This document shows positions 1 through 64,000 of a stretch of 64,000 bases of DNA, piece by piece (positions within the stretch are counted from its first letter, which is position 1; each line of letters opens with the position of its first letter). The DNA lies in assembly GCA_963749155.1 (NCBI GenBank), contig CAVVLO010000002.1, positions 640,001 through 704,000 of the forward strand, given 5' to 3'. The notes under the pieces were generated by a model. It was not told the DNA's origin, searched no databases, and saw only the letters and a program-made list of their open reading frames with translations. Both the position numbers and the translations under genes were made by a program. Origin of the DNA: an uncultured Armatimonadia bacterium. GTDB lineage: Bacteria > Armatimonadota > Zipacnadia > CAVVLO01.

Positions 1-1547
1 CGGATACTGTCAAACCAGTGATCGAAGCCCTTTCTCAGACGACTGCCGCCTCCCTCCTGTACATCGGAAAGACGCAGCAGGTTGCCTGCCATCATGGGAG
101 TCAGTGAAGCCGCCGCTACCGTTGAGATAATGACCGCCGCCGCTACTGTCAGGCCGAACTCCCGGAAGAACTGTCCCACGATACCCGACATAAAGCCGAT
201 CGGCACGAATACAGCCAGAGTTGTCAGCGAAGTGGCTATAACTGCTGCGATAATCTCTCGCGAGCCTGACAGGGCCCCCGACTTGGTCTTTTGCTTGTTC
301 TGCACGTGGCGATAGATGTTCTCTATCATCACTATCGCATCGTCAACCAGGAAGCCTACCGCAATTGACAGGGCAAGCATCGACAGGATGTTCAGGGTGA
401 AACCGAGCGCATACATGAAGGCGAAGGTTGAGATAATAGTAACCGGCAGCACCGTGAAGACGATAAGGGTGCTGCGGAAACTGCCCAGGAAGGTCCAGAC
501 GACCAGCGTCGCGATAAGCGCGCCAAGCAAGATGGTCACAATGACATCGTGCACAGCTTCCTCGGCGAATTTGGCTGTATCGTCCACGAGGGTGAAGCTG
601 ATGTCCTTCGGCAGTTCGCCGGTGGTCATATTGTCTATACGTTCGCGCACCGCGCGCGCGACTTCGACGGTGTTGGCATCCGATGCCTTCACAATCGAAA
701 GCTGCACAGCCGGGTTGCCATTCAGTCGCGAAAAACTTCGAACCTCCTGGCTGGCATCGCGCACCTCGGCGACATCGCTTAGCAGGATGACGGCACCCTC
801 GCCTACCTGGATTGCCATCTGGCCGATGTCGGCCGGCGAGCCAAACTCGCCCATTACCCTGACTGTGAACTCCTTGCGGGCCTGGTCAATCCGCCCGCTC
901 GGGATATTCAGGTTCTCGGCTTTGAGCTGCTGCACGAGCTGATTGATGTTGAGCCCATAAGCCGTAAGCCGGCCCGAGTCGACGGAGATCTGGATCTCTC
1001 TCTGTTGGCCGCCGCTGACATTGGCCGCGGCTACTCCCGCAATCTGCAGTAGTTTGTCCTGGATAACGTTATCTACCAGGTCGCGCACTTCGCGGATGCC
1101 GCGCTTGTCGCTGCTGACCGCGTATGTGAGCACTGGCATCTGGTTGAAGTCTATCTTCGAGACCACGGGCTCTTGCGCATCGTCTGGCAGCGCTCCGCGG
1201 ATGCCCAGGACCTTCTCCCGAACATTCTGCAGGGCTACGTTGACGTCGATGCCCACGATGAAGTTGCACGAGACGATGGAGACGTTCTCCTGCGACGAAG
1301 AGTTTATGTAGTCGAGGTCCGAAACGCCTGACAGCGCGTCCTCTACCTTGTTGGTGACGGAGTTCTCAACCTCTTCCGGGCCAGCGCCCGGATAGACGAT
1401 GCTTACCGTCACAACCGGGATTTCGACCGAAGGCATCAGGTTGGTGCCCATCCGGGAATAGCCAACCAGCCCGACCACCATCAGCACGATGAAGAACATG
1501 CTGACGAAGACCGGCCGGTTGATGAAGAAGGCCAGCAGGCTTCTCAT
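1..1547 (-). CDS. RND efflux permease, AcrB/AcrD/AcrF family (runs off the left edge)
   Basis: Manual translation from ATG at 1547: MRSLLAFFINRPVFVSMFF...YPGAGPEEVENSVTNKVE...GFLVDDAIVMIENIYR (RND TM4 motif). The start overlaps the stop of the adaptor gene (ATGA). Confidence 0.95.
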   Translation of the reverse strand, partial: MRSLLAFFINRPVFVSMFFIVLMVVGLVGYSRMGTNLMPSVEIPVVTVSIVYPGAGPEEVENSVTNKVEDALSGVSDLDYINSSSQENVSIVSCNFIVGIDVNVALQNVREKVLGIRGALPDDAQEPVVSKIDFNQMPVLTYAVSSDKRGIREVRDLVDNVIQDKLLQIAGVAAANVSGGQQREIQISVDSGRLTAYGLNINQLVQQLKAENLNIPSGRIDQARKEFTVRVMGEFGSPADIGQMAIQVGEGAVILLSDVAEVRDASQEVRSFSRLNGNPAVQLSIVKASDANTVEVARAVRERIDNMTTGELPKDISFTLVDDTAKFAEEAVHDVIVTILLGALIATLVVWTFLGSFRSTLIVFTVLPVTIISTFAFMYALGFTLNILSMLALSIAVGFLVDDAIVMIENIYRHVQNKQKTKSGALSGSREIIAAVIATSLTTLAVFVPIGFMSGIVGQFFREFGLTVAAAVIISTVAAASLTPMMAGNLLRLSDVQEGGGSRLRKGFDHWFDSI

Positions 1548-3178
1548 TGGGCGCCTCCGGCTTGCTGTGCGAGCTTGACGGAGGAGCCATCCTCGACCTG
1601 CCCTTCGATGATAACCTCGTCAGTGGGAGCCAGCCCCGTCATTATCTGGGCCACATCGCCCTGGACGATACCCAGTTTGACTTCGCGCTTCTTGGCTGTC
1701 CCGCCGCTGGCGACGTAGACAAACTCCTTACCTGTCTCGCCCTTGATGGCCGCAAGCGGCACAGTAAGAGCGCCTTCCAGCGTGCTGACTACGATGCGGC
1801 CCTGGGCATAGGCCCCTACGTAGAGTTTATTGTCAGGATTAGCCAGCTTCACCTTGGCGATGACCGCCCGGTTGCCCTCGGCAGCCATGGGGATGATCTC
1901 GGTGACCACGCCGGTGAACTCTCTGCCGGGCAGTGAATCGACCTTGATGCTCGCCGGCAAACCGAGTTTTATGCGGCCGGCCTGCGACTCGGGTACCTGG
2001 AGAGAGGCGAATATGCTGCCAGCGCGCACGAGCCTTATGATGGGCATCCCCGGGGAGTGCATCTGACCGCGCTCGGTCAGTTTGGCGACTACCACGCCCG
2101 AGAAGGGCGCGTAGACAGAGGCCATCGACAACGCAACCCGGGCCTGCTGGAGACCAGCGCGCGCTATCCGGACGCCTGCCTCGGCGCCGCGGATCTGCTC
2201 GAGGTTAACCGACTTCTGGCCAAGCCCAGCCCGCGCGGCGGCAAGGCCCGCTTCGGCCTGACGCACCGCCTCGCGCGCGTTGTCTATATCTTTTAGAGAG
2301 ATGACATCCAGCGTCCCCGAGGCTCTGGCCTGGGCCACGACCGCCTCGAGCCGCTTCACATCAGCCTCTACGGCCTTTATGTCTTCAGCGCGAGCGCCTT
2401 CCTGCACCAGGCTTTGGGCAGCTTTGGCCTGCTGATACTGGCTGCTTGCCAGTTCATACTGGTTCTTGGCCAGGTCATACTGGGCAGGGGCTATCGCGCC
2501 GCCATCCAGCAGCTTCTGCATGCGCTCGAGATTCTTGCGGGCGGTCTCGAGACTCGAAGAAGCCGCCTCGACGGCTTGCCTGGCCTGTTCGCGTTCCTGG
2601 GTGCGCGCGCCGGATTTCAATGCAGCGAGTCGCTCGCGTCCCGCAGCCAGTGCCTGTTCGGCCTGGGCTACGGTAGCGGTAGTGTTCGCCTGCTGTAGTT
2701 GATAAGCCGACTGTGCCTGGGTCAGACGCGTCTGAGACGAAGCCAGGGCAGCCTGGGCTTGTGCCACCATCGTTTCCGACGTCGTGTTCGTAATGGTCGA
2801 ACCCGCCTTCGCCTGTGCCAGCATCGCCTCTGCCGAATGCACCGAGGCTTCTGCCTGCGCCACCTGGGCCCTCAGATCATCATCGCGCAGCCTGGCAACA
2901 AGCTGGCCTTGCCGCACGGTGTCGCCCTCGCGCGCGCCGATCCAGGCGACAACGCCCATCGCCTTGGTATCGACATCGGTGACGTCCACTGGGGCGATAT
3001 CTCCCGAAGCTGCGATGGTGTCGGCAAACGGGCCAACCTTCGGCGCCTCGGTGATGACGGTTACCTCGACCGCGAGTGGGGGCGGCGTTTCTGCGGGCTT
3101 TATGCGCTGCATGAGCGCATAGCCAGCCGCCACCAGGAACACCACAACTACCAGTCCGATTATCAGCTTGCGATCCAT
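1544..3178 (-). CDS. RND periplasmic adaptor (membrane fusion protein, HlyD-like) with long coiled-coil hairpin
   Basis: N-terminal TM anchor, lipoyl-like GDTVRQGQLVARL, long Ala/Gln coiled coil, APFSGVV; lies between the TolC and AcrB homologues. Confidence 0.93.
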   Translation of the reverse strand: MDRKLIIGLVVVVFLVAAGYALMQRIKPAETPPPLAVEVTVITEAPKVGPFADTIAASGDIAPVDVTDVDTKAMGVVAWIGAREGDTVRQGQLVARLRDDDLRAQVAQAEASVHSAEAMLAQAKAGSTITNTTSETMVAQAQAALASSQTRLTQAQSAYQLQQANTTATVAQAEQALAAGRERLAALKSGARTQEREQARQAVEAASSSLETARKNLERMQKLLDGGAIAPAQYDLAKNQYELASSQYQQAKAAQSLVQEGARAEDIKAVEADVKRLEAVVAQARASGTLDVISLKDIDNAREAVRQAEAGLAAARAGLGQKSVNLEQIRGAEAGVRIARAGLQQARVALSMASVYAPFSGVVVAKLTERGQMHSPGMPIIRLVRAGSIFASLQVPESQAGRIKLGLPASIKVDSLPGREFTGVVTEIIPMAAEGNRAVIAKVKLANPDNKLYVGAYAQGRIVVSTLEGALTVPLAAIKGETGKEFVYVASGGTAKKREVKLGIVQGDVAQIMTGLAPTDEVIIEGQVEDGSSVKLAQQAGGAQ

Positions 3179-3181
3179 TAC

Positions 3182-4537
3182 TTATTCACCTGCTGCCACA
3201 GGCTGAACAGCCTGGCTAAGCTCTGAGTATAAATCAATCCCTGTTGCCTGTTTGAGCGCGATTTCTGCCGACTGCACCTGGTATTGGGCAGTGGCGAGAG
3301 TCTGTTCGGTTGCTATAAGCGCCAGTCTTGCGTCATTGAATTCCACCTGAGTGCCCAGGCCTGATTCATATCTCAAACGCGCAATCCCATGCGCCTCGAC
3401 GGCTTGAGCCACACTGGCCTCAGCCAGATTGTACTGGGCAAGGGCGTTCTGGAGGTTGGTAAGTGCCTGCTGCACGGCAAAATCAATACCCGCCTTCGCA
3501 AGACTGGTCTGCTCTCTGATTTGCTCCAGCCTGGCTTTGGCCCCTCTGGTGTCTTCGCGTGTCATACCCCCATCGTAAAGGGGCTTGGTCAGGATAATTG
3601 AAGCGGTCCAGCTATAATCGGTGCTGGCCAGTCCTCCGGCGCTTTGCCTGTAATAGGTCGAGTTGAGAGCGACGCTTGGATCGTCTCCAGACTTTGCCAC
3701 CTTTACGAAATAGTCGGCGGCTTCCTGGGCGAGGGCAAGCTGGCGCAGTTCCAGCCGTTGGTTCGCCGCAACCGCCAGGGCGGCTTCTAGCGCTGGCGCC
3801 TCAGGCGTCACCAGGGCGATATCGGCAATCTCCAGCCCCGCAGTCAGGGGGAAATACATCGCCGTCTTGAGCGCGGCCAGAGCCAGTTCGACTCCGTTAC
3901 GCGCGCTTATCAGAGACTGCTCGGCGCTTGCCACTTCGACACTGGCGCGTGTGACATCAAATCTGGGTGACTCGCCCGCATCAAAGCGCTGTTGGGCGAT
4001 ATCTCTATGCTGAGTAGCCAGAGCCAGATTCTCTTCCGCTACTACCACATATCGGCGCGCGCCAAGCACAGCCAGATAAGCCTGGGTGACCTGATAAGCC
4101 AGGTCGCGCTCCACCAGACTGTAAGCGATATCGGCGGCTTCGACTTGCCGCTTGAGGCCGCGCTGAGTGTTTTCCACCGCGCCTGAAGAGTAAAGGAGAT
4201 AATTGAGCGCTGCCCCATACTGGGTAGAGCGGTCAGTGCCCATCTCTATTGTCGATCCGCCGAAATCCACTGTCGCCACAGGGCCCATCCGGGTATGCGT
4301 GGCAGAGGCGGTTATCGTCGGTTTCGAGGCCACAAGCGCCTGGCCCAGTCCAGCCTTCGCCAGCGCGACATCCTGTTTGGCTGATGCGAGCTGAGGGCTG
4401 TTTTCGAGGGCAAACTGGAGGCAGCCGACCAGGTCAAGTTGGGCTGGGGCTGGGGCTGGAGCCTCTTGCCCCCAGGCCATCAAGCCTGCCAGTAAACAAG
4501 CCAGTATCATTACTAGAAGTGAAAGCTGCTTTCGCAT
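3182..4537 (-). CDS. TolC-family outer membrane efflux channel
   Basis: Signal peptide MRKQLSLLVMILACLLAG, two OEP-type repeats (RFDAGESPRFDV, RYESGLGTQVEF), operon context. Confidence 0.92.
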   Translation of the reverse strand: MRKQLSLLVMILACLLAGLMAWGQEAPAPAPAQLDLVGCLQFALENSPQLASAKQDVALAKAGLGQALVASKPTITASATHTRMGPVATVDFGGSTIEMGTDRSTQYGAALNYLLYSSGAVENTQRGLKRQVEAADIAYSLVERDLAYQVTQAYLAVLGARRYVVVAEENLALATQHRDIAQQRFDAGESPRFDVTRASVEVASAEQSLISARNGVELALAALKTAMYFPLTAGLEIADIALVTPEAPALEAALAVAANQRLELRQLALAQEAADYFVKVAKSGDDPSVALNSTYYRQSAGGLASTDYSWTASIILTKPLYDGGMTREDTRGAKARLEQIREQTSLAKAGIDFAVQQALTNLQNALAQYNLAEASVAQAVEAHGIARLRYESGLGTQVEFNDARLALIATEQTLATAQYQVQSAEIALKQATGIDLYSELSQAVQPVAAGE

Positions 4538-4538
4538 A

Positions 4539-4841
4539 TCAACTAGCCCCCTGATGAGCCAGCCGGTCTTCAGAGACAACACCTTTGCCAGGCCCTTCTT
4601 CCTGCTCGAGATCACTCTCTGCGGTCAGCTCTTCCAGTTTACGCATCATCGCTATCAATCGTTTAGCTGGAATCAACACGATGGCATGCCCAGAGCCAGC
4701 CGCGTGAACCAGCAGCTTGTCTCCTGGCTCGATGCCAAGTTTTTTTCTCGCCTGGGCAGGGATGACCACCTGGCCACGCTCGCCCATCGTCACCGCTCCG
4801 TAGAACTCTTCTCCGAGTTCTCTTTCGAGCTCATCGCTCAT
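4539..4841 (-). CDS. AbrB/MazE/SpoVT-family DNA-binding protein
   Basis: TMGERGQVVIPAQARKKLGIEPGDKL swapped-hairpin signature; SD GAGGA upstream. Confidence 0.9.
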   Translation of the reverse strand: MSDELERELGEEFYGAVTMGERGQVVIPAQARKKLGIEPGDKLLVHAAGSGHAIVLIPAKRLIAMMRKLEELTAESDLEQEEGPGKGVVSEDRLAHQGAS

Positions 4842-4866
4842 ACCTGCTTCCTCCCTGGATGGGGCC

Positions 4867-4884
4867 AAGTATGAAAAGTATGAA
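4867..4884. promoter_or_regulatory. Tandem 9-bp direct repeat (AAGTATGAA x2), candidate operator
   Basis: Perfect tandem repeat between the -10 box and the AbrB-like start codon. Confidence 0.5.
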
Positions 4885-4894
4885 TTGCACGATA

Positions 4895-4923
4895 TGTATA
4901 GCGAGCCATACCGCTTCTGTCAA
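4895..4923 (-). promoter_or_regulatory. Sigma70-type promoter of the efflux operon
   Basis: Minus strand TTGACA-17 nt-TATACA. Confidence 0.75.
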
Positions 4924-5156
4924 TGAATTGAGAGAAAAGAGTTACCCCCTGCTTTTGGCTCTGGTTTGGTGATCCCGAGAGCAGGCGCACTAGCTTTAGG
5001 GTCAGGAATTGACGTTTCCTAAAAGGGGCACCTTTGGCTCGGTAGCAGGCTTCAGGAACTTTGGACGGCAAAAGGTCGGCAACGAAGTGGCTTTTCTACC
5101 CCCTGTATGTCGGAATGTTGCCGGCAGCGAACCGCCCTTTAGAGGGCCAAAACCCT

Positions 5157-5185
5157 TTGCCATTTCCCCCTTTCGAGGTGATAAT
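5157..5185 (+). promoter_or_regulatory. Putative sigma70 promoter of gdh
   Basis: TTGCCA-17 nt-GATAAT about 95 nt upstream of the start. Confidence 0.5.
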
Positions 5186-5281
5186 TGGGTCTCCGGTACA
5201 CGCTTCTGCTCCCGCGCGGCCAGCGCGAGTTAGTGGCCGTCTGCGAGTAGAGTAAAAAATCATAAGCGAGAGGTAGAGCCA

Positions 5282-6535
5282 ATGGCAACCGAGTCCCTGA
5301 ATCCTTTTGAGATCGCACAGGCCCAGTTCGACGAGGCCGCGGCCGTACTTGGCCTGGACGAAGGCACCTGCCAGTTGCTGCGCAACCCGCGGCGGCAGTT
5401 GTTCGTCACCATCCCCGTGAAGATGGATGATGGCACCACCAAAGTGTTCCAGGGCTTCCGGGTCCAGTACAACGACGCCCTCGGGCCAACGAAGGGTGGC
5501 ATCCGTTTCCATCCCGAAGAGACCATCGACACCGTGCGCGCCCTGGCCGCGTGGATGACCTGGAAGACCTCCGTTGTCGGCCTGCCTTACGGCGGCGGCA
5601 AAGGCGGCGTCATCTGCAACCCCAAGCAACTGAGCGCCGGCGAGCTTGAGCGTCTCTCCCGCGGTTATGTCCGCGCCATTGGCGATTTCATCGGCGATCA
5701 GGTCGACATCCCCGCCCCCGACGTCTACACCACCCCGCAGATTATGGCGTGGATGATGGACGAGTACAGTGTAATGATGGGCCAGAACGTGCCCGGCCTC
5801 ATCACCGGCAAACCGCTGACACTCGGTGGTTCGGTTGGCCGCGATGACGCGACCGCTCGCGGCGCCGTCTACACTGTCCGCGAAGCCGCCAAGTACCTCA
5901 ACCTGGACCTCACTGGCAAGACCATCGCCATCCAGGGCTACGGCAACGCTGGCTATTTTATGGCCAAACTCGCTATCGAGATGCTCGGTATGAAGGTTGT
6001 CGCGGTTTCCGATTCGCGCGGCGGCATCCAGAACCCCGACGGCCTCGACTGGAAGGCTGTGCTGGATCACAAGAATGCGACCGGTTCGGTTGTAAATTTC
6101 CCTGGCAGCACCCCCATCAGCAACGAAGACCTGCTTGAGCTGGACGTCACCGTCCTGTGCCCGGCTGCCCTCGAGAACGTAATCACCTCCGAGAACGCTG
6201 GCCGCATCAAGGCCAAGATCGTAGCCGAGGCCGCAAATGGCCCCACCACCCCCGAAGCCGACAGAGTTATGCATGCTAACGGCATCCTGGTTATCCCGGA
6301 CTTCCTTTGCAATGCTGGTGGCGTCACTGTCTCCTACTTCGAGTGGGTCCAGAACATCGGCGGTTACTACTGGGATCTGCCGACCGTGCACGAGCGCCTC
6401 GATGCCAAGATGACTGAAGCTTTCTGGAAGGTCCTCAAGGCTCGCGACGAGAAGAACGTCCATATGCGCGTTGCTGCCTATCTGGTCGCCGTAGCGCGCG
6501 TAACCGAGGCCGCCAAGCTCCGCGGCTGGTGCTAG
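5282..6535 (+). CDS. gdhA: Glutamate dehydrogenase (Glu/Leu/Phe/Val dehydrogenase family)
   Basis: [49 protein letters not shown] motifs. Confidence 0.97.
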
Positions 6536-6547
6536 TTTATTACTCTG

Positions 6548-6585
6548 ACTGCCTGCCGTCTTTCGGGACGGCAGGCAGTTTTGTT
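6548..6585 (+). terminator. Rho-independent terminator after gdh
   Basis: ACTGCCTGCCGTC / GACGGCAGGCAGT perfect stem followed by TTTGTT. Confidence 0.85.
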
Positions 6586-6638
6586 CAGGTCAGCTCGGGC
6601 GCGGCCCCCGGGTCGTTCTCGCCCCTCAGGTGATTGCC

Positions 6639-7472
6639 GTGCACACTGTAATTGCGAAATCTCAGCTTTCCCCCAATGTTTTTAGCCTGCGAGTGGAAGC
6701 AGAAAGGATAGCTGTCGCGCGCAAGCCTGGCCAGTTCGTCATTGTGCGACTCGGGCCTGGCTCTGAGCGCGTCCCCCTGACCATTGCCGACGCTGACACC
6801 CAGGCGGGCACCATCACGATTGTCATCCAGGCTATCGGCCGCAGCACAAAGGAACTCGTGGCCCTGGAGCCGGGCGAGGCCCTTCAGGATGTCGTCGGGC
6901 CGCTCGGGCATCCCACCGAATTACTGACTGAGGGCACCGCGGTCTGCGTCGGAGGCGGCGTCGGGACGGCGGTCGTCCATCCAATCGCCCAGGGCCTGGC
7001 TGCAAGCGGCGTCGAGGTTATCAGCGTAATCGGAGGTCGCTCGCGCGAGTGGGTCATCTTCGAGGAAGAGCTGAAGGCGCTGGGAGAAGTCATCGTCTGC
7101 ACTGATGATGGCTCCTACGGGCGTCATGGCTTCGTGACCGACGCGCTGGCTGACCTCATCAGTTCAAAATCTATTGATGCGGTCTATGCCGTCGGCCCCG
7201 TGCCGATGATGAGCGCTGTTGCCGAACTCACTCGCCCACGCAAGCTGCCTACCATCGTCTCGCTCAATCCCATAATGATAGATGGCACCGGTATGTGCGG
7301 CGGGTGCCGCGTCACGGTGGGCGGCCAGATGAAGTTCGCTTGTGTGGACGGCCCTGAATTTGACGGCCACCAGGTGGATTTCGCCGAATTGCGCGACCGA
7401 CTCAGCACTTATGTGCCCCACGAGAAAGAAGCTCTGGCGGCTTTCGAACACGAGTGCAAGCTGGGACTGTAG
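6639..7472 (+). CDS. nfnA: NfnA/SudB-type ferredoxin:NADP+ reductase small subunit (FAD, 2Fe-2S)
   Basis: KPGQFVIVR, ERVPLTIAD, GGGVG, DGTGMCGGCRV...CVDGPEF; GTG start after AGGTGA. Confidence 0.9.
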   Translation: MHTVIAKSQLSPNVFSLRVEAERIAVARKPGQFVIVRLGPGSERVPLTIADADTQAGTITIVIQAIGRSTKELVALEPGEALQDVVGPLGHPTELLTEGTAVCVGGGVGTAVVHPIAQGLAASGVEVISVIGGRSREWVIFEEELKALGEVIVCTDDGSYGRHGFVTDALADLISSKSIDAVYAVGPVPMMSAVAELTRPRKLPTIVSLNPIMIDGTGMCGGCRVTVGGQMKFACVDGPEFDGHQVDFAELRDRLSTYVPHEKEALAAFEHECKLGL

Positions 7473-7485
7473 AGGACCAAAACCA

Positions 7486-8901
7486 ATGGCAGATATCAGA
7501 GAGCTGACCCCGAAAGAACGGATGGCTATCGACCGGCAACGTATGCCTGAACAGGACCCGCTGGAGCGCGCAGGCAACTTCAACGAAGTTAACCTTGGTT
7601 TTGGCGAACAGCTCGCTCTGCTCGAGGCCCAGCGTTGCATCCAGTGCAAGACGGCCAAGTGTATTGATGGTTGTCCCGTACTGGTGGACATCCCAGGCTT
7701 CATCAAGTCGGTGGCCGAAGGCGATCTGCCTGCCGCGGCCGCCCAGTTGCTGCGCGATAACGCACTGCCCGCCATAACGGGACGCGTTTGCCCGCAGGAG
7801 ACCCAATGCGAGCAGCTCTGCGTGCGCGGTTTGAAAGGCGCTCCCGTAGCGGTTGGTTATCTGGAGCGGTTCGTAGCCGACTGGGCGCGCACCCAGGGGG
7901 GCGACAAGCTGCCCGAGAAAGCCCCTCCCACTGGTAAAAAGGTCGCTATCGTAGGCTCTGGCCCGGCTGGTCTGACCGCCGCCGGCGAACTCGTCAAGTT
8001 CGGCCATTCTGTTACCGTTTTTGAGGCGCTACACACCCCCGGTGGGGTGCTCGTATATGGCATCCCCGAGTTCCGCCTGCCCAAGGAGATAGTCCGCCAG
8101 GAGGTCGACCGGCTGCTGCGGCTGGGCGTCGAGCTTCAATGCAACGCGGTTATCGGCAAAACCTATACGCTGGGCGAGTTGCGAGCGCAATATGACGCCG
8201 TCTTTATCTCTAACGGCGCAGGGCTTCCCGTCTTTATGAAGGTGCCTGGCGAGAACTTCAAAGGCGTCTATTCAGCCAACGAATATCTCACCCGAGTGAA
8301 TCTGATGGTCGCCTACGCCTTCCCCGAGACTTCTACGCCCGTACTGAAGGGCCAGCGGGTCGCGGTCGTCGGCGGAGGCAACACGGCAATGGACGCGGTG
8401 CGCACCGCCAAGCGCCTCGGGGCAGACGAAGCGACTATCGTCTACCGGCGCAGCAAGGTCGAGATGCCCGCCCGAACAGAAGAGGTGCATCACGCCGAAG
8501 AAGAAGGCATCCAGTTCGAGTTGCTTGTTGCGCCTTTGGAAGTGCTGGGCAGCGAACAAGGCTGGGTCACCGGATTGAAGTGCATCAGGATGGAACTCGG
8601 CGAGCCGGATGATTCCGGTCGGCGCAGGCCAATTCCAGTTGAAGGCAGCGAATTTGTCGTGGAGTGCGATGTCGTCGTGGTGGCTATCGGCACAGGGGCC
8701 AATCCGTTGCTTACCGCCACCGAGCCCGACCTCAAGCTCAACAAATGGGGCTATATCGAAGCCGATGAGCAGGGCGCTACCAGCCTGCCAGGCGTCTGGG
8801 CGGGTGGCGACATCGTGCGCGGCTCGGCAACGGTTATCCTCGCTATGGGCGATGGCAAGCGCACGGCGAAGGTCATAGACGAGTATCTCGCCGGCAAGTG
8901 A
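7486..8901 (+). CDS. nfnB: NfnB/SudA-type large subunit (GltD-like, NADPH-binding, 2x4Fe-4S)
   Basis: RCIQCKTAKCIDGCP, GRVCPQETQCEQLC, GSGPAG, GGGNTAMD; paired with nfnA and no gltB present. Confidence 0.88.
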   Translation: MADIRELTPKERMAIDRQRMPEQDPLERAGNFNEVNLGFGEQLALLEAQRCIQCKTAKCIDGCPVLVDIPGFIKSVAEGDLPAAAAQLLRDNALPAITGRVCPQETQCEQLCVRGLKGAPVAVGYLERFVADWARTQGGDKLPEKAPPTGKKVAIVGSGPAGLTAAGELVKFGHSVTVFEALHTPGGVLVYGIPEFRLPKEIVRQEVDRLLRLGVELQCNAVIGKTYTLGELRAQYDAVFISNGAGLPVFMKVPGENFKGVYSANEYLTRVNLMVAYAFPETSTPVLKGQRVAVVGGGNTAMDAVRTAKRLGADEATIVYRRSKVEMPARTEEVHHAEEEGIQFELLVAPLEVLGSEQGWVTGLKCIRMELGEPDDSGRRRPIPVEGSEFVVECDVVVVAIGTGANPLLTATEPDLKLNKWGYIEADEQGATSLPGVWAGGDIVRGSATVILAMGDGKRTAKVIDEYLAGK

Positions 8902-8909
8902 CCGAGGCC

Positions 8910-8960
8910 AAGGCTGGAAAGGCGCGGGGGTATTACCCCCACACCCCCACTAGTCCAGAG
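8910..8960 (+). repeat. Intergenic hairpin repeat, family A copy 1
   Basis: AAGGCTGGAAAGGCGCGGGGGTA-T-TACCCCC-ACACCCCC-ACTAGT; related copies at 18921 and 35294. Confidence 0.6.
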
Positions 8961-9020
8961 CAGGAAACAGCCCACTGAGGCGGAACTAGCGCCCTCCAGA
9001 CCTGACCAGGAGGGATTACC

Positions 9021-11637
9021 TTGACCGACCTCAAACTGCGCGAGCATCGCGTATTCACCGGACAACACCTCAGAGCCCTGTCTATGCCCCTTGGAGGCAT
9101 CGGCGCAGGCAACATATCCCTTGCCGGCGACGGCGGGCTTCGCCACTGGCAGCTTTTCAACCAGGCCGAGCATGTCGCGCATATCCCCCATAGCTTTTTT
9201 GCCCTGTGGACGCAACGTTTTGGATGGGAAGATCCTGTGCTCCGCGTGCTGCAGAGCGGCGCCCTGTATGATAAGGAGGACTTCGAAGCTGCCCCTCTTT
9301 GCACCGACCACCTCGTGCCCCAGGCCAGCCGCGATTTACTGGCCGCCTGCCCTGGCGTCGAGTCGGTCGAGTTCGAAGGCGAATATCCCTTTGCGCGCGT
9401 CAGGTACCAGGACGCGGCACTGCCAGTTGAAGTTGCCCTTGAGGCTTTCTCCCCCGTCATCCCGCTCGATGAGAAAGACTCCAGCTTGCCGACAGTGCTT
9501 TTCACTTTCAGACTGACCAATCCCGGCGAGCATTCCGTCAGTTGCTGCCTGGCGGCCAGCCTTCAGAACGCTGTAGGCTTCGTCCCTGGCACCACTGTCA
9601 CAGGTGTGTTGAATTCCGGCTACGGCGGCAACCATAATAGCCTCTTCCACCTTCAGGAGGGCGTCGGGATTTCGATGCAGAACGCGAGGCTGGAGGCCAA
9701 CTCGGCTCAGGCCGGCTCGATGGCGCTGTTTACCACCAGCAAGCAGGCCCTGGCCAAAACCCAGTGGGACGACCTGCCAGCCTTCTTCACTGAACTCAGG
9801 CGCACCGGCCGGCTGGAAGGGCGCGATGCGACTCCCAGTGCCTCAGGTCACACCTGGGATGGAGCGCTCGCGGTACCCTTCAATCTGGCGCCAGGCGCCT
9901 GCGAGGAAGTCACTTTCATCCTGGCCTGGCACTTCCCCAATCGCTTTGTTAACTGGCATCAGGGCTGGTTTGGCATCCCCGAAAACAAGAGCCAGTATTA
10001 TCTCGGCAACCGCTACAATAACTGGTTCGCTGGCGCGACAGAGGTCGTGGACTATGTCAGCCGGTAACCTGCCCAGGCTGAGGGAGCAGACTTCAACCTT
10101 TGTATCTGCGCTGTTCGATTCTCCTCTGCCTTACAGCCTGCTGGATGCGGTCAGCTCGCAGGTTTCGACGATCTTCTCGCCGACCTGTATCCAGGACGAA
10201 GCGGGCAACCTGTTCGGCTTCGAGGGGTGCTGTGGAGCAAGCGCTGGCGGGCCGCTGGCGATGTGTGGCTGCTGTCCGCTGAACTGTACCCATGTGTGGA
10301 ACTACGAGATGACCCTCTCGAAGCTTTATCCGCGCCTCGAGCGCAGCGTCAGGGAGATCGACCTGCATACTCAGATGACCAGCGAGGGCGGAATCCCTCA
10401 CCGGACTGTGGCGCCCCTCCTGCTGCCGCGCTGGCAGGACCGCGGGCCCGAGTCGGATGTCGTGGCGGCCGATGGTCATTTCGGGACGATACTGAAGTCA
10501 TATCGCGAGTGGCTGGTTTCGGGAGATGAGGACTTCCTCACTCGCGCCTTCCCGAAGGTGAGACTGGCGTTGGAATTCGCCGTTAGCCGCTGGGATCAGG
10601 ACAGCGACGGGATGCTGGACGGCGCCCAGTGGAATACCTTTGACCTCAACTTCTGGGGCTTCAATACCTTCTGTACCTCGCTCTACCTGGCGGCGCTGCG
10701 GGCGGCCGAGGAGATGGCCAGGCGCCTCGGCGAGACCGAGCTTGCCGACGAGTGGCATTCCCGCTTCGAATCAGGACGCGCGAAGGTCGAACAGGAACTA
10801 TGGAACGGCGAATATTACGAGCAACACTTCGAGGAGGCAGCCCATCCTGATTATCAGTATGGCAAGGGTTGCCTGTCCGACCAGCTCTTTGGCCAGTGGT
10901 GGGCCAACCTGCTGGATTTGGGCTACATCCTCGACCCGGCGCGCGTTAAGACGACCCTGGCATCGATATACAAGTACAACTATATGGCTCACATCGGGGA
11001 CTTCAAGCAGCAACCGCGGGCCTTCGCCAATCCCGAGGAGGCCGGCCTGCTGACGACTACCTGGCCTTATGGAGGACGGCAGGAAGTGCCGATGCTGTAC
11101 TGCGACGAATTTTGGACAGGCATCGAATTCAAGGTCGCAAGCGAGCTGCTTATGGAAGGCTATCTGGACGAGGCTCGGACCATCTGGGAAGCGGCCCGGA
11201 ATCGCTACGATGGACGCAGGCGCAGCCCCTGGAACGATCTGGAGTGCGGAGACCATTATGCCCGTCCAATGAGCAGTTGGGCGCTGCTGGAGGCGGCCTC
11301 GGGGTTCTTCTACAGCGCGCCCGAGAGCTTGCTCCGGTTCGCTCCCAGGCTGAACTGGGACGACTTTGCGAGCTTCTTCATCACTGGCACGGGCTGGGGC
11401 AGGTTCAGCCAGCAGCGCACCGAGACAGGCCTTGCGGTCAAGCTCGAAGTGCTATGGGGCAAGGTGGAGTTCAAGACCTTGGAGCTGGGACTTCCCACCG
11501 GCATCACCAGGACAAAACTCTTGCGCGCCGATACCAAGGTGGAAGTCGAAGCAGGCCGCGCTCGCCTGAAGTCCGACTTGCCAGTGAAGCTGGAAGCCGG
11601 CGAGACACTGGAACTGGAGCTTGGGTTTCAGGAATAG
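9021..11637 (+). CDS. GH116-like (GBA2, non-lysosomal glucosylceramidase family) glycoside hydrolase; split by a +1 base near 10061
   Basis: N-terminal MPLGGIGAGNI and GEYPFA; C-terminal FEG...NCTHVWNY, LWNGEYY, DQLFGQWWA, ECGDHYARPMSSW. Removing one C in AGCCGGT joins ORFs 9021..10067 and 9826..11637. Confidence 0.88.
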
Positions 11638-11647
11638 GAGATAGCTG

Positions 11648-13751
11648 ATGAAGATGGCTCTAATCGGGTTATTACTGGTAGCGCTTGCCAGTGTTGCCCT
11701 CGCTGATACGAGTTGGCTCGAGGGCAGCTTCGCGCGCGTGGTCTGGGGCTCGGATTCGAGCAACGTCGACCGGGAACTTGCTCTGGCTGATCCGATCGCG
11801 GCGATGGGGCCGGATATGGTCATCCCCACAGCCCACCTCAAGGGCTATGCTTTCTGGCCTTCGAAGCTTGCGACTATCGCGCCGGACCTGGCGGTCCCAG
11901 ACGCTGTCGGGCCGCTGACACAGCAGCTTCACGCCAAAGGCCTGAAAGTCGTCTTCTACGTCGGGGCGCCTTTTGTGCAGGCGGCGCTCAGGGAGAAGCT
12001 AGAGTGGCGTATCCGCGATGGCAACGGCAACCCGGCGGGCGATGAGGGCACCGTCTGTCTCATGTCGCCAGGGTTCGACTGGGTGGTCGAGTACCTTTGT
12101 GAGCTGGCCAGCCATGCGCCAATTGATGGTATCTGGCTGGACGGCTTCCCCCAGATGGCGCTCGGTTGTTCTTGCCACTGGTGCGCCGACGCCTACAAGG
12201 CCGACACGGGCCTGCCGCTGCCGCGCAGCCTCTCGGCCGACGATCCGGAATATCGCAGGTTTGTCCTGTGGTGGCATCAGCAGTGCCTCGCGAAGGGCAA
12301 GCAGCTCGTGGACGCCCTGCACAAAGTGAATCCCGATTTGGCAGTTTTCGCCAATTCGACGGTGGGACGCAGCTCTGAAGACTGGCGCTTCACCCCTGAT
12401 GGGCTGAATGCAGTGCTGGACAGCCCCTCGCTGGAGCAGTTCTGGCATGTGGACAGGCAGGGCGATCCCGTTGAATCCCCTGTTCGCCATACTGAGAGCG
12501 CGTTCGACCGCGGCAGGCCAGCCAGTTGAGGTATTTACCCCGCTGGTGCCACACACGATGGACTGCACGACGGCGCTTCCGCGCGTCGAGACACTGGCCA
12601 GGGGGCTTACAGTGCTCTCGGCGGGAGCCGTGCCCCAATGTATGTACGGCCCTGGGCGAGACGATTATCTGATCGAACTACTGGATGCGCTCAAGGCCCG
12701 CCAGCCATATCTCGAAGGCGCAGAGCAGGTGCGTTGGTGCGGCATCGCGGCCAGCAGCCTGACCGGGCTGATGTATGGCCGCGCCCAGGCGGACGCTCGC
12801 TACTGGCGCGAGGTGAAGGGCTGGCTGCGCGCCTTTACCGAGGCGCATCTCCCGGTGGAACTGCTGTCCGATGCCCAGCTCGAAGCAGGCGATTTCGAAG
12901 GCTTGCAGGTCATCGCGCTTCCGGCAACTGCGTGCCTGTCGGAGAAAGCTCAGAACCAGCTCCGCGCTTTTGTGGATGCAGGCGGAGGATTGCTTGCTAC
13001 TTCGGTGACCTCGCTTGCAGACGAGGAAGGGGAACTAGGCACACAGTTTGGGTTGGAGGATATCCTGGGAACGAGTTTCCAACGGTTGGAGGAGCGAGGG
13101 CCCTTGCCGAGTGACTGGCCGCTCTACCCCAAGGCTCATCCGCTGGCCGAGGGCGAGTGGGTAGAAGAGGCCAAATGGCGCCAGTGGAGCGGCCTGGGCC
13201 ATCCCTTGAACGGCGTGGGGCTGCCTGGGCGTTATGTATATACGACGCCTGCGTCCGACCGGCAGGTCGCCTGGACCATCGAAGGCGAGCAGCCTGCGAT
13301 CTTCAGCGGTAATTTCGGGGCTGGGAAGGTCGTCTACTTCAGCCCTGAGGTCGGCGCGGCTTACTACAACTTTGGTTATCCCTACCTGCGCCACCTGATG
13401 ACCGAAGCGGCCTTGATGGTTGCGCCGGCAGCGCCCGAGCTTCGCGTCGAAGGCTCTTTGATGCTGCAGGCAACCTACTGGCGCCAGCCTCTTGCGGCAG
13501 GCGGCAGCCGGCTGATCGTGCAACTGCTGAACGAAGCCAGCAGCTTTGGGCGAGTGTCGCTTGGAGACGATGCAATGCCACTGCGAGAAGAAGTCCTTCC
13601 GCTTGGCGGCATCCTGGTGGAAGCCCCAGAGGGGAGTAGCTTCAACCTGCAGCCTGAAGGCCTTGCGCTGCAACCCACCGCAACAAGTGCTGGCCGAGTG
13701 AAGGTCGAACTGCCTCCCCTGGGCCTGCACACGCTGCTGGTGATCGAATAA
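11648..13751 (+). CDS. Secreted GH-like TIM-barrel protein with GH42-type trimerisation (GATase-like) domain, GHL6-like; +1 base near 12467
   Basis: Signal peptide, DGIWLDG, CSCHWC metal motif, then LPATACLSEKAQNQLRAFVDAGGGLLAT and GKVVYF; two overlapping ORFs joined by deleting one C. Confidence 0.7.
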
Positions 13752-13754
13752 GCC

Positions 13755-16303
13755 CTAATCGCTGCGCAGCAATCTGAGGGCACGCAGCTTCACCTCGCCC
13801 AGGGTCTGACGCGGGTCCAGGCGCAGGCTGGTGATGGTCTGGCCCGCCCACTGCGGGTGCGCGCCGACCTCCAGCCGGTAAGTGTGAAGCTGCCCATCAG
13901 CCGCCGGATTGATATGGAAGACACGTTCTTCCGCGACGCCCGGCGCGGTCCTGGTGGTGAAGTAAAGCTGCACCAGTTCGCCCTCGGGCGAGGCGAGTTC
14001 AACCTCCAGCCCATCGCCCGGGCGTCCTTCGACCTCGAGCGGGGGCGAGTAGAGCTGCGGATCTTCAGCCACTACCCCAAGGCTCATCCCATCAGAGGCG
14101 AAGACTGGGGTAGCGAAGCCTCTGACCAGTTTCCATCCCTGCTGGTCCTGGGTGAAGTCAAAATCAATAACTGTCAGCCCTGGTGGTTGCTCGTAAGTTA
14201 GAGAGAGCTCCTCTCCAGCAACCCAGGCCTTGCCGCCCGGCACGTCAGCCTCCAGAGCAAGTTCACCCTCCAGCCAGCACTGGATGCGGTCGCTGCCTTC
14301 GAGTGCCAGGCCACGCGGATCCAGATAGCGCAGCTTGCGCGAGGCGTCTTCCAGATAGTCCACTCGGTGTTCGGTGCCAGGCCAAAAGGCACTGTAAGCG
14401 AGCAGGCCGGCCTCTTCTCGCCAGGCCACCCAGCCATACCTTGGCAGACTTATCTCTCCCTGCGGTGTGGTGACTGGGAAGACGCCCTCCAGCCGGTTGC
14501 AGACAAAGTTGTAGCCGTTCGTATAGCGCACCCAGATACGCCCGAACTCCTCCGGCTGGGGATTCCAGGCCTCGGTGTTGGGGACGAAGCCTTCACGCGC
14601 AAGCTGCTCATAGTCCTTCCATTGGCCAGTGCTGAAGTAGAGCACCTCCTCCACCTGCTGAAGCGCATAATGGCGCTGCAGGTCGCCAACCAGCAGCAGT
14701 TCGGTCAGCAGATAATCCCAGGGGAAGTCCGGGTAGTAGAAGATATAACCCCCGTTGCCATAGAGAAGCTCAACCAAGCGATAATCGTCGCGCAAGGCTT
14801 CCTCGCGGTAGTTGGCCCACTCGGGCCAGGGCGGTGGGCCGAAGAAGCGGTACATCAGGCCCATCCCGTGGAAGCTCGAAAGCTGATGCAGCCGGCGCAG
14901 TTTGTATTCGGGCGAGGTCAGGCGGTTATGGCCACCCATTATCCCGAAGTCGCCATAATCTACCCAATAGCCCAGCAGATGCTCGTCAATCAGCGTCTCG
15001 GAACCGAGCGGCCCCCCCTGGGTCTCCTTCATCAGGCGACAGAAAGCCTTCTGCCTGTCCATTGTGGCGCGGATAGAGGGCTCTCCAGAAGCGCTGGTGG
15101 CATAGTCATGATAACCACTGGGCACCGCGCCCGAGGTAAGCTGGTCGCTAAAGGCGGCGTTTGGATGCCAGGTGGACTGGATCTCGGCTTCCTGTCGCTC
15201 TCCAAGCGCTTGCCAGGTGAGGTTGCTCGTGTACCACTCGAGGGGTTCCGTCCGCGCCTTTGCCCTGCCAGGTCACACCACGTTTTACACTGGGGCTGGC
15301 GTCGCGGCACAGCATATAGTTGGTGCGGAAGGCGAACCTGCCAAGCGCCTTGCCCGCATCACACAGGCGCTGATACTCCTCCAAAGTCCCCAGTGCCGGG
15401 TTGGGCGGAAATTCCGGCAGCCAAAGAGAATCCGGCAGCAAGGCATCGAAGCCGCCCGCCTGCCAGTCCTCGACCACCGACAGGCAGGGGGTAAGGCCGA
15501 GACAGCAGCGCTTTACTCGTTCGAGCAGCCAGGTCATCTGATCCGCTGTGCCGCCCCACAAGTCGAGGAAGACCTGCTGGCCGAGTTCTTCCCGGTATTC
15601 GCTGGGCGGGTTGGACAGCCTGGGGACAACATCCCAGAGGCGCTCGGAGACGCGCAGCTCCAGTACTTCGCTCACTTCGTTATAAAGGCCGTCCAGCCTT
15701 GGGCTGTAGGTAGGGCGCCTTGCAGGCTCGAAGTTGCCCTCTCCCCGGGGCGCTTTATTTGGCGCATCGAAGCCCGTACAGTTGCTCTGCCTCGAGTATC
15801 CAGCGCGCGTCAAGCCAGGCCGAGTACTCCGGCAGCCAGGCTGTCTTGTCCCACCAGACCTGCCCATGCGCCTCGGCGTAGCGAGTCAGGTCATACCGTT
15901 GCCAGGGGCCAGCGACCTCGCAAACTCCCGCCGAAAGCTGGGTAACCCGCAGCGGCACCGGCGCTTCGAAACTGAAGCGCAAGCAGTCCTCGCCCGGCTC
16001 GATGGTTACTCTCCAGGAGATAGCTTCTTCGCCTGGCTGGCTTTCATATTCGCAGACCAGCGCCTGACCCCGTGGCCTGGCCTCCCTCAGAGTAACAGCG
16101 CCACTGGTGACGGCCTCTGGCATCTGAAACTGGGGCCCAAGCCCCGCCAGGGCGATGAAACTTGCCTCACCGAGCGACACCCGGACGGCGCGCGCCTCAG
16201 GCTCGTAGGAATACTCTACGCCCTGGACTACCCAGCTCATCGCAGCCGCCCTCCCGATACTCCCGGCAAGCAACAGCAAACCTAACACAAGACCCCAACG
16301 CAT
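13755..16303 (-). CDS. Large secreted hypothetical protein, putative glycoside hydrolase with C-terminal carbohydrate-binding-like module; +1 bases near 15795 and 15240
   Basis: Signal peptide MRWGLVLGLLLLAG; three consecutive frames join into one ORF; WQAGGFDALLPD core motif; C-terminal QLYFTT...SLRLDP beta-sandwich-like segment. Confidence 0.55.
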
Positions 16304-16342
16304 CAGTCAGTCTCCTGAGAGGCAAAGTCGAAAGCTACAAAA

Positions 16343-18708
16343 TCAAGCCCTGCCATATAGTTGCTTGAGCGCTCGTTTTTCCCCGGTCACCAGCAGCTTC
16401 AGCTCGTGGTTGCCACTTGTCAATTCCAACATGCCGAGTTTCACAAGGCCAGGTTCGACACCGCTTGCATAGCCGTCGTAACTTGCAAGCTTCTGTCCAT
16501 CAAGGAAGACGTCCACCTGCCCATAGTCGGGCGCGCTGGTTATCGCAATGAGAGACCAGATAGCGTCCCTCCTGCTCAACTGGCATGGCGAGGGTAAAAC
16601 TGGCACCCGGCTCTCCAGGCGTTAGCCAAAGATGAGAGTTATGACTCCACCGGGCTGCGCCGAAAGGCTGCAGATCTTGCACAACCGGTTTCATGGTTTC
16701 GGGAGCCCAGCTTGCCAGAGGCAGCTTTTCCCCTTCCAGTACGATGTCGCCGCGAGCTTTCACCAGTTGGAAGCAATCAAGAGCGGCCTGCCAACCAAGA
16801 CTTGCCTTGTCGCGCCCGGTGATCTCAAACACCAAATCGGCCTGTCCGGCATCAAGACGCACCGAGCCGGCGTTCGCCAGATCCTGGCGGATGGGCACCG
16901 GTGCATAGCAGTCCACTTCCACCTCGTCGGTAGTGCCTACCAGCCTGAAACGGCAGCCTGTGGGCAAGCCGACCGGATAAAGCAACACCTCATAGGAAGC
17001 CGAATCTTCGACTGTTACAGGCACTACAAATTGTTGGGTCTTCTTGCGGTAGAAGGCAATAGCCCGCCCATCGCTTAGCGCGCAGGGCAGCATAGCATCG
17101 TTAAGGTAGGACAGCCCCGTCTGGCCCTGAGGCCTGACAGCCCGCTCGGCCTCTGTCACATCCGCCTGCATCCTGGGCCAGGCCAACAGTCGCTGTTCAG
17201 GTACGGGTTGGAAGAAGTCGGTCCCGTTCGGCGCCGCGTACCAGCAAGCCAGAGTGCTGTATTCGATGCTCGCATCGCGGAAGGCGTAGTTCTCCAGCGT
17301 GATTTTGAAGTCGCGCTGATAGGGCACCGGCTCGGCGATCTGCCAGCGATAGACTGACCAGTGATTGGAGAAGCCAGGCCCCTCTCCCAGTGTGTTGCCG
17401 TGATAGGCGTGCTCGAAGTGGCGGAATCCCCAGGCATCGCCGAAATAGTCCTCTGTTCCCGTGCCAAAGATTGAGGGGAAGCCCTCGCCATCCACCCAGA
17501 CTTTCTCGTCGCCCTCGCCAAACCAGCCCTCAAACCGCGAGGTGATAGAGAGCGCGCAACCCAGGAACTTGCCCGTCCCCTGTGCCTCGAGTACGGGGTA
17601 GTCGAAGGTCAGGCCCGGAGTCTCGTGGCGCCACTTGGCGTGGAAGAGTCCCCGGTTGCCCAGTCCTCCTTCCAGCTTATGCGTGGTCAGTTCCCAGCTC
17701 ACCGTGATATCGGAGGCGCCAGTGTTAAGCAGTTTCAGGCGCGCCGACCTGTCGAAGGGCATCGGCCAATAACAGTACATCCCCTCCGCGGTCATCCCCA
17801 GTGGCAGAGAACGATATTCGTTGAAGCCCGGGGCCGACCCAAAGAAATCGCCCACTGGAGAGTCCAGGCACAGTTCCGTATCGAAATAGCCGCGCAACAC
17901 AAGCTGGCGCAGAGTGCCCAGTGTCGCTGGGGTCACACTCAGCTTAAAAGAGTGGATGACTCCTGGTCCCTCCAGCGAGGCCAGCCCCAATAGTTGCCCG
18001 GCCTTGATGCGGGCTATGCCGTGACTGGTCTTCTGGCCCTCGTGAGTGGGTTTAGGGTCCTCTCCACAGGCTGAAAGCTTGCCCAGGGCAGTGTCCAGGG
18101 CCTGCTGGCCGGCGGGCGAGAGAGGCAATCTGAGGCTTTCAACCTGCGTGCTGGGCGGGTAGGTCAGGTATTGAAACTGATAATAGTGGCGCGGCGGCTC
18201 ATTCTCACCAAGGGAGACGATGCGCAGGCTCTTCTCATACGGCAGGGGGAAGTAGCAGTTCTTGCCTGCCCCGTGCGCGCCAACGAGCGGCGCAAGGAAG
18301 GGCGCCTCCTCTCCAGAGAGCATCCGGGCGAAATCCAGTGCCAGCCGAGGGGTGCTCTCCCCATCGAAATAGAACTCCATCCGGCCCTGCGGATTGGCGC
18401 TCCAGATGCGCGTCACACAGCCGGGGCCCTTCAGGTCGGCGATGAGGCCACGATTGCCCTCTTCCGACTCGTACTGGCCCCAGTCGCCATTGGCTGCCCA
18501 CTGGCCCCAGTCGTCCTTATTCAGGCTATGGCGATCGAAGCTGCTGGCCTGACGGCAAGTGATCCCTGGCACAAGCTCTGGTAATAGCGAGAGGTCCCAG
18601 GTCGCTTGTAAAAAGTGATTTACATCGAGCGTGGCAGGCACAGCGGACGCGAACAGGAAGCAGCAGGCCACCAGGGCCAAGCGCGATGACAGCAGTCAGA
18701 AGCTTCAT
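16343..18708 (-). CDS. DUF2961 (GH172-like) protein, secreted, with C-terminal beta-sandwich modules; frame breaks near 18680 and 16555
   Basis: GPGCVTRIWSAN, YFPLPYEKS, WPMPFDRSA, WFGEGDE, GTGTEDYFG motifs; strong SD GAAGGAGG before ATG 18708. Confidence 0.85.
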
Positions 18709-18810
18709 TTCAATCCCTCCTTCTGTGTTTGCCGTAATTGGCGCTGAACAGGGGCGCTCCTGCCCCGCCATCCCTCCCCGCGGCGCAGTCCTTCCTTCTG
18801 ACGCCAATCT

Positions 18811-18840
18811 GGTGTTTCGGGAGTCTCCGCTCCCGAAACT
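18811..18840 (-). repeat. Palindromic repeat family B copy 1
   Basis: Reverse complement AGTTTCGGGAGCGGAGACTCCCGAAACACC; near-identical to 37141..37171. Confidence 0.7.
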
Positions 18841-18920
18841 TGCTGTGCAAGAACCGAAGCGCAAGGGCGGGCATGCGCCCGCCTATTTGAAAGAAGAACA
18901 AAAAGCAAAACGACCAGGAC

Positions 18921-18985
18921 GGGAAAAGCGTGGGGGTATACGTGAGCTATGCTCACGCACCCCCACACCCCCGCTAGTTCGAGAG
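18921..18985 (+). repeat. Intergenic hairpin repeat, family A copy 2 (extended stem)
   Basis: GTGGGGGT-ATA-CGTGAGC-TAT-GCTCACG-C-ACCCCCAC-ACCCCC-GCTAGT. Confidence 0.6.
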
Positions 18986-19086
18986 TTTCAGGAGAAGGTT
19001 GGCGAAATACTCCGGGGACGAAACTAACGGGGGCGCAAAGCCGTCCTTCTGCTATACTTGGACAAATACCGCTCGGGGGGCGCCTG

Positions 19087-19770
19087 ATGGGCATCCTGGA
19101 GAAACTCGAAAACTTGTTGAACGAGGGCCTGGAGCAGTCGCTCGCCAAGGCCTTCGCGGGGCGCGTGCACCCCGTAGAGATAGCGCGCAAGCTCGAACTA
19201 GAGGCCACGGCTCGCAAACGCGTTGCCCTCATTGGCGAACTCATCCCTGACGAGTATCTGGTCGAGCTCGCTCCTTCCGATTACGCCGAACTGGAGCCTA
19301 TCCGGGCCGGCCTGGAAGAACAACTGGCCGAGTATGTCACCGAGATGGCCGACCGCGAGGGGCTGTTTCTGCTGTCCTCTCCCAGAGTGACGCTCGCGGC
19401 AAGCGAGGCGCTGCGGCTCGGGCAGTTTAAGACCCGAGGCAACTTCTCGGGCAAGCCACCCGCCTATACCTTGAAGCTCGAGACTGGCCCTGGTAGTGGA
19501 TTTGTCTTCTCCTTCGAGCAGGAGAAGGTGGTTGTGGGCCGCGCGTCGGGCTGTGAGGTTAAACTGGACGACCAGAGAGTCTCGCGCAAGCATTTCGAGA
19601 TACGCTTTGACGGCAGTCAGTTCTGGGTAGTGGACCTCGGCAGCACCAATGGCACCTACCTGGGAGAAGAGCGCATCTCCAAATCAGCCTTGAAGCCTGG
19701 CGATGTTATAGCGGCAGGCGTTACGTCACTGCGTTTTGATGTGCCCCTGTGGCGGAAGGGGGACGGCTAG
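19087..19770 (+). CDS. fhaA: FhaA-like protein (DUF3662 N-terminus plus FHA domain)
   Basis: VHPVEIARKL...PDEYLVEL N-domain; FHA motifs GR, SRKH, DLGSTNGT; extended -10 TGCTATACT at 19050-19058. Confidence 0.88.
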   Translation: MGILEKLENLLNEGLEQSLAKAFAGRVHPVEIARKLELEATARKRVALIGELIPDEYLVELAPSDYAELEPIRAGLEEQLAEYVTEMADREGLFLLSSPRVTLAASEALRLGQFKTRGNFSGKPPAYTLKLETGPGSGFVFSFEQEKVVVGRASGCEVKLDDQRVSRKHFEIRFDGSQFWVVDLGSTNGTYLGEERISKSALKPGDVIAAGVTSLRFDVPLWRKGDG

Positions 19771-20229
19771 ATGGCCATCGCGCTCGCGCTTGGAAGGCTT
19801 GGGCTGATTGCCCTGCTGCTTTGGCTGGCCTGGGTCATCGCCACCCGCCTCATCACTCGGGGCGCTGAAGTCTCCGAAGAACAACCTCAACGGGGCAAAG
19901 CCGCGCGCAGCGGCGCATCAGAGCCCAAATGGCAACTGCAGGTGCTCTCGGTTGGCCGCACCGACCGCCTGGCCCTCGGAGAACTGCTTCCCGTCACCGG
20001 GACGCTTTTTTTTGGAAGGTCGCCCGAATGCGAGATCTACCTCGACGATAATCGCATCTCTCGCAAGCACGCGAAGCTCGAACTGCGCGGCGCAAAGCTG
20101 GTGCTGGAAGACCTCGGCAGCACCAATGGCACCTATGTCAACAACCGGCGCGTCACGACGAGCGTCGAACTTACGCCTGGCGATGTTATCGAGCTTGGCG
20201 ACACCCGGCTGAAGGCAGGACGCGGATGA
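19771..20229 (+). CDS. fhaB: FhaB/FipA-like membrane-anchored FHA protein
   Basis: N-terminal TM helix, GRSPEC, SRKHA, DLGSTNGT. Confidence 0.85.
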   Translation: MAIALALGRLGLIALLLWLAWVIATRLITRGAEVSEEQPQRGKAARSGASEPKWQLQVLSVGRTDRLALGELLPVTGTLFFGRSPECEIYLDDNRISRKHAKLELRGAKLVLEDLGSTNGTYVNNRRVTTSVELTPGDVIELGDTRLKAGRG

Positions 20230-21507
20230 CCGCCGGACGCAGGCTGGAGCTAGGCCTGTTGCTGGCCGGCGCAGGGGCCTACTGGATTGCGCTGGCGCTG
20301 CTTGGCACTTATACCGCGAGGGCTTTCTCCTTCGATTTCCACTTTGCGTGGCTGCCGCTGGCCTTCCTTGCGCTGTGGTTGATTCTGATAAAAGCCGCGC
20401 CCCAGGCCGATACCGTCGTGCTCGTGCCGGTGACGCTGCTATCAGAAATCGGCATGCTGGTGCTGCTGCGCATCTCCCCGGCTTATGCGATGCGGCAAGG
20501 CGCCTGGTTCGCGATTGGGCTTCTCGTCTGTCTGCTAATCCCACTCGCGCTGAAAATGCCAAGCAAGCTAAGGGTGTACAAATACACCCTCGGCGGGCTG
20601 GCAGTGCTGCTGATTGGCGCGAGTCTCGTTTTCGGCTATGAGGCGGGCGGAGCACGGCTCTGGCTCAAATTTGGGAGTTTCTCACTTCAACCCGCAGAGC
20701 CTGGCAAGCTTTTCCTCATCCTGTTTTTGGCCGCTTACCTGGCCGAAGTAGGGCCCCTTGTTCGCGACCCAGGTGGGGCTGCCCCTCAAAGCGCGGCTCA
20801 AGTACGTAATGCCGGTTGTAGCCTTCGCGCTGGTGGCGCTGCTGCTCTTTATCAGGATGAAAGACCTCGGCGCGGCAGGCCTGTTTATGGGGCTCTTCCT
20901 TGCGATGTTCTACCTGGCCAGCGGAGACCGCAAGTTGGTCGGGCTGGGCGCGGGAGTCTTCCTGGCGGGGGCCGTTGCAGCGAGTTTTGCCCTGCCCCAT
21001 GTTCAGAACCGCCTGAACGCCTTCTGGGCGCCCTGGGTTCATTATGACGGGCCTGGTTATCAGGTCGCGCAGGCGCTGATGAGCCTGGGCAATGGCGGCC
21101 TGGTCGGGACAGGGCTTGGAGCAGGACTCGGAGGCATCTGGCTGGGCGCCAATTCGTTGGTGCCGAACGCGCTCACCGATATGCCCTTCATTATTATTTG
21201 CGAGGAATTGGGCGCTATCGCTGGACTGGCGGTGCTGGTGCTGTTCGCAGCGCTGGTGGCGAGGCTTTTTTATAGCGCGCTGACCCTCAGAGCGGCTTTC
21301 GGCAAGCTGGTTGCTGCTGGCATCGCTTCGCTGGTGGCGTTGCACGTGGTGCTGATCGTGGGCGGAGTCTTGAAAGTCTTGCCCCTCACAGGCATCACGA
21401 CTCCCTTCATCAGCTACGGCGGCAGCAGCCTGCTGACCAATTTCGCGCTGGTAGGGCTGTATCTGGCCCTTACCCGGGAGGAGGGGCGTTATGCACCAGG
21501 AGCCTGA
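20226..21507 (+). CDS. rodA: FtsW/RodA/SpoVE SEDS protein; +1 base near 20755
   Basis: GGARLWL, LQPAEPGK, KDLG, GYQVAQAL, TDMPF, PLTGITTPFISYGGSSL; joined by removing one C in GGGCCCC. Confidence 0.9.
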
Positions 21508-22930
21508 ACGCCTCAATGCCCGCCTGCGCGGCCTGCTTTCGGTTTCAGTCGTCGCCATACTGCTGCTCGCGTTGCCCCTTTTCTACTGGGTCGGTGCGAG
21601 GCAGAGCTACCTCAACCAAAAATCGGCAACCTATCGCTCGGCCTTCCTGGAAGACTGGAGCGCGCGCGGCACCCTGATCTCGGCCGATGACCAGGTGCTG
21701 GCCGAATCGGTCAAGGACTCTCAGACAGGCAAAGTGAAGCGCAGCTATCCCCTGGGCGCGGCGGCGGCGCAGACAATTGGTTATCTCTCCCACCAGTATG
21801 GCAAGTCGGGACTGGAGAAAGGCTGTGACGAGTGGCTTTCCAGCGCGCGGGGCTCCTCGGCGGGACTGTTGGAGCAACTGCAGCGGCTGTCGGGCCTGCC
21901 CGTGCCTGGCCACAAGGTGCAGGTTACTCTCAATGCCAAATTACAGAAGACAGCCTACGAGGCCCTTGGAGGGCGACGAGGAGCGGTGGCGGTAATCAAT
22001 CCGCAAACTGGGGCGATTCTGGCGCTTGCCAGTTCGCCTTCGTACGATGCCAACAAGGTGGATGCGCTCTTTGATGAACTGCGCACCCATCCTCACGCGG
22101 CGTTGCTCAATCGCGCAACTCAAGGCCTGTATCCGCCAGGTTCGACTTTCAAGATATTCACCGCGGCCGCGGCGCTGGATACGGGCGTCGTCACCCCCGA
22201 TACGACCTTCGATTGCGAGGGCACCTGGCAAGGCCCAGGCACCAGAATCAAATGTCTGAAGCGCTCAGGCCACGGGGAGATATCTCTTTTCGATGGTATC
22301 CGGCTTTCTTGTAATATTGCGCTCTCTCAGACGGCGCTCAAGCTGGGGCTGGATGGATTCTATTCCTATGCGAAGGCCTTCCATCTGGAGGATCCCTTCG
22401 AACTGCCCTGTGCCTCCTCCAAAGGTATGCTGCCCGATCGCCTGAAAGCGACCGAAGCAGATTTGGCCGAGATGGGCTTTGGTCAGGGCAGGTTGCTGGT
22501 GAGCCCTCTCTGGATTGCCTTGATGGCAGGCACCGTGACCAACAACGGCCAAATGATGCGGCCCTATCTCATATCGAAGATAACAGGCCAAAATGGTAAA
22601 ATGATATCTGAGACCTCTCCCCTTTCCTGGGGGCAACCGGTTTCCTCGCAGGCGGCCAGCGAGATCACCAGGATGATGGTGGCCACGGTAGATACTGGCA
22701 CGGGAACCGTTGCGCGCTTGCCTGGGGTTGAAGTGGCAGGCAAGACTGGTACCGCTGAGAACCCCGAAGGCAGGCCTCATGGCTGGTTTGTGGCTACGGC
22801 GCCCGCCGGTCGGCCAGTGGTGGCAGTAGCGGCAATTGTTGAGAACAGCGGCACCGGCAGCGCCAATGCCGGCCCGATTGTGAAACAGATTTTGAGGCAA
22901 GCCCTCAAGCAAGCAGGTGAACTGGATTGA
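21491..22930 (+). CDS. pbpA: Class B penicillin-binding protein (PbpA-like)
   Basis: STFK (SxxK), SCN (SxN) and KTG motifs; N-terminal TM; follows the SEDS gene. Confidence 0.92.
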   Translation: MHQEPERLNARLRGLLSVSVVAILLLALPLFYWVGARQSYLNQKSATYRSAFLEDWSARGTLISADDQVLAESVKDSQTGKVKRSYPLGAAAAQTIGYLSHQYGKSGLEKGCDEWLSSARGSSAGLLEQLQRLSGLPVPGHKVQVTLNAKLQKTAYEALGGRRGAVAVINPQTGAILALASSPSYDANKVDALFDELRTHPHAALLNRATQGLYPPGSTFKIFTAAAALDTGVVTPDTTFDCEGTWQGPGTRIKCLKRSGHGEISLFDGIRLSCNIALSQTALKLGLDGFYSYAKAFHLEDPFELPCASSKGMLPDRLKATEADLAEMGFGQGRLLVSPLWIALMAGTVTNNGQMMRPYLISKITGQNGKMISETSPLSWGQPVSSQAASEITRMMVATVDTGTGTVARLPGVEVAGKTGTAENPEGRPHGWFVATAPAGRPVVAVAAIVENSGTGSANAGPIVKQILRQALKQAGELD

Positions 22931-24495
22931 TTACACCCGGCCAGATGCTGGCAGGACGTTATAAGTTGGGCGAACAACTCGGCAGGGGTGGGATGGCCCT
23001 GGTCTTTTCGGCGCTGGACACCACCCTCGACCGGCAAGTCGCCATAAAGGTGCTGGATCCCAAATATCTGGCGGATGAAGAGTTTGTCGCGCGATTTGGG
23101 CTGGAGGTCTCTTCGGCTGCCCAACTGGCGCATCCAAGCATTGTCACGACCTACGACACAGGCCAGTTTGAAGGATTGCCTTATCTGGTTATGGAGAACC
23201 TTCCCGGCGGCACTCTGCGCGACCGGTTGAAGCGCACCCCCCAATTGCCCGAGCGCCAGGCTATTGCCATCGCGTTATCGCTGGCCAGGGCGCTTGCCTA
23301 CGCTCATTCGCGCGGCATCGTGCATCGGGACATAAAACCCAGCAACGTATTATTTACTTCCGATGGCATCCCCAAGCTCAGCGATTTTGGCATCGCCAAG
23401 GCGCTGGCGGCTTCAGAATACACTCAGACAGGTCAGATGGTCGGCTCGGTTGCCTATTCGGCGCCGGAGGTACTCGAAGGCGGCTCCGCAACACCAGCAA
23501 GTGATATCTACTCGCTAGGCTGTCTGCTATATGAGATGGTCTGTGGCAAGGCGCCCTTCGATGGCGACTCGCCTATGGCGATTGCTCTGGGGCATCTGCG
23601 ACAGGCGCCTCAGCGGCCCAGGGCGCTCAATCCACAGCTCTCGACCCGCGTTGAAGCCTTGCTGCTCAGGTGCCTTGAGAAGACGCCTTCGATGCGATAT
23701 GGCTCGGTGGAAGAACTCGCCAATGAGCTTGAGAAGCTCCAGGTCAGCAGCCCAACCGATATTCGCGATGCGCTGGATACCGAGCAGACAATGCGCAGAC
23801 CAGTCGTGCGCACCACAGCGCCTTTACCGCCGCAGCGCGGCAGTGACACCAATACGCCGCTGATAATCGCCCTTGTCTTCGTAGCCATCGCGGCGATTGC
23901 GCTCGGGTTCGTCTTTGGCCCTCAGTTGCTCGAATCTTTCGGGGGCGGCAAGCCGGCGCTGCTTCAGGCGCCCAATCTGGAAAGGATGAGCATCTCTCAG
24001 GCCACCCGTGCGGCCCAGGTGCTGGGGCTGACGGTCCAGGTACAGGGCGAAGAAGATAGTGATAGTGTGCCACCAAATTCCATCTTGCGCCAGTTGCCTT
24101 CGCCAGGTGTAGAGGTTGAAAAGGGCGGAGTAATTAAAGTCATTGTCTCCAAGGGGCAGGAACTGGTAAACGTGCCGGATATCACTGAGATCCCTGTCGA
24201 GCGCGCCTCCTCGCTGCTTTCGGGATACGGATTGAGAATTGGCGCCCAACAAGGCGAGGAACACCACCCCACCCTCCCAGAAGGGTATATCTTGCGGCAA
24301 TCTCCAGGGGCTGGGCAAAAGTCTACCAAAGGCTCCAGAGTGGATTATTGGCTAAGTCTTGGCCCCGAAGCGGTTGAGCCACCGCCACCAGACACCAATA
24401 CAGGGCCCCAGCCTCCGGATGATGGCACAAACGCTGGGCCAGATGCGCCACCTCCTGGCGATAATCCACCGCCAGTAGCTCCTGACACAGAGTAG
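22927..24495 (+). CDS. pknB: Ser/Thr protein kinase with TM helix, two PASTA domains and Pro-rich tail
   Basis: LGRGGMA, VAIK, HRDIKPSN, DFG, APE; PASTA repeats (APNLERMS, VPDITEIP); TTG start. Confidence 0.93.
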   Translation: MITPGQMLAGRYKLGEQLGRGGMALVFSALDTTLDRQVAIKVLDPKYLADEEFVARFGLEVSSAAQLAHPSIVTTYDTGQFEGLPYLVMENLPGGTLRDRLKRTPQLPERQAIAIALSLARALAYAHSRGIVHRDIKPSNVLFTSDGIPKLSDFGIAKALAASEYTQTGQMVGSVAYSAPEVLEGGSATPASDIYSLGCLLYEMVCGKAPFDGDSPMAIALGHLRQAPQRPRALNPQLSTRVEALLLRCLEKTPSMRYGSVEELANELEKLQVSSPTDIRDALDTEQTMRRPVVRTTAPLPPQRGSDTNTPLIIALVFVAIAAIALGFVFGPQLLESFGGGKPALLQAPNLERMSISQATRAAQVLGLTVQVQGEEDSDSVPPNSILRQLPSPGVEVEKGGVIKVIVSKGQELVNVPDITEIPVERASSLLSGYGLRIGAQQGEEHHPTLPEGYILRQSPGAGQKSTKGSRVDYWLSLGPEAVEPPPPDTNTGPQPPDDGTNAGPDAPPPGDNPPPVAPDTE

Positions 24496-24649
24496 TTATT
24501 AACTCGGGGCAAGTTGCCAAACTGCTTCCGAGCTGTTTCTTAATATCTTGTTAGCTTACCTGACAGGGGCAGAACCGGCGACGTAGTGCAGTTTGCTGGG
24601 TCTCTTGTAACTAATTCGAGATATTTTCGAAATTGTTGTTGCAGTGCTG

Positions 24650-24678
24650 TTGACGTTACGTTGCTTCGATGGTACATT
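24650..24678 (+). promoter_or_regulatory. Sigma70-type promoter
   Basis: TTGACG-17 nt-TACATT with TG extension, in an AT-rich intergenic region. Confidence 0.65.
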
Positions 24679-24742
24679 ATGTAGTGGAGGAACACGAGTG
24701 TCGTATCACCAGCTTGTTGCCCACAGGCGGAGGTGATGCGCA

Positions 24743-24976
24743 GTGTCACTACCATCGATCGGAGCAGCGTTTGCAGGCATCCTTTTGTTGTTCTTTACAT
24801 CAGCTCAGCTGATGTACAACATCTTCAGCCCTGTGCTGAGTTGGCTTTTCTCGGCGTTTGGACTGGACCTGACAGAAGGCGAAGCAAACCTTATCACAAT
24901 CTTACTTGTCGTCAGCGTCGGCCTGGCTATCATCAACAAGCTGATGAAGAACTTCGCCGGCGGGTATACCGACTAA
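24743..24976 (+). CDS. Small (77 aa) hypothetical protein with two hydrophobic helices
   Basis: Strong SD GGAGGTGA, GTG start, own promoter and terminator. Confidence 0.7.
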   Translation: MSLPSIGAAFAGILLLFFTSAQLMYNIFSPVLSWLFSAFGLDLTEGEANLITILLVVSVGLAIINKLMKNFAGGYTD

Positions 24977-25004
24977 ACGCCAGTTATCGTCTACTGACTA
25001 CCTG

Positions 25005-25036
25005 AAGGGCTCTCGCAAGGGAGCCCTTTTCTATTT
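25005..25036 (+). terminator. Rho-independent terminator
   Basis: AAGGGCTCTC-GCAA-GGGAGCCCTT followed by TTCTATTT. Confidence 0.85.
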
Positions 25037-25053
25037 ATAAACCACTTCTCTGG

Positions 25054-25082
25054 TTGACAGGCCGCATCCCTGCCACTAACCT
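25054..25082 (+). promoter_or_regulatory. Sigma70 promoter, probably producing a leaderless mRNA
   Basis: TTGACA-17 nt-TAACCT, 7 nt before ATG 25090, no SD. Confidence 0.6.
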
Positions 25083-25089
25083 CCCCCGT

Positions 25090-26775
25090 ATGAATGACCG
25101 GCTGACTACCGATATCCGACAAAGAGTGGCCAAAGAGCAAGGCGCCGTGTTGAAGGACTCCGGCGGCAGGCTGCGCGTCGCCCTTATATGGCCTAACACT
25201 TATGCGTGCGGGATGGCCTCACTTGGTTTCCAACAGCTCTACAGATTGCTTAACGAATTGCCCTTTGTGGTCTGCGAGCGCGCCTTTCTGCCCGACAATC
25301 CCCGCCAGTATGATGAACTTGATACCGAGCTTTTCACCTACGAGACACTGACCCCAGTAAGAGATTTCCATGTGCTGGCTTTTTCGGTGGCCTACGAGCT
25401 GGATTACTTCCACCTGCTGCGGTGCCTTAGTCTGGCGCGCGTGCCAGTGCGCGCCAGGGACAGGCAGGAGGACGATCCGCTAGTTATCGCCGGAGGCATC
25501 GCGCTCACTTTCAATCCCTTTCCAATTGCTGAAGCGCTGGATGCGATTTGTATAGGTGAAGCAGAACCCCTGCTCGAGCGCTGGTTCGAGCTGCTTTATC
25601 AGAGTCGCGAAGTAGCGCCTGGCTCGCGCGAGGAAATATTGCGCGCCCAGGCCGAATTGCCTGGTGTCTTTGTACCTTCACTTTACAAGCTGGACTGGGA
25701 CGCCCAGGGCAATCTGATGAGCGTTGAGACAGAGCCCCCTGCGCCGTTGTCTGTGGTAAAAAGCACCACGGATTTCGATTATAACGAGCCAGCCCGAGGG
25801 TCGCTCTTTGCAGCCTCGAGCCAGTTTGCCAACGACCTGCTGGTTGAGATCGGCCGAGGTTGTGGGCGAGGTTGCAAGTTCTGCGTGTCGGGTCATGTGA
25901 CCAACCCGGTACGATTTCATCCTGGGGAGGCTGTCGTACAAGCCGCCAAGGCTGCGGAGGCGCCAGATTTCGGGAGAGTGGCGCTGGTGGCAAGCGCGGC
26001 TGGAGACTATCCGGGGTTGGCGGAGTTGCTGACAAGTCTCACTGCCGAAGGCTTCAGGGCGTCGGTCTCCTCTCTGAGGGTCGAACAGACCAAGCTGGCG
26101 ACCTTGAAAGCACTTGCCCAGAGCGGTGGGCGGACTGTAACCATAGCTCCCGAGGCAGCGACCGAACGGTTGCGCTTTGCCTTGGGGAAGAAAACTCGAG
26201 ATGAGGAGTTTTTCCACTTCGCCGAGTTGGCTCAGGAGGCCCGCATCGAGCAACTCAAGCTCTATTTCCTGCTTGGCCTGCCTGCCGAAACTGACGATGA
26301 TATCCTCGCGCTGGGGGGATTCCTTACCGAGTTGAAGTCACGCTGCCCAGGGGTTGCAGTTAAGGCTTCTGTTGGGATTTTCGTGCCAAAACCTGCGACC
26401 CCCTTCCAGTGGGCGCCAATGGTGGTTGAGCCTGAACTAACACGACGACTAGTGCTGGCAAGGCAGGCTTTGTCGAAGCTGCGCAAAGTGAGTTTCGACC
26501 TGGATGCGCCCGGCGAGGCCCTGATCCAGGCCTTGCTTGCGCGAGGAGGAGCGCCACTTTTCCCTGTGCTGGAAGCTCTTGCCGTAAAAGGCCCCAAGCT
26601 TAAGCCTCTCCTCAAAGGCTTGCGCGCTCAGGAGCTTGACCCTGACCTGCTCTGGAGCGAGCGCCCCGCTGAGGCGCGCTTCCCCTGGGAGCTATTCGAC
26701 TTTGGAATGGCTCGCGAAAAGCTCTGGAAAAGGTGGACCGAGACCTTCGAAGGAGCCCCGGATGAAGCTGACTGA
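25090..26775 (+). CDS. Radical SAM protein with N-terminal B12-binding-like domain (TIGR03960/YgiQ-like)
   Basis: PNTYACGMASLG, CERAF, RGCGRGCKFC (CxxxCxxC), KLYFLLGLP, PKPATPFQW. Confidence 0.88.
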   Translation: MNDRLTTDIRQRVAKEQGAVLKDSGGRLRVALIWPNTYACGMASLGFQQLYRLLNELPFVVCERAFLPDNPRQYDELDTELFTYETLTPVRDFHVLAFSVAYELDYFHLLRCLSLARVPVRARDRQEDDPLVIAGGIALTFNPFPIAEALDAICIGEAEPLLERWFELLYQSREVAPGSREEILRAQAELPGVFVPSLYKLDWDAQGNLMSVETEPPAPLSVVKSTTDFDYNEPARGSLFAASSQFANDLLVEIGRGCGRGCKFCVSGHVTNPVRFHPGEAVVQAAKAAEAPDFGRVALVASAAGDYPGLAELLTSLTAEGFRASVSSLRVEQTKLATLKALAQSGGRTVTIAPEAATERLRFALGKKTRDEEFFHFAELAQEARIEQLKLYFLLGLPAETDDDILALGGFLTELKSRCPGVAVKASVGIFVPKPATPFQWAPMVVEPELTRRLVLARQALSKLRKVSFDLDAPGEALIQALLARGGAPLFPVLEALAVKGPKLKPLLKGLRAQELDPDLLWSERPAEARFPWELFDFGMAREKLWKRWTETFEGAPDEAD

Positions 26776-27565
26776 ACGCGAGGGCGCGCTGTTTATAGAG
26801 CCAGCAACGCTGGAGGCGCCTGAAGGCACTGTATTGGCCTTCACAACCCGCGTGGGGGGCGTCAGCCTGCCGCCTCACGACGCGCTCAATCTGAGTTATG
26901 AAGCCGGTGACGACGCCAAATTGGTCAGAGAGAACTGGGCCAGGACCAGGCGAGCGCTCGGGCTTGCCGATATGGCCATCAGAGAACTCTCCCAGGTGCA
27001 TGGGATTGAAGTTTTCCATCTGACCTCCTTTGAGCAAGGCCACCTCATCCACGGGGAGGACGCCTGCCAGCTTGGCCCGGCAGATACGCTGGTGACAGCG
27101 CTAGCTGGGACGCCGTGCGCGCTGCGATATGCCGACTGCGCGCCGATTGCTTTGTACAGCAGGAAGTCAAAGGCGATGGGGCTTGTGCACGCGGGCTGGC
27201 GAGGCACCGCCACAGGCGTGGTAGCAAGCGCGGTGATGGCGATGGCAATCGCTTTTGGCGCAACTCCAGGAGAGCTGCAAGCCTTTATCTTTCCGCATAT
27301 CCGCAAGTGCTGTTTTCTGGTGCGTGAAGACGCTCTGAAAGAGTTTTCGCACTCCTTCCCTGGCCCTTCCGAGGTCATCGAGCAAGCGAGTGAAGCCCAG
27401 TGGACGATTGATCTCGAGGCGGCCAACCGGCACTGGCTGACCGAGCTTGGCGTCACCCGGATTGAAACCTCTGACCTCTGCACCTGCTGCCGAGATGATT
27501 TATTTTTCTCATATCGGCGCGATGGGATGCGCGGTTGCATGAGGTTGATTGGCCAGTTGGTTTGA
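26762..27565 (+). CDS. pgeF: PgeF/YfiH-family purine nucleoside phosphorylase (laccase-domain protein)
   Basis: FTTRVGGVS, QVHG, ADCAPI, HAGWRG, CTCC, FFSYRR motifs. Confidence 0.9.
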   Translation: MKLTEREGALFIEPATLEAPEGTVLAFTTRVGGVSLPPHDALNLSYEAGDDAKLVRENWARTRRALGLADMAIRELSQVHGIEVFHLTSFEQGHLIHGEDACQLGPADTLVTALAGTPCALRYADCAPIALYSRKSKAMGLVHAGWRGTATGVVASAVMAMAIAFGATPGELQAFIFPHIRKCCFLVREDALKEFSHSFPGPSEVIEQASEAQWTIDLEAANRHWLTELGVTRIETSDLCTCCRDDLFFSYRRDGMRGCMRLIGQLV

Positions 27566-27701
27566 CCTCTTGGAGCTTTGGCGATACCCTTATATAATAG
27601 AAATATAATCTCTTGCCAGACTAGCGCCAGAACTAGCAGCCTCGTTCTACTACTCAAGTTATGACAGCAATCAGCCGATAAGCCCCTAGAGGTGGACTCT
27701 G

Positions 27702-28725
27702 ATGGACGGTGTTGGGGCCGGCGCGGCACTTGCGTCGCTTGCTGCTCCTTACAATTTACTTGCCCAGGCACTCGATCGACCTCGGCGGCTGCTTGCCTCG
27801 GCGCTTACTCGTTATGTGCATCCTGAGGCACTGGTTAAGGCAGGGGCCAGGAAACCTGCCCTCCTCACAACGGCAGTGGTGCTTGCCGGAGGGCGAGGCA
27901 CCAGGCTGTATCCTCTTACAGAACACCTTCCCAAGCCGCTTGTACCGGTCTTCGGCCGGGCACTGCTCGATCACTTGCTTACAGGGCTAGCGCGAAGTGG
28001 AGTCCAGCAGGTTTATATCCTGCTTGGTTTTGGGGGAGAGCAAGTACTCAGCCATCTTGCCGAAGCTGCTCCGGCAGGACTGGCTATCGAGACTCTTTCT
28101 GGTAATGAGCCATACGGCACTGCAGGAGCAACGCGCAGACTTCGCAAGTTGCTACCGGACGAGTTCCTTGTGATGTGTGGCGATGCGCTTACAGATGCGG
28201 ATTTCTTGCACGCGACTCTTTTCCACCAGGAGCAGGGGGCGCTGGTGACTGTCCTGGCCAAGGAGGTGCCAGATGCCTCCCAGTTCGGCTTGATGGCGGT
28301 GGACGAGACCAGGCGGATAACAAATTTCGTCGAGAAGCCTGCAAGACTTCCAGGTTGCCCCAGCTCCCTCAGGGCTGGTCAGTTGCGGGATGTACCTGAT
28401 GCGGCGCGAGGCACTTGATTATGTGCCAGCAGGCGTTGAATACGATTTCGGCAAGCAGCTCTTGCCAAGTCTGCTTGAAGCGGGGGCGCCTCTTTATGCG
28501 TGGAGCCTGCCCCAATACTGGCGCGATATCGGTACCTGGGAAGCCTATGTGCAGGGGATGATGGATGTGCTGGAGGGGCAGGTCAGATTACCCTGGCCCC
28601 TGCTTTGTGAGAAGATCTTCCTTTTACGGCAGAGACTGGCGCGCGGTAGATTTGATTTGCCCGCCCATCCTGCTGCAGCTATCGCGACGCTGGAGGCGGA
28701 ATTCGCCACGCTGGCGGCGCGTTAA
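27702..28725 (+). CDS. NDP-sugar pyrophosphorylase / nucleotidyltransferase (mannose-1-P guanylyltransferase-like); +1 base near 28358; start uncertain
   Basis: VLAGGRGTRLYPLT..PKPL, GTAGA, FVEKP, YWRDIGT. Confidence 0.85.
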
Positions 28726-28752
28726 GGGGTCGCGAGTCGGACTGCAGGCAAT

Positions 28753-29677
28753 TTAGCCTTCCAGTTCGAGCTCGCGGCCCTGGACAAGTTTGAAGAGCAC
28801 CTTCAACCCCTCCCCAAGACGCGGGCCAGGGCGCAACAGTAAATCGGGCGAGACAGCTTTCACCTTGCCAGGCTTTGACGGCTTTGAGTTGGCGCCATTT
28901 GGAGGTTGCGAGCAGTTGCTGAGCGTCGGGTGAGGTCGTGATGATAAGATCCGGCTCCCCCGCAAGCAGAGCTTCTTCCGAAAGCGCGGCAAATCCCTTG
29001 TATTCGGCTGGCACGGCGTTTTTCGCGCCACAATCGGTCAGCATCTGCCCGACGAAGGTATCAGCCGCAGCGGCGTATAGCGGCTCCATCGAGATCTCGA
29101 CAAAAACCTTCAGGTCCATCGGTTTGGCCTGCTTGCGCACTGCCTCGATAACTCCCAGCATTTCTCGCGTCAGCTTCTCGGCCTCTTCCCCTTTGCCAGT
29201 CGCGATCCCCAGGGTGCCGATGTTGCCTACCACATCCTCAAACTTGCTGGGTTCGAGCGCCAGCACGGGAAGACCCAGTTTACGCAAGTGGGCGATGCCT
29301 GTCGGCTGAAGCGAATTGATACCCACAATGAGGTCGGGCTTGAGGGAGACGATTTGCTCATAATTCAGATTGATGACGCCAAGTTGGGCCTTCTCTTTGG
29401 CCTCGGGGGGATAGTCAGAGGACTCCGAGACGGCGATAATCTGGTCTCCAAGCCCCAGCGCGTAAAGCAATTCGGTACAACTGGGGGCAAGCGATATGAT
29501 CCGCTCGGCCCTCGCGGGTATTGGCACTGAAGCGCCAGTGTCATCTACTACTGAAAGAGGCGCCTGGGCGTCAGGAAACGGAGCTGTGGGCGGAACTTCA
29601 GCCTCCTGCTTCGGGCCGCAACCGGCCAGCAGACAGCAAGCGAGCAACACCAGAAAGATGCCAGAGAGCAGCTTCAT
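28753..29677 (-). CDS. Cobalamin/iron-siderophore ABC substrate-binding lipoprotein (BtuF-like); +1 base near 28871
   Basis: Lipobox LAGC, RIISLAPSCTELLYALG, LKPDLI, RPGPRL. Confidence 0.85.
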
Positions 29678-29689
29678 AACTTTACCTCA

Positions 29690-31181
29690 TCAGAAGGGCA
29701 TTATGACTTGCAGTGAACAGACCATTGCCACGGCTTGCAGGGCAAGCCCGGCGGGCAGCAGACCCCAGCGCGGACCGAGTCTCTCCAGCGCCAGCCAGGC
29801 GATAAGGGGTAGCAAGGCCATATAGAAGAACAACCAGATGCGCGCGACCTCGCCCAGCACGGAACCACTCAAATCTACCAGCAGCAGTATAGAACAAACC
29901 GAAAGAGTAAAGAGTGTGAGCAGAGACTGATTGCGCGGCCAGCGCGCAAGGCCCGAAGCCAGGAGTGGCCAGGCTGCCAGCCCCAGGAAAACGGCGACAT
30001 CCAGCAGGTTGAAGCCCAGCCAGAAGGAGTAGGTGCGCGTCGCTGTGAGCGCGTGGTGGGCGGCCATCGCCTGACTCCACATCAGGGGGAAGTCGGTCAG
30101 CATGGCCCAGACCAGCATCGGCACTGCAAAGCTGGCAATCGCAAGTCCGACGCTGCCAAATAACACCTTGCGTGATTCAGGTGCTTTTTTCAGTGACTTG
30201 CCCAGCAGCCAGCCGAACAAGCCAAATAACGGCACGAGGGCCAATAAGCCAAAGTTTACGAAGACGCCTCCAGCCAGCAGCAGGCCAGCCAGGACGGCAA
30301 GCCACCGCCGGCGGGGTTCGAGCGACTTCAACAAGAGCCAGCCGAGGGTAAACACCAGGGGTGGAAACAGCAGGTCGAGTGCCGGCAGGAAGAGCAACTG
30401 ACCTGGCACCAGGGGATAACAGAGGGCCGTAACGACCGCGGCCTCGAGCCCTGCCAGCTTGCGCGCCAGCAGGAAGGCGGGGATAAGGCCAAGCATCCCC
30501 AGCAGGCCGATCAGCCAGGCGACGAGGCCCGCGCCCAGCAGTTGCATCTCGGTCAGGTCCGCTCCCGCTCCGCGCTTCACCAGCGCGCGCCAGAGCAGCA
30601 CTTCATCCGAGTGAGCCACAAGCCAGTCCTGTGACAGGCTTCCAAAACTGACTGCCAGATTATAGGCGAAGCCCTTCAGAGCCCAGTAGGTTAACACTGC
30701 GCCTGGGGGATGGGTAGCAGCGTGCTGGTCCATTGAAGGCATCAAATCGGGATAGGTGCGAATATAGTCCAGGACTCCCTCCACTCTGGATGCCTCAGAA
30801 TAATAGGTAGTGGAGACAGGACTTGCGACGCAGGCCCCAAGAAAGACCAGGCCTCTGCCGCAGGCGGCGTTCAAGGCAATCTGCCCAAGCCAGGCCACCA
30901 GCACCAGCACCACAAGCAGCAGGGGCAACCATCGTTTGGCTTCGCGTTTTTTCCAGAGCAGGACAGCGACCAGGCTGTACAAGCCAAACAACCCGAGGGC
31001 TGGCACTACTGCTCCGGTCAGATGGAAAGCTGGCACATAAGGCCAGCTCCATTCGCCCAGCAGGCCAAGGGGAATTGTCCGAGTCAGGGACTAGCGCGGC
31101 TGCGAGGGCGCCAAGCACGAGGCAGAGCCAGGCTAGCAGTCGACCCGGAGCCGGCGGCTCGGTGCTCTTCTCAGGCTCCAT
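29690..31181 (-). CDS. Polytopic membrane protein, GT-C/PMT-like glycosyltransferase; +1 base near 31093
   Basis: Many TM segments, GEWSWP, HAATHPPG, GEVARIWLF motifs. Confidence 0.65.
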
Positions 31182-31911
31182 CGGACTCTCCAAGCCCGAC
31201 AGCCTCCTTCAGCGCGGCGACTTCAGCCTCGGTCAAAGGCCGCCAGCCGCCAAGCTGCAACTCGCCAAGTTCAACAGGCCCGTGAGTAACACGTTTGAGG
31301 CCTTTTACCTTGTGGCCGAGGGCGCCCATCAGGCGACGCACCTCCCGGTTGCGGCCTTCTTTTAAGGTAATAAGCACGACGCTATCGCTTTCGGCCTTGC
31401 GTACAGGGATAACCCGAACCGGTTTGGCCATACCGTCTTCCAGCATAATCCCCTTGCGCAGATCGCGTATCTCGGCATTCGTGAGGCGGTGAGGCAGAGT
31501 GACCTCGTAGGTCTTCTCGACCTCCCAGGTAGGGTGAGAGAGCCGATGGGCAAGCTGGCCGTCATTGGTGTAGAGCAAGAGTCCACTTGACCACATATCC
31601 AGGCGGCCGACGGAGTTCAGATGGCGAAGATGGGGAGGCAACAGATGCAAGGCAAGGGGCCGGCGTTCGCCTTCATCACGCCTGGTGGAGACGTGACCGG
31701 GGGGTTTGTGGACCGCCGCGTAGGCAAAGACCAGGTTCAGCTTGATGCGCTTGCCCTTGAACCGCACCTCGTCTTTGTCGGGGTTTACCTGGGTACCCAG
31801 CTCAGTGACTACCTGGCCGTTTACCTCGACGAGGCCTGCGGTTATCAGGGTCTCGGCTCGCCTGCGACTCGCGATCCCCGCCTGTTGCAACACTTTTTGC
31901 AGCCTTAACAT
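31171..31911 (-). CDS. rluB: rRNA pseudouridine synthase (RluB/RsuA family, S4 domain)
   Basis: RLQKVLQQAGIASRRRAE, HKPPG, VGRLD, EGRNREVRR. Confidence 0.92.
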   Translation of the reverse strand: MLRLQKVLQQAGIASRRRAETLITAGLVEVNGQVVTELGTQVNPDKDEVRFKGKRIKLNLVFAYAAVHKPPGHVSTRRDEGERRPLALHLLPPHLRHLNSVGRLDMWSSGLLLYTNDGQLAHRLSHPTWEVEKTYEVTLPHRLTNAEIRDLRKGIMLEDGMAKPVRVIPVRKAESDSVVLITLKEGRNREVRRLMGALGHKVKGLKRVTHGPVELGELQLGGWRPLTEAEVAALKEAVGLGESDGA

Positions 31912-33061
31912 AGCCAACTAGCAGCACTCCCACGACAATTAACAGACCGGCCAGCAGAAAGGGCCAGACTGCGATCAGTTTTGCCCACCAGACAAGTTCG
32001 ACTTCCAGTTCGGCAACCAGTGGAGATTGTCCCAGAAGCTGGCCATCCGGCGCAACTGCCTTCACAACGCCTACCACAGCGCCCTTTTTCACTGGGGCGG
32101 TCAGGAGGGCAGGTTCATAGCTGAGAGTATACTCGGGCGCTGAGGTTGAAAGCCCGATATACCGTATGGGCCGAATAGCTTTCACGGGCAGGCGCTGGAA
32201 GGTTGCTCGCTCGAGCTTTACTGTGGCGATGCGCTGGCCTTCGCTGACCAGTTCCCACCTGCGCCAGGTGCGGAAGAAATGCTCGAAGGTAGCCTTGGCC
32301 ACTTTGGCGCGATCAGGGCAGCCCAGCAGCACGGTAATTAGCCGCCAGCCGTCTTTGGTGGCGCTGGCCGCCAGGCACTCGCCTCCCGCGCTCACGTAGC
32401 CTGTCTTAATCCCATCAGCCAGAGGATACTTGAAAAGCAATTCATTGCGGCTTTTCCAGGTTTTCGAGGCGCCGCGCAGATTCATAGTAAAGCTTTTCTG
32501 CTTAACCAGCGCGCGAAATTGCTCATTGCGCAGTGCAATACGGGAAAGACTGGCCAGATCCATCGCGCAGGAGTAATGACCTTTTTGATGCAGGCCGACT
32601 GGATTTAGGAAATGCGTGTGAGTAAGTCCAAGCACCGCGGCTTTGGCGTTCATCCGGTCGACGAAAGCGGGCTTGGAGCCAGCTATCGCGGTGGCAAGCC
32701 CCATCGCTGCATCGTTAGCAGAGATGATGAGACTTGCTCGCAGCAGGTCGTCAGGTTTGACGATTTCGCCAGGCAGCAATCCCAGCGTGACTTGTTGCCT
32801 GGTAGTACAATCAGCGGGAATCTGGAAAGGCCCCTCTGGCACCCCGGCTTCCAGCGCAACAAGAGCGGTCATAATTTTGGTCAGGCTTGCAGGAGGCAGC
32901 TCCCGGTAAGCGCTATGGCGTGAAAGCACCTGGCCGGTCTCCCAGTCCATTACCACCCAGGCGCGGCAGGGGTAAGCCCCCAGCAGCTTGTCCCCCTGAG
33001 CAAGGCCTGCCAGGAGCACCAGGGCGATTATCAAAACCAGTGGTGTGAGTCTTCTTCTCAT
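31802..33061 (-). CDS. dacA: D-alanyl-D-alanine carboxypeptidase (peptidase S11) with C-terminal TM anchor
   Basis: ASLTK (SxxK), SAN, KTG, PBP5 C-domain; the 3' end overlaps rluB by about 110 nt. Confidence 0.9.
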   Translation of the reverse strand: MRRRLTPLVLIIALVLLAGLAQGDKLLGAYPCRAWVVMDWETGQVLSRHSAYRELPPASLTKIMTALVALEAGVPEGPFQIPADCTTRQQVTLGLLPGEIVKPDDLLRASLIISANDAAMGLATAIAGSKPAFVDRMNAKAAVLGLTHTHFLNPVGLHQKGHYSCAMDLASLSRIALRNEQFRALVKQKSFTMNLRGASKTWKSRNELLFKYPLADGIKTGYVSAGGECLAASATKDGWRLITVLLGCPDRAKVAKATFEHFFRTWRRWELVSEGQRIATVKLERATFQRLPVKAIRPIRYIGLSTSAPEYTLSYEPALLTAPVKKGAVVGVVKAVAPDGQLLGQSPLVAELEVELVWWAKLIAVWPFLLAGLLIVVGVLLVGYVKAAKSVATGGDRESQASRDPDNRRPRRGKRPGSH

Positions 33062-33175
33062 ACCTGCTCGGAAACGCGGTAAAGGAACCCGGGTTAGTTG
33101 TCGAATACTAGAGCGGAAACTAGTTCTCTTTCGGTAGAAGAAAACCTGTCTCGTTATACCCAGGGGGAGACCAGG

Positions 33176-34120
33176 ATGGCGCAGCTGGCCTTGCTGCTTG
33201 TACTGATATTACTTCTCGTGCCGACTCTTTCCTATGGACAGAGTCTGCAGGAGCGGCTCGGATTTGGCGCAGATGACGTTGTGCTGATTATCAACGCCGA
33301 TGATGCGGGGATGTGCCACAGCGCCAATCTGGCGGTCTTTGACGCCTTTGAAAACGGCGTGCTGACCTCGGCTACCGTCATGATGCCCTGCCCCTGGGTG
33401 AAGGAACTTGCCGAATGGTCGAAGACTCATCCCGAGGCCGATTTCGGTCTGCATCTCACGCACACCAATGAGTGGAATCGCTATAAATGGGGGCCGGTCG
33501 CAGGACGCGAGGCGGTGCCGGGGCTGTGCGATGAGGCGGGATACCTCCTGCAAGGCACCGAGGATATCTACGCCCGCGGCACACCCGAGGAAACCTGGAT
33601 CGAGGCGCGCGCCCAGATTATGCTTGCCGATTCATTGGGGCTGAAATACAGCCATCTCGACAGCCATATGGGCGTTATGCAGTATCTCGATCCCTATTGG
33701 GACAAGTATTTTGAGTTGGCGAAAGAATACAACCTGCCTCTAAGACTGGAGCCGGCGGCCTTGCTTGCCAGTTTTGGGTTGAAAGATCGCCATACGCTGC
33801 TGGACAAGGCGGGTATCCTCGGCGCCACGCTTGTAGTGGAGCCGAAAATCCAGGGCTCAACGCCTGAGGAGTGGTACGCGGCTTACGAGACAGGCCTGCG
33901 GGCGCTTGGGCCAGGCGTACATGAAGTGCTGCTGCATCCTGCGCTGCCAAGTGATGAGATCAAGAGCATCACCGGCAGTTGGGAGCACCGCTATTGGGAT
34001 TATCTCTGGCTCACCCGCCCCGAGACAAAGGCACTGCTGGACGAGTTGGGCATCAAGCTCATCGGCTACCGGCCGATTATGGAGTTGCAGCGGAGGGAGC
34101 GGGCGGCGGTCGAAGGCTGA
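33176..34120 (+). CDS. ChbG/YdjC-family carbohydrate deacetylase, secreted
   Basis: IINADDAG, GLHLT, SHLDSHMG, LLHPA; signal peptide. Confidence 0.88.
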   Translation: MAQLALLLVLILLLVPTLSYGQSLQERLGFGADDVVLIINADDAGMCHSANLAVFDAFENGVLTSATVMMPCPWVKELAEWSKTHPEADFGLHLTHTNEWNRYKWGPVAGREAVPGLCDEAGYLLQGTEDIYARGTPEETWIEARAQIMLADSLGLKYSHLDSHMGVMQYLDPYWDKYFELAKEYNLPLRLEPAALLASFGLKDRHTLLDKAGILGATLVVEPKIQGSTPEEWYAAYETGLRALGPGVHEVLLHPALPSDEIKSITGSWEHRYWDYLWLTRPETKALLDELGIKLIGYRPIMELQRRERAAVEG

Positions 34121-34131
34121 AAGGCGCAGGT

Positions 34132-35302
34132 ATGAGACTGAAGGCAGCAGTGGGACTAGCTTGCGCGGTCTGTCTGCTTGGGCTGGCAGGCTGCGCGCAC
34201 TCGCCCCAACTGCAACGGGCGACGCTTCCCCCGGATGTCACCAAACTGATCGCTGCGACGTGGAAGTCTCCTCGTGCGGACATGGTGCTGTGCGTTGGGA
34301 TCTTCTCCGGCGCTGCCTACGGAAGGCCGATCCGGAAGCCCTTGTGACCGTAAGGGGTATGGTCGTTGGACTCGATGGCCAAGTGAAGGCGATGACGCCA
34401 GGCCCCGTTAGACCTCCGGCCTGAGTGGGGCCCTGATGGCGCGTCGGTGGTCACCCAGAGCGCAACGGACGGCCTGCAGCGCCTTGATGTGGCGACGGGG
34501 AAGGTTAGCCAAGTGCCGATCCAGTTCGAGGGGCTGAAGCCCGACGAGGTCTGGTACGAGGCGCTGGCTTATTCGCCCGATGGCAGGTGGCTGGCTGCTT
34601 CTCTGCTGCCGATTGGCAGTGGCCACTCGCTGTGGCTCGCTTCGCTGGACGAGGGCAAGGGGATTGCGCGCCAGCTGGCGCTGTCGAGAAGACTTCTGGG
34701 TGCAGAGGCATAGCTTGGGCGCCGTCGAGCAAGCGGTTCGCCGCGATGGCGGTTGCGGGGCAGGGGTTGGACGAGTGGTTCCCCACGCTGAGTGACATAC
34801 GACGTCGAGACGGGCAAGCTGGCTCCGCCGCGTCTGAAGATGCGGGCCGGGAGCTCACGACCGTACAGGCTACGGGGGAGACACCGACCGGTCTCTGGCC
34901 TGGACGGGCGACTCGCGCGAGGTCTGCTACGTGGACTCGATTGGGTCTACGGGCTGGCGCTTCCTGGCGGAGGCTCCGGGGACAGGTGAGCCGCGCCTGC
35001 TCTTCAAGTGTGTGCCAGCCAAGGGCAGGACGGCAGGCGCGTATGCTTGGGCGCCCGGGGCCAAGGCAGCAGTCGCTGTAGACATGCCCGATGACTTCAA
35101 TCCGTCAGCCAGATGGGCCGGTGGACTCCTGGCTCGTATGGAGTCAGTAGCACCCGCCAGTTGCGCAAGCAGCTCGGTACGGCCGGGTGGAGCCAACTCG
35201 CATGGTCGCCGGATGGCAAGTGGCTGGCGCTAGTGCGCAACGGCAACGAAGCTGGACTTCCTACGTGTGCCGGCAGGCTTCGAGGCGGCGCGGGAAGGCT
35301 GA
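34132..35302 (+). CDS. TolB/PD40-like beta-propeller lipoprotein with several frame breaks (errors or decay)
   Basis: Lipobox LAGC; YSPDGRWLA, AWAPSSK, AWAPG and WSPDGKWLA repeats spread over several frames. Confidence 0.6.
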
Positions 35303-35340
35303 AAGGCGCAGGGGCAGGTTGCCCCTGCACCCCCAGACTA
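35294..35340 (+). repeat. Intergenic hairpin repeat, family A copy 3; first 19 nt duplicated at 34112..34130
   Basis: GAAGGCTGAAAGGCGCAGGGGCA-GGT-TGCCCCTGC-ACCCCC-AGACTA. Confidence 0.65.
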
Positions 35341-35368
35341 AAAGTCGCGAGGGGGTGGCGAGAGAAGA

Positions 35369-35689
35369 ATGAACTTCGCACCAAAGCCATCAACACGGCA
35401 ACGTTCGTGCGAGCAATGTGGTCATCATTACCTGGCTACGCTGCCGGAGTGCCCCGAGTGTGGCGCGAAGAACCCAGAAGACCCCAACACTCCACTGCCC
35501 CTGTGGTTGCAGTTCGCTTTTGGGCTGGGCGCGATTGCGGTGTTCATTATACCGACGGTCTATGGCGAGCTGTGGCCAGAAGGAGCTGGCCCACCGCCCT
35601 CGCGGTTGCTTGGAGTACTGCTCCTGGCTCTGCTGTTGTGGCTCTGGTATCGCACCACGACCCCTGGCCGCAGGCGCAAGCGCCACTAG
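35369..35689 (+). CDS. Small zinc-ribbon membrane protein
   Basis: CEQC-x9-CPEC followed by two TM helices and a basic tail. Confidence 0.65.
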   Translation: MNFAPKPSTRQRSCEQCGHHYLATLPECPECGAKNPEDPNTPLPLWLQFAFGLGAIAVFIIPTVYGELWPEGAGPPPSRLLGVLLLALLLWLWYRTTTPGRRRKRH

Positions 35690-35730
35690 CGGTGATACAA
35701 AGGGCACAAACCCCTGTGACTGTCGTCTGT

Positions 35731-35759
35731 GGTTTCGGGAACGAGTTCCCGAAACACGC
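35731..35759 (+). repeat. Palindromic repeat family B copy 2
   Basis: GGTTTCGGGAAC-GA-GTTCCCGAAAC-ACGC. Confidence 0.7.
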
Positions 35760-35784
35760 GATATTTGGAGACCCCCAGACTGGG

Positions 35785-37047
35785 TTAGGTGCGGACCAGG
35801 TCTCTCAAGCGCTCCCCAAGGCGGGCGAGGTATGCAGCCGGCGGCTCGGCGAGGGGGATATCCGGGCGTTGCCTCGGCTCGACCTTCTCCAGTGTCGCTA
35901 GCGCCTCGGAGGCGTCCGCGAAGCCTGTGCCCTCGAAGGCCGGCAGGCGATACTGCGGCGGCAAGCTGGCCTCCCAGGTGCTGTGGTTCTCGATGAAACT
36001 CAGCACCCGCGCCAGGTCGCCGGCCGAGCCAGCCTCGGCAAGCTGCGCGGCAAACTCGGTAATAACGCCCTCGGGGTTTGCGCTCTCATCGTGGCAGCAG
36101 CGGGCGAAAGCGTAGAGGTTGGTCTGCTCCAGATAGGCGTCCTTGCTGTCGGTGTTGCTGATCAGGCCGTCCAGTCCGATGCTGCGCGCCTGGCTGGCGA
36201 TCCGATGCAGATAACGCGTCTCAGCCTGAGCGGGATGCACCTTCCCCGCATAGCCTGTGTAGCCATCGTCCACTTCATCTATCAGGAAATGCGCCCAGCC
36301 CCACAGCCGCGTCACACCGCGCTCGCGCAAGCGTTCGATGTCCTCTGCAAGCGGATAAGGCTCGGGCACCTCGCCGATCTCATCGAAGGCTTTGAACACC
36401 AGCGAGCGGTAATAGTTATGCAGGGGGAACTGCAGCCCGCAGTCCGGCCCGCCAAGGCCCGCTTCTTCGACCAGCAGGCGATGGAAGAGAGTCTCCTTCT
36501 TCCAGAAGGGCGCCTTGAAGGCGCTATTTGCGTGGTCTTCCCAGGCGGTTACAGCCCACAGATTGGCGTTGAATTCGGCGTGCGGGGCCGTATGACGTAC
36601 CAATTGGCGCACAGCGTCGGTCATCCGCTTCCACAGCAGCACGCCCTCGACCCCGAGCGGGTTGGGCGCGCCACCGGGATCGCCTGCGAAGAAGGTGAAG
36701 GAGTCCGCCTCCGAGAGCAACTGCACACCCCGGTGGATGGCCTCGAGCCTGGCTCCCATCGCGGCCTCATCCAGTGGATCGAAGACCGATGGCGAGGGGT
36801 AGTCGGGCCAGGAGGAGATGTTCGAGAGCTGGATTATGTCGACTTTGAAACCTGCCTGATGCGCTTCTTCGATGCCGCGCGCGAGGTGGGCATAGGCTTC
36901 CTCGCGAGCCTCGGGGGGCAGGCTGAAGGCGTGGTCAATGAACTGCAGCAGGTTGTAGCCGCAGGCTTTCCAGAAAGGATAGAAAGCGGGCGCGGGCCGA
37001 AAAGCGTACAGGCCGACAGTGGACAGGCCCTCTGGCGCGGAAGTCAT
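35785..37047 (-). CDS. Hypothetical protein (420 aa), possibly a TIM-barrel hydrolase
   Basis: Long ORF with SD AGGTGA and protein-like composition; no family recognised. Confidence 0.75.
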   Translation of the reverse strand: MTSAPEGLSTVGLYAFRPAPAFYPFWKACGYNLLQFIDHAFSLPPEAREEAYAHLARGIEEAHQAGFKVDIIQLSNISSWPDYPSPSVFDPLDEAAMGARLEAIHRGVQLLSEADSFTFFAGDPGGAPNPLGVEGVLLWKRMTDAVRQLVRHTAPHAEFNANLWAVTAWEDHANSAFKAPFWKKETLFHRLLVEEAGLGGPDCGLQFPLHNYYRSLVFKAFDEIGEVPEPYPLAEDIERLRERGVTRLWGWAHFLIDEVDDGYTGYAGKVHPAQAETRYLHRIASQARSIGLDGLISNTDSKDAYLEQTNLYAFARCCHDESANPEGVITEFAAQLAEAGSAGDLARVLSFIENHSTWEASLPPQYRLPAFEGTGFADASEALATLEKVEPRQRPDIPLAEPPAAYLARLGERLRDLVRT

Positions 37048-37140
37048 TTGGCATCACCTGCGGTTGGATTGGACGATGATTCGCTCTGCAAGGGCGCAAA
37101 CCTGCGAGGCCACTAGGCAGAGGCAAAGAAGATAGCTCGG

Positions 37141-37171
37141 GGTTTCGGGAGCAAAGACTCCCGAAACACGC
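37141..37171 (+). repeat. Palindromic repeat family B copy 3, inside a larger GGCAAAGAA/TTCTTTGCC stem (37122..37187)
   Basis: GGTTTCGGGAG-CAAAGA-CTCCCGAAAC-ACGC. Confidence 0.7.
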
Positions 37172-37252
37172 CACCGGTTTCTTTGCCGAAACTCTCCCCA
37201 AACGGGTTGATGCCGTGTAGAATGCGCGCAACTTGCTCGTTGGAGAATCACG

Positions 37253-37594
37253 GTGACACTGGTAATCATGCTTGGAGTCTTTTGGCTATTGCAGGTCGCG
37301 GCCGCAGCGGCTTTCAAATATGGCTCGCTGACCGAAGGCCAATGGATGAATTTCTTCATCATCGGCAACCTGGTGGGCCTCTCGAGCACCTGGCTCCTGA
37401 TGCACTTCTATGCGAAGATGCCCCCCAATGTGGCGCTGGCGCTCTCGGCAGGGGGAGCCTTCCTTTGCTCTCAGCTTGGCCTGGCGCTGCTCTTCCACGC
37501 GCGCCCCTCAGCTCTGCAATGGGTGGGAGTGACAGTCATCCTCCTCGGGATGCTCCTCGTCGCCGGCCTCGGGCCAAGCGCAGCGACGAAGTAA
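37253..37594 (+). CDS. Small 4-TM DMT/SMR-like transporter
   Basis: 113 aa, four hydrophobic helices, LQWVGVTVILLGML C-terminal DMT pattern. Confidence 0.75.
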   Translation: MTLVIMLGVFWLLQVAAAAAFKYGSLTEGQWMNFFIIGNLVGLSSTWLLMHFYAKMPPNVALALSAGGAFLCSQLGLALLFHARPSALQWVGVTVILLGMLLVAGLGPSAATK

Positions 37595-37597
37595 GGC
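37447..37597 (+). repeat. Direct repeat copy 1 (3' end of the DMT gene)
   Basis: About 150 bp, 9 substitutions against 39022..39176 by manual alignment. Confidence 0.95.
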
Positions 37598-37650
37598 CAA
37601 ATCCAGGGGTGGAGCCAGGTCCTTGATAGAATCGAGCAAGGAGGCTAGTG

Positions 37651-39009
37651 ATGGGTTTTCGTGAGGACTTCGTCTGGGGTGCTACCTCTACCGCCTACCA
37701 ACTTGAAGGGGCGGCCAAGCGTGATGGACGTGGCCTTTCAATCTGGGATGAATTTTGTCGGCGCGAGGCCGCAATCTACCAGGGCGAGACAGGAGAGGTC
37801 TCCTGCGACCATTATGGGCACTTTCGTGAAGATATCGCGCTTTTCAAGCAAGTTGGACTGCAGGCCTTAAGATTCTCGATTGCCTGGCCGCGAATCCTCC
37901 CGAGGGGTGATGGTGAGCCGAACGCCAAGGGCCTGGCGTTCTATGATCAGTATGTAGACACACTGCTCGCAGCGGGCATTGAACCTTATATAACTCTCTT
38001 CCATTGGGACTATCCGGAGGAGCTTTACTGTCGTGGCGGATGGCTCAATCCTGATAGTCCCAAGTGGTTTGCCGAATACACAAGCCTTGTAGTCGACCGG
38101 CTTTCGGATCGTGTTAGCTACTGGATGACCCTGAATGAACCTATAGGCTTTGTGATGAACGGTCATCAGAATGGCAGCCAGGCGCCTGGGGCAAGGCTCT
38201 CCTGGCCACAACTCCTGAAGCTCAGTCACAATATACTGCTGGCCCACGGGCTTAGTGTACAAGCGATCAGAGCTGCCTCACGCAGCAAGAGTCAGGTAGG
38301 GATGGCTCTCTGTGGCTATAACACAATCCCGGCAACCGAGAGTCCTGAAGACATCTCGGCTGCACGCACAGCGATGTTCCGCCTTCCTGGAAGAGACCTG
38401 ATGCCTTACTCCTGGTGGGCAGATCCGGCTTTTCTGGGTCACTATCCTGAAGATGGGCTGAGGCAATTCGCCGCGGAGATGCCTGACATCGCGCCAGGTG
38501 ATATGGAGACTATCTGTCAGCCACTCGATTTCTTCGGATTCAACCTGTATTTCGGCAGCTATTTCCGGGCGGGTCAGGATGGAACGCCGGAACCTGTGCC
38601 TTATCCACAGGGGATAGGCCTTTCTTCAGTAGACTGGCCCGTGACTCCACTAGCGCTGCGGTGGGCTTCACGTTTTCTATACGAACGCTACAAGTTGCCA
38701 CTCCTGGTGTTAGAGAATGGCTTTTCAAATTTGGACTGGATTGCTGTTGACGGCAAAGTACATGATCCGCAGCGAATCGATTACACCACCCGTTATCTGA
38801 GGGAACTGCGTAAAGCTAGCGACGAAGGGGTGGATATCCGAGGCTATTTCCATTGGGGGATCCTCGACGGTTTTGAATGGTCGCTCGGATATAAAGTACG
38901 TTTCGGGTTAATCTATGTTGACTATGCCACTCAGCAACGCATACTGAAGGACTCGGCTCACTGGTATCACCAGGTCATCGCCACAAACGGCGCAGGCTTG
39001 GGAGAATAA
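37651..39009 (+). CDS. GH1 beta-glucosidase
   Basis: FVWGATSTAYQLEG, RFSIAWPRI, TLFHWD, TLNEP, LENG, DGFEW motifs; SD AGGAGG. Confidence 0.96.
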   Translation: MGFREDFVWGATSTAYQLEGAAKRDGRGLSIWDEFCRREAAIYQGETGEVSCDHYGHFREDIALFKQVGLQALRFSIAWPRILPRGDGEPNAKGLAFYDQYVDTLLAAGIEPYITLFHWDYPEELYCRGGWLNPDSPKWFAEYTSLVVDRLSDRVSYWMTLNEPIGFVMNGHQNGSQAPGARLSWPQLLKLSHNILLAHGLSVQAIRAASRSKSQVGMALCGYNTIPATESPEDISAARTAMFRLPGRDLMPYSWWADPAFLGHYPEDGLRQFAAEMPDIAPGDMETICQPLDFFGFNLYFGSYFRAGQDGTPEPVPYPQGIGLSSVDWPVTPLALRWASRFLYERYKLPLLVLENGFSNLDWIAVDGKVHDPQRIDYTTRYLRELRKASDEGVDIRGYFHWGILDGFEWSLGYKVRFGLIYVDYATQQRILKDSAHWYHQVIATNGAGLGE

Positions 39010-39021
39010 GGGTTTCCACCT

Positions 39022-39176
39022 GGCAGGGGTGAGGAGCCTTACTTTGCTCTCAGCTAGGCCTGGCGTTGCTCTTCCACGTGCGCCCCTCAGCTCTGCAAGG
39101 GGTGGGAGTGACAGTAATCCTCCTTGGGATGCTCCTCGTCGCCGGCCTCGGGCCAAGCGCCGCGGCGAAGTAAGGC
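39022..39176 (+). pseudogene. Direct repeat copy 2: orphan 3' fragment of the DMT gene
   Basis: Matches 37447..37597; lacks the 5' half and start. Confidence 0.9.
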
Positions 39177-39180
39177 GGAG

Positions 39181-40362
39181 CTATCTGGGCGGCGGGTCGG
39201 GCAGGCGGAGAAGAGCCGCCTCTCCCCTCGAGTACAGCCACTTGCCATCGGGGGAAAGGAGCCAGTCACCGTAGTAACGGCGCGAGGGCAAGTCCATTCG
39301 GTATTGGCCGTGCTGACCTGCGACCAAGAGGACTGGCCAGGTACCCTCCCAGTCACTCACCGAGAAGATGGCTGTCTTCCCCCCAGCGGAGAAGACGCCT
39401 CCGTAGAACCAGCAATCCACGAGGTACTTCCTGGCGCTGTAGAGATAGCATCTCTTGTGTGTCGTCACATCGAGGCAGTAGCACTTGATGGGCGTGTAGT
39501 GCACGTCCGCGTAGAAGAGTGACCTTGAGTTGTCGCTCCAGCGCAGCGGTATCGCCAGTTGGTGAGGGTTGAGCGAGAATAGAGAGGTCGCTTGTCGGCG
39601 CTTGAACATCCAAGCCGAAGACCTCGTTGCATTTGTCCAGCCGGTTGTCCCTGTCATAGTGCGAGATCCCCGTTACTGCCAATGTGCTGCCATCGGGCGA
39701 CCAGGCGATTTCACCCAGCCCATAATGGGCGGGCAGTTGCCAGCGCCAAGGGACGGCACCGGGTTTGGTGACGTCGAAGAGGGTCACCTTATCCGGCCTG
39801 CTCTGATCGTCGGAACAGCAGTTGCCCTCGGTCAGGGCCACCCAGCTACCGTCCGGCGACCATTCGGTGAGGTGCGGGGAGAGGCAGATTCAAAGGCCGT
39901 GATCAACTCGTCGGTGTTGGTCCTGGTGTCGAAGACGCGGAGTTGACGCCTGTAGCCCTCCAGTATTCGGACGAAGCCAATGCGCTTGCCGTCGGGGCTC
40001 CAGCAAGGAACTTCGTCGCGCCGATCGCCCTTAGTCAGCACTTGAGATGCGCCCCCGAGTTCGACCAGCACCAAGTCTACCTCACGGCACTCAGCGAACT
40101 CGCTCGGTCGAGTCGATGGCCGCGCGACTGAGCAGGCCAGCGCGGCGCTGTCGGGTCGCCAAGCGGCCTGGTCGATCAACCCATCAGGCACCCGCAAGGC
40201 ACGGAGTTCGGCTGGCGTGACGAGGGGGCCAAGGGCAAGCTTGTGACTGCAGTGGAGCAACGCAAGCAGTATCACAAGGATGCAAATCAACGCGAGGACG
40301 AAGGCACCCCTCTTAGAGAGCTGCTTGCTGACAGGCGAGTATACCTTGCCCGATGCTGTCAT
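39181..40362 (-). CDS. TolB/PD40-like beta-propeller membrane protein with several frame breaks
   Basis: N-terminal TM; AWRPDS, WSPDGKRI, AWSPDGST, WSDNS and LSPDGKWL repeats across frames; TGCTACAAT 6 nt before ATG. Confidence 0.65.
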
Positions 40363-40391
40363 TGGTCCATTGTAGCACTTGGGACGCGACT

Positions 40392-40467
40392 GCCTCTCTC
40401 TTCCTCCTTGCACTGGGTTCTGGTAAGCTGCTTCCACTAATGAGCGAGCCTGACTCCGAGCGTCTCG
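40392..40467 (+). repeat. Degenerate duplicate of the miaB promoter region and first codons
   Basis: 40396..40453 matches 41526..41583 with 3 mismatches, then jumps to sequence matching 41632..41645. Confidence 0.92.
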
Positions 40468-40638
40468 ACGAAGCAGAAGGGAGTAGCTTCGGTTCAATCA
40501 CCAGCTTTGTGCTGCTCAGCGCGTGAATTCAACACTGGTTTATGGTACGATTATACGATGCAGGGTAATAGAATGGAGGCAAGACTGACCCGGAGGACAA
40601 GTAATGAGTATCAAAGATGAGCCTACTATAGAATCAGG

Positions 40639-40929
40639 ATGGACGAGCTCTCTCTTGCGTTGCTGCTACCCGATGACAAAACTGTCGCGACTTATGCGAA
40701 CCAGTTGTGGGTAGCCTCAGGCGCCAATGAGGTTAACCTGTTATTTGGTCAGATGCCCCCTGTGCGTGACAGTGAAGAACACCAGCGACTTATGGAGACG
40801 AAGACGTTGTCAGTTCCAGTTGTGGCAAATGTAGTGATAGCGCGCAGCTTTCTGCCTACGCTCATACGCACACTTCAAGAACACCAAGAGCTCTTACAGC
40901 AGCAAGACGAAAGGGCTGACGATCAATGA
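40639..40929 (+). CDS. DUF3467-like small protein; true start may be ATG 40604 with a frame break
   Basis: TYANQLWV...EVNLLFGQMPP...VANVVI pattern; SD GGAGG precedes ATG 40604. Confidence 0.55.
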   Translation: MDELSLALLLPDDKTVATYANQLWVASGANEVNLLFGQMPPVRDSEEHQRLMETKTLSVPVVANVVIARSFLPTLIRTLQEHQELLQQQDERADDQ

Positions 40930-41207
40930 CTACCTTGTATATGTCCTCAGAGCGTATCAGTATAAGAGGGCTCTTCTCGAAACCACAGTTACAGAAACAA
41001 TCAATACAGGTACCTGCACACCGGAAACTCATATGTTTTGGTGGTAAAACCTATACTGCTTTGCTTGAGAGAGAGTCTGACCCAGTGCAACCAGGCGTAG
41101 TCAATGGCTCTATCCTGGAGTTGCCTGGCTGTAATTCGTGGGGCAAAAGCGAACCGGAAGCGCTAGCCGCTCTTCACGAAGCTCTGGAACTCTATCTCGA
41201 GGACTAG
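40926..41207 (+). CDS. hicB: HicB-family antitoxin (short form, N-terminally extended)
   Basis: ELPGCNSWGKSEPEALAALHEALELYLE. Confidence 0.8.
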   Translation: MTTLYMSSERISIRGLFSKPQLQKQSIQVPAHRKLICFGGKTYTALLERESDPVQPGVVNGSILELPGCNSWGKSEPEALAALHEALELYLED

Positions 41208-41230
41208 CGCCTTGTGCGCCCACAAGGCTG

Positions 41231-41446
41231 ATGACGGGAAAAAGGCTTCCAAAGTTGAATCCACGCGAAGTAGAGGCCGTGCTATTAAAGCACGGCTTTG
41301 CTTTCGTCTCACAAAAGGGCAGCCATCGTAAGTATCGAAAAAGCGAACTTGTCTTGATTGTGCCCTTTCACAGTGGAGACATCCCCAGCGGCACCCTCAA
41401 TAGCATCATCAAGGCCTCGCAACTGCCTCGGGAGGCTTTCGAATAA
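41231..41446 (+). CDS. hicA: HicA-family mRNA interferase toxin
   Basis: REVEAVLLKHGF..SQKGSHRKY...VPFH...GTLNSIIK. Confidence 0.9.
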   Translation: MTGKRLPKLNPREVEAVLLKHGFAFVSQKGSHRKYRKSELVLIVPFHSGDIPSGTLNSIIKASQLPREAFE

Positions 41447-41569
41447 TCTCAAGGCAGCTACCAAATAAGTAAGGCTCCTAAAAGGCAGGCCGGGCTTAGT
41501 ACCTCGAAACAAGCCACAAGTTAGCCTCTCTTCCTCCTTACACTGGGTTCTGGTAAGCTGCTTCTACTT

Positions 41570-42894
41570 ATGAGCGAGCCTGAACGCACCTTCTACCTCG
41601 AGACTTTCGGCTGCCAGATGAGCGAGCATGACTCCGAGCGCATCGCCGGGGTGCTCGCTGCCGCAGGCTGGGTCCGCGTAGAGACTCCAGGCGAGGCGGA
41701 ACTGCTGCTGATCAACACCTGCGCGGTGCGCGAGAAGCCAGAACATAAGGTCTATTCGCGCCTCGGAGAACTGCGCAAGGGCGCAAAACCAGGCGTCAAA
41801 CCCGTCCTCGGACTGTGCGGGTGTGTTGCCCAAATACGTGGAGAACACCTGCTGAGAGACCTTCCCCACCTGGATTTCGTCATCGGCACGGGAGCCATCA
41901 GCGCGCTGCCCGAGTTAGTCCAACAGGCCTTCGAGGGACGGCGTAGCGCGCGGCTCGAGTTCGACCATCATCACGAAGAACTCTGGCGCGCTGCCGAGAC
42001 GCTCCGGACCGCCTTCGGCATACGTCTCCATAATGCACGGCTGCAACAACTGGTGCGCCTATTGCGTGGTGCCCGCGGCGCGCGGGCCAGAGGTCAGCAG
42101 GCCCCTGCCGGAACTGGTCGAGGAGGTTCGCACCCTCGCGGAGCAGGGCTACACCGAGGTCACGCTGCTCGGGCAGAACGTAAACAGCTATGCGCAGGAC
42201 CTGGCGGCGGGCTATGACTTCCCCGACTTGCTGGCAGCGCTGGACGAGATCGAGGGGCTGCGGCGCATACGGTTCACCACCAGCCATCCAAAGGATGTGC
42301 CTGACCGGCTGATAGAGGCGATGGGGAGCCTGGGCAAGGTGTGCGAGCACTTCCACCTGGCGGTACAGGCGGGCGATGATGAAGTGCTGCAGCGGATGAG
42401 GCGGCGCTATACGGCGGCGCAGTTCATCGAGCTAACGGACAAGCTACGCGCGGGTGTGCCTGGCATCAGCATCACGACGGATGCGATAGTTGGCTTCCCC
42501 GGCGAGACGCCCGAGCAGTTCGAGCGCACGCTGGAGTTGTTCAAGCGAGTGCGTTTCGATCAGGCCTTTATGTTCGAGTATTCTGACAGGCCTGGGACGG
42601 CCGCCGCCGAACTGGAACCCAAGATTCCGAAACCTGAGAAAAATCGCAGGCTGCGCGAGCTGGCAGCGCTGCAGAACGCCACCAGCCGCGAGATCAACGC
42701 CGCGCTGGTCGGGCAGAGCTTCGAGGTGCTGGTGACAGGCGCAAGCCCAAAGGACGCCAGCCAAGCTGATGGGACGCACCCGGCAAAACAAGACGATGAT
42801 CTTCGAAGGCCCAGCGGAATTGGTCGGCGGCTTTGCCCACGTAACCGCCAGGAAAGCCTTCCTCTGGGGCTTCACAGGAGAACTGGATGGCTGA
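41570..42894 (+). CDS. miaB: tRNA-2-methylthio-N6-dimethylallyladenosine synthase; frame breaks near 41985 and 42761
   Basis: TFGCQMSEHDSE, NTCAVREK, GCNNWCAYCVVP, TTSHP, VGFPGET, TRAM-domain GRTRQNK. Confidence 0.93.
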
Positions 42895-45527
42895 GCTGAA
42901 GCTCACCCCAATGCTGCAGCAATACAAGGCGCTGAAAGAGCGTTATCCCGAGGCGCTGCTGCTTTTCAGGCTGGGGGACTTCTACGAGCTGTTCGGGGAC
43001 GATGCCCTCATCGCAAGCAAGCTGCTGGAGCTGACCCTGACCGCGCGCGAGATAGGCAAAGGGCAGAAGCTGCCGATGTGCGGCGTGCCCCACCATGCGG
43101 TGCAACGGTATATCGCAAAACTCTTGCAGGCGGGTTACAAAGCGGCTATCTGCGACCAGGTCGAAGATCCCCGGTTTACCAAGAAGCTGGTCAAGCGCGA
43201 TGTGACGCGCGTCCTCACGCCAGGCACAGTGGTGGAAGATGACATCCTGCAATCCGGAAACAGCAACTACCTCGCCTCTCTGGCTTCGGACGGGGAGCTT
43301 GCGGCCTGTGCCTTCCTCGAAGTGTCCACTGGAGAGTTCTCGGTAACGCGGTTTGCAGGGCAAGGCGCACTGGCGAAGGCCGTGGCAGAGCTGGAACGCC
43401 GCAGTGTGGCAGAACTGCTGGTCGAAGAAGACCCGGCAATCGGCCTGGCGATCAAGCAACTCGTTGACGAGACCCATCTGGTGGTCTCCAAGCTGGATGG
43501 CGCCTGGGTGCTGGAGACGCCGCGCGAGGTGCTGCTCAGGCAACTGAAGACGGCTTCACTCGAGGGCTTCGGGTTGGAGGGAGAGGCGCTCTGCCAGCAG
43601 GCGGCAGCAGCCTTGCTGCTGTACCTCAGGCGCAATCAACTTTCCGGGACTGGAACACGTCACTGGGCTGTCGTTCTACTCGGTCGGCGAGTTTATGACA
43701 CTGGACGCCGACACTCGGCGCAACCTCGAACTCGTTGAACCGCTGTTCGACCGGGGTAAATCACTTTTTGATGTGCTGAACCAGACTTCGACGCGGATGG
43801 GCGCGCGACTGCTCAAGCGCTGGCTGCTTGAGCCTCTGCTGTCACTTGAGGCTTGCGAGCAGCGCCTGGGCGCGGTGGAATCGCTGGTGAACGATCCTGC
43901 CTCCAGAGAGCAACTGCGCGAGCAGCTTGCCGGACTTTACGATTTGGAAAGACTGACCGGGCGCGTGACGGCAAGGACGGCCAGCCCGCGCGATCTGGTG
44001 GCCTTGAAGCTTTCGCTGCAGCGACTGCCTGCACTGGAGGCTCTGCTCGAGCCACTGACCTCCGTAAGCGACCTGCTGGCCTTGTTGAAGTCGGCGTTGG
44101 GCGAGTTCGGCCCGCTAGTGGAGGCACTTGAGAAGGCTCTGGTAGAGGAGCCACCCCTCCTGATAACCGAAGGAGGGCTAATCAAACCGGCCTATTCGAC
44201 CGAACTCGACGAACTGCGCGTAAAGAGTCGAAACGCAAAGCAGTGGATAGCCGAATTGCAGGTCCGAGAACGCGAGCGGACGGGGATTACCACTCTCAAA
44301 GTCGGCTTCAACTCGGTATTTGGCTATTACATCGAGATAACGAACGCCAACCGAGACCGCGTACCGGAGGATTATCACCGCAAGCAGACTCTGGCCAATG
44401 CCGAGCGCTATATCACACCCGAGCTGAAAGAATATGAAGAGCTAGTCTTGCACGCCACCGAGCGCATCAACGCGCTGGAGCAGCAGCTCTTCACCGACCT
44501 GAGGGAGCTTGCGGCAAGTGAAGGCGGGGCGCTTATCGAGACCGCGCGGGCACTGGCTGGGCTGGACGTGCTGGCCTGCTTCGCCCAAAACGCGGCGGAG
44601 CGCCATTACATAAGACCAGCGCTCGATGAGGGCGATGAGATTTTTGTGAAGGCAGGGCGTCATCCTGTCGTCGAGCTTACGCTGGAGGCCCCCTTTGTCC
44701 CCAACGATGTGCGGCTGGACAATGAAGAACAGCAACTGCTGATCCTCACCGGGCCGAATATGGCAGGCAAGTCCACCTACCTCAGGCAGGTGGCGCTGCT
44801 GGTGCTGATGGCGCAGGTGGGCAGCTTCGTACCGGCCCAGGAAGCGCGCATCGGCCTGGTGGATCGCATCTTCACACGCATCGGGGCGCGCGATGACCTG
44901 GCCAGCGGGCGCAGCACCTTTATGGTCGAGATGACCGAGACAGCCAATCTGCTAAACAACGCGACCTCGAAGAGCCTCGTCGTGCTGGATGAGGTCGGGC
45001 GTGGCACCAGCACCTTCGATGGCGTGGCGCTGGCGTGGGCCGTGTGCGAGTTCCTCCATGGGAAAAACGGCGAGGGCGTGAAGACGCTGTTCGCGACCCA
45101 TTACCATCACCTTAACGAGCTTGAGAACCTGCTGCCCAGGGCGCGTAACTACCGGGTCGAGGTGGATGAGCGCGGCGACTCGATTGTCTTCCTGCGCAAC
45201 ATCGTGGCAGGGGCAACGGACAGGTCTTACGGCCTGCAGGTGGCGCGGTTGGCAGGGCTTCCCCAGGAGGTTATTGAGCGCGCCAAACATGTGCTCTGGA
45301 CGCTTGAGCAAGAACACGCGGCGCCCGAACCGAGTCTTGCGGCGGCGAAGGAGATCCAGTTACCAGCCCAGTTGGTGCTCTTCGATGTAGCGCCGGATGT
45401 GATTGGAGAGGAAGTGCTGAAACTCGACCTCGATGCGATGACGCCAATCGAGGCCCTAAACACACTCAACCAGCTCAAGCAGAAGGCCAGGCGCAAACAG
45501 GCGGAGGAGAAGAAGGGTGGAGCGTGA
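42887..45527 (+). CDS. mutS: DNA mismatch repair protein MutS; +1 G near 43647
   Basis: TPMLQQY, GDFYELF, TGPNMAGKSTY, STFMVEM, DEVGRGTST, ATHY; removing one G gives QLSGLEHVTGL and one ORF. Confidence 0.96.
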
Positions 45528-47337
45528 GCCGCGTATCAGGGTGATGGACCCCTCCCTCGCCAACCAGATAGCCGCTGGCGAGGTGGTCGAACGGCCCGCT
45601 TCTGTGGTGAAGGAGCTTATTGAGAATGCTCTCGATGCAGGCGCGACGCGCATCGAGCTGGAAGCGACCGCCGGCGGGCGGAGCCTGCTCAGGATTACAG
45701 ACAACGGCAGCGGGATGAACCAGCAGGAAGCTATCCTGGCCTTTGAACGGTTCGCCACAAGCAAGCTGACAAGCGCCGATGACCTTGAGCAGATTGGCAC
45801 GCTGGGCTTCCGGGGAGAGGCGCTGCCAAGTATTGCTTCGGTCGCCAAAATATTGCTGCTGACGAGGGAGCCTGACAGCCCAGAGGGCACGCGCGTCGAA
45901 ATCAACTACGGCGAGGTGCTGGACTATTCTACCGCCGGCTGCCCGGTCGGCACCAGCCTCACGATACGCGACCTGTTTCGCAACGTCCCAGCGCGGCTGA
46001 AGTATCTGCGCGCCCCCGGTACCGAAGCCAGGCATATCACCGAGCGAGTGCAGCTCTACGTACTGGCCTTTCCCGAGGTCGAGTGGCGGCTTGTGCAAGA
46101 TGAAAAAATGAAGCTGCTGCATAACACCGGGCGGATGGACGGCGCGCTGCTCGCGGTGCTGGGCAGAGAGGCACAGCAGAACCTGATTCCCGTAGAACAG
46201 GACTTCGGCAGCTTCAAAGTAAGTGGTTATCTCAGCCAGCCGAGTTTCGGCAAGGCCTCTCGGGCGTATCAGTTTTTCTTCGTCAACCGCCGCCCAGTAG
46301 AGAGCAAGATGCTCTCATACGCGGTGTTCGATGCCTATCAGGGATTAATCACGCCCGGGCAGCATCCTGTTGTGGTGTTGAACCTTACGATGCCGACGCA
46401 TCTGGTTGATCCCAATGTGCATCCCCAGAAATTGGAGGTGCGCTTCGCCCACAGCCTGCAGGTGCTGGAGCAGACGCGCGAGGCCCTGCGCGGGGCGCTG
46501 GATGCGGCGCGCGGTCAGTCGGGGCTCAGGCCTACCAGCCTGCCAGGCCGCAGCGAGCCTGCCCAGCCCTTCGAGCCAGGCCGACCGGTGGAGCAAAGCT
46601 TTGGTGGGGGCAGCGCGCCTTTTTCGAATGCCAGCCAGCCGACCGCCCAGCAACTTGGGCTCCAGTATGAGCCTCCCTCAACCCAGGGGGTGCGCGAATC
46701 TCACCTGGCCCGCGAGCTGCAGTCGCGCAGGGATTCCACGCGAGAGGCCAGCCTCGAAGATGCGGACCTGGTACCGCTTGGGGCCTTCCACAACACCTAT
46801 CTGCTGGTTGCGCGCGGGCAGGACTTGATGCTGATTGACCAGCATGCGGCCCACGAACGCATCCTCTATGACCGCTTCCAACAAGATGTGGCGAAAGCGG
46901 AGGAGAACAAGCAGGAGCTATTGACCCCGCTGACGCTGGAGCTCACCAGTCCTCAATATGACGCGCTTTCCGAGCATCTGGAACTGCTTGCCAAACTCGG
47001 TTTTGGACTGGAGCCCTTCGGCGAGACAACCCTGCTGGTGACAGCGCTTCCCAATTATGTGGCCTCGGGCGAGGCGGCACGGGTAATAACGGAGTTCGCC
47101 GATGAGATACTGGAATCGGGCGATGCGCCTGATGTGGAGGCGAAAGTCCACAGCGCGCTGGCGACGATGGCCTGCAAGGCGGCAGTGAAGGCGGGAGAGC
47201 CGCTCTCCTACCAGGAGCTTGTGGCGCTGCTGCGCGACCTGCTGAGGACCACTTCGCCTTATACCTGTCCCCACGGCAGACCAACGACGGTGGCGCTGTC
47301 CCTCGACCAGTTGGAGAAGCTCTTCAAACGGAAATGA
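45517..47337 (+). CDS. mutL: DNA mismatch repair endonuclease MutL
   Basis: IAAGEVVERPASVVKELIEN, GFRGEAL, DQHAAHER, ACK, CPHGRP. Confidence 0.97.
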   Translation: MEREPRIRVMDPSLANQIAAGEVVERPASVVKELIENALDAGATRIELEATAGGRSLLRITDNGSGMNQQEAILAFERFATSKLTSADDLEQIGTLGFRGEALPSIASVAKILLLTREPDSPEGTRVEINYGEVLDYSTAGCPVGTSLTIRDLFRNVPARLKYLRAPGTEARHITERVQLYVLAFPEVEWRLVQDEKMKLLHNTGRMDGALLAVLGREAQQNLIPVEQDFGSFKVSGYLSQPSFGKASRAYQFFFVNRRPVESKMLSYAVFDAYQGLITPGQHPVVVLNLTMPTHLVDPNVHPQKLEVRFAHSLQVLEQTREALRGALDAARGQSGLRPTSLPGRSEPAQPFEPGRPVEQSFGGGSAPFSNASQPTAQQLGLQYEPPSTQGVRESHLARELQSRRDSTREASLEDADLVPLGAFHNTYLLVARGQDLMLIDQHAAHERILYDRFQQDVAKAEENKQELLTPLTLELTSPQYDALSEHLELLAKLGFGLEPFGETTLLVTALPNYVASGEAARVITEFADEILESGDAPDVEAKVHSALATMACKAAVKAGEPLSYQELVALLRDLLRTTSPYTCPHGRPTTVALSLDQLEKLFKRK

Positions 47338-48312
47338 GCCTCGATACCAGCCAGTTGAAAGTCCTAGTAATCGTTGGGCCAACCGCCTCGGGCAAGTCGG
47401 CGCTGGCGATGGAGCTTGCGCGCCGGCACTCGGGAGAGATAATCTCAGCTGATTCGATGCAGGTCTACCGCGGAATGGACCTTGGCACCGCCAAGCCCAC
47501 ACCCGAAGAGCGTGCCCAAATCCCCCATCATATGCTGGACCTGGTTGAACCTGGCGCCGAATACAGCATTGCGCAGTTTCAACAGCAGGGACGCGAAGTG
47601 GTGGCGGACATCGCCGCCAGGAGCAAGCTGCCCCTCGTGGTCGGCGGTTCTGGCCTGTATGTGAGAGCCCTGATTGACGACCTGGAGTTACCCGAAGCGA
47701 ACAGCTCATCGAAGCTGCGCGAGGAGCTGGAAGCAAGAATTGCAGCCAAGGGACTGCCCGCACTGTGGGATGAGCTTCACCAGGTGGACCCCGAGACCGC
47801 TCTCAGAATCGACAGGAACAATCCCAGGCGCGTGATAAGGGCGATGGAAATCTGGCTGGAGACCGGGATCAAGCCCAGTCAGCAGGCTTCCGGCGCGTTT
47901 GACCGCCCCCCTCGCAGTATATATAATGCCGCTTTGACAGGCCTTCTTGTGCGCCGCGAAGCCCTCTATGCCGCCATTGAAGCCCGGGCCCTAACTGATG
48001 CTCGCGCAGGGGCTCGTCGAGGAGACGCGCGAGCTGATCGAACGAGGCGTCAGTCACGACTCTCAAGCCTTGCAAGCGTTAGGTTACAAGCAACTTGTGC
48101 CCTATCTGAAAGGTGAATATAGCCTGGAGGAAGCCCTCAGGCTTATCAAGCGAGATACGCGCCGGTTCGCAAAACGGCAATATACCTGGTTCAAAGCCGA
48201 TCCGCGTATCAGTTGGCTGGAGACCGAGCAGTATCCAGACTTTTGCAAGTTGGCCGAGGCAGCCTGGCAGCAGGCCGAGAAGGCTTGGCAACAATCGGAA
48301 TCCGTCACTTAG
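47334..48312 (+). CDS. miaA: tRNA dimethylallyltransferase; +1 base near 47992
   Basis: GPTASGKS, DSMQVYRGMDLGTAKP, ALGYKQ, AKRQYTWF. Confidence 0.95.
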
Positions 48313-48344
48313 ACGGGTGCTTCTCAAGTGGGAGGAAGCTTCTA

Positions 48345-49190
48345 ATGATAGATTTCGTAAAGATGCATGGCTCAGGCAATGATTTTGTAATGGTTGACCA
48401 GTTCTCTGGCGCCAATCAGTTTACACTTTCCTACCCCGAAGCTGCCCGTAAACTGTGTGACCGCAATTTCGGCATCGGCGCTGATGGACTTATCCTGGTG
48501 CTTCCCTCTGCCAAAGCTGACTTCCAGATGCGTATCTTCAATCCCGATGGGTCAGAGGCAGAGATGTGCGGTAATGGCATCCGGTGCTTCGCCAAGCTGG
48601 TCTTCGACAAGGGCTACACCAAAGATGCCGCCTTCACGGTGGAGACGCTTGCCGGTATCCGCAATCCGCTCATAGTGGAATCTGGGAATCCCGCCACGCT
48701 GGTTGAGGTAAAGATGGGCGAGCCGCGGCTGGATCGCAGCCAGATCCCAATGCTGGGCCCCGAGGGACGCGTTGTGGACGAGGTGCTGGACATTGATGTA
48801 GCCAGGCTGCGTGTCACCTGCGTCAATATGGGCAATCCTCACTGTGTCACTTTCGTGGACGACGTGACCGCCTTCGATGTCGAAACCATCGGGCCTTTTG
48901 TAGAAGAGAACAGGGCCTTCCCCGAGCACACCAACGCCGAATTCGTCGAGGTTATAAGCAAAGACGAACTCAAGATGCGCGTCTGGGAACGCGGCGCCGG
49001 AGAGACCCTCGCCTGCGGCACAGGCGCGTCGGCTTCGGTCGTAGCCGCGGTGCTCAACGGACTTACCGACCGCAAGGTCACCGTGCACCTGCTGGGCGGC
49101 AATCTGCTGATAGACTGGCGCGAATCTGACAATGTAGTCAAAATGACCGGCCCAGCCGAGCAGGTGTTTACAGGCCAGATAGAACTCTAA
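48345..49190 (+). CDS. dapF: Diaminopimelate epimerase
   Basis: KMHGSGNDF, EMCGNG, GNPH, ERGAGETLACGTG. Confidence 0.97.
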   Translation: MIDFVKMHGSGNDFVMVDQFSGANQFTLSYPEAARKLCDRNFGIGADGLILVLPSAKADFQMRIFNPDGSEAEMCGNGIRCFAKLVFDKGYTKDAAFTVETLAGIRNPLIVESGNPATLVEVKMGEPRLDRSQIPMLGPEGRVVDEVLDIDVARLRVTCVNMGNPHCVTFVDDVTAFDVETIGPFVEENRAFPEHTNAEFVEVISKDELKMRVWERGAGETLACGTGASASVVAAVLNGLTDRKVTVHLLGGNLLIDWRESDNVVKMTGPAEQVFTGQIEL

Positions 49191-49278
49191 ACAATATCAA
49201 TCCAAAGCGTGTTCAAACAGCGACTGATTCCCGACTGGCCTGGGAGTCAGTCGCCGGTTTATCAAAGGGGGCTTTCCA

Positions 49279-50454
49279 ATGTTTCAGAGAGCAAGCAGGA
49301 TGAATCTGCCACCCTATCCTTTCGCAGAGCTTGCCCGGCTGAAAAAAGAAGCCTTGGCAAACGGCGCGGATCTGGTAGATTTGGGCATTGGCGATCCGGA
49401 TCTTGCGACGCCGGATTTCATACTGGACGCGCTGGCCAAGTATTCGCGCGATCCCTTCACCCATCACTATGATGAGCCTGGCAACGGGTTGCCCGAGTTC
49501 CGCCAGGCGGTCGCAGAGTGGTACGAACAGCGGTTCGGTGTGAAGGTGGACGCCGATGCCAATGTGCTGGCGCTTATCGGCTCCAAAGAAGGCATCGCGC
49601 ATCTGCCCTGGGTATACATTGGAACCGGCGATGTCACGCTGGTGCCTGACCCAGGTTATCCCGTCTACCGCAGCAGCACTACCTTCGCGGGCGGAGAGTT
49701 CTACCCGATGGGGCTGAGGCGCGAGGCTGACTTCCTGCCCGATTATTCGGAGATTCCTGCCGACATCGTGGATAAGGCCAAGCTGATGTGGCTGAACTAC
49801 CCCAACAATCCAACAGGCGCCCTCGCGGATGCTGACTTCTACCAGGAAACCGCAGACTTTGCTTCCGAAAACAATATCATCGTCGGCTGCGATATGGCCT
49901 ACAGCGAACTGGCCTACGATGGCGAAAAGCCGGTCAGCTTCCTGCAGGCCCAGGGCGGGCTGGAGTACGGGATAGAGTTCCATAGCTTCAGCAAGACTTT
50001 CTCGATGACCGGCTGGCGTATAGGCTTCGCGGTAGGCAATGAGGAGTTAATCGCTGGACTGACCAAGCTCAAGAGCAACATCGACAGCGGGTTGTTCCGA
50101 GCCATCCAGCTTGCCTGCCTTGACGGGCTGAAGGACGACCATGGGTATATCCAGCAGATGATAGCGCGCTACCAGAAGCGGCGCGATATCCTGTGTGGTG
50201 GACTTAAGGAAGCCGGCTTCGACGTATTCGTTCCGAAGGGGGCCTTCTACGTCTGGATGGCTATCCCCGAGGGTTATACCTCGGCTGATTTCGCAGGGCG
50301 CATGCTGCGCGAGTGCGGTATCCTCTGCACGCCAGGCTCGGCGTATGGCAAGTTTGGCGAGGGATATATCCGGATGGCCCTGACACTTGAGGCCGAGGAT
50401 CCCGAAGGCCGACTCAGAGAAGCGGTCGCACGGGTCAAGCGCGTATTTGGCTAG
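49279..50454 (+). CDS. dapL: LL-diaminopimelate aminotransferase (class I/II PLP)
   Basis: LGIGDPD, GSKEGI, NYPNNPTG, SFSKTFSMTGWRIG; adjacent to dapF. Confidence 0.85.
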   Translation: MFQRASRMNLPPYPFAELARLKKEALANGADLVDLGIGDPDLATPDFILDALAKYSRDPFTHHYDEPGNGLPEFRQAVAEWYEQRFGVKVDADANVLALIGSKEGIAHLPWVYIGTGDVTLVPDPGYPVYRSSTTFAGGEFYPMGLRREADFLPDYSEIPADIVDKAKLMWLNYPNNPTGALADADFYQETADFASENNIIVGCDMAYSELAYDGEKPVSFLQAQGGLEYGIEFHSFSKTFSMTGWRIGFAVGNEELIAGLTKLKSNIDSGLFRAIQLACLDGLKDDHGYIQQMIARYQKRRDILCGGLKEAGFDVFVPKGAFYVWMAIPEGYTSADFAGRMLRECGILCTPGSAYGKFGEGYIRMALTLEAEDPEGRLREAVARVKRVFG

Positions 50455-50476
50455 TTATCGGGAAACAAACTGTTTG

Positions 50477-50509
50477 AAGGGACTCGCTCTTTGGGGCGAG
50501 TCCCTTTTT
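50477..50509. terminator. Terminator between convergent genes
   Basis: AAGGGACTCGCTC-TTTG-GGGCGAGTCCCTT then TTT. Confidence 0.85.
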
Positions 50510-50512
50510 CTG

Positions 50513-51424
50513 TCAGGCAGAAGGTGCGGCCGCCAGCAGCGCGGCAACCCCTGCTTCAAGCAGCTCTTTTTGCTGAAGTTGCCGGAGCCAGCGCTGCGGG
50601 ATGCCCTCGAGCCCATATTTGGCCCCGAGCAGGCAGCCAGCAACAGCGCCTACCGTGTCGGCATCATAGGCATATGTAACCGTTGTCGCGACACCTTCCT
50701 CGAAATCATCAAAATTGAGCAGTGACCAAAGGGCCATCAGAGTCGTGTCAATTACATAGCCTCCGCCCTTGAGGTCGTCCAGCCCAAGCTGTGGCAAGGT
50801 AGAAACGGCCTCGACAACACTCTCATCAAGCCCTTCGGCCAAAGCTGCAATCGTTTTGAAGCTGACTTCCTCGCCCTTGAACAGCTTTATGAGTACGCCA
50901 TCCACCAGGGCGCAGCAATCCTGGCAGCGCGGGTCCCAGTGGGTGAGCGCCGAGACCTGCCGAGACCAGGGGCGCCAGTCGTCCAGCTTGTGGCAGTAAA
51001 CGGCTACAGGGCCACTCCTCATCACGCTGCCATTGCCGGCGGCCGCTTTGCCCGAGTCTTCCCAGACTTTGCGCGAGGCGTCCATCATAGGCATCCCACG
51101 CCAGGCAAGAGCACATACCTCGCGTGTCTGCAGGCCAATGTCAGGCGGACTGCTGTCAAACCAGGCAAGGAACTCGGCCGCAACAGCGTCCAGCTTGAGA
51201 CTGCCAGTCTTGCGAACAGCCTCCATTATGCAGACGGCCATCTGGGTATCGTCCGTCCAGGAGCCGGCAGGCCCCTGGTAGGAAGGCATCAACTCGCGCA
51301 CCAGGCCATATTGGGCGATTCGGGCGGCAGGCAGGTCGAATTCCACCGGCGCGCCGAGGGCGTCGGCAATCGCCGCGCCAAAGATTGCACCCAGGGCGCG
51401 TTCATCAAGTGAGGCTTCCTTCAT
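50513..51424 (-). CDS. ADP-ribosylglycohydrolase family protein
   Basis: ADALGAPVEF, WTDDT, GNGSVMR, DADTVGAVAG. Confidence 0.93.
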   Translation of the reverse strand: MKEASLDERALGAIFGAAIADALGAPVEFDLPAARIAQYGLVRELMPSYQGPAGSWTDDTQMAVCIMEAVRKTGSLKLDAVAAEFLAWFDSSPPDIGLQTREVCALAWRGMPMMDASRKVWEDSGKAAAGNGSVMRSGPVAVYCHKLDDWRPWSRQVSALTHWDPRCQDCCALVDGVLIKLFKGEEVSFKTIAALAEGLDESVVEAVSTLPQLGLDDLKGGGYVIDTTLMALWSLLNFDDFEEGVATTVTYAYDADTVGAVAGCLLGAKYGLEGIPQRWLRQLQQKELLEAGVAALLAAAPSA

Positions 51425-51554
51425 AGTCTCATCACCTTGGTAAAGGTATTCGTCAGAGGATGGCGAATTCTTTCTGTAAGACTTATATGGAACCTTGTCA
51501 CCTGATTTTCGTCAACAAGTTATGTGGGCAATATTATGGACGGAGGTGTGGCCG

Positions 51555-52112
51555 ATGCGACGCATACGGGTTGGTATCGCGATTACACTGGCTTTGGTCG
51601 GAGCAGGTCTACTGCTTGCCGGGTGCGGAGGAGCACTTGGTGGGCTGATAGACATCTACCGAAATGGAGAACTCGATTATTCGGACGAGAGTTTCCCAGA
51701 CGGGTCGCTTTTCGATTGTGTAAATATCAAGGCCTCCACAGATGGCACAATATTCGTGCTGATGGGCAGTGACTACGAATTTGGCGATGTTGATGATCCC
51801 TATGTCTATGTGTTGTATGGCAAGGGTGACACCTGGTATGAAATCAGCGGACTTACCTTGATTGACGAGGATGACGACAGCGGGCCAGACAGCGACGCCT
51901 TTCTCGATTACTACGGCTTCGAAGATGACAACTATACGATAGTGCTGACCACCGCCGGCCCGGGCGATGCTGGTGATTATTATTATCGTATATCGGAAGA
52001 AGATGCAGTGCTCGCTCCAACGATGCGGCAGGAAAGCAGTCTGCCGGAAGGCGCAAAAGGGATGACTTTTGGCGACTACCTGGCCAAGTACCACCCAGAG
52101 AAACTGAAATAA
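51555..52112 (+). CDS. Acidic lipoprotein with PPC-like beta-sandwich domain
   Basis: SD GGAGGTG, lipobox LAGC, DPYVYVL...EDDDSG..SDA pattern. Confidence 0.7.
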   Translation: MRRIRVGIAITLALVGAGLLLAGCGGALGGLIDIYRNGELDYSDESFPDGSLFDCVNIKASTDGTIFVLMGSDYEFGDVDDPYVYVLYGKGDTWYEISGLTLIDEDDDSGPDSDAFLDYYGFEDDNYTIVLTTAGPGDAGDYYYRISEEDAVLAPTMRQESSLPEGAKGMTFGDYLAKYHPEKLK

Positions 52113-52132
52113 CTCAGGCGCAAAACCTGGCG

Positions 52133-52163
52133 ATGCGGTCCGGCCTTCCCGGTCGGGCCGCAT
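52133..52163 (+). terminator. Hairpin after the lipoprotein gene (possible terminator)
   Basis: ATGCGGTCCGGCC-TTCCC-GGTCGGGCCGCAT; weak U-tract. Confidence 0.45.
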
Positions 52164-52191
52164 TGACGTTTGGCGATGCGCGGTATACTAT
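52163..52191 (+). promoter_or_regulatory. Sigma70 promoter of rpoZ-dnaJ-prmA
   Basis: TTGACG-17 nt-TACTAT. Confidence 0.65.
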
Positions 52192-52231
52192 TTGCGGGCA
52201 ATAACGCTGACTGGGATTTGAGGGAGAACTG

Positions 52232-52441
52232 ATGGACTTCAACTTTACCGAACTCGAACAGCGCGCCGGTGGTCGCTTCGAGCTCGTGCTGGCGCTGGCT
52301 GACAGAGCGCGCAAAATCAAACTGGGCGCTCCGCCGATGGTCGATGAGGCCGTCGTAGGCTCGCGCAATCCGCTTACCATTGCCATGGCTGAGCTAGCCC
52401 TTGGCAAGATCACCATCCGTCGTAGTGGCGACACCCTTTAA
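52232..52441 (+). CDS. rpoZ: RNA polymerase omega subunit
   Basis: GGRFELVLALADRARKI...NPLTIAMAELALGKI. Confidence 0.88.
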   Translation: MDFNFTELEQRAGGRFELVLALADRARKIKLGAPPMVDEAVVGSRNPLTIAMAELALGKITIRRSGDTL

Positions 52442-52456
52442 CCACCCCTGCCGCAT

Positions 52457-53593
52457 ATGAGAACGACTCGGGACTACTATGAGATACTGGGAGTGGCCCG
52501 GGACGCGACCACCGAGGACTTGAAGCGCGCCTTCCGGAAGAAGGCGATGGAATGCCACCCCGACCGCAATCAGGATGATCCTGAGGCAGAAGGGCGCTTC
52601 AAGGAACTCAACCTCGCCTACCAGGTGCTTTCCGATACCGACAAGCGCGCTCGCTATGACCAATTTGGCGAAGCGGGCGTGTCCGGCAATGGCACAGGGG
52701 GAGGTTTTGATCCAAACGGTGGCGGCTTCGACTTCGGCTTCGGCGATCTGGGCGATGTGTTTGAGGCCTTCTTCGGCGGTCAGCAGCGCACCAGCGGTCC
52801 CCAGCCTGGCGCCTCGCTTCAGTATGAAGTCGAGCTGTCTCTCGAAGAAAGCCGCTTCGGGTGCGAGCGCACCCTGGCCTTCTCGCGCCTTGGGCGCTGC
52901 GCGGTCTGCGAGGGCACAGGTTCGGAAAGCAAATCCGGCCCTGCCGTCTGCACGATGTGCGCGGGCACTGGACGCGTGCGGCAGACTCAAAACACCTTCT
53001 TCGGCCAGTTCAACACCGCGCGGCCTTGTCCCCGATGTCGCGGCACCGGTCGCACAGTGACCGATCCCTGCCCCTCCTGTGAGGGCAGCGGGCTCAAGAG
53101 CGAGGACATCAAGCTCAAGCTCGATATTCCCGAAGGCTCGCTCGAAGGGCAGAAGCTGCGCCTGCGCGGCGAGGGCGATGCGGGGGAACAGGGGATGCCA
53201 GCCGGCGATTTGTTCGTCCTGTTGCGCTTCAAACCCCATGAGCTGTTCGAGCGACATAATCTGGACCTGCATATGGAGCTACCCCTCTCGGCTCTCGATG
53301 CAATGCTTGGCACCGAGCTGCAGGTGCCGACACTTGAAGGCGAAGAGAAGCTGGACATCCGCGCCGGGACCCAGCCGGCCGATGTGTTTCGCATCAAGCA
53401 GAAGGGCCTGTATGACGGCTCGCGCAATCGCAAGGGTGACCTTTACATTCATGCGAAAGTGGTCATCCCTCGCAAGCTGAGTAAAGAAGACCGCCAGCAG
53501 CTCGAAGCCTTGCGCGACAAGCTCGAAGGGGACCATGAGCCTGAGAAGGCCTCCTTCCTCGAGCGGATCAAGCAGATGATGGGAGGGCGCTGA
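52457..53593 (+). CDS. dnaJ: Chaperone DnaJ (class A)
   Basis: J-domain HPD, G/F region, four CxxCxGxG repeats. Confidence 0.97.
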   Translation: MRTTRDYYEILGVARDATTEDLKRAFRKKAMECHPDRNQDDPEAEGRFKELNLAYQVLSDTDKRARYDQFGEAGVSGNGTGGGFDPNGGGFDFGFGDLGDVFEAFFGGQQRTSGPQPGASLQYEVELSLEESRFGCERTLAFSRLGRCAVCEGTGSESKSGPAVCTMCAGTGRVRQTQNTFFGQFNTARPCPRCRGTGRTVTDPCPSCEGSGLKSEDIKLKLDIPEGSLEGQKLRLRGEGDAGEQGMPAGDLFVLLRFKPHELFERHNLDLHMELPLSALDAMLGTELQVPTLEGEEKLDIRAGTQPADVFRIKQKGLYDGSRNRKGDLYIHAKVVIPRKLSKEDRQQLEALRDKLEGDHEPEKASFLERIKQMMGGR

Positions 53594-53594
53594 G

Positions 53595-54476
53595 GTGGAT
53601 ACACGCTCCTGGGCGAAGCTTTCACTTATTGGGCCAGCCGCCGCGCTTGAACCGCTGGAAGGGTTGCTCGCCAAATATGATATGAACGCAACCCAGGTTA
53701 TCTTTGAGGACGACCGGGTGCGCCTGGATTGTTATCTATACACCGATGAACTGAACTCCGATTTGGCAATTGCTATCGGAGGAGACCTGAACTACTTCCC
53801 CACACTTTTCCCCGAACTGCCTGCGGAATATGAACTGAAGCAGGAAGAGCTGGGCCCCCAGCCTGACTGGGCGCTGGCCTGGCGCGATTTCTACGAGCCT
53901 ATCGAAATTGGCAGGCTTCAGGTAGTGCCAAGCTGGCTGGCGGACGAGACACCGGAAATCGAAGGCGGCACCAGGTTGATACTCGATCCGGGACGCGCTT
54001 TCGGCACTGGTCGGCATGAGAGCACCAAACTGCTGCTCGGACTGCTCCAGGAGCAAGACCTGGCAGGCAAGCGCGTGCTGGACTTGGGCACTGGGTCGGC
54101 TATTCTGGCGCTGGCCGCGGCCAGGCTGGGCGCAGGAAAAATTGTCGGCACCGAGATTGATCCCGAAGCCGTTGAAGTGGCTGAAGAGAATGTAAAGCAG
54201 TCCGGCCTTGGCGAACAGATAACTCTACTGACTGGAAGCCTCTTCGAAGGCGTCGAAGGGCGCTTCGACCTCATCCTCTGCAATATCCTCGCCCCGGTAG
54301 TAATTGAAGCCGCAGGGCAAGCGGCGCGCTACCTGGCGCCAGGAGGATTGTTCTTCGGCTCGGGTTTTTACGAGGCGGACTCAGCCCCTGTCATCGAAGC
54401 GCTGCAGGCCTCCGGCTTCGAGGTGAAGGTTGTCACCCTGGGCGAGTGGGCGGCTATCTCGGCAAAACTCGATTGA
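53595..54476 (+). CDS. prmA: Ribosomal protein L11 methyltransferase
   Basis: DPGRAFGTGRHEST, LDLGTGSAILA, NILA; follows dnaJ. Confidence 0.93.
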   Translation: MDTRSWAKLSLIGPAAALEPLEGLLAKYDMNATQVIFEDDRVRLDCYLYTDELNSDLAIAIGGDLNYFPTLFPELPAEYELKQEELGPQPDWALAWRDFYEPIEIGRLQVVPSWLADETPEIEGGTRLILDPGRAFGTGRHESTKLLLGLLQEQDLAGKRVLDLGTGSAILALAAARLGAGKIVGTEIDPEAVEVAEENVKQSGLGEQITLLTGSLFEGVEGRFDLILCNILAPVVIEAAGQAARYLAPGGLFFGSGFYEADSAPVIEALQASGFEVKVVTLGEWAAISAKLD

Positions 54477-54587
54477 TCCCTTCCCAAAAGACCTCCTCTC
54501 CTGGCAGGAGGACTCCGACTTCGGGCGAAAGACTGTCTTCCTGAAGCATTAAGGGTGCAAAGACTGGTTTGGAAGAAGGAGCCTCCA

Positions 54588-55382
54588 ATGAAACTGGCTT
54601 GTCAGGAAGGATTGGTACCTGGTACCAGCCTCAAGGAAAAGTGCGAAAATCTGGCAGCCTGGGGCTACAAGGGCATCGAGTTTGGCGGGGGAGGCCTGGC
54701 CGAGCGAGTGGGCGAAGTCAATGCCGCCTGCGATGCGGCAGGCATCAGAGCTTGTTCTATCTGCTCTGGTTATCCAGGGGTGCTGCTTTCGGACCGGGCC
54801 GATGAGCGTAAACTGGCAGTCGATGGCATAAAGGCTTTGTTTAAGGTAGCCGCCGATATCGGCGCGGTGGGAGTCATCGTCGTGCCGCTCTTCGGAGGGC
54901 CAAAACTGCCTGACCTCTCTCCCTTGATGGGCGTACTCGAAGCCGAAACTCAGCTTCTAATCAAGCTATGCGAGCAGCTAGCCCCGACAGCCGAGGATGC
55001 CGGTGTCTGCCTGCTGCTGGAGCCTCTCAACCGGTATGAGACCCATTTCATCAACAGGCTCGAGCAGGCCGTGGCTATCTGCGAAGCCGTGCCAAGCCCT
55101 GGTATACAACTTATGGCAGACTTCTTCCATATGAGCGTCGAAGAACGCGACATCCCCGCGGCTATCGAAGGCGCAGGGGCTTTTGTAAAGCATGTGCATC
55201 TGGCCGAAAGCACCAGGCTCTTCCCCAATCCGGAATACGGCCACACTGATTTCAAGGCGGGATTTGCGGCTTTAAAGGAAGCCGGCTTCGAAAACTATAT
55301 GGCAATCGAATGCATACCCACTGGCAAGGACCGCGCGACCGAACTCAAGGCCACTGCGGCTTATCTGAATTCCTGCATATAA
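54588..55382 (+). CDS. Sugar phosphate isomerase/epimerase (xylose-isomerase-like TIM barrel)
   Basis: LEPLNRYE, DFFHM, HVHLAES.R, AIEC metal ligands typical of the ketose 3-epimerase/IolI-like family. Confidence 0.9.
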   Translation: MKLACQEGLVPGTSLKEKCENLAAWGYKGIEFGGGGLAERVGEVNAACDAAGIRACSICSGYPGVLLSDRADERKLAVDGIKALFKVAADIGAVGVIVVPLFGGPKLPDLSPLMGVLEAETQLLIKLCEQLAPTAEDAGVCLLLEPLNRYETHFINRLEQAVAICEAVPSPGIQLMADFFHMSVEERDIPAAIEGAGAFVKHVHLAESTRLFPNPEYGHTDFKAGFAALKEAGFENYMAIECIPTGKDRATELKATAAYLNSCI

Positions 55383-55400
55383 GCAAGGGAGGCAGGCGTT

Positions 55401-56372
55401 ATGACAGTGCGTGTTGGTTTTGTGGGATGCGGAGGGATGAACTCCGCACATATGCGGTCGCTGGCTCGGCTGGAGTCGGCCCAGCTTGTGGCCTTCTCCG
55501 ACCCGGACCTGGCCAGGGCGCAGTCCAAAGCTGAGGAGTTCGACGGCAGAGCTTACGAAAGCCATGAGGCGATGCTGGAAGCTGAAGCCCTGGACGCTAT
55601 CTATGTTGCGGTGCCGCCCTTCGCTCACACGACTGCCGAGTTGATGGCGGCCGAAAAAGGCTGCGCGGTCTTCGTCGAGAAGCCTATCGCAACTACCCTG
55701 GAGAAGGCGCTCGAGATAAACGAAGGGCTCAAAAAGGCCAGCGTCGTCACCCAGGTCGGCTACCACTGGCGCTGGTTCGACACTACCGAGCAGGCGGCTG
55801 CTCTGCTTCCCAAAGACCAGGTGCATATGGCGCTCGGTTACTGGAATGGCGGCTTCCCCGGGGTTGCCTGGTGGAGGGTACTTGCCGAGTCGGGCGGGCA
55901 GTTCGTCGAGCAGACGACTCACATCTTTGACCTGGCGCGCTATCTGGTCGGCGAAGTAAAACAGGTAGGCGCCTTCGCGACCTTGCGCGCAATGAAAGAC
56001 ACGCCCAATATGGACGTGCCCGATGTCGGTGTGGCAACGCTGGAGTTCGAATCGGGCGCCATCGGCACGGTAATGAACACTTGCGCACTTATGCAAGGCC
56101 ATAAAGTGGGCCTGGCGCTGGTTGGACACGATTTGGTGGTCGAGCACAACGCCGGCCAGTTGCTGGTCATCAAACCCGATGGCAGGGAAGAAGTCACGCC
56201 GACAGTAAATCCCGTCGAGCGCGAAGATGAAGTCTTCATCCAGGCTGTAAAGACTGGAGATACGAGCGCCATCCGCTCGAGCTATGAGGACGGCGTGAAG
56301 AGCCTGGCTGTCTCACTGGCCGTGAATGAAGCCTGGCAGAAGGGCAAAGTCGTCGAGGTACCCCGTATCTAG
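55401..56372 (+). CDS. Gfo/Idh/MocA NAD(P)-dependent oxidoreductase 1
   Basis: GCGGM, VPPFAH, EKP, SGGQFVEQTTH. Confidence 0.93.
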   Translation: MTVRVGFVGCGGMNSAHMRSLARLESAQLVAFSDPDLARAQSKAEEFDGRAYESHEAMLEAEALDAIYVAVPPFAHTTAELMAAEKGCAVFVEKPIATTLEKALEINEGLKKASVVTQVGYHWRWFDTTEQAAALLPKDQVHMALGYWNGGFPGVAWWRVLAESGGQFVEQTTHIFDLARYLVGEVKQVGAFATLRAMKDTPNMDVPDVGVATLEFESGAIGTVMNTCALMQGHKVGLALVGHDLVVEHNAGQLLVIKPDGREEVTPTVNPVEREDEVFIQAVKTGDTSAIRSSYEDGVKSLAVSLAVNEAWQKGKVVEVPRI

Positions 56373-56420
56373 TTACCGAGCGACAATATCGCTTGTATAA
56401 ACCCACTGGAGGAATTGCGA

Positions 56421-57398
56421 ATGGCACTAAGAGTAGGGATGATTGGTTGCGGCGGGATCGCCGAGGCGCACTTGAACACCTTGAAAGGACTGGAAGATGC
56501 AAACCTGGTGGCCTTCCAGGATATCGACGGCGCGAAGGCTGCGCGCTTTGCCGAGCTTGCTGGCCAGGGCAACGTCTACAGCGACTACCGTGAGATGTAC
56601 GACAAGGAAGCCCTCGACGCCGTCTGGGTCTGCGTGCCTCCCTTTGCCCACGAAGATCAGGAGCTTATCGCCTGCGAGAAGGGCATCCCCTTCTTCTGCG
56701 AAAAGCCCGTTGCGCTTACAATGGGCAAGGCGCGCGAGGTAGAAGCGGCCGTCGAGAAGGCAGGGCTTATCACCGGCGCAGGTTATCTGGTGCGTTATAT
56801 GGACACCGCGGCCAAGGTGAAAGAGCTTATCGAAGGCAAGCAAATCGATATGTTCGAGGGCCATTTCTCCGGAGGCTTCCCCGGCGTGTACTGGTGGCGG
56901 CGGATGGAATTATCCGGCGGTCAGTTTGTCGAGCAGACCACTCACATAGTCGATATCTTGCGGTATTTCCTGGGTGATGTAGAGCGCGTTTCGGCCTTTA
57001 TGGCCCAGCGCGATATGGAAGATATTGAGAATATCAATATCCCCACCGTAGGCACCGTGGGGCTTGAGCTCAAATCCGGCGCAGTTGGCGCAGTTCATAA
57101 CACCTGCATCGTATCGCAGGGCTATAAAGTAGGCGCTACCCTCCTTGCGCGCGACCTGGTGGTCGAGTATACTTACACGCGAGTGACTTGGCGCACCCCG
57201 GATGCAAGCGGAGAGTTCACCTGTGACTTCGACGGGATGGTGCGAGAGGACGCTGCTTTCCTCAAAGCCATCCAGACTGGTGACGCTTCGCTAGTCAAGT
57301 CTACATACTCGGACGCCGTTAAGACACTGGCGGTAACCCTGGCAGCCAATGCTTCCGCCGAGAGCAAGCAGGTAGTATCGGTGGACAGCTTCGGCTGA
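56421..57398 (+). CDS. Gfo/Idh/MocA NAD(P)-dependent oxidoreductase 2 (tandem paralogue)
   Basis: GCGGIA, VPPFAH, EKP, SGGQFVEQTTH. Confidence 0.93.
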   Translation: MALRVGMIGCGGIAEAHLNTLKGLEDANLVAFQDIDGAKAARFAELAGQGNVYSDYREMYDKEALDAVWVCVPPFAHEDQELIACEKGIPFFCEKPVALTMGKAREVEAAVEKAGLITGAGYLVRYMDTAAKVKELIEGKQIDMFEGHFSGGFPGVYWWRRMELSGGQFVEQTTHIVDILRYFLGDVERVSAFMAQRDMEDIENINIPTVGTVGLELKSGAVGAVHNTCIVSQGYKVGATLLARDLVVEYTYTRVTWRTPDASGEFTCDFDGMVREDAAFLKAIQTGDASLVKSTYSDAVKTLAVTLAANASAESKQVVSVDSFG

Positions 57399-57418
57399 CC
57401 TGTCTGGAAGGAACACAA

Positions 57419-58243
57419 ATGAGTCGCGCATGTTCGCTTGTTGACGAGAAACAGCTGCGGGCGCAGATATGTGAACTCGGTCATCGGCTCTGGCAGCGTG
57501 AATATGTGGCCAGTAATGACGGCAATATCTCCGTCATTATGAGCCCGGACACGGTGCTTTGCACCCCCACTGGCGTCAGCAAGGGGTTTATGACGCCCGA
57601 TATGCTCATCAAGATAGACCGTCAGGGCAAAAAGCTTGATGGCTATCTCAATCCCTCCTCCGAGATAAAGATGCACCTGAGGGTTTTTGATGAGCGACCT
57701 GACATATGCGCCGTCATCCACGCACATCCACCGACCGCAACAGGTTTCGCCGTGGCCGGGGTACCACTTACCAATATGGTGCTGCCCGAGATCATCATCA
57801 CGCTGAAGGCCATCCCGCTTGCCAAATATGGGACCCCTTCGACGCCGGAGATCCCGGATGCGCTGATGCCCTTCCTGCAGGAATATGATGCTTTCCTGCT
57901 GGAGAACCACGGGGCGCTCACTCTCGGCAGAGACCTGCTTGATGCCTATCACAAGATGGAGCAGGTAGAAGGCTTTGCGCGCATCTCGCTGACTGCGCGT
58001 TTGCTCGGTTCAGAGCGCGCGCTGCCCGACCAGGATGTGAACAGGTTGCTTGAGATGCGCCGGGACTGGGGTCTGGAAGAGCGGTCCGTGTGCGCAGCCT
58101 GCGGTGCATGTGATGCAGAAGCAAGCGTAGGCGATCTGAAGAAAGACCAGAAGCCCTCGGCTTCTCTTACCGACCCGGAGCTTCACAGTATTGTCCGGGC
58201 AGTTACTGAAGAGATTCTCAGCGAGTTGAACAAGTCTAAATAA
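57419..58243 (+). CDS. Class II aldolase/adducin family protein with C-terminal encapsulation peptide
   Basis: DGNIS, PSSE, HAHP, NHG Zn ligands; tail LHSIVRAVTEEILSEL. Confidence 0.92.
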   Translation: MSRACSLVDEKQLRAQICELGHRLWQREYVASNDGNISVIMSPDTVLCTPTGVSKGFMTPDMLIKIDRQGKKLDGYLNPSSEIKMHLRVFDERPDICAVIHAHPPTATGFAVAGVPLTNMVLPEIIITLKAIPLAKYGTPSTPEIPDALMPFLQEYDAFLLENHGALTLGRDLLDAYHKMEQVEGFARISLTARLLGSERALPDQDVNRLLEMRRDWGLEERSVCAACGACDAEASVGDLKKDQKPSASLTDPELHSIVRAVTEEILSELNKSK

Positions 58244-58264
58244 GCAAGACTAAGGTGAGTCAGG

Positions 58265-58645
58265 ATGGCAGGAATGCAAGAAGCTCTGGGGTTGCTTGAG
58301 ACTTTCGGTCTGGTGGCCGGCTTAGAGGGACTTGACGCGATGTTGAAGGCGGCCAAGGTGCGCTTGATCGCCTGCGAGTTCCCTGGCAGCGGTCGCGTAA
58401 CCATGATGGTAGTCGGTGATGTAGGAGCAGTTCAAGCGGCCCTTGACGCCGGCGCGGCCTCGGCAAAAAAGGTCAACGAAGTCGTTAGCTCGCATGTCAT
58501 ACCGCGCCCTGACGAGTTCACCGGCGACCTGGTAGCAATGTCCCGGCTGTACATACCCGACGAAGAGCCCTCGGGCGAAGACGCCGATGTTTCGCCTTCA
58601 CCCAAAGCTCCAGGTCGGCGCGGTGGCGGCGGCAGAAGCAAATAA
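58265..58645 (+). CDS. BMC-H shell hexamer with C-terminal disordered extension
   Basis: ALGLLETFG...DAMLKAAKV...GDVGAVQAA...HVIPRP plus a tail of about 35 aa. Confidence 0.95.
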
Positions 58646-58705
58646 TCAAAGTCGATTTCCCAGTTCGCGTCCAGCGGGCGGGAGTAATTCAAGGAGGTAC
58701 CGTCA

Positions 58706-58981
58706 ATGAACGGTGAAGCATTGGGTCTCATCGAAACTCGCGGTCTGGTTGGCGCCATTGAGGCTGCTGACGCTATGGTGAAGGCAGCTAACGTTACCCT
58801 CATCGGCAAGCAGCAGATTGGCGGCGGACTTGTCTCCGTGATGGTAAGAGGCGACGTAGGCGCCGTGAAAGCTGCTGTCGACGCGGGCGCTACCGCGGCC
58901 AAGAAAGTCGGCGAGCTGCTCTCCGTGCACGTTATTCCACGGCCACACGAGGAACTCAAGAAGATCCTGCCCGAGGGGTAA
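58706..58981 (+). CDS. BMC-H shell hexamer (PduA/EutM-like)
   Basis: [26 protein letters not shown]...[10 protein letters not shown]...HVIPRPH; strong SD AAGGAGG. Confidence 0.97.
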
Positions 58982-59002
58982 GTCTCTCTCAGGCTTGCGT
59001 CA

Positions 59003-59053
59003 GACTAGTTGACAGGCCAGGCGGCTCGCCGAGCTGACTGGCCTTCACTGGTC
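59003..59053 (+). other. Long intercistronic hairpin after the major shell gene
   Basis: GACTAGTTGACAGGCCAG...CTGGCCTTCACTGGTC imperfect stem; no U-tract. Confidence 0.55.
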
Positions 59054-59081
59054 ACCTCCTCGTAAGGGGCGTGGACCTGCG

Positions 59082-59747
59082 GTGCAAGAGCAAGAGCTAG
59101 TTCAGCTAATTGCCGAGCGCGTCCTCCAGCGGCTGAAGGAAAGAGACATCGAGGTTCATCAGGTGTCCCGTGACCGGATCCCGGTGGGCGTTTCTGTGCG
59201 GCACCTGCATATCACCAAAGAGGACTTCGCAGCCCTGTTTGGCGAAGGCGCAGAGCTCAAAGTGCGCAACTGGCTGTATCAGGAAGGCGAGTTCGCCTCT
59301 GATCAGACGGTCACCCTAGTGACCGCCCGGCGGTCGCTGCCAGGTGTGCGCATCCTGGGGCCCTTCCGCCCGAAAACTCAGGTCGAGGTCTGCAGGACCG
59401 ATGCCGTTATGCTCGGAGTAAATCCTCCTGTCAGAGTCTCGGTCAACGAGGCAGGCGGCGGTTCGCGAATCACTTTGGTGGGGCCTGAAGGCTCCATCGA
59501 TGTGGATGATGGTCTTGTGGTCGCGCGCAGGCATGTCCACTGCAATCCGACGGAAGCCGCCGCGCTGGGCATCAAAGAAGGCGACAGGCTGGATCTGGAA
59601 ATACTCTCCGACAGGCCTGTTGTACTGCGAGATGTTGTGGTCCGCACTGGCGAAAAACTCAAACTCCAGTTTCATGTGGATACTGACGAGGCGAATGCCG
59701 CCGATGTCAGATGCGATATGTTCGCCCGTATCGCCGAGGTGAGGTAA
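59082..59747 (+). CDS. pduL: Phosphate propanoyltransferase (PTAC) with N-terminal encapsulation peptide
   Basis: SVRHLH, RILGP, ARRHVH, HVDTDEANAA. Confidence 0.95.
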   Translation: MQEQELVQLIAERVLQRLKERDIEVHQVSRDRIPVGVSVRHLHITKEDFAALFGEGAELKVRNWLYQEGEFASDQTVTLVTARRSLPGVRILGPFRPKTQVEVCRTDAVMLGVNPPVRVSVNEAGGGSRITLVGPEGSIDVDDGLVVARRHVHCNPTEAAALGIKEGDRLDLEILSDRPVVLRDVVVRTGEKLKLQFHVDTDEANAADVRCDMFARIAEVR

Positions 59748-59750
59748 CAA

Positions 59751-60047
59751 ATGAAACTCGGCAAGATTGTGGGTACTGTCGTGGCGACCCAGAAAAATGA
59801 GGCGCTCATTGGCGCCAAGTTGCTGGTCGTGCAAGACTTGAAACTCGATATTGCCCCTGCAAGTGGGTCGGTCGTCTGCGTGGACAGCGTTGGAGCAGGG
59901 ATCGGAGATGTTGTGCTTTATGTCTCCGGCAGCTCTGCCCGGCTTACCGAGGTCAGCAAGGACAGGCCGGTGGATGCCACTGTGATCGCAATCGTTGATA
60001 CAGTCGAGGTCGAGGGCCAGGTGGTCTTCTCCAAAGGGGCTTCCTGA
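59751..60047 (+). CDS. BMC-P pentamer (EutN/CcmL family) 1
   Basis: MKLGKIVGTVVATQK...DSVGAGIGD..GSSAR...AIVD. Confidence 0.95.
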   Translation: MKLGKIVGTVVATQKNEALIGAKLLVVQDLKLDIAPASGSVVCVDSVGAGIGDVVLYVSGSSARLTEVSKDRPVDATVIAIVDTVEVEGQVVFSKGAS

Positions 60048-60328
60048 TGAAGCTGGCCAGAGTCGTGGGCAAGGTCGTTGCGACCATCAAAGACCCCGCG
60101 CTCGAGGGCCTTCCCCTGCTTATTATCCAGCCCCTGGACGAACACCTGACTGATCAGGGCGACTTCTTTGTTGCGATTGACCCTATCGGTACCCGCCAGG
60201 GCGATATTGTCTACTGGGAAAGCAGTCGCGAAGCGCCAGCCGCCGTACCGAGCGAGCCACCGGTTTCCGCCGCCATTGTTGGCCTGGTGGACGCCATCAA
60301 CCTTACCGTGCCAACCGAGGTTAAATGA
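60047..60328 (+). CDS. BMC-P pentamer (EutN/CcmL family) 2
   Basis: MKLARVVGKVVATIK...AIDPIG...SSREA...IVGLVD. Confidence 0.93.
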   Translation: MKLARVVGKVVATIKDPALEGLPLLIIQPLDEHLTDQGDFFVAIDPIGTRQGDIVYWESSREAPAAVPSEPPVSAAIVGLVDAINLTVPTEVK

Positions 60329-60600
60329 GACTGGCCAAGGTCATTGGCAATGTCGTCTCGACACACAAATTGCCCGTCTTCGAGGGGCGCAAGCTGATGC
60401 TTGTGAAACCTTGCAGGCCTGACTACTCGCTGACCGAAGAGGCCGTCGTAGCTATTGATATGGCAGGCGCGGGGCCAGGCGAGATCGTCGTACTGGCAGA
60501 AGAAGGCCGCGCTGTGGCCGACTTGTTAAACAACGGAAAGCGCGCCCCAGCCAGGTCGGTTATTATTGGGATCGTCGATAAAGTCCAGGATTCAGAATAA
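60325..60600 (+). CDS. BMC-P pentamer (EutN/CcmL family) 3
   Basis: MRLAKVIGNVVSTHK...AIDMAGAGPGE...EGRA...IIGIVD. Confidence 0.93.
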   Translation: MRLAKVIGNVVSTHKLPVFEGRKLMLVKPCRPDYSLTEEAVVAIDMAGAGPGEIVVLAEEGRAVADLLNNGKRAPARSVIIGIVDKVQDSE

Positions 60601-61367
60601 TGCCACTCGATGAAGCTGTCGTTCAACAGATTGTAGAGGCCGTAATTGCCCAGCTCCAGGCCGCAGCCGGGACGCCCAAACGGCGCAAGCGCTCTACTGG
60701 CCCGACCGCCCTGCTGGTGGTCGACACCACTGGGCCTGCGCTCGAGGCTGCGCTGCCTGCCGTCAACACTCTGTTAAACGATACTTTGGCCTCCGCCGTG
60801 CTGGTGCCTTCGGGACGGCTTTCCGAGGCCCAGATAACTGACCTGAAGACCAAACTTGGACTCGATGAAGTCTGGGGGCCTGAGGCAGGTTGCCTGCGTT
60901 CGAAAGTGGCAGAGGTTTCAATCGTTGTTGGGGTCTCGCTTTCGGCCGCGCTCCTTGCCAGAACCGCACTGCTGCTTGTGGATGACCCGGCAGCGGAAGC
61001 TTTGCTGGAAGGCGTCTTCGCCGGCAAGCCAGTAATCGCAGCACTGGATGGCTGTGATCCGGAGGCCGCGCCCGTGCAGCTTCCCGCAAGACTGTTCAGG
61101 CGCTTCCAGGAGTACATCGCGGATTTGGATAGCTACGGGCTGAAGCTTTGCGCCGCCGCCGACCTGTCGAAGCAGGTGGTGGCAGCCTTGACCGGTGTGG
61201 CAACGCCGGGAGCGGCTTCAACTCCCGACCTGCTGACCGCCGAGGACGTGCGGCGTATCGCCGATGGCGGGGCCAAGCAGCTCGACATAAGCTCGCGTAC
61301 TATCGTCACTCCTCTCGCGCAGGATCTGGCCGATGAGCGAGGACTAAAGATAAAGGTTTCTGACTAG
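60600..61367 (+). CDS. BMC-associated flavoprotein-like/PduM-like protein with N-terminal encapsulation peptide
   Basis: VVQQIVEAVIAQL helix; GKPVIAALD; C-terminal LLTAEDV...IVTPLAQD motif seen in BMC accessory proteins. Confidence 0.65.
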   Translation: MPLDEAVVQQIVEAVIAQLQAAAGTPKRRKRSTGPTALLVVDTTGPALEAALPAVNTLLNDTLASAVLVPSGRLSEAQITDLKTKLGLDEVWGPEAGCLRSKVAEVSIVVGVSLSAALLARTALLLVDDPAAEALLEGVFAGKPVIAALDGCDPEAAPVQLPARLFRRFQEYIADLDSYGLKLCAAADLSKQVVAALTGVATPGAASTPDLLTAEDVRRIADGGAKQLDISSRTIVTPLAQDLADERGLKIKVSD

Positions 61368-61394
61368 CCAGTTACCCGCAAGGGGGATTATCCA

Positions 61395-62903
61395 ATGGAA
61401 CTTGATCGTAGCGCACTTGAAAGTATCGTAGCCCAGGTAGTGGAGAATCTGCAGAAAGGCGGCGCGCCCGCCGCGGCGGCGCCTAAAGCTGCGGCTCCCA
61501 AAGCCGAGGCTCCGAAGGCTGACGCGCCAAAGGCTGATGCGCCTGCACAAGCAGCTTCCAAACCCGCCAGCAAAGTGCCCAATGACCTTAAGACGGGCGA
61601 TGGGGTCTTCACGGGAATCGACGAAGCCATCGCGGCAGCCAAGGCAGCCCTTGCCGAGTATGCAAAACTTGGCTTGTCCGACCGTAAGGTTATCGTTGCC
61701 GCTCTTCGTAAAGCCGCTCTTGACAGCGCTCACGAGATGGCCGACCTTGCCTGGCGCGAGTCTGCAATGGGCCGTTATGAGGACAAGGTGCTGAAGAACC
61801 AGATGGCCGCGAAAGGCTCTCCCGGCGTCGAATCGCTGAAGCCTTATGAGACCTTCGTCGGCGATCTGGGCACTCATATGGTCTACAACGGGCCCTGGGG
61901 CGTAATTGGCGCCATCACGCCAGTGACCAACCCGACTTCGACCATAATCAATAACGCCATCATCATGCTGGCCGCAGGCAATACTGTGGTCTTCGGACCG
62001 CATCCCCAGGCTATGGTCTGCTCGATAAAGCAACTCCAGATACTAAGCCGGGCGGTGCGCGAGGCAGGCGGGCCTGACAACCTGATGACCTGCGTAGTCG
62101 AGCCGACGATCCGCACGGCCGCCGAGATCTTCAAGTCCGACGACATCGCGATGATCTGCGCGACTGGCGGTCCGGGAGTCGTGCGCGCCGCTATGGAAAA
62201 TGGCAAGCGCGTCGTTGGCGCGGGCGCGGGCAATCCGCCCGTCATCGTGGACGAGACGGCCGACATCAAGCGCGCCGCCTGGTCCATTGTGGAAGGCGCC
62301 AAGTTCGACAACGACCTGCCGTGCGTGGGCGAGAAAGAGATCTTCGTCGTCGATTCGGTCGCCGATGCGCTCATCCGCGAACTGAAGAACCAGGGCGCTT
62401 TCCATGTGCCCGAATCCAGGGTGGACGCGCTCACCCCAATTTGTATCAAGGACGGTAAAGCTAACCGCCCGATGGTCGGCCAGAATGCCGAGATCATCCT
62501 CAAAGCCGCTGGCGTTGACGTCTCGGGCGACCCGCCAATTGGCATCTTCGAGACCGACTTCGAGAACGATGTGGTGCAGGAAGAACAGCTTATGCCCATC
62601 GTGCCAATCGTACGTTGCCGCAACTTCGAGCAGGCACTGGAATACTCTCGCCTGGCCGAACACGGATATACGCACACCGCGCTGATGCACTCGACCAATA
62701 TCGCGCGCATCACGGAGTTCACCCGCGTGATGCAATGTACGATCACCATAATCAACGGCCCCTCGTATGCTTATACAGGCACCGAGGGCGAAGGTTATGT
62801 AACCTTGACGGTTGGCACCAAGACAGGCGATGGCGTCAGTAATCCGTTGACTTTCACGCGGCGCAGACACACGTCCTTCTCGCGCACGCTCAATCTCATC
62901 TAG
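61395..62903 (+). CDS. CoA-acylating aldehyde dehydrogenase (PduP/EutE family) with encapsulation peptide and linker
   Basis: ITPVTNPT, ATGGPGVV, GAGAGNPP, catalytic PCVGEKE, GEGYVT. Confidence 0.95.
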   Translation: MELDRSALESIVAQVVENLQKGGAPAAAAPKAAAPKAEAPKADAPKADAPAQAASKPASKVPNDLKTGDGVFTGIDEAIAAAKAALAEYAKLGLSDRKVIVAALRKAALDSAHEMADLAWRESAMGRYEDKVLKNQMAAKGSPGVESLKPYETFVGDLGTHMVYNGPWGVIGAITPVTNPTSTIINNAIIMLAAGNTVVFGPHPQAMVCSIKQLQILSRAVREAGGPDNLMTCVVEPTIRTAAEIFKSDDIAMICATGGPGVVRAAMENGKRVVGAGAGNPPVIVDETADIKRAAWSIVEGAKFDNDLPCVGEKEIFVVDSVADALIRELKNQGAFHVPESRVDALTPICIKDGKANRPMVGQNAEIILKAAGVDVSGDPPIGIFETDFENDVVQEEQLMPIVPIVRCRNFEQALEYSRLAEHGYTHTALMHSTNIARITEFTRVMQCTITIINGPSYAYTGTEGEGYVTLTVGTKTGDGVSNPLTFTRRRHTSFSRTLNLI

Positions 62904-62915
62904 AAGTGAGTCAAA

Positions 62916-64000
62916 ATGGCAGGTAGCCAGTTTCTGGATAAAGTCCGCGAGGCTGGGGTGGTCGGCGCCGGTGGCGCTGGCTTCCCAACCCATGTAAAAC
63001 TCGATGCCAAGGTGGATTGGCTGATAGCCAACGCTGCCGAGTGCGAACCGCTGCTGCACGCCGATGCGGCCGTACTCGAACACGAAGGCGACAAGGTCAT
63101 CCGCGGGATGATCGCCGCCGCCGAGCAGGTGGGCGCGACCCGCATCACCATCGCAATCAAGCGCAAGCACACCGAGCTCATCGAGGCGCTTCAGGCCCAG
63201 GTCAAAGGCACGCCGGTTGAGCTCTGCGAACTCAACGATACCTATCCTGCTGGCGATGAGCATGTGATGGTCTACGAAGTCACTGGCCGCATCGTCCCCG
63301 AGGGGGGCATCCCCCTTCAGGCAGGCTGCGTGGTCAGCAACGTCGAGACCTACCTCAATGTCGCTGGCGCGCTCGATGATGAGCCGGTTACCATGAAATA
63401 TGTCACTGTAAATGGCGCAGTGGCAGAACCGCAGACCTTCATCGCGCCGATTGGCATAAGTCTGGAAGCACTTATCCGCCAGGCTGGCGGGCCCACGATT
63501 AACGACTATGTCGTCGTCACTGGCGGCTGTATGATGGGCCGCATCGGCTCTGTAGATGAATCACTCACCAAGACAGTCAACGCGGTACTCGTCTTCCCGC
63601 CGGACCATGAGGTCGTCTCGAAGACGAAGCTCACGATGACAGCCGCCGAGACTCAGGGCAGCGCCGCCTGTTGCCAGTGCTGGGATTGCACCAAGGTGTG
63701 TCCGCGCTATCTGCTGGGCCACAACCTGCAACCGCACCTTACGATGCGCGCGATGGCTTATGGCAAGCCGGAAAACTCCGATGCTATCACTATGGCGTGG
63801 CTTTGCTGCGAATGTGGCACCTGTGAGATGTATTGTCCTATCCGCCTGTCGCCCCGGCGCGTGTATCAGGGCATCAAAGCAATGCTCAAAGAGGCCGGCG
63901 TGAAGAATCCCCACACCAACGCGGACCTGCAGGCGCGCGAGACCAGGCCTTACCGCCTGGTGCCCTCAAACAGACTGCGCGCCAGGCTCAATGTAGAGCG
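62916..64000 (+). CDS. pduS: PduS/RnfC-like flavin and 4Fe-4S oxidoreductase (runs off the right edge)
   Basis: Manual translation: AGVVGAGGAGFPTHVK, NAAECEPLL, YPAGDE, SLBB region, CCQCWDCTKVCP, CCECGTCEMYCP. Confidence 0.9.
   Translation, partial: MAGSQFLDKVREAGVVGAGGAGFPTHVKLDAKVDWLIANAAECEPLLHADAAVLEHEGDKVIRGMIAAAEQVGATRITIAIKRKHTELIEALQAQVKGTPVELCELNDTYPAGDEHVMVYEVTGRIVPEGGIPLQAGCVVSNVETYLNVAGALDDEPVTMKYVTVNGAVAEPQTFIAPIGISLEALIRQAGGPTINDYVVVTGGCMMGRIGSVDESLTKTVNAVLVFPPDHEVVSKTKLTMTAAETQGSAACCQCWDCTKVCPRYLLGHNLQPHLTMRAMAYGKPENSDAITMAWLCCECGTCEMYCPIRLSPRRVYQGIKAMLKEAGVKNPHTNADLQARETRPYRLVPSNRLRARLNVE

Follow-up and report, generated by a model that had tools for sequence, protein, structure and literature searches.

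An aldolase-type microcompartment locus of MIC4 gene content in an Armatimonadota genome, with a sugar-enzyme front end and a predicted second aldolase cargo

The window analysed here, a stretch of 64,000 nucleotides from an uncultured Armatimonadia bacterium, ends inside a set of genes for a bacterial microcompartment (BMC), and the locus raises the question of which compartment type is encoded, which substrate it would process and whether the sugar enzymes preceding the shell genes belong to it. The preliminary description of positions 54588..64000 had listed a tightly packed plus-strand series from a TIM-barrel enzyme to a PduS-like gene. Every gene was confirmed at its place in one same-strand run, and the sequence past the window (numbering continued) gave the remainder of the locus:

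54588..55382, + strand: TIM-barrel sugar epimerase/isomerase, PF01261 (AP_endonuc_2)
55401..56372, + strand: Gfo/Idh/MocA dehydrogenase 1 (Gfo1), member of an uncharacterised family found widely across the phylum
56421..57398, + strand: Gfo/Idh/MocA dehydrogenase 2 (Gfo2), of the same family, 47% identical to Gfo1
57419..58243, + strand: class II aldolase of FucA fold, the signature enzyme, PF00596
58265..58645, + strand: BMC-H with a C-terminal extension
58706..58981, + strand: BMC-H of standard length
59082..59747, + strand: PduL phosphotransacylase, PF06130, with an N-terminal EP-like helix
59751..60600, + strand: BMC-P triplet (59751-60047, 60047-60328, 60325-60600), PF03319
60600..61367, + strand: eut_hyp/PF02441-like flavoprotein homolog of 255 aa, with an N-terminal EP-like helix
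61395..62903, + strand: CoA-acylating aldehyde dehydrogenase (AldDH) of PduP type, with an N-terminal EP-like helix and catalytic Cys310
62916..64232, + strand: PduS homolog, cut by the window at 64000 and its end read beyond
64247-64795, + strand: PduT-type BMC-T with a pore Cys
64824-66029, + strand: acetate/propionate kinase, PF00871
66035-66412, + strand: ASRT protein, PF07100, final gene of the run

Intergenic gaps within the run range from -4 to 100 bp, and prmA lies 111 bp away from it. The only PF00936 and PF03319 matches of the genome are those of this locus, which is thus its sole shell locus. The 255-aa protein, with no Pfam match, was detected by TIGR02536 (E=7e-11) and is PF02441-like by Atlas features; it is an already known BMC accessory. 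The AldDH scored 551 bits against the PduP-type model NF011927 (cut-off 403). Among the genes anticipated downstream, the kinase and the PduT-type BMC-T were recovered past 64000, but no alcohol dehydrogenase. The absence of diol dehydratase, ethanolamine lyase, glycyl radical enzyme (GRE), DeoC and RpiB, first noticed in the visible part, extends to the complete locus, where EutBC is likewise lacking. On the scale of the genome, no EutB was found and PduG gave no match (for PduC, a positive control was lacking); the SPU markers DeoC (PF01791) and RpiB (PF02502), absent from the locus, have as counterpart elsewhere a 28% DeoC-family match, and GREs occur (15 PFL-like matches, about 11 genes) unlinked to the BMC locus.

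One RNA run covered 7% of the sequence words, in the form of four short pieces at least 99% alike, at depth 2-4 and confined to about 57320-58960. The library being oligo-dT and possibly containing DNA, these pieces give no support for expression or co-transcription. Scans for promoters and terminators did no better than chance (1 promoter where 3.6 were expected, 11 terminators where 9.7 were expected), and for this reason a hairpin after the ASRT gene is not claimed as a terminator.

We compared the complete locus with the catalogued BMC types. On gene content its core matches MIC4 and is probably not a new type, because all the MIC4 components are present and an Armatimonadetes locus has already been catalogued as MUF2. 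In the available supplements of Sutter 2021 (PMC8217296, Supplementary Data 2), MIC4 comprises an AldDh with N-terminal EP (encapsulation peptide), a PTAC, a PF00596 aldolase and an acetate kinase, and is also listed with a BMC-P triplet, PduS and a pore-Cys PduT. Each of these has its counterpart in the main locus, so that, judged by gene content, the locus falls into a catalogued type, an outcome named beforehand as refuting the preliminary description, whose 'new BMC subtype' is wrong or overstated. Differences from MIC4 do exist: Armatimonadota are absent from the hosts listed, and the readable supplements mention neither the TIM/Gfo front end nor ASRT nor a PF01116 cargo, although their locus diagrams could still show the front end or PF01116. 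According to the same supplements, one Armatimonadetes locus, equipped with a BMC-P triplet, is filed under MUF2, a type defined by an AldDh closest to that of PVM and with a substrate predicted to be PVM-like; this type shares with our locus the presence of an AldDh, a PTAC, a PF00596 aldolase with C-terminal EP, the BMC-P triplet and at least two BMC-H, but is described without acetate kinase or PduS, which are both present here, with an aldolase often on a satellite and in hosts that are mostly Gemmatimonadetes. Both types have so far been catalogued only as incomplete-core or unknown-function compartments, for which the gene context reported here provides a testable substrate class. Our search for literature on Armatimonad microcompartments returned no relevant article.

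The suggested PVM-like nature had to be qualified. The locus would work like PVM, with which it shares the class II aldolase signature, two BMC-H, the BMC-P triplet and the acetate kinase, whereas PVM hosts are Planctomycetes and Verrucomicrobia and PVM differs by a lactate/malate dehydrogenase and a DeoR gene, missing here, where PduS and PduT are found. (DeoR is present in relatives of family f18.) Judged by its AldDH, it is not PVMlike in the strict sense of the PMC8217296 supplements, in which AldDh, PTAC and BMC-P of that type are closest to GRM5/GRM5like: the AldDH lies outside the 99-supported GRM5/PVMlike clade holding L020, a genome labelled PVMlike, in trees that contained no PVM sequence. 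PVMlike, GRM5 and MUF3 of Bacillota resemble it in an aldolase 43-61% identical, with RhaB and RhaI as neighbours, but the AldDH of our locus is in a separate clade, three BMC-P are encoded instead of one and a GRE is absent. In the AldDH tree the sequence shares a clade (SH-aLRT 91) with 17 further rows, most of them Armatimonadota, apart from the KSB1 and Bacillota loci of MIC4-like gene content (the MIC4 labels of L061, L013 and L029 were assigned from gene content). The PF00596 aldolase tree, calculated by a quick method only, puts the window sequence at a fork that was not resolved, separate from the clades of Bacillota and Acidobacteriota. An aldolase-type metabolosome outside Planctomycetes and Verrucomicrobia, as initially recognised, is nevertheless what we observe: the named relatives of Gfo1 are Armatimonadota, and the 16S sequence has 4-6 mismatches to three PVC probes. 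Shell genes were detected in 25 of the 401 phylum genomes sampled, spread over many Armatimonadota families.

Which enzymes would enter the shell was examined through their termini. EP-like helices are carried by the PF00596 aldolase, PduL, the flavoprotein homolog and the AldDH, and by neither the TIM barrel nor the Gfo proteins; the TIM-barrel epimerase is probably cytosolic, because it has no encapsulation peptide. The PF00596 aldolase has intact E82/H101/H103/H164 residues, a Cys-rich linker and a C-terminal EP-like helix. In the phylum, all 21 shell-linked PF00596 aldolases have tails of 46-92 aa bearing such a helix, against 0-45 aa for the 21 shell-less ones.

The preliminary description had left the sugar or polyol substrate unknown. 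It is not wholly so, as the gene context points to rhamnose/fucose-type sugars. Of the 80 loci belonging to the best named relatives of the aldolase, 20 contain a RhaB-like kinase; locus L012 has the order RhaI-RhaB-aldolase-shell, and L061 contains FucI, RhaB, a lactate racemase and an FAD oxidase. The lactate racemase adjoining in both L018 and L061 points to lactate. RhaB was also detected in 22 of the 24 other shell-bearing relatives. The present genome encodes a RhaB scoring 498 bits, below the cut-off of 528, a RhaI in two pieces split across two frames (an assembly artefact or a genuine lesion) and 6 strong GH29 matches. A canonical FucI was not found in it (54 bits for a cut-off of 850), and four distant FucI-fold matches might isomerise fucose. 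In the available part of PMC3557285, fucose induces the aldolase gene of the C. phytofermentans locus 86x and rhamnose induces it 62x.

The reading that we favour, and consider rather probable, is that of a MIC4/MUF2-type aldolase metabolosome likely cleaving rhamnulose- or fuculose-1-phosphate in the shell, while TIM and Gfo, which carry no tag, likely prepare sugars in the cytosol and an FBA-fold aldolase encoded at a satellite site is a predicted second cargo. Deoxy-ketose-1-phosphates would thus likely yield DHAP and lactaldehyde, then lactyl-CoA, lactyl-phosphate and finally lactate and ATP. Judging from gene context, L-rhamnose would be converted to rhamnulose-1-P by RhaI and RhaB, encoded elsewhere, and split by the PF00596 aldolase into DHAP and L-lactaldehyde. 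By analogy with established BMC chemistry, the AldDH would then form lactyl-CoA, PduL lactyl-phosphate, and the kinase lactate and ATP. Because the locus has no alcohol dehydrogenase, NADH would be re-oxidised by PduS/PduT. The weakest step concerns the front end: following the logic of YcjS/YcjR/YcjQ, Gfo would oxidise an aldose or glycoside to its keto form, TIM would epimerise it and Gfo would reduce it back, which would admit L-fucose or another 6-deoxyhexose in a genome lacking canonical FucI.

The front end is linked to the aldolase and the BMC and is not accidental, but TIM-Gfo is also a common shell-free module. In 25 of 93 genomes, the 25 representing 6 families, the Gfo family is found upstream of the aldolase with at most one gene between them; it lies just upstream in 11 of the 25 shell-bearing relatives (this genome counted) and adjoins the aldolase without shell genes in 14 genomes. 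The TIM-Gfo-aldolase-shell arrangement recurs in another class, where genome G127 has the order TIM-Gfo-aldolase-H-H-PduL. The tie proposed for the front end was right, but only the present genome showed the complete trio, with Gfo in two copies. TIM is present in 192, the Gfo clade in 138 and shells in 25 of the 401 phylum genomes, neither adjacency (TIM-Gfo or Gfo-aldolase) occurs in 8 of the 25 shell genomes, and TIM is absent from every one of the 80 named aldolase loci. A GH29 gene follows TIM-Gfo in 2 of 11 annotated metagenome loci.

No close relative of TIM or Gfo is characterised. The best functionally named solved relative of the TIM barrel is 6WN6, the 3-keto-D-glucoside 4-epimerase YcjR of E. 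coli (E=3e-27), and those of Gfo, none of them close, are mostly sugar/inositol dehydrogenases. The E. coli YcjQRS system (guloside-to-glucoside epimerisation) similarly combines one TIM-barrel 3-keto epimerase with two sugar dehydrogenases, but the homology is distant and it has no BMC link; YcjQ belongs to a different class of dehydrogenase. That Gfo/TIM replaces FucI is only partly supported. All six shell genomes lacking RhaI, RhaA and FucI have the pair, but they represent just two families, and in family f18 Gfo lies beside the aldolase despite a canonical FucI, which argues against Gfo simply replacing it. Family f10 has the Gfo-aldolase pair without shell genes, and RhaB was found in 0 of 10; Gfo may therefore serve another sugar. 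For TIM-Gfo, a widespread sugar module with no assigned role, the link to the PF00596 aldolase narrows the chemistry.

A second aldolase was identified outside the BMC locus:

G000:C5:412555-413595: satellite PF01116 (FBA-type) aldolase with an EP-like tail

Using an EP profile built from other aldolases, this protein ranked second among the 28,916 termini of the genome (E=0.0075, the next being at 0.48), and it is predicted to be a second cargo of the shell. Orthologs occur in 7 of 25 shell-bearing relatives, from three families only, and in none of 16 others. Among 50 named genomes, three Bacillota have them inside BMC operons, and in the Neomoorella stamsii locus the ortholog is the only aldolase. 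The catalytic D82/H83/H181/H209 are kept in all 113 long homologs, 54 of which score below 10 bits on the EP profile. In all 113 the Ser of the 6-phosphate site (located from PMC10665668) is Ala, and none has the DPR motif. Compared with class II FBA/TBA/SqiA aldolases, the satellite shares fold, Zn ligands and DHAP-phosphate motifs but differs by AxVH in place of the Ser site, by the missing DPR Arg and by a Cys motif and EP-like tail. A SqiA (sulfoquinovose) function is unsupported because the GQK motif is absent. The satellite would cleave a ketose-1-phosphate without 6-phosphate and of opposite C3 configuration, and its aldehyde product would enter the same AldDH/PduL/kinase core. Its single-sequence AlphaFold model was poor (pLDDT 53.7) and was set aside. 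No relatives were found on viral contigs. For SPU shells, the available part of Dwyer 2024 (PMC11585597) proposes a 'class II aldolase' that forms FBP and does not name PF01116; our search for PF01116, bisphosphate or ketose-bisphosphate aldolases together with microcompartments, metabolosomes or encapsulation peptides found no relevant literature.

We weighed four other explanations. An ordinary rhamnose/fucose MIC4/MUF2 metabolosome, in which TIM-Gfo is a general sugar module merely sharing the operon and the satellite tail is incidental, would account for TIM and Gfo outnumbering shells 5-8 times across the phylum, for TIM-Gfo pairs being shell-free in 21 of 80 metagenome loci (none of these with shell genes), for their lack of EP and for the satellite ortholog missing in 18 of 25 shell genomes. 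We regard it as unlikely, given the Gfo family abutting the aldolase in 6 families, the intermixing of TIM-adjacent and aldolase-adjacent Gfos in the Gfo tree and the satellite orthologs amid shell genes in three Bacillota. Gfo could alternatively be the missing alcohol dehydrogenase, reducing or oxidising the aldehyde released by the aldolase and recycling NAD(H), a role taken in PVM and GRM5 by dehydrogenases unrelated to one another. Such substitutions are described in the available part of Axen 2014 (PMC4207490), the locus indeed has no alcohol dehydrogenase, and Gfo stays by the aldolase even in the genomes without shell genes; but Gfo has no EP while four other proteins do, at least 12 genomes pair it with the sugar epimerase, most of its named solved relatives act on sugars or inositol, and PduS/PduT are present, all of which makes this role improbable.

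A pentose as main substrate, compatible with the favoured reading, would involve D-lyxose/D-xylose via the FBA-fold and L-lyxose/D-arabinose via the FucA-fold enzyme, leading to glycolaldehyde and glycolate. In locus L353 a tailed FBA adjoins genes for a PfkB kinase and a member of the D-lyxose isomerase family. The present genome encodes homologs of the L353 isomerase (61%) and of the N. stamsii locus PfkB (53%), and the missing 6-phosphate clamp fits a pentulose-1-P equally well. The homologs are unlinked to the BMC locus here, however, the L353 enzyme lacks the AxVH motif and the lactate racemase neighbours speak for lactate, so that we hold a pentose to be highly improbable. An inositol compartment, its front end resembling IolG/IolI and its aldolase IolJ, or a GRM5-like organelle served by a GRE encoded at a distance is largely refuted and barely conceivable: there are weak IolG and IolO matches and the PFL-like genes noted above, but IolD was above cut-off in none of 37 genomes and without match in this one, which led us to reject the inositol reading, none of the 8 GREs scanned reaches a named-family cut-off and the AldDH is outside the GRM5-like clade.

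Returning to the aldolase metabolosome with two cargo enzymes, a bolder form of it can be put forward, tentatively and as somewhat doubtful: the EP-tagged PF01116 clade with its remodelled 6-phosphate site would be an unrecognised BMC signature enzyme, acting as sole aldolase in the N. stamsii locus; one Armatimonadota shell would hold FucA-fold and FBA-fold aldolases of opposite C3 stereochemistry; and the TIM/Gfo redox-epimerase module would replace fucose isomerase and feed both. A single organelle would then handle the whole deoxy-sugar family. With the tailed FBA-fold aldolase, the BMC repertoire would gain a new signature enzyme, one that has a cultured carrier in N. stamsii DSM 26217.

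Finally, the satellite and AldDH homologs have equal longest contigs (20,236; 36,159), as do the Gfo1 and AldDH homologs (11,492), which suggests that they share contigs.

The gene run proposed in the preliminary description is present in the window: a PF01261 barrel epimerase/isomerase (TIM), two Gfo/Idh/MocA dehydrogenases (Gfo1 and Gfo2), a PF00596 (FucA-fold) aldolase, two BMC-H genes, PduL, three BMC-P genes, a flavoprotein-like gene, a PduP-type CoA-acylating aldehyde dehydrogenase (AldDH) and PduS. Inspection of the DNA downstream of 64000 showed that the operon continues up to 66412 in window numbering, with intergenic distances of -4 to 100 bases throughout. The terminal genes, and a second site in the same genome (G000) considered below, are:

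L001:11247-13412 (G000, contig C2:704247-706412): PduT, acetate kinase and ASRT (PF07100), the operon end, just beyond the window
L295:2556-4818 (G000, contig C5:412555-414817): acetate kinase plus a PF01116 aldolase that bears a Cys motif and an EP-like tail, minus strand

In a genome search, matches to PF00936 and PF03319 were confined to this bacterial microcompartment (BMC) operon. The 255-aa orphan of the operon is a eut_hyp/PF02441-like protein, a family already among the encapsulation peptide (EP)-bearing accessories of type SPU4 in the consulted parts of Sutter 2021 (PMC8217296). EP-like helices were seen on this protein, AldDH, PduL and the PF00596 aldolase, and none on TIM, Gfo, PduS and acetate kinase. 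GC3 is 0.62-0.72 in the front genes against 0.74-0.84 in PduS, PduT, kinase and ASRT (window 62916-64000 and L001:11001-13412). These four genes, missing from most relatives, may have been added later. A 53% homolog of ASRT also comes last in L012, a rhamnose-linked BMC locus.

The lineage had been described as unlike Planctomycetes or Verrucomicrobia. Consistently, the 16S of G000 has 4-6 mismatches to three PVC probes, and the organism-named NCBI matches among 120 listed Gfo1 relatives are without exception Armatimonadota or Fervidibacter; we infer Armatimonadota as the host phylum. As for the suggested PVM-like or new subtype, the aldolase-type core was upheld and both labels were not. All components defining MIC4 in the catalogue sections available (AldDH, PduL, PF00596 aldolase, acetate kinase, BMC-P triplet, PduS/PduT; PMC8217296) also occur in the operon, a match by gene content, and MUF2 there contains one Armatimonadetes locus. 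In a quick tree of 53 rows, AldDH clusters with sequences from elsewhere in the phylum (SH-aLRT 91), outside the clade containing a PVMlike-labelled genome. The core is therefore of an already catalogued kind, and its exact type label, assigned from gene content, is provisional.

Of the 401 phylum genomes, 25 gave a BMC-P match above cut-off, and all 25 carry the aldolase clade. The gene set was sought in other genomes as the preliminary description had proposed, and the order aldolase-H-H-PduL-PPP-flavoprotein-AldDH was recovered whole in 7. Within the phylum, EP tails were found on 21/21 shell-linked aldolases, and short tails (≤45 aa) on 21/21 shell-less ones. Family f30 (L139-L141, L348, L349) has a variant locus comprising aldolase, BMC-H genes, flavoprotein, one BMC-P, AldDH, PduS, a radical SAM gene and PduT. 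No PduL was found in the f30 operons, nor RhaI, RhaA or FucI in 5 f30 genomes. A weak BMC-P match at L275 (G155:C35:70159; E=4e-4, below cut-off), 1.6 kb past a Gfo-aldolase pair without a tail, is either what is left of a shell locus or a chance hit.

Most of the 80 best named aldolase relatives are BMC enzymes from Bacillota and Acidobacteriota, with a RhaB-like kinase in 20 of the 80 loci. L012 has the order RhaI-RhaB-aldolase-shell-AldDH-PduS-PduT-kinase-DeoR-ASRT, to which L061 further adds FucI and lactate racemase. G000 encodes RhaB, a split RhaI, a LarA homolog and six strong GH29 matches; neither canonical FucI nor RhaA was found there. Its L-rhamnose isomerase (C3:85010-86168) is broken into two frames, possibly by assembly error since several further genes of this assembly are also fragmented. 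RhaB, RhaI and canonical FucI occur in 22, 13 and 6 of the 24 other shell genomes, and RhaA in 5 of 12 shell genomes tested. Because of this RhaB/RhaI/FucI/GH29 context, and because the consulted parts of PMC3557285, PMC4207490 and PMC8156839 link such aldolases to fucose and rhamnose, the predicted substrate class of the core is probably methylpentoses.

The front end had been tied to the BMC, and this link was upheld, although TIM-Gfo is also common without shell genes. In 25/93 phylum genomes from 6 families, a Gfo of the same family precedes the aldolase, either immediately or with one gene between them; 11 of the 25 shell genomes are among these, and in each of the 11, shell genes come right after the aldolase. 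G127, from another class, shows TIM-Gfo-aldolase-H-H-PduL running to the contig end, and at least 12 genomes have TIM followed by Gfo. Several findings speak against a tight link: of the 401 phylum genomes, 192 have TIM and 138 have Gfo, 8 shell genomes have neither adjacency, the Gfo-aldolase pair occurs without RhaB in family f10 and together with FucI in f18, and two Gfo copies were seen in G000 only. TIM was absent from all 80 named aldolase loci; TIM then Gfo was found in 21/80 metagenome loci, none with shell genes, and a GH29 gene came next in 2 of 11 annotated ones. Aldolase-adjacent and TIM-adjacent Gfos are intermixed in one tree. In f10 (L107, L110, L112, L114, L116-L118) the pair is shell-less, sometimes with AGE-family epimerase, URO-D-like, metallo-beta-lactamase-fold and aldo/keto reductase genes; RhaB was not found in 10/10 f10 genomes. 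Among structural relatives of TIM with a named function, YcjR matches best; its gene cluster is described in the portion consulted of PMC11543891. Oxidation-epimerisation-reduction by the front end is therefore suggested, by analogy and as a tentative possibility.

An EP profile was built from 91 aldolase tails, none of them from G000, and run on 28,916 ORF termini of that genome; only 4 termini reached 10 bits. The locus aldolase ranked first and the PF01116 (FBA-type) protein at C5:412555-413595 second. This satellite aldolase follows another acetate kinase paralog, a pair also found in G005, and shares a CxxCxxC linker with the locus aldolase. It is distinct from the housekeeping FBA, whose gene is surrounded by pfk-like ones and whose product retains the DPR motif. 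Satellite orthologs (49-55%, three families) occur in 7/25 shell genomes vs 0/16 other relatives, and all 7 have the TIM-Gfo pair. Among 120 homologs, 113 are at least 320 aa long; 79 of these carry the Cys motif and 59 score at least 10 bits with the EP profile. All 113 retain the catalytic Asp and Zn histidines and have Ala for the 6-phosphate Ser (site position from the consulted part of PMC10665668), and none has DPR. On balance, we favour the satellite aldolase as a predicted BMC cargo.

Searching 50 of the 80 named genomes for the satellite aldolase gave matches in 10, and in 3 of these the gene lies within a BMC operon. Limnochordia and Clostridia DTU080 operons read kinase-FBA-H-H-PduL-PduS-PduT-AldDH, and that of Neomoorella stamsii H-FBA-H-PduL-P-AldDH-PduS-PduT-kinase. 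The latter (L350:1-16526) is a complete locus with PF01116, bearing an internal EP-like insert, as sole aldolase; LacI, PfkB, PMI-like, sugar ABC, URO-D and DUF4432 genes lie ahead, and no PF00596 gene was found within 19 kb. This locus may represent a BMC type not yet catalogued; the strain is cultured, and its second BMC locus (L005) is PF00596-type. N. carbonis has the same cluster but without shell genes, its aldolase lacking an EP score; G000 has an unlinked 53% homolog of the N. stamsii PfkB. Two Clostridia PF01116 aldolases (L352:4204-5130, L353:7014-7922) have a C-terminal EP-like helix without the AxVH motif, next to GH29, or to PfkB and a D-lyxose-isomerase-family gene. L013:394-13533 and L074 hold a back-to-back pair of divergent BMC operons, L013 with three tailed aldolases (two PF00596, one PF01116).

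In the model we propose, deoxy-ketose-1-phosphates would enter the shell, where two aldolases of different folds would split them into DHAP and a small aldehyde, with lactaldehyde the likeliest candidate. AldDH, PduL and kinase would convert the aldehyde to lactate and ATP, PduS/PduT would recycle NADH, and TIM and Gfo, outside the shell, would broaden the sugar range. FucA-fold and FBA-fold aldolases have opposite C3 preferences. Beyond the catalogued core, neither the TIM-Gfo front end nor PF01116 cargo was found in the readable supplements of Sutter 2021 (PMC8217296), nor in a literature search on Armatimonad microcompartments and on EP, PF01116 or ketose-bisphosphate aldolases in microcompartments. 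The consulted part of Dwyer 2024 (PMC11585597) proposes for SPU shells a class II aldolase that forms FBP, giving no Pfam number.

G000 also encodes unusually many glycyl radical enzymes, about 11 (15 PF02901 matches); 0 of 8 scanned reached named-family cut-offs. A further class II aldolase adjoins a RuBisCO-like protein at C1:436236 (L237). Upstream of the operon, window 43695-54476 contains housekeeping genes that we take, from their translations, to be mutS, mutL, miaA (two frames), dapF, dapL and dnaJ; ADP-ribosylglycohydrolase and prmA genes there were identified by a scan. The remaining features are:

C4:7570, C6:28858, C2:1348141, C1:31274, C2:772375, C3:580344-583927, C1:306487, C5:252603, C5:333641: glycyl radical enzyme genes (PF02901)
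Window 51495-52112: lipoprotein-like orphan, 205 aa, read from translation
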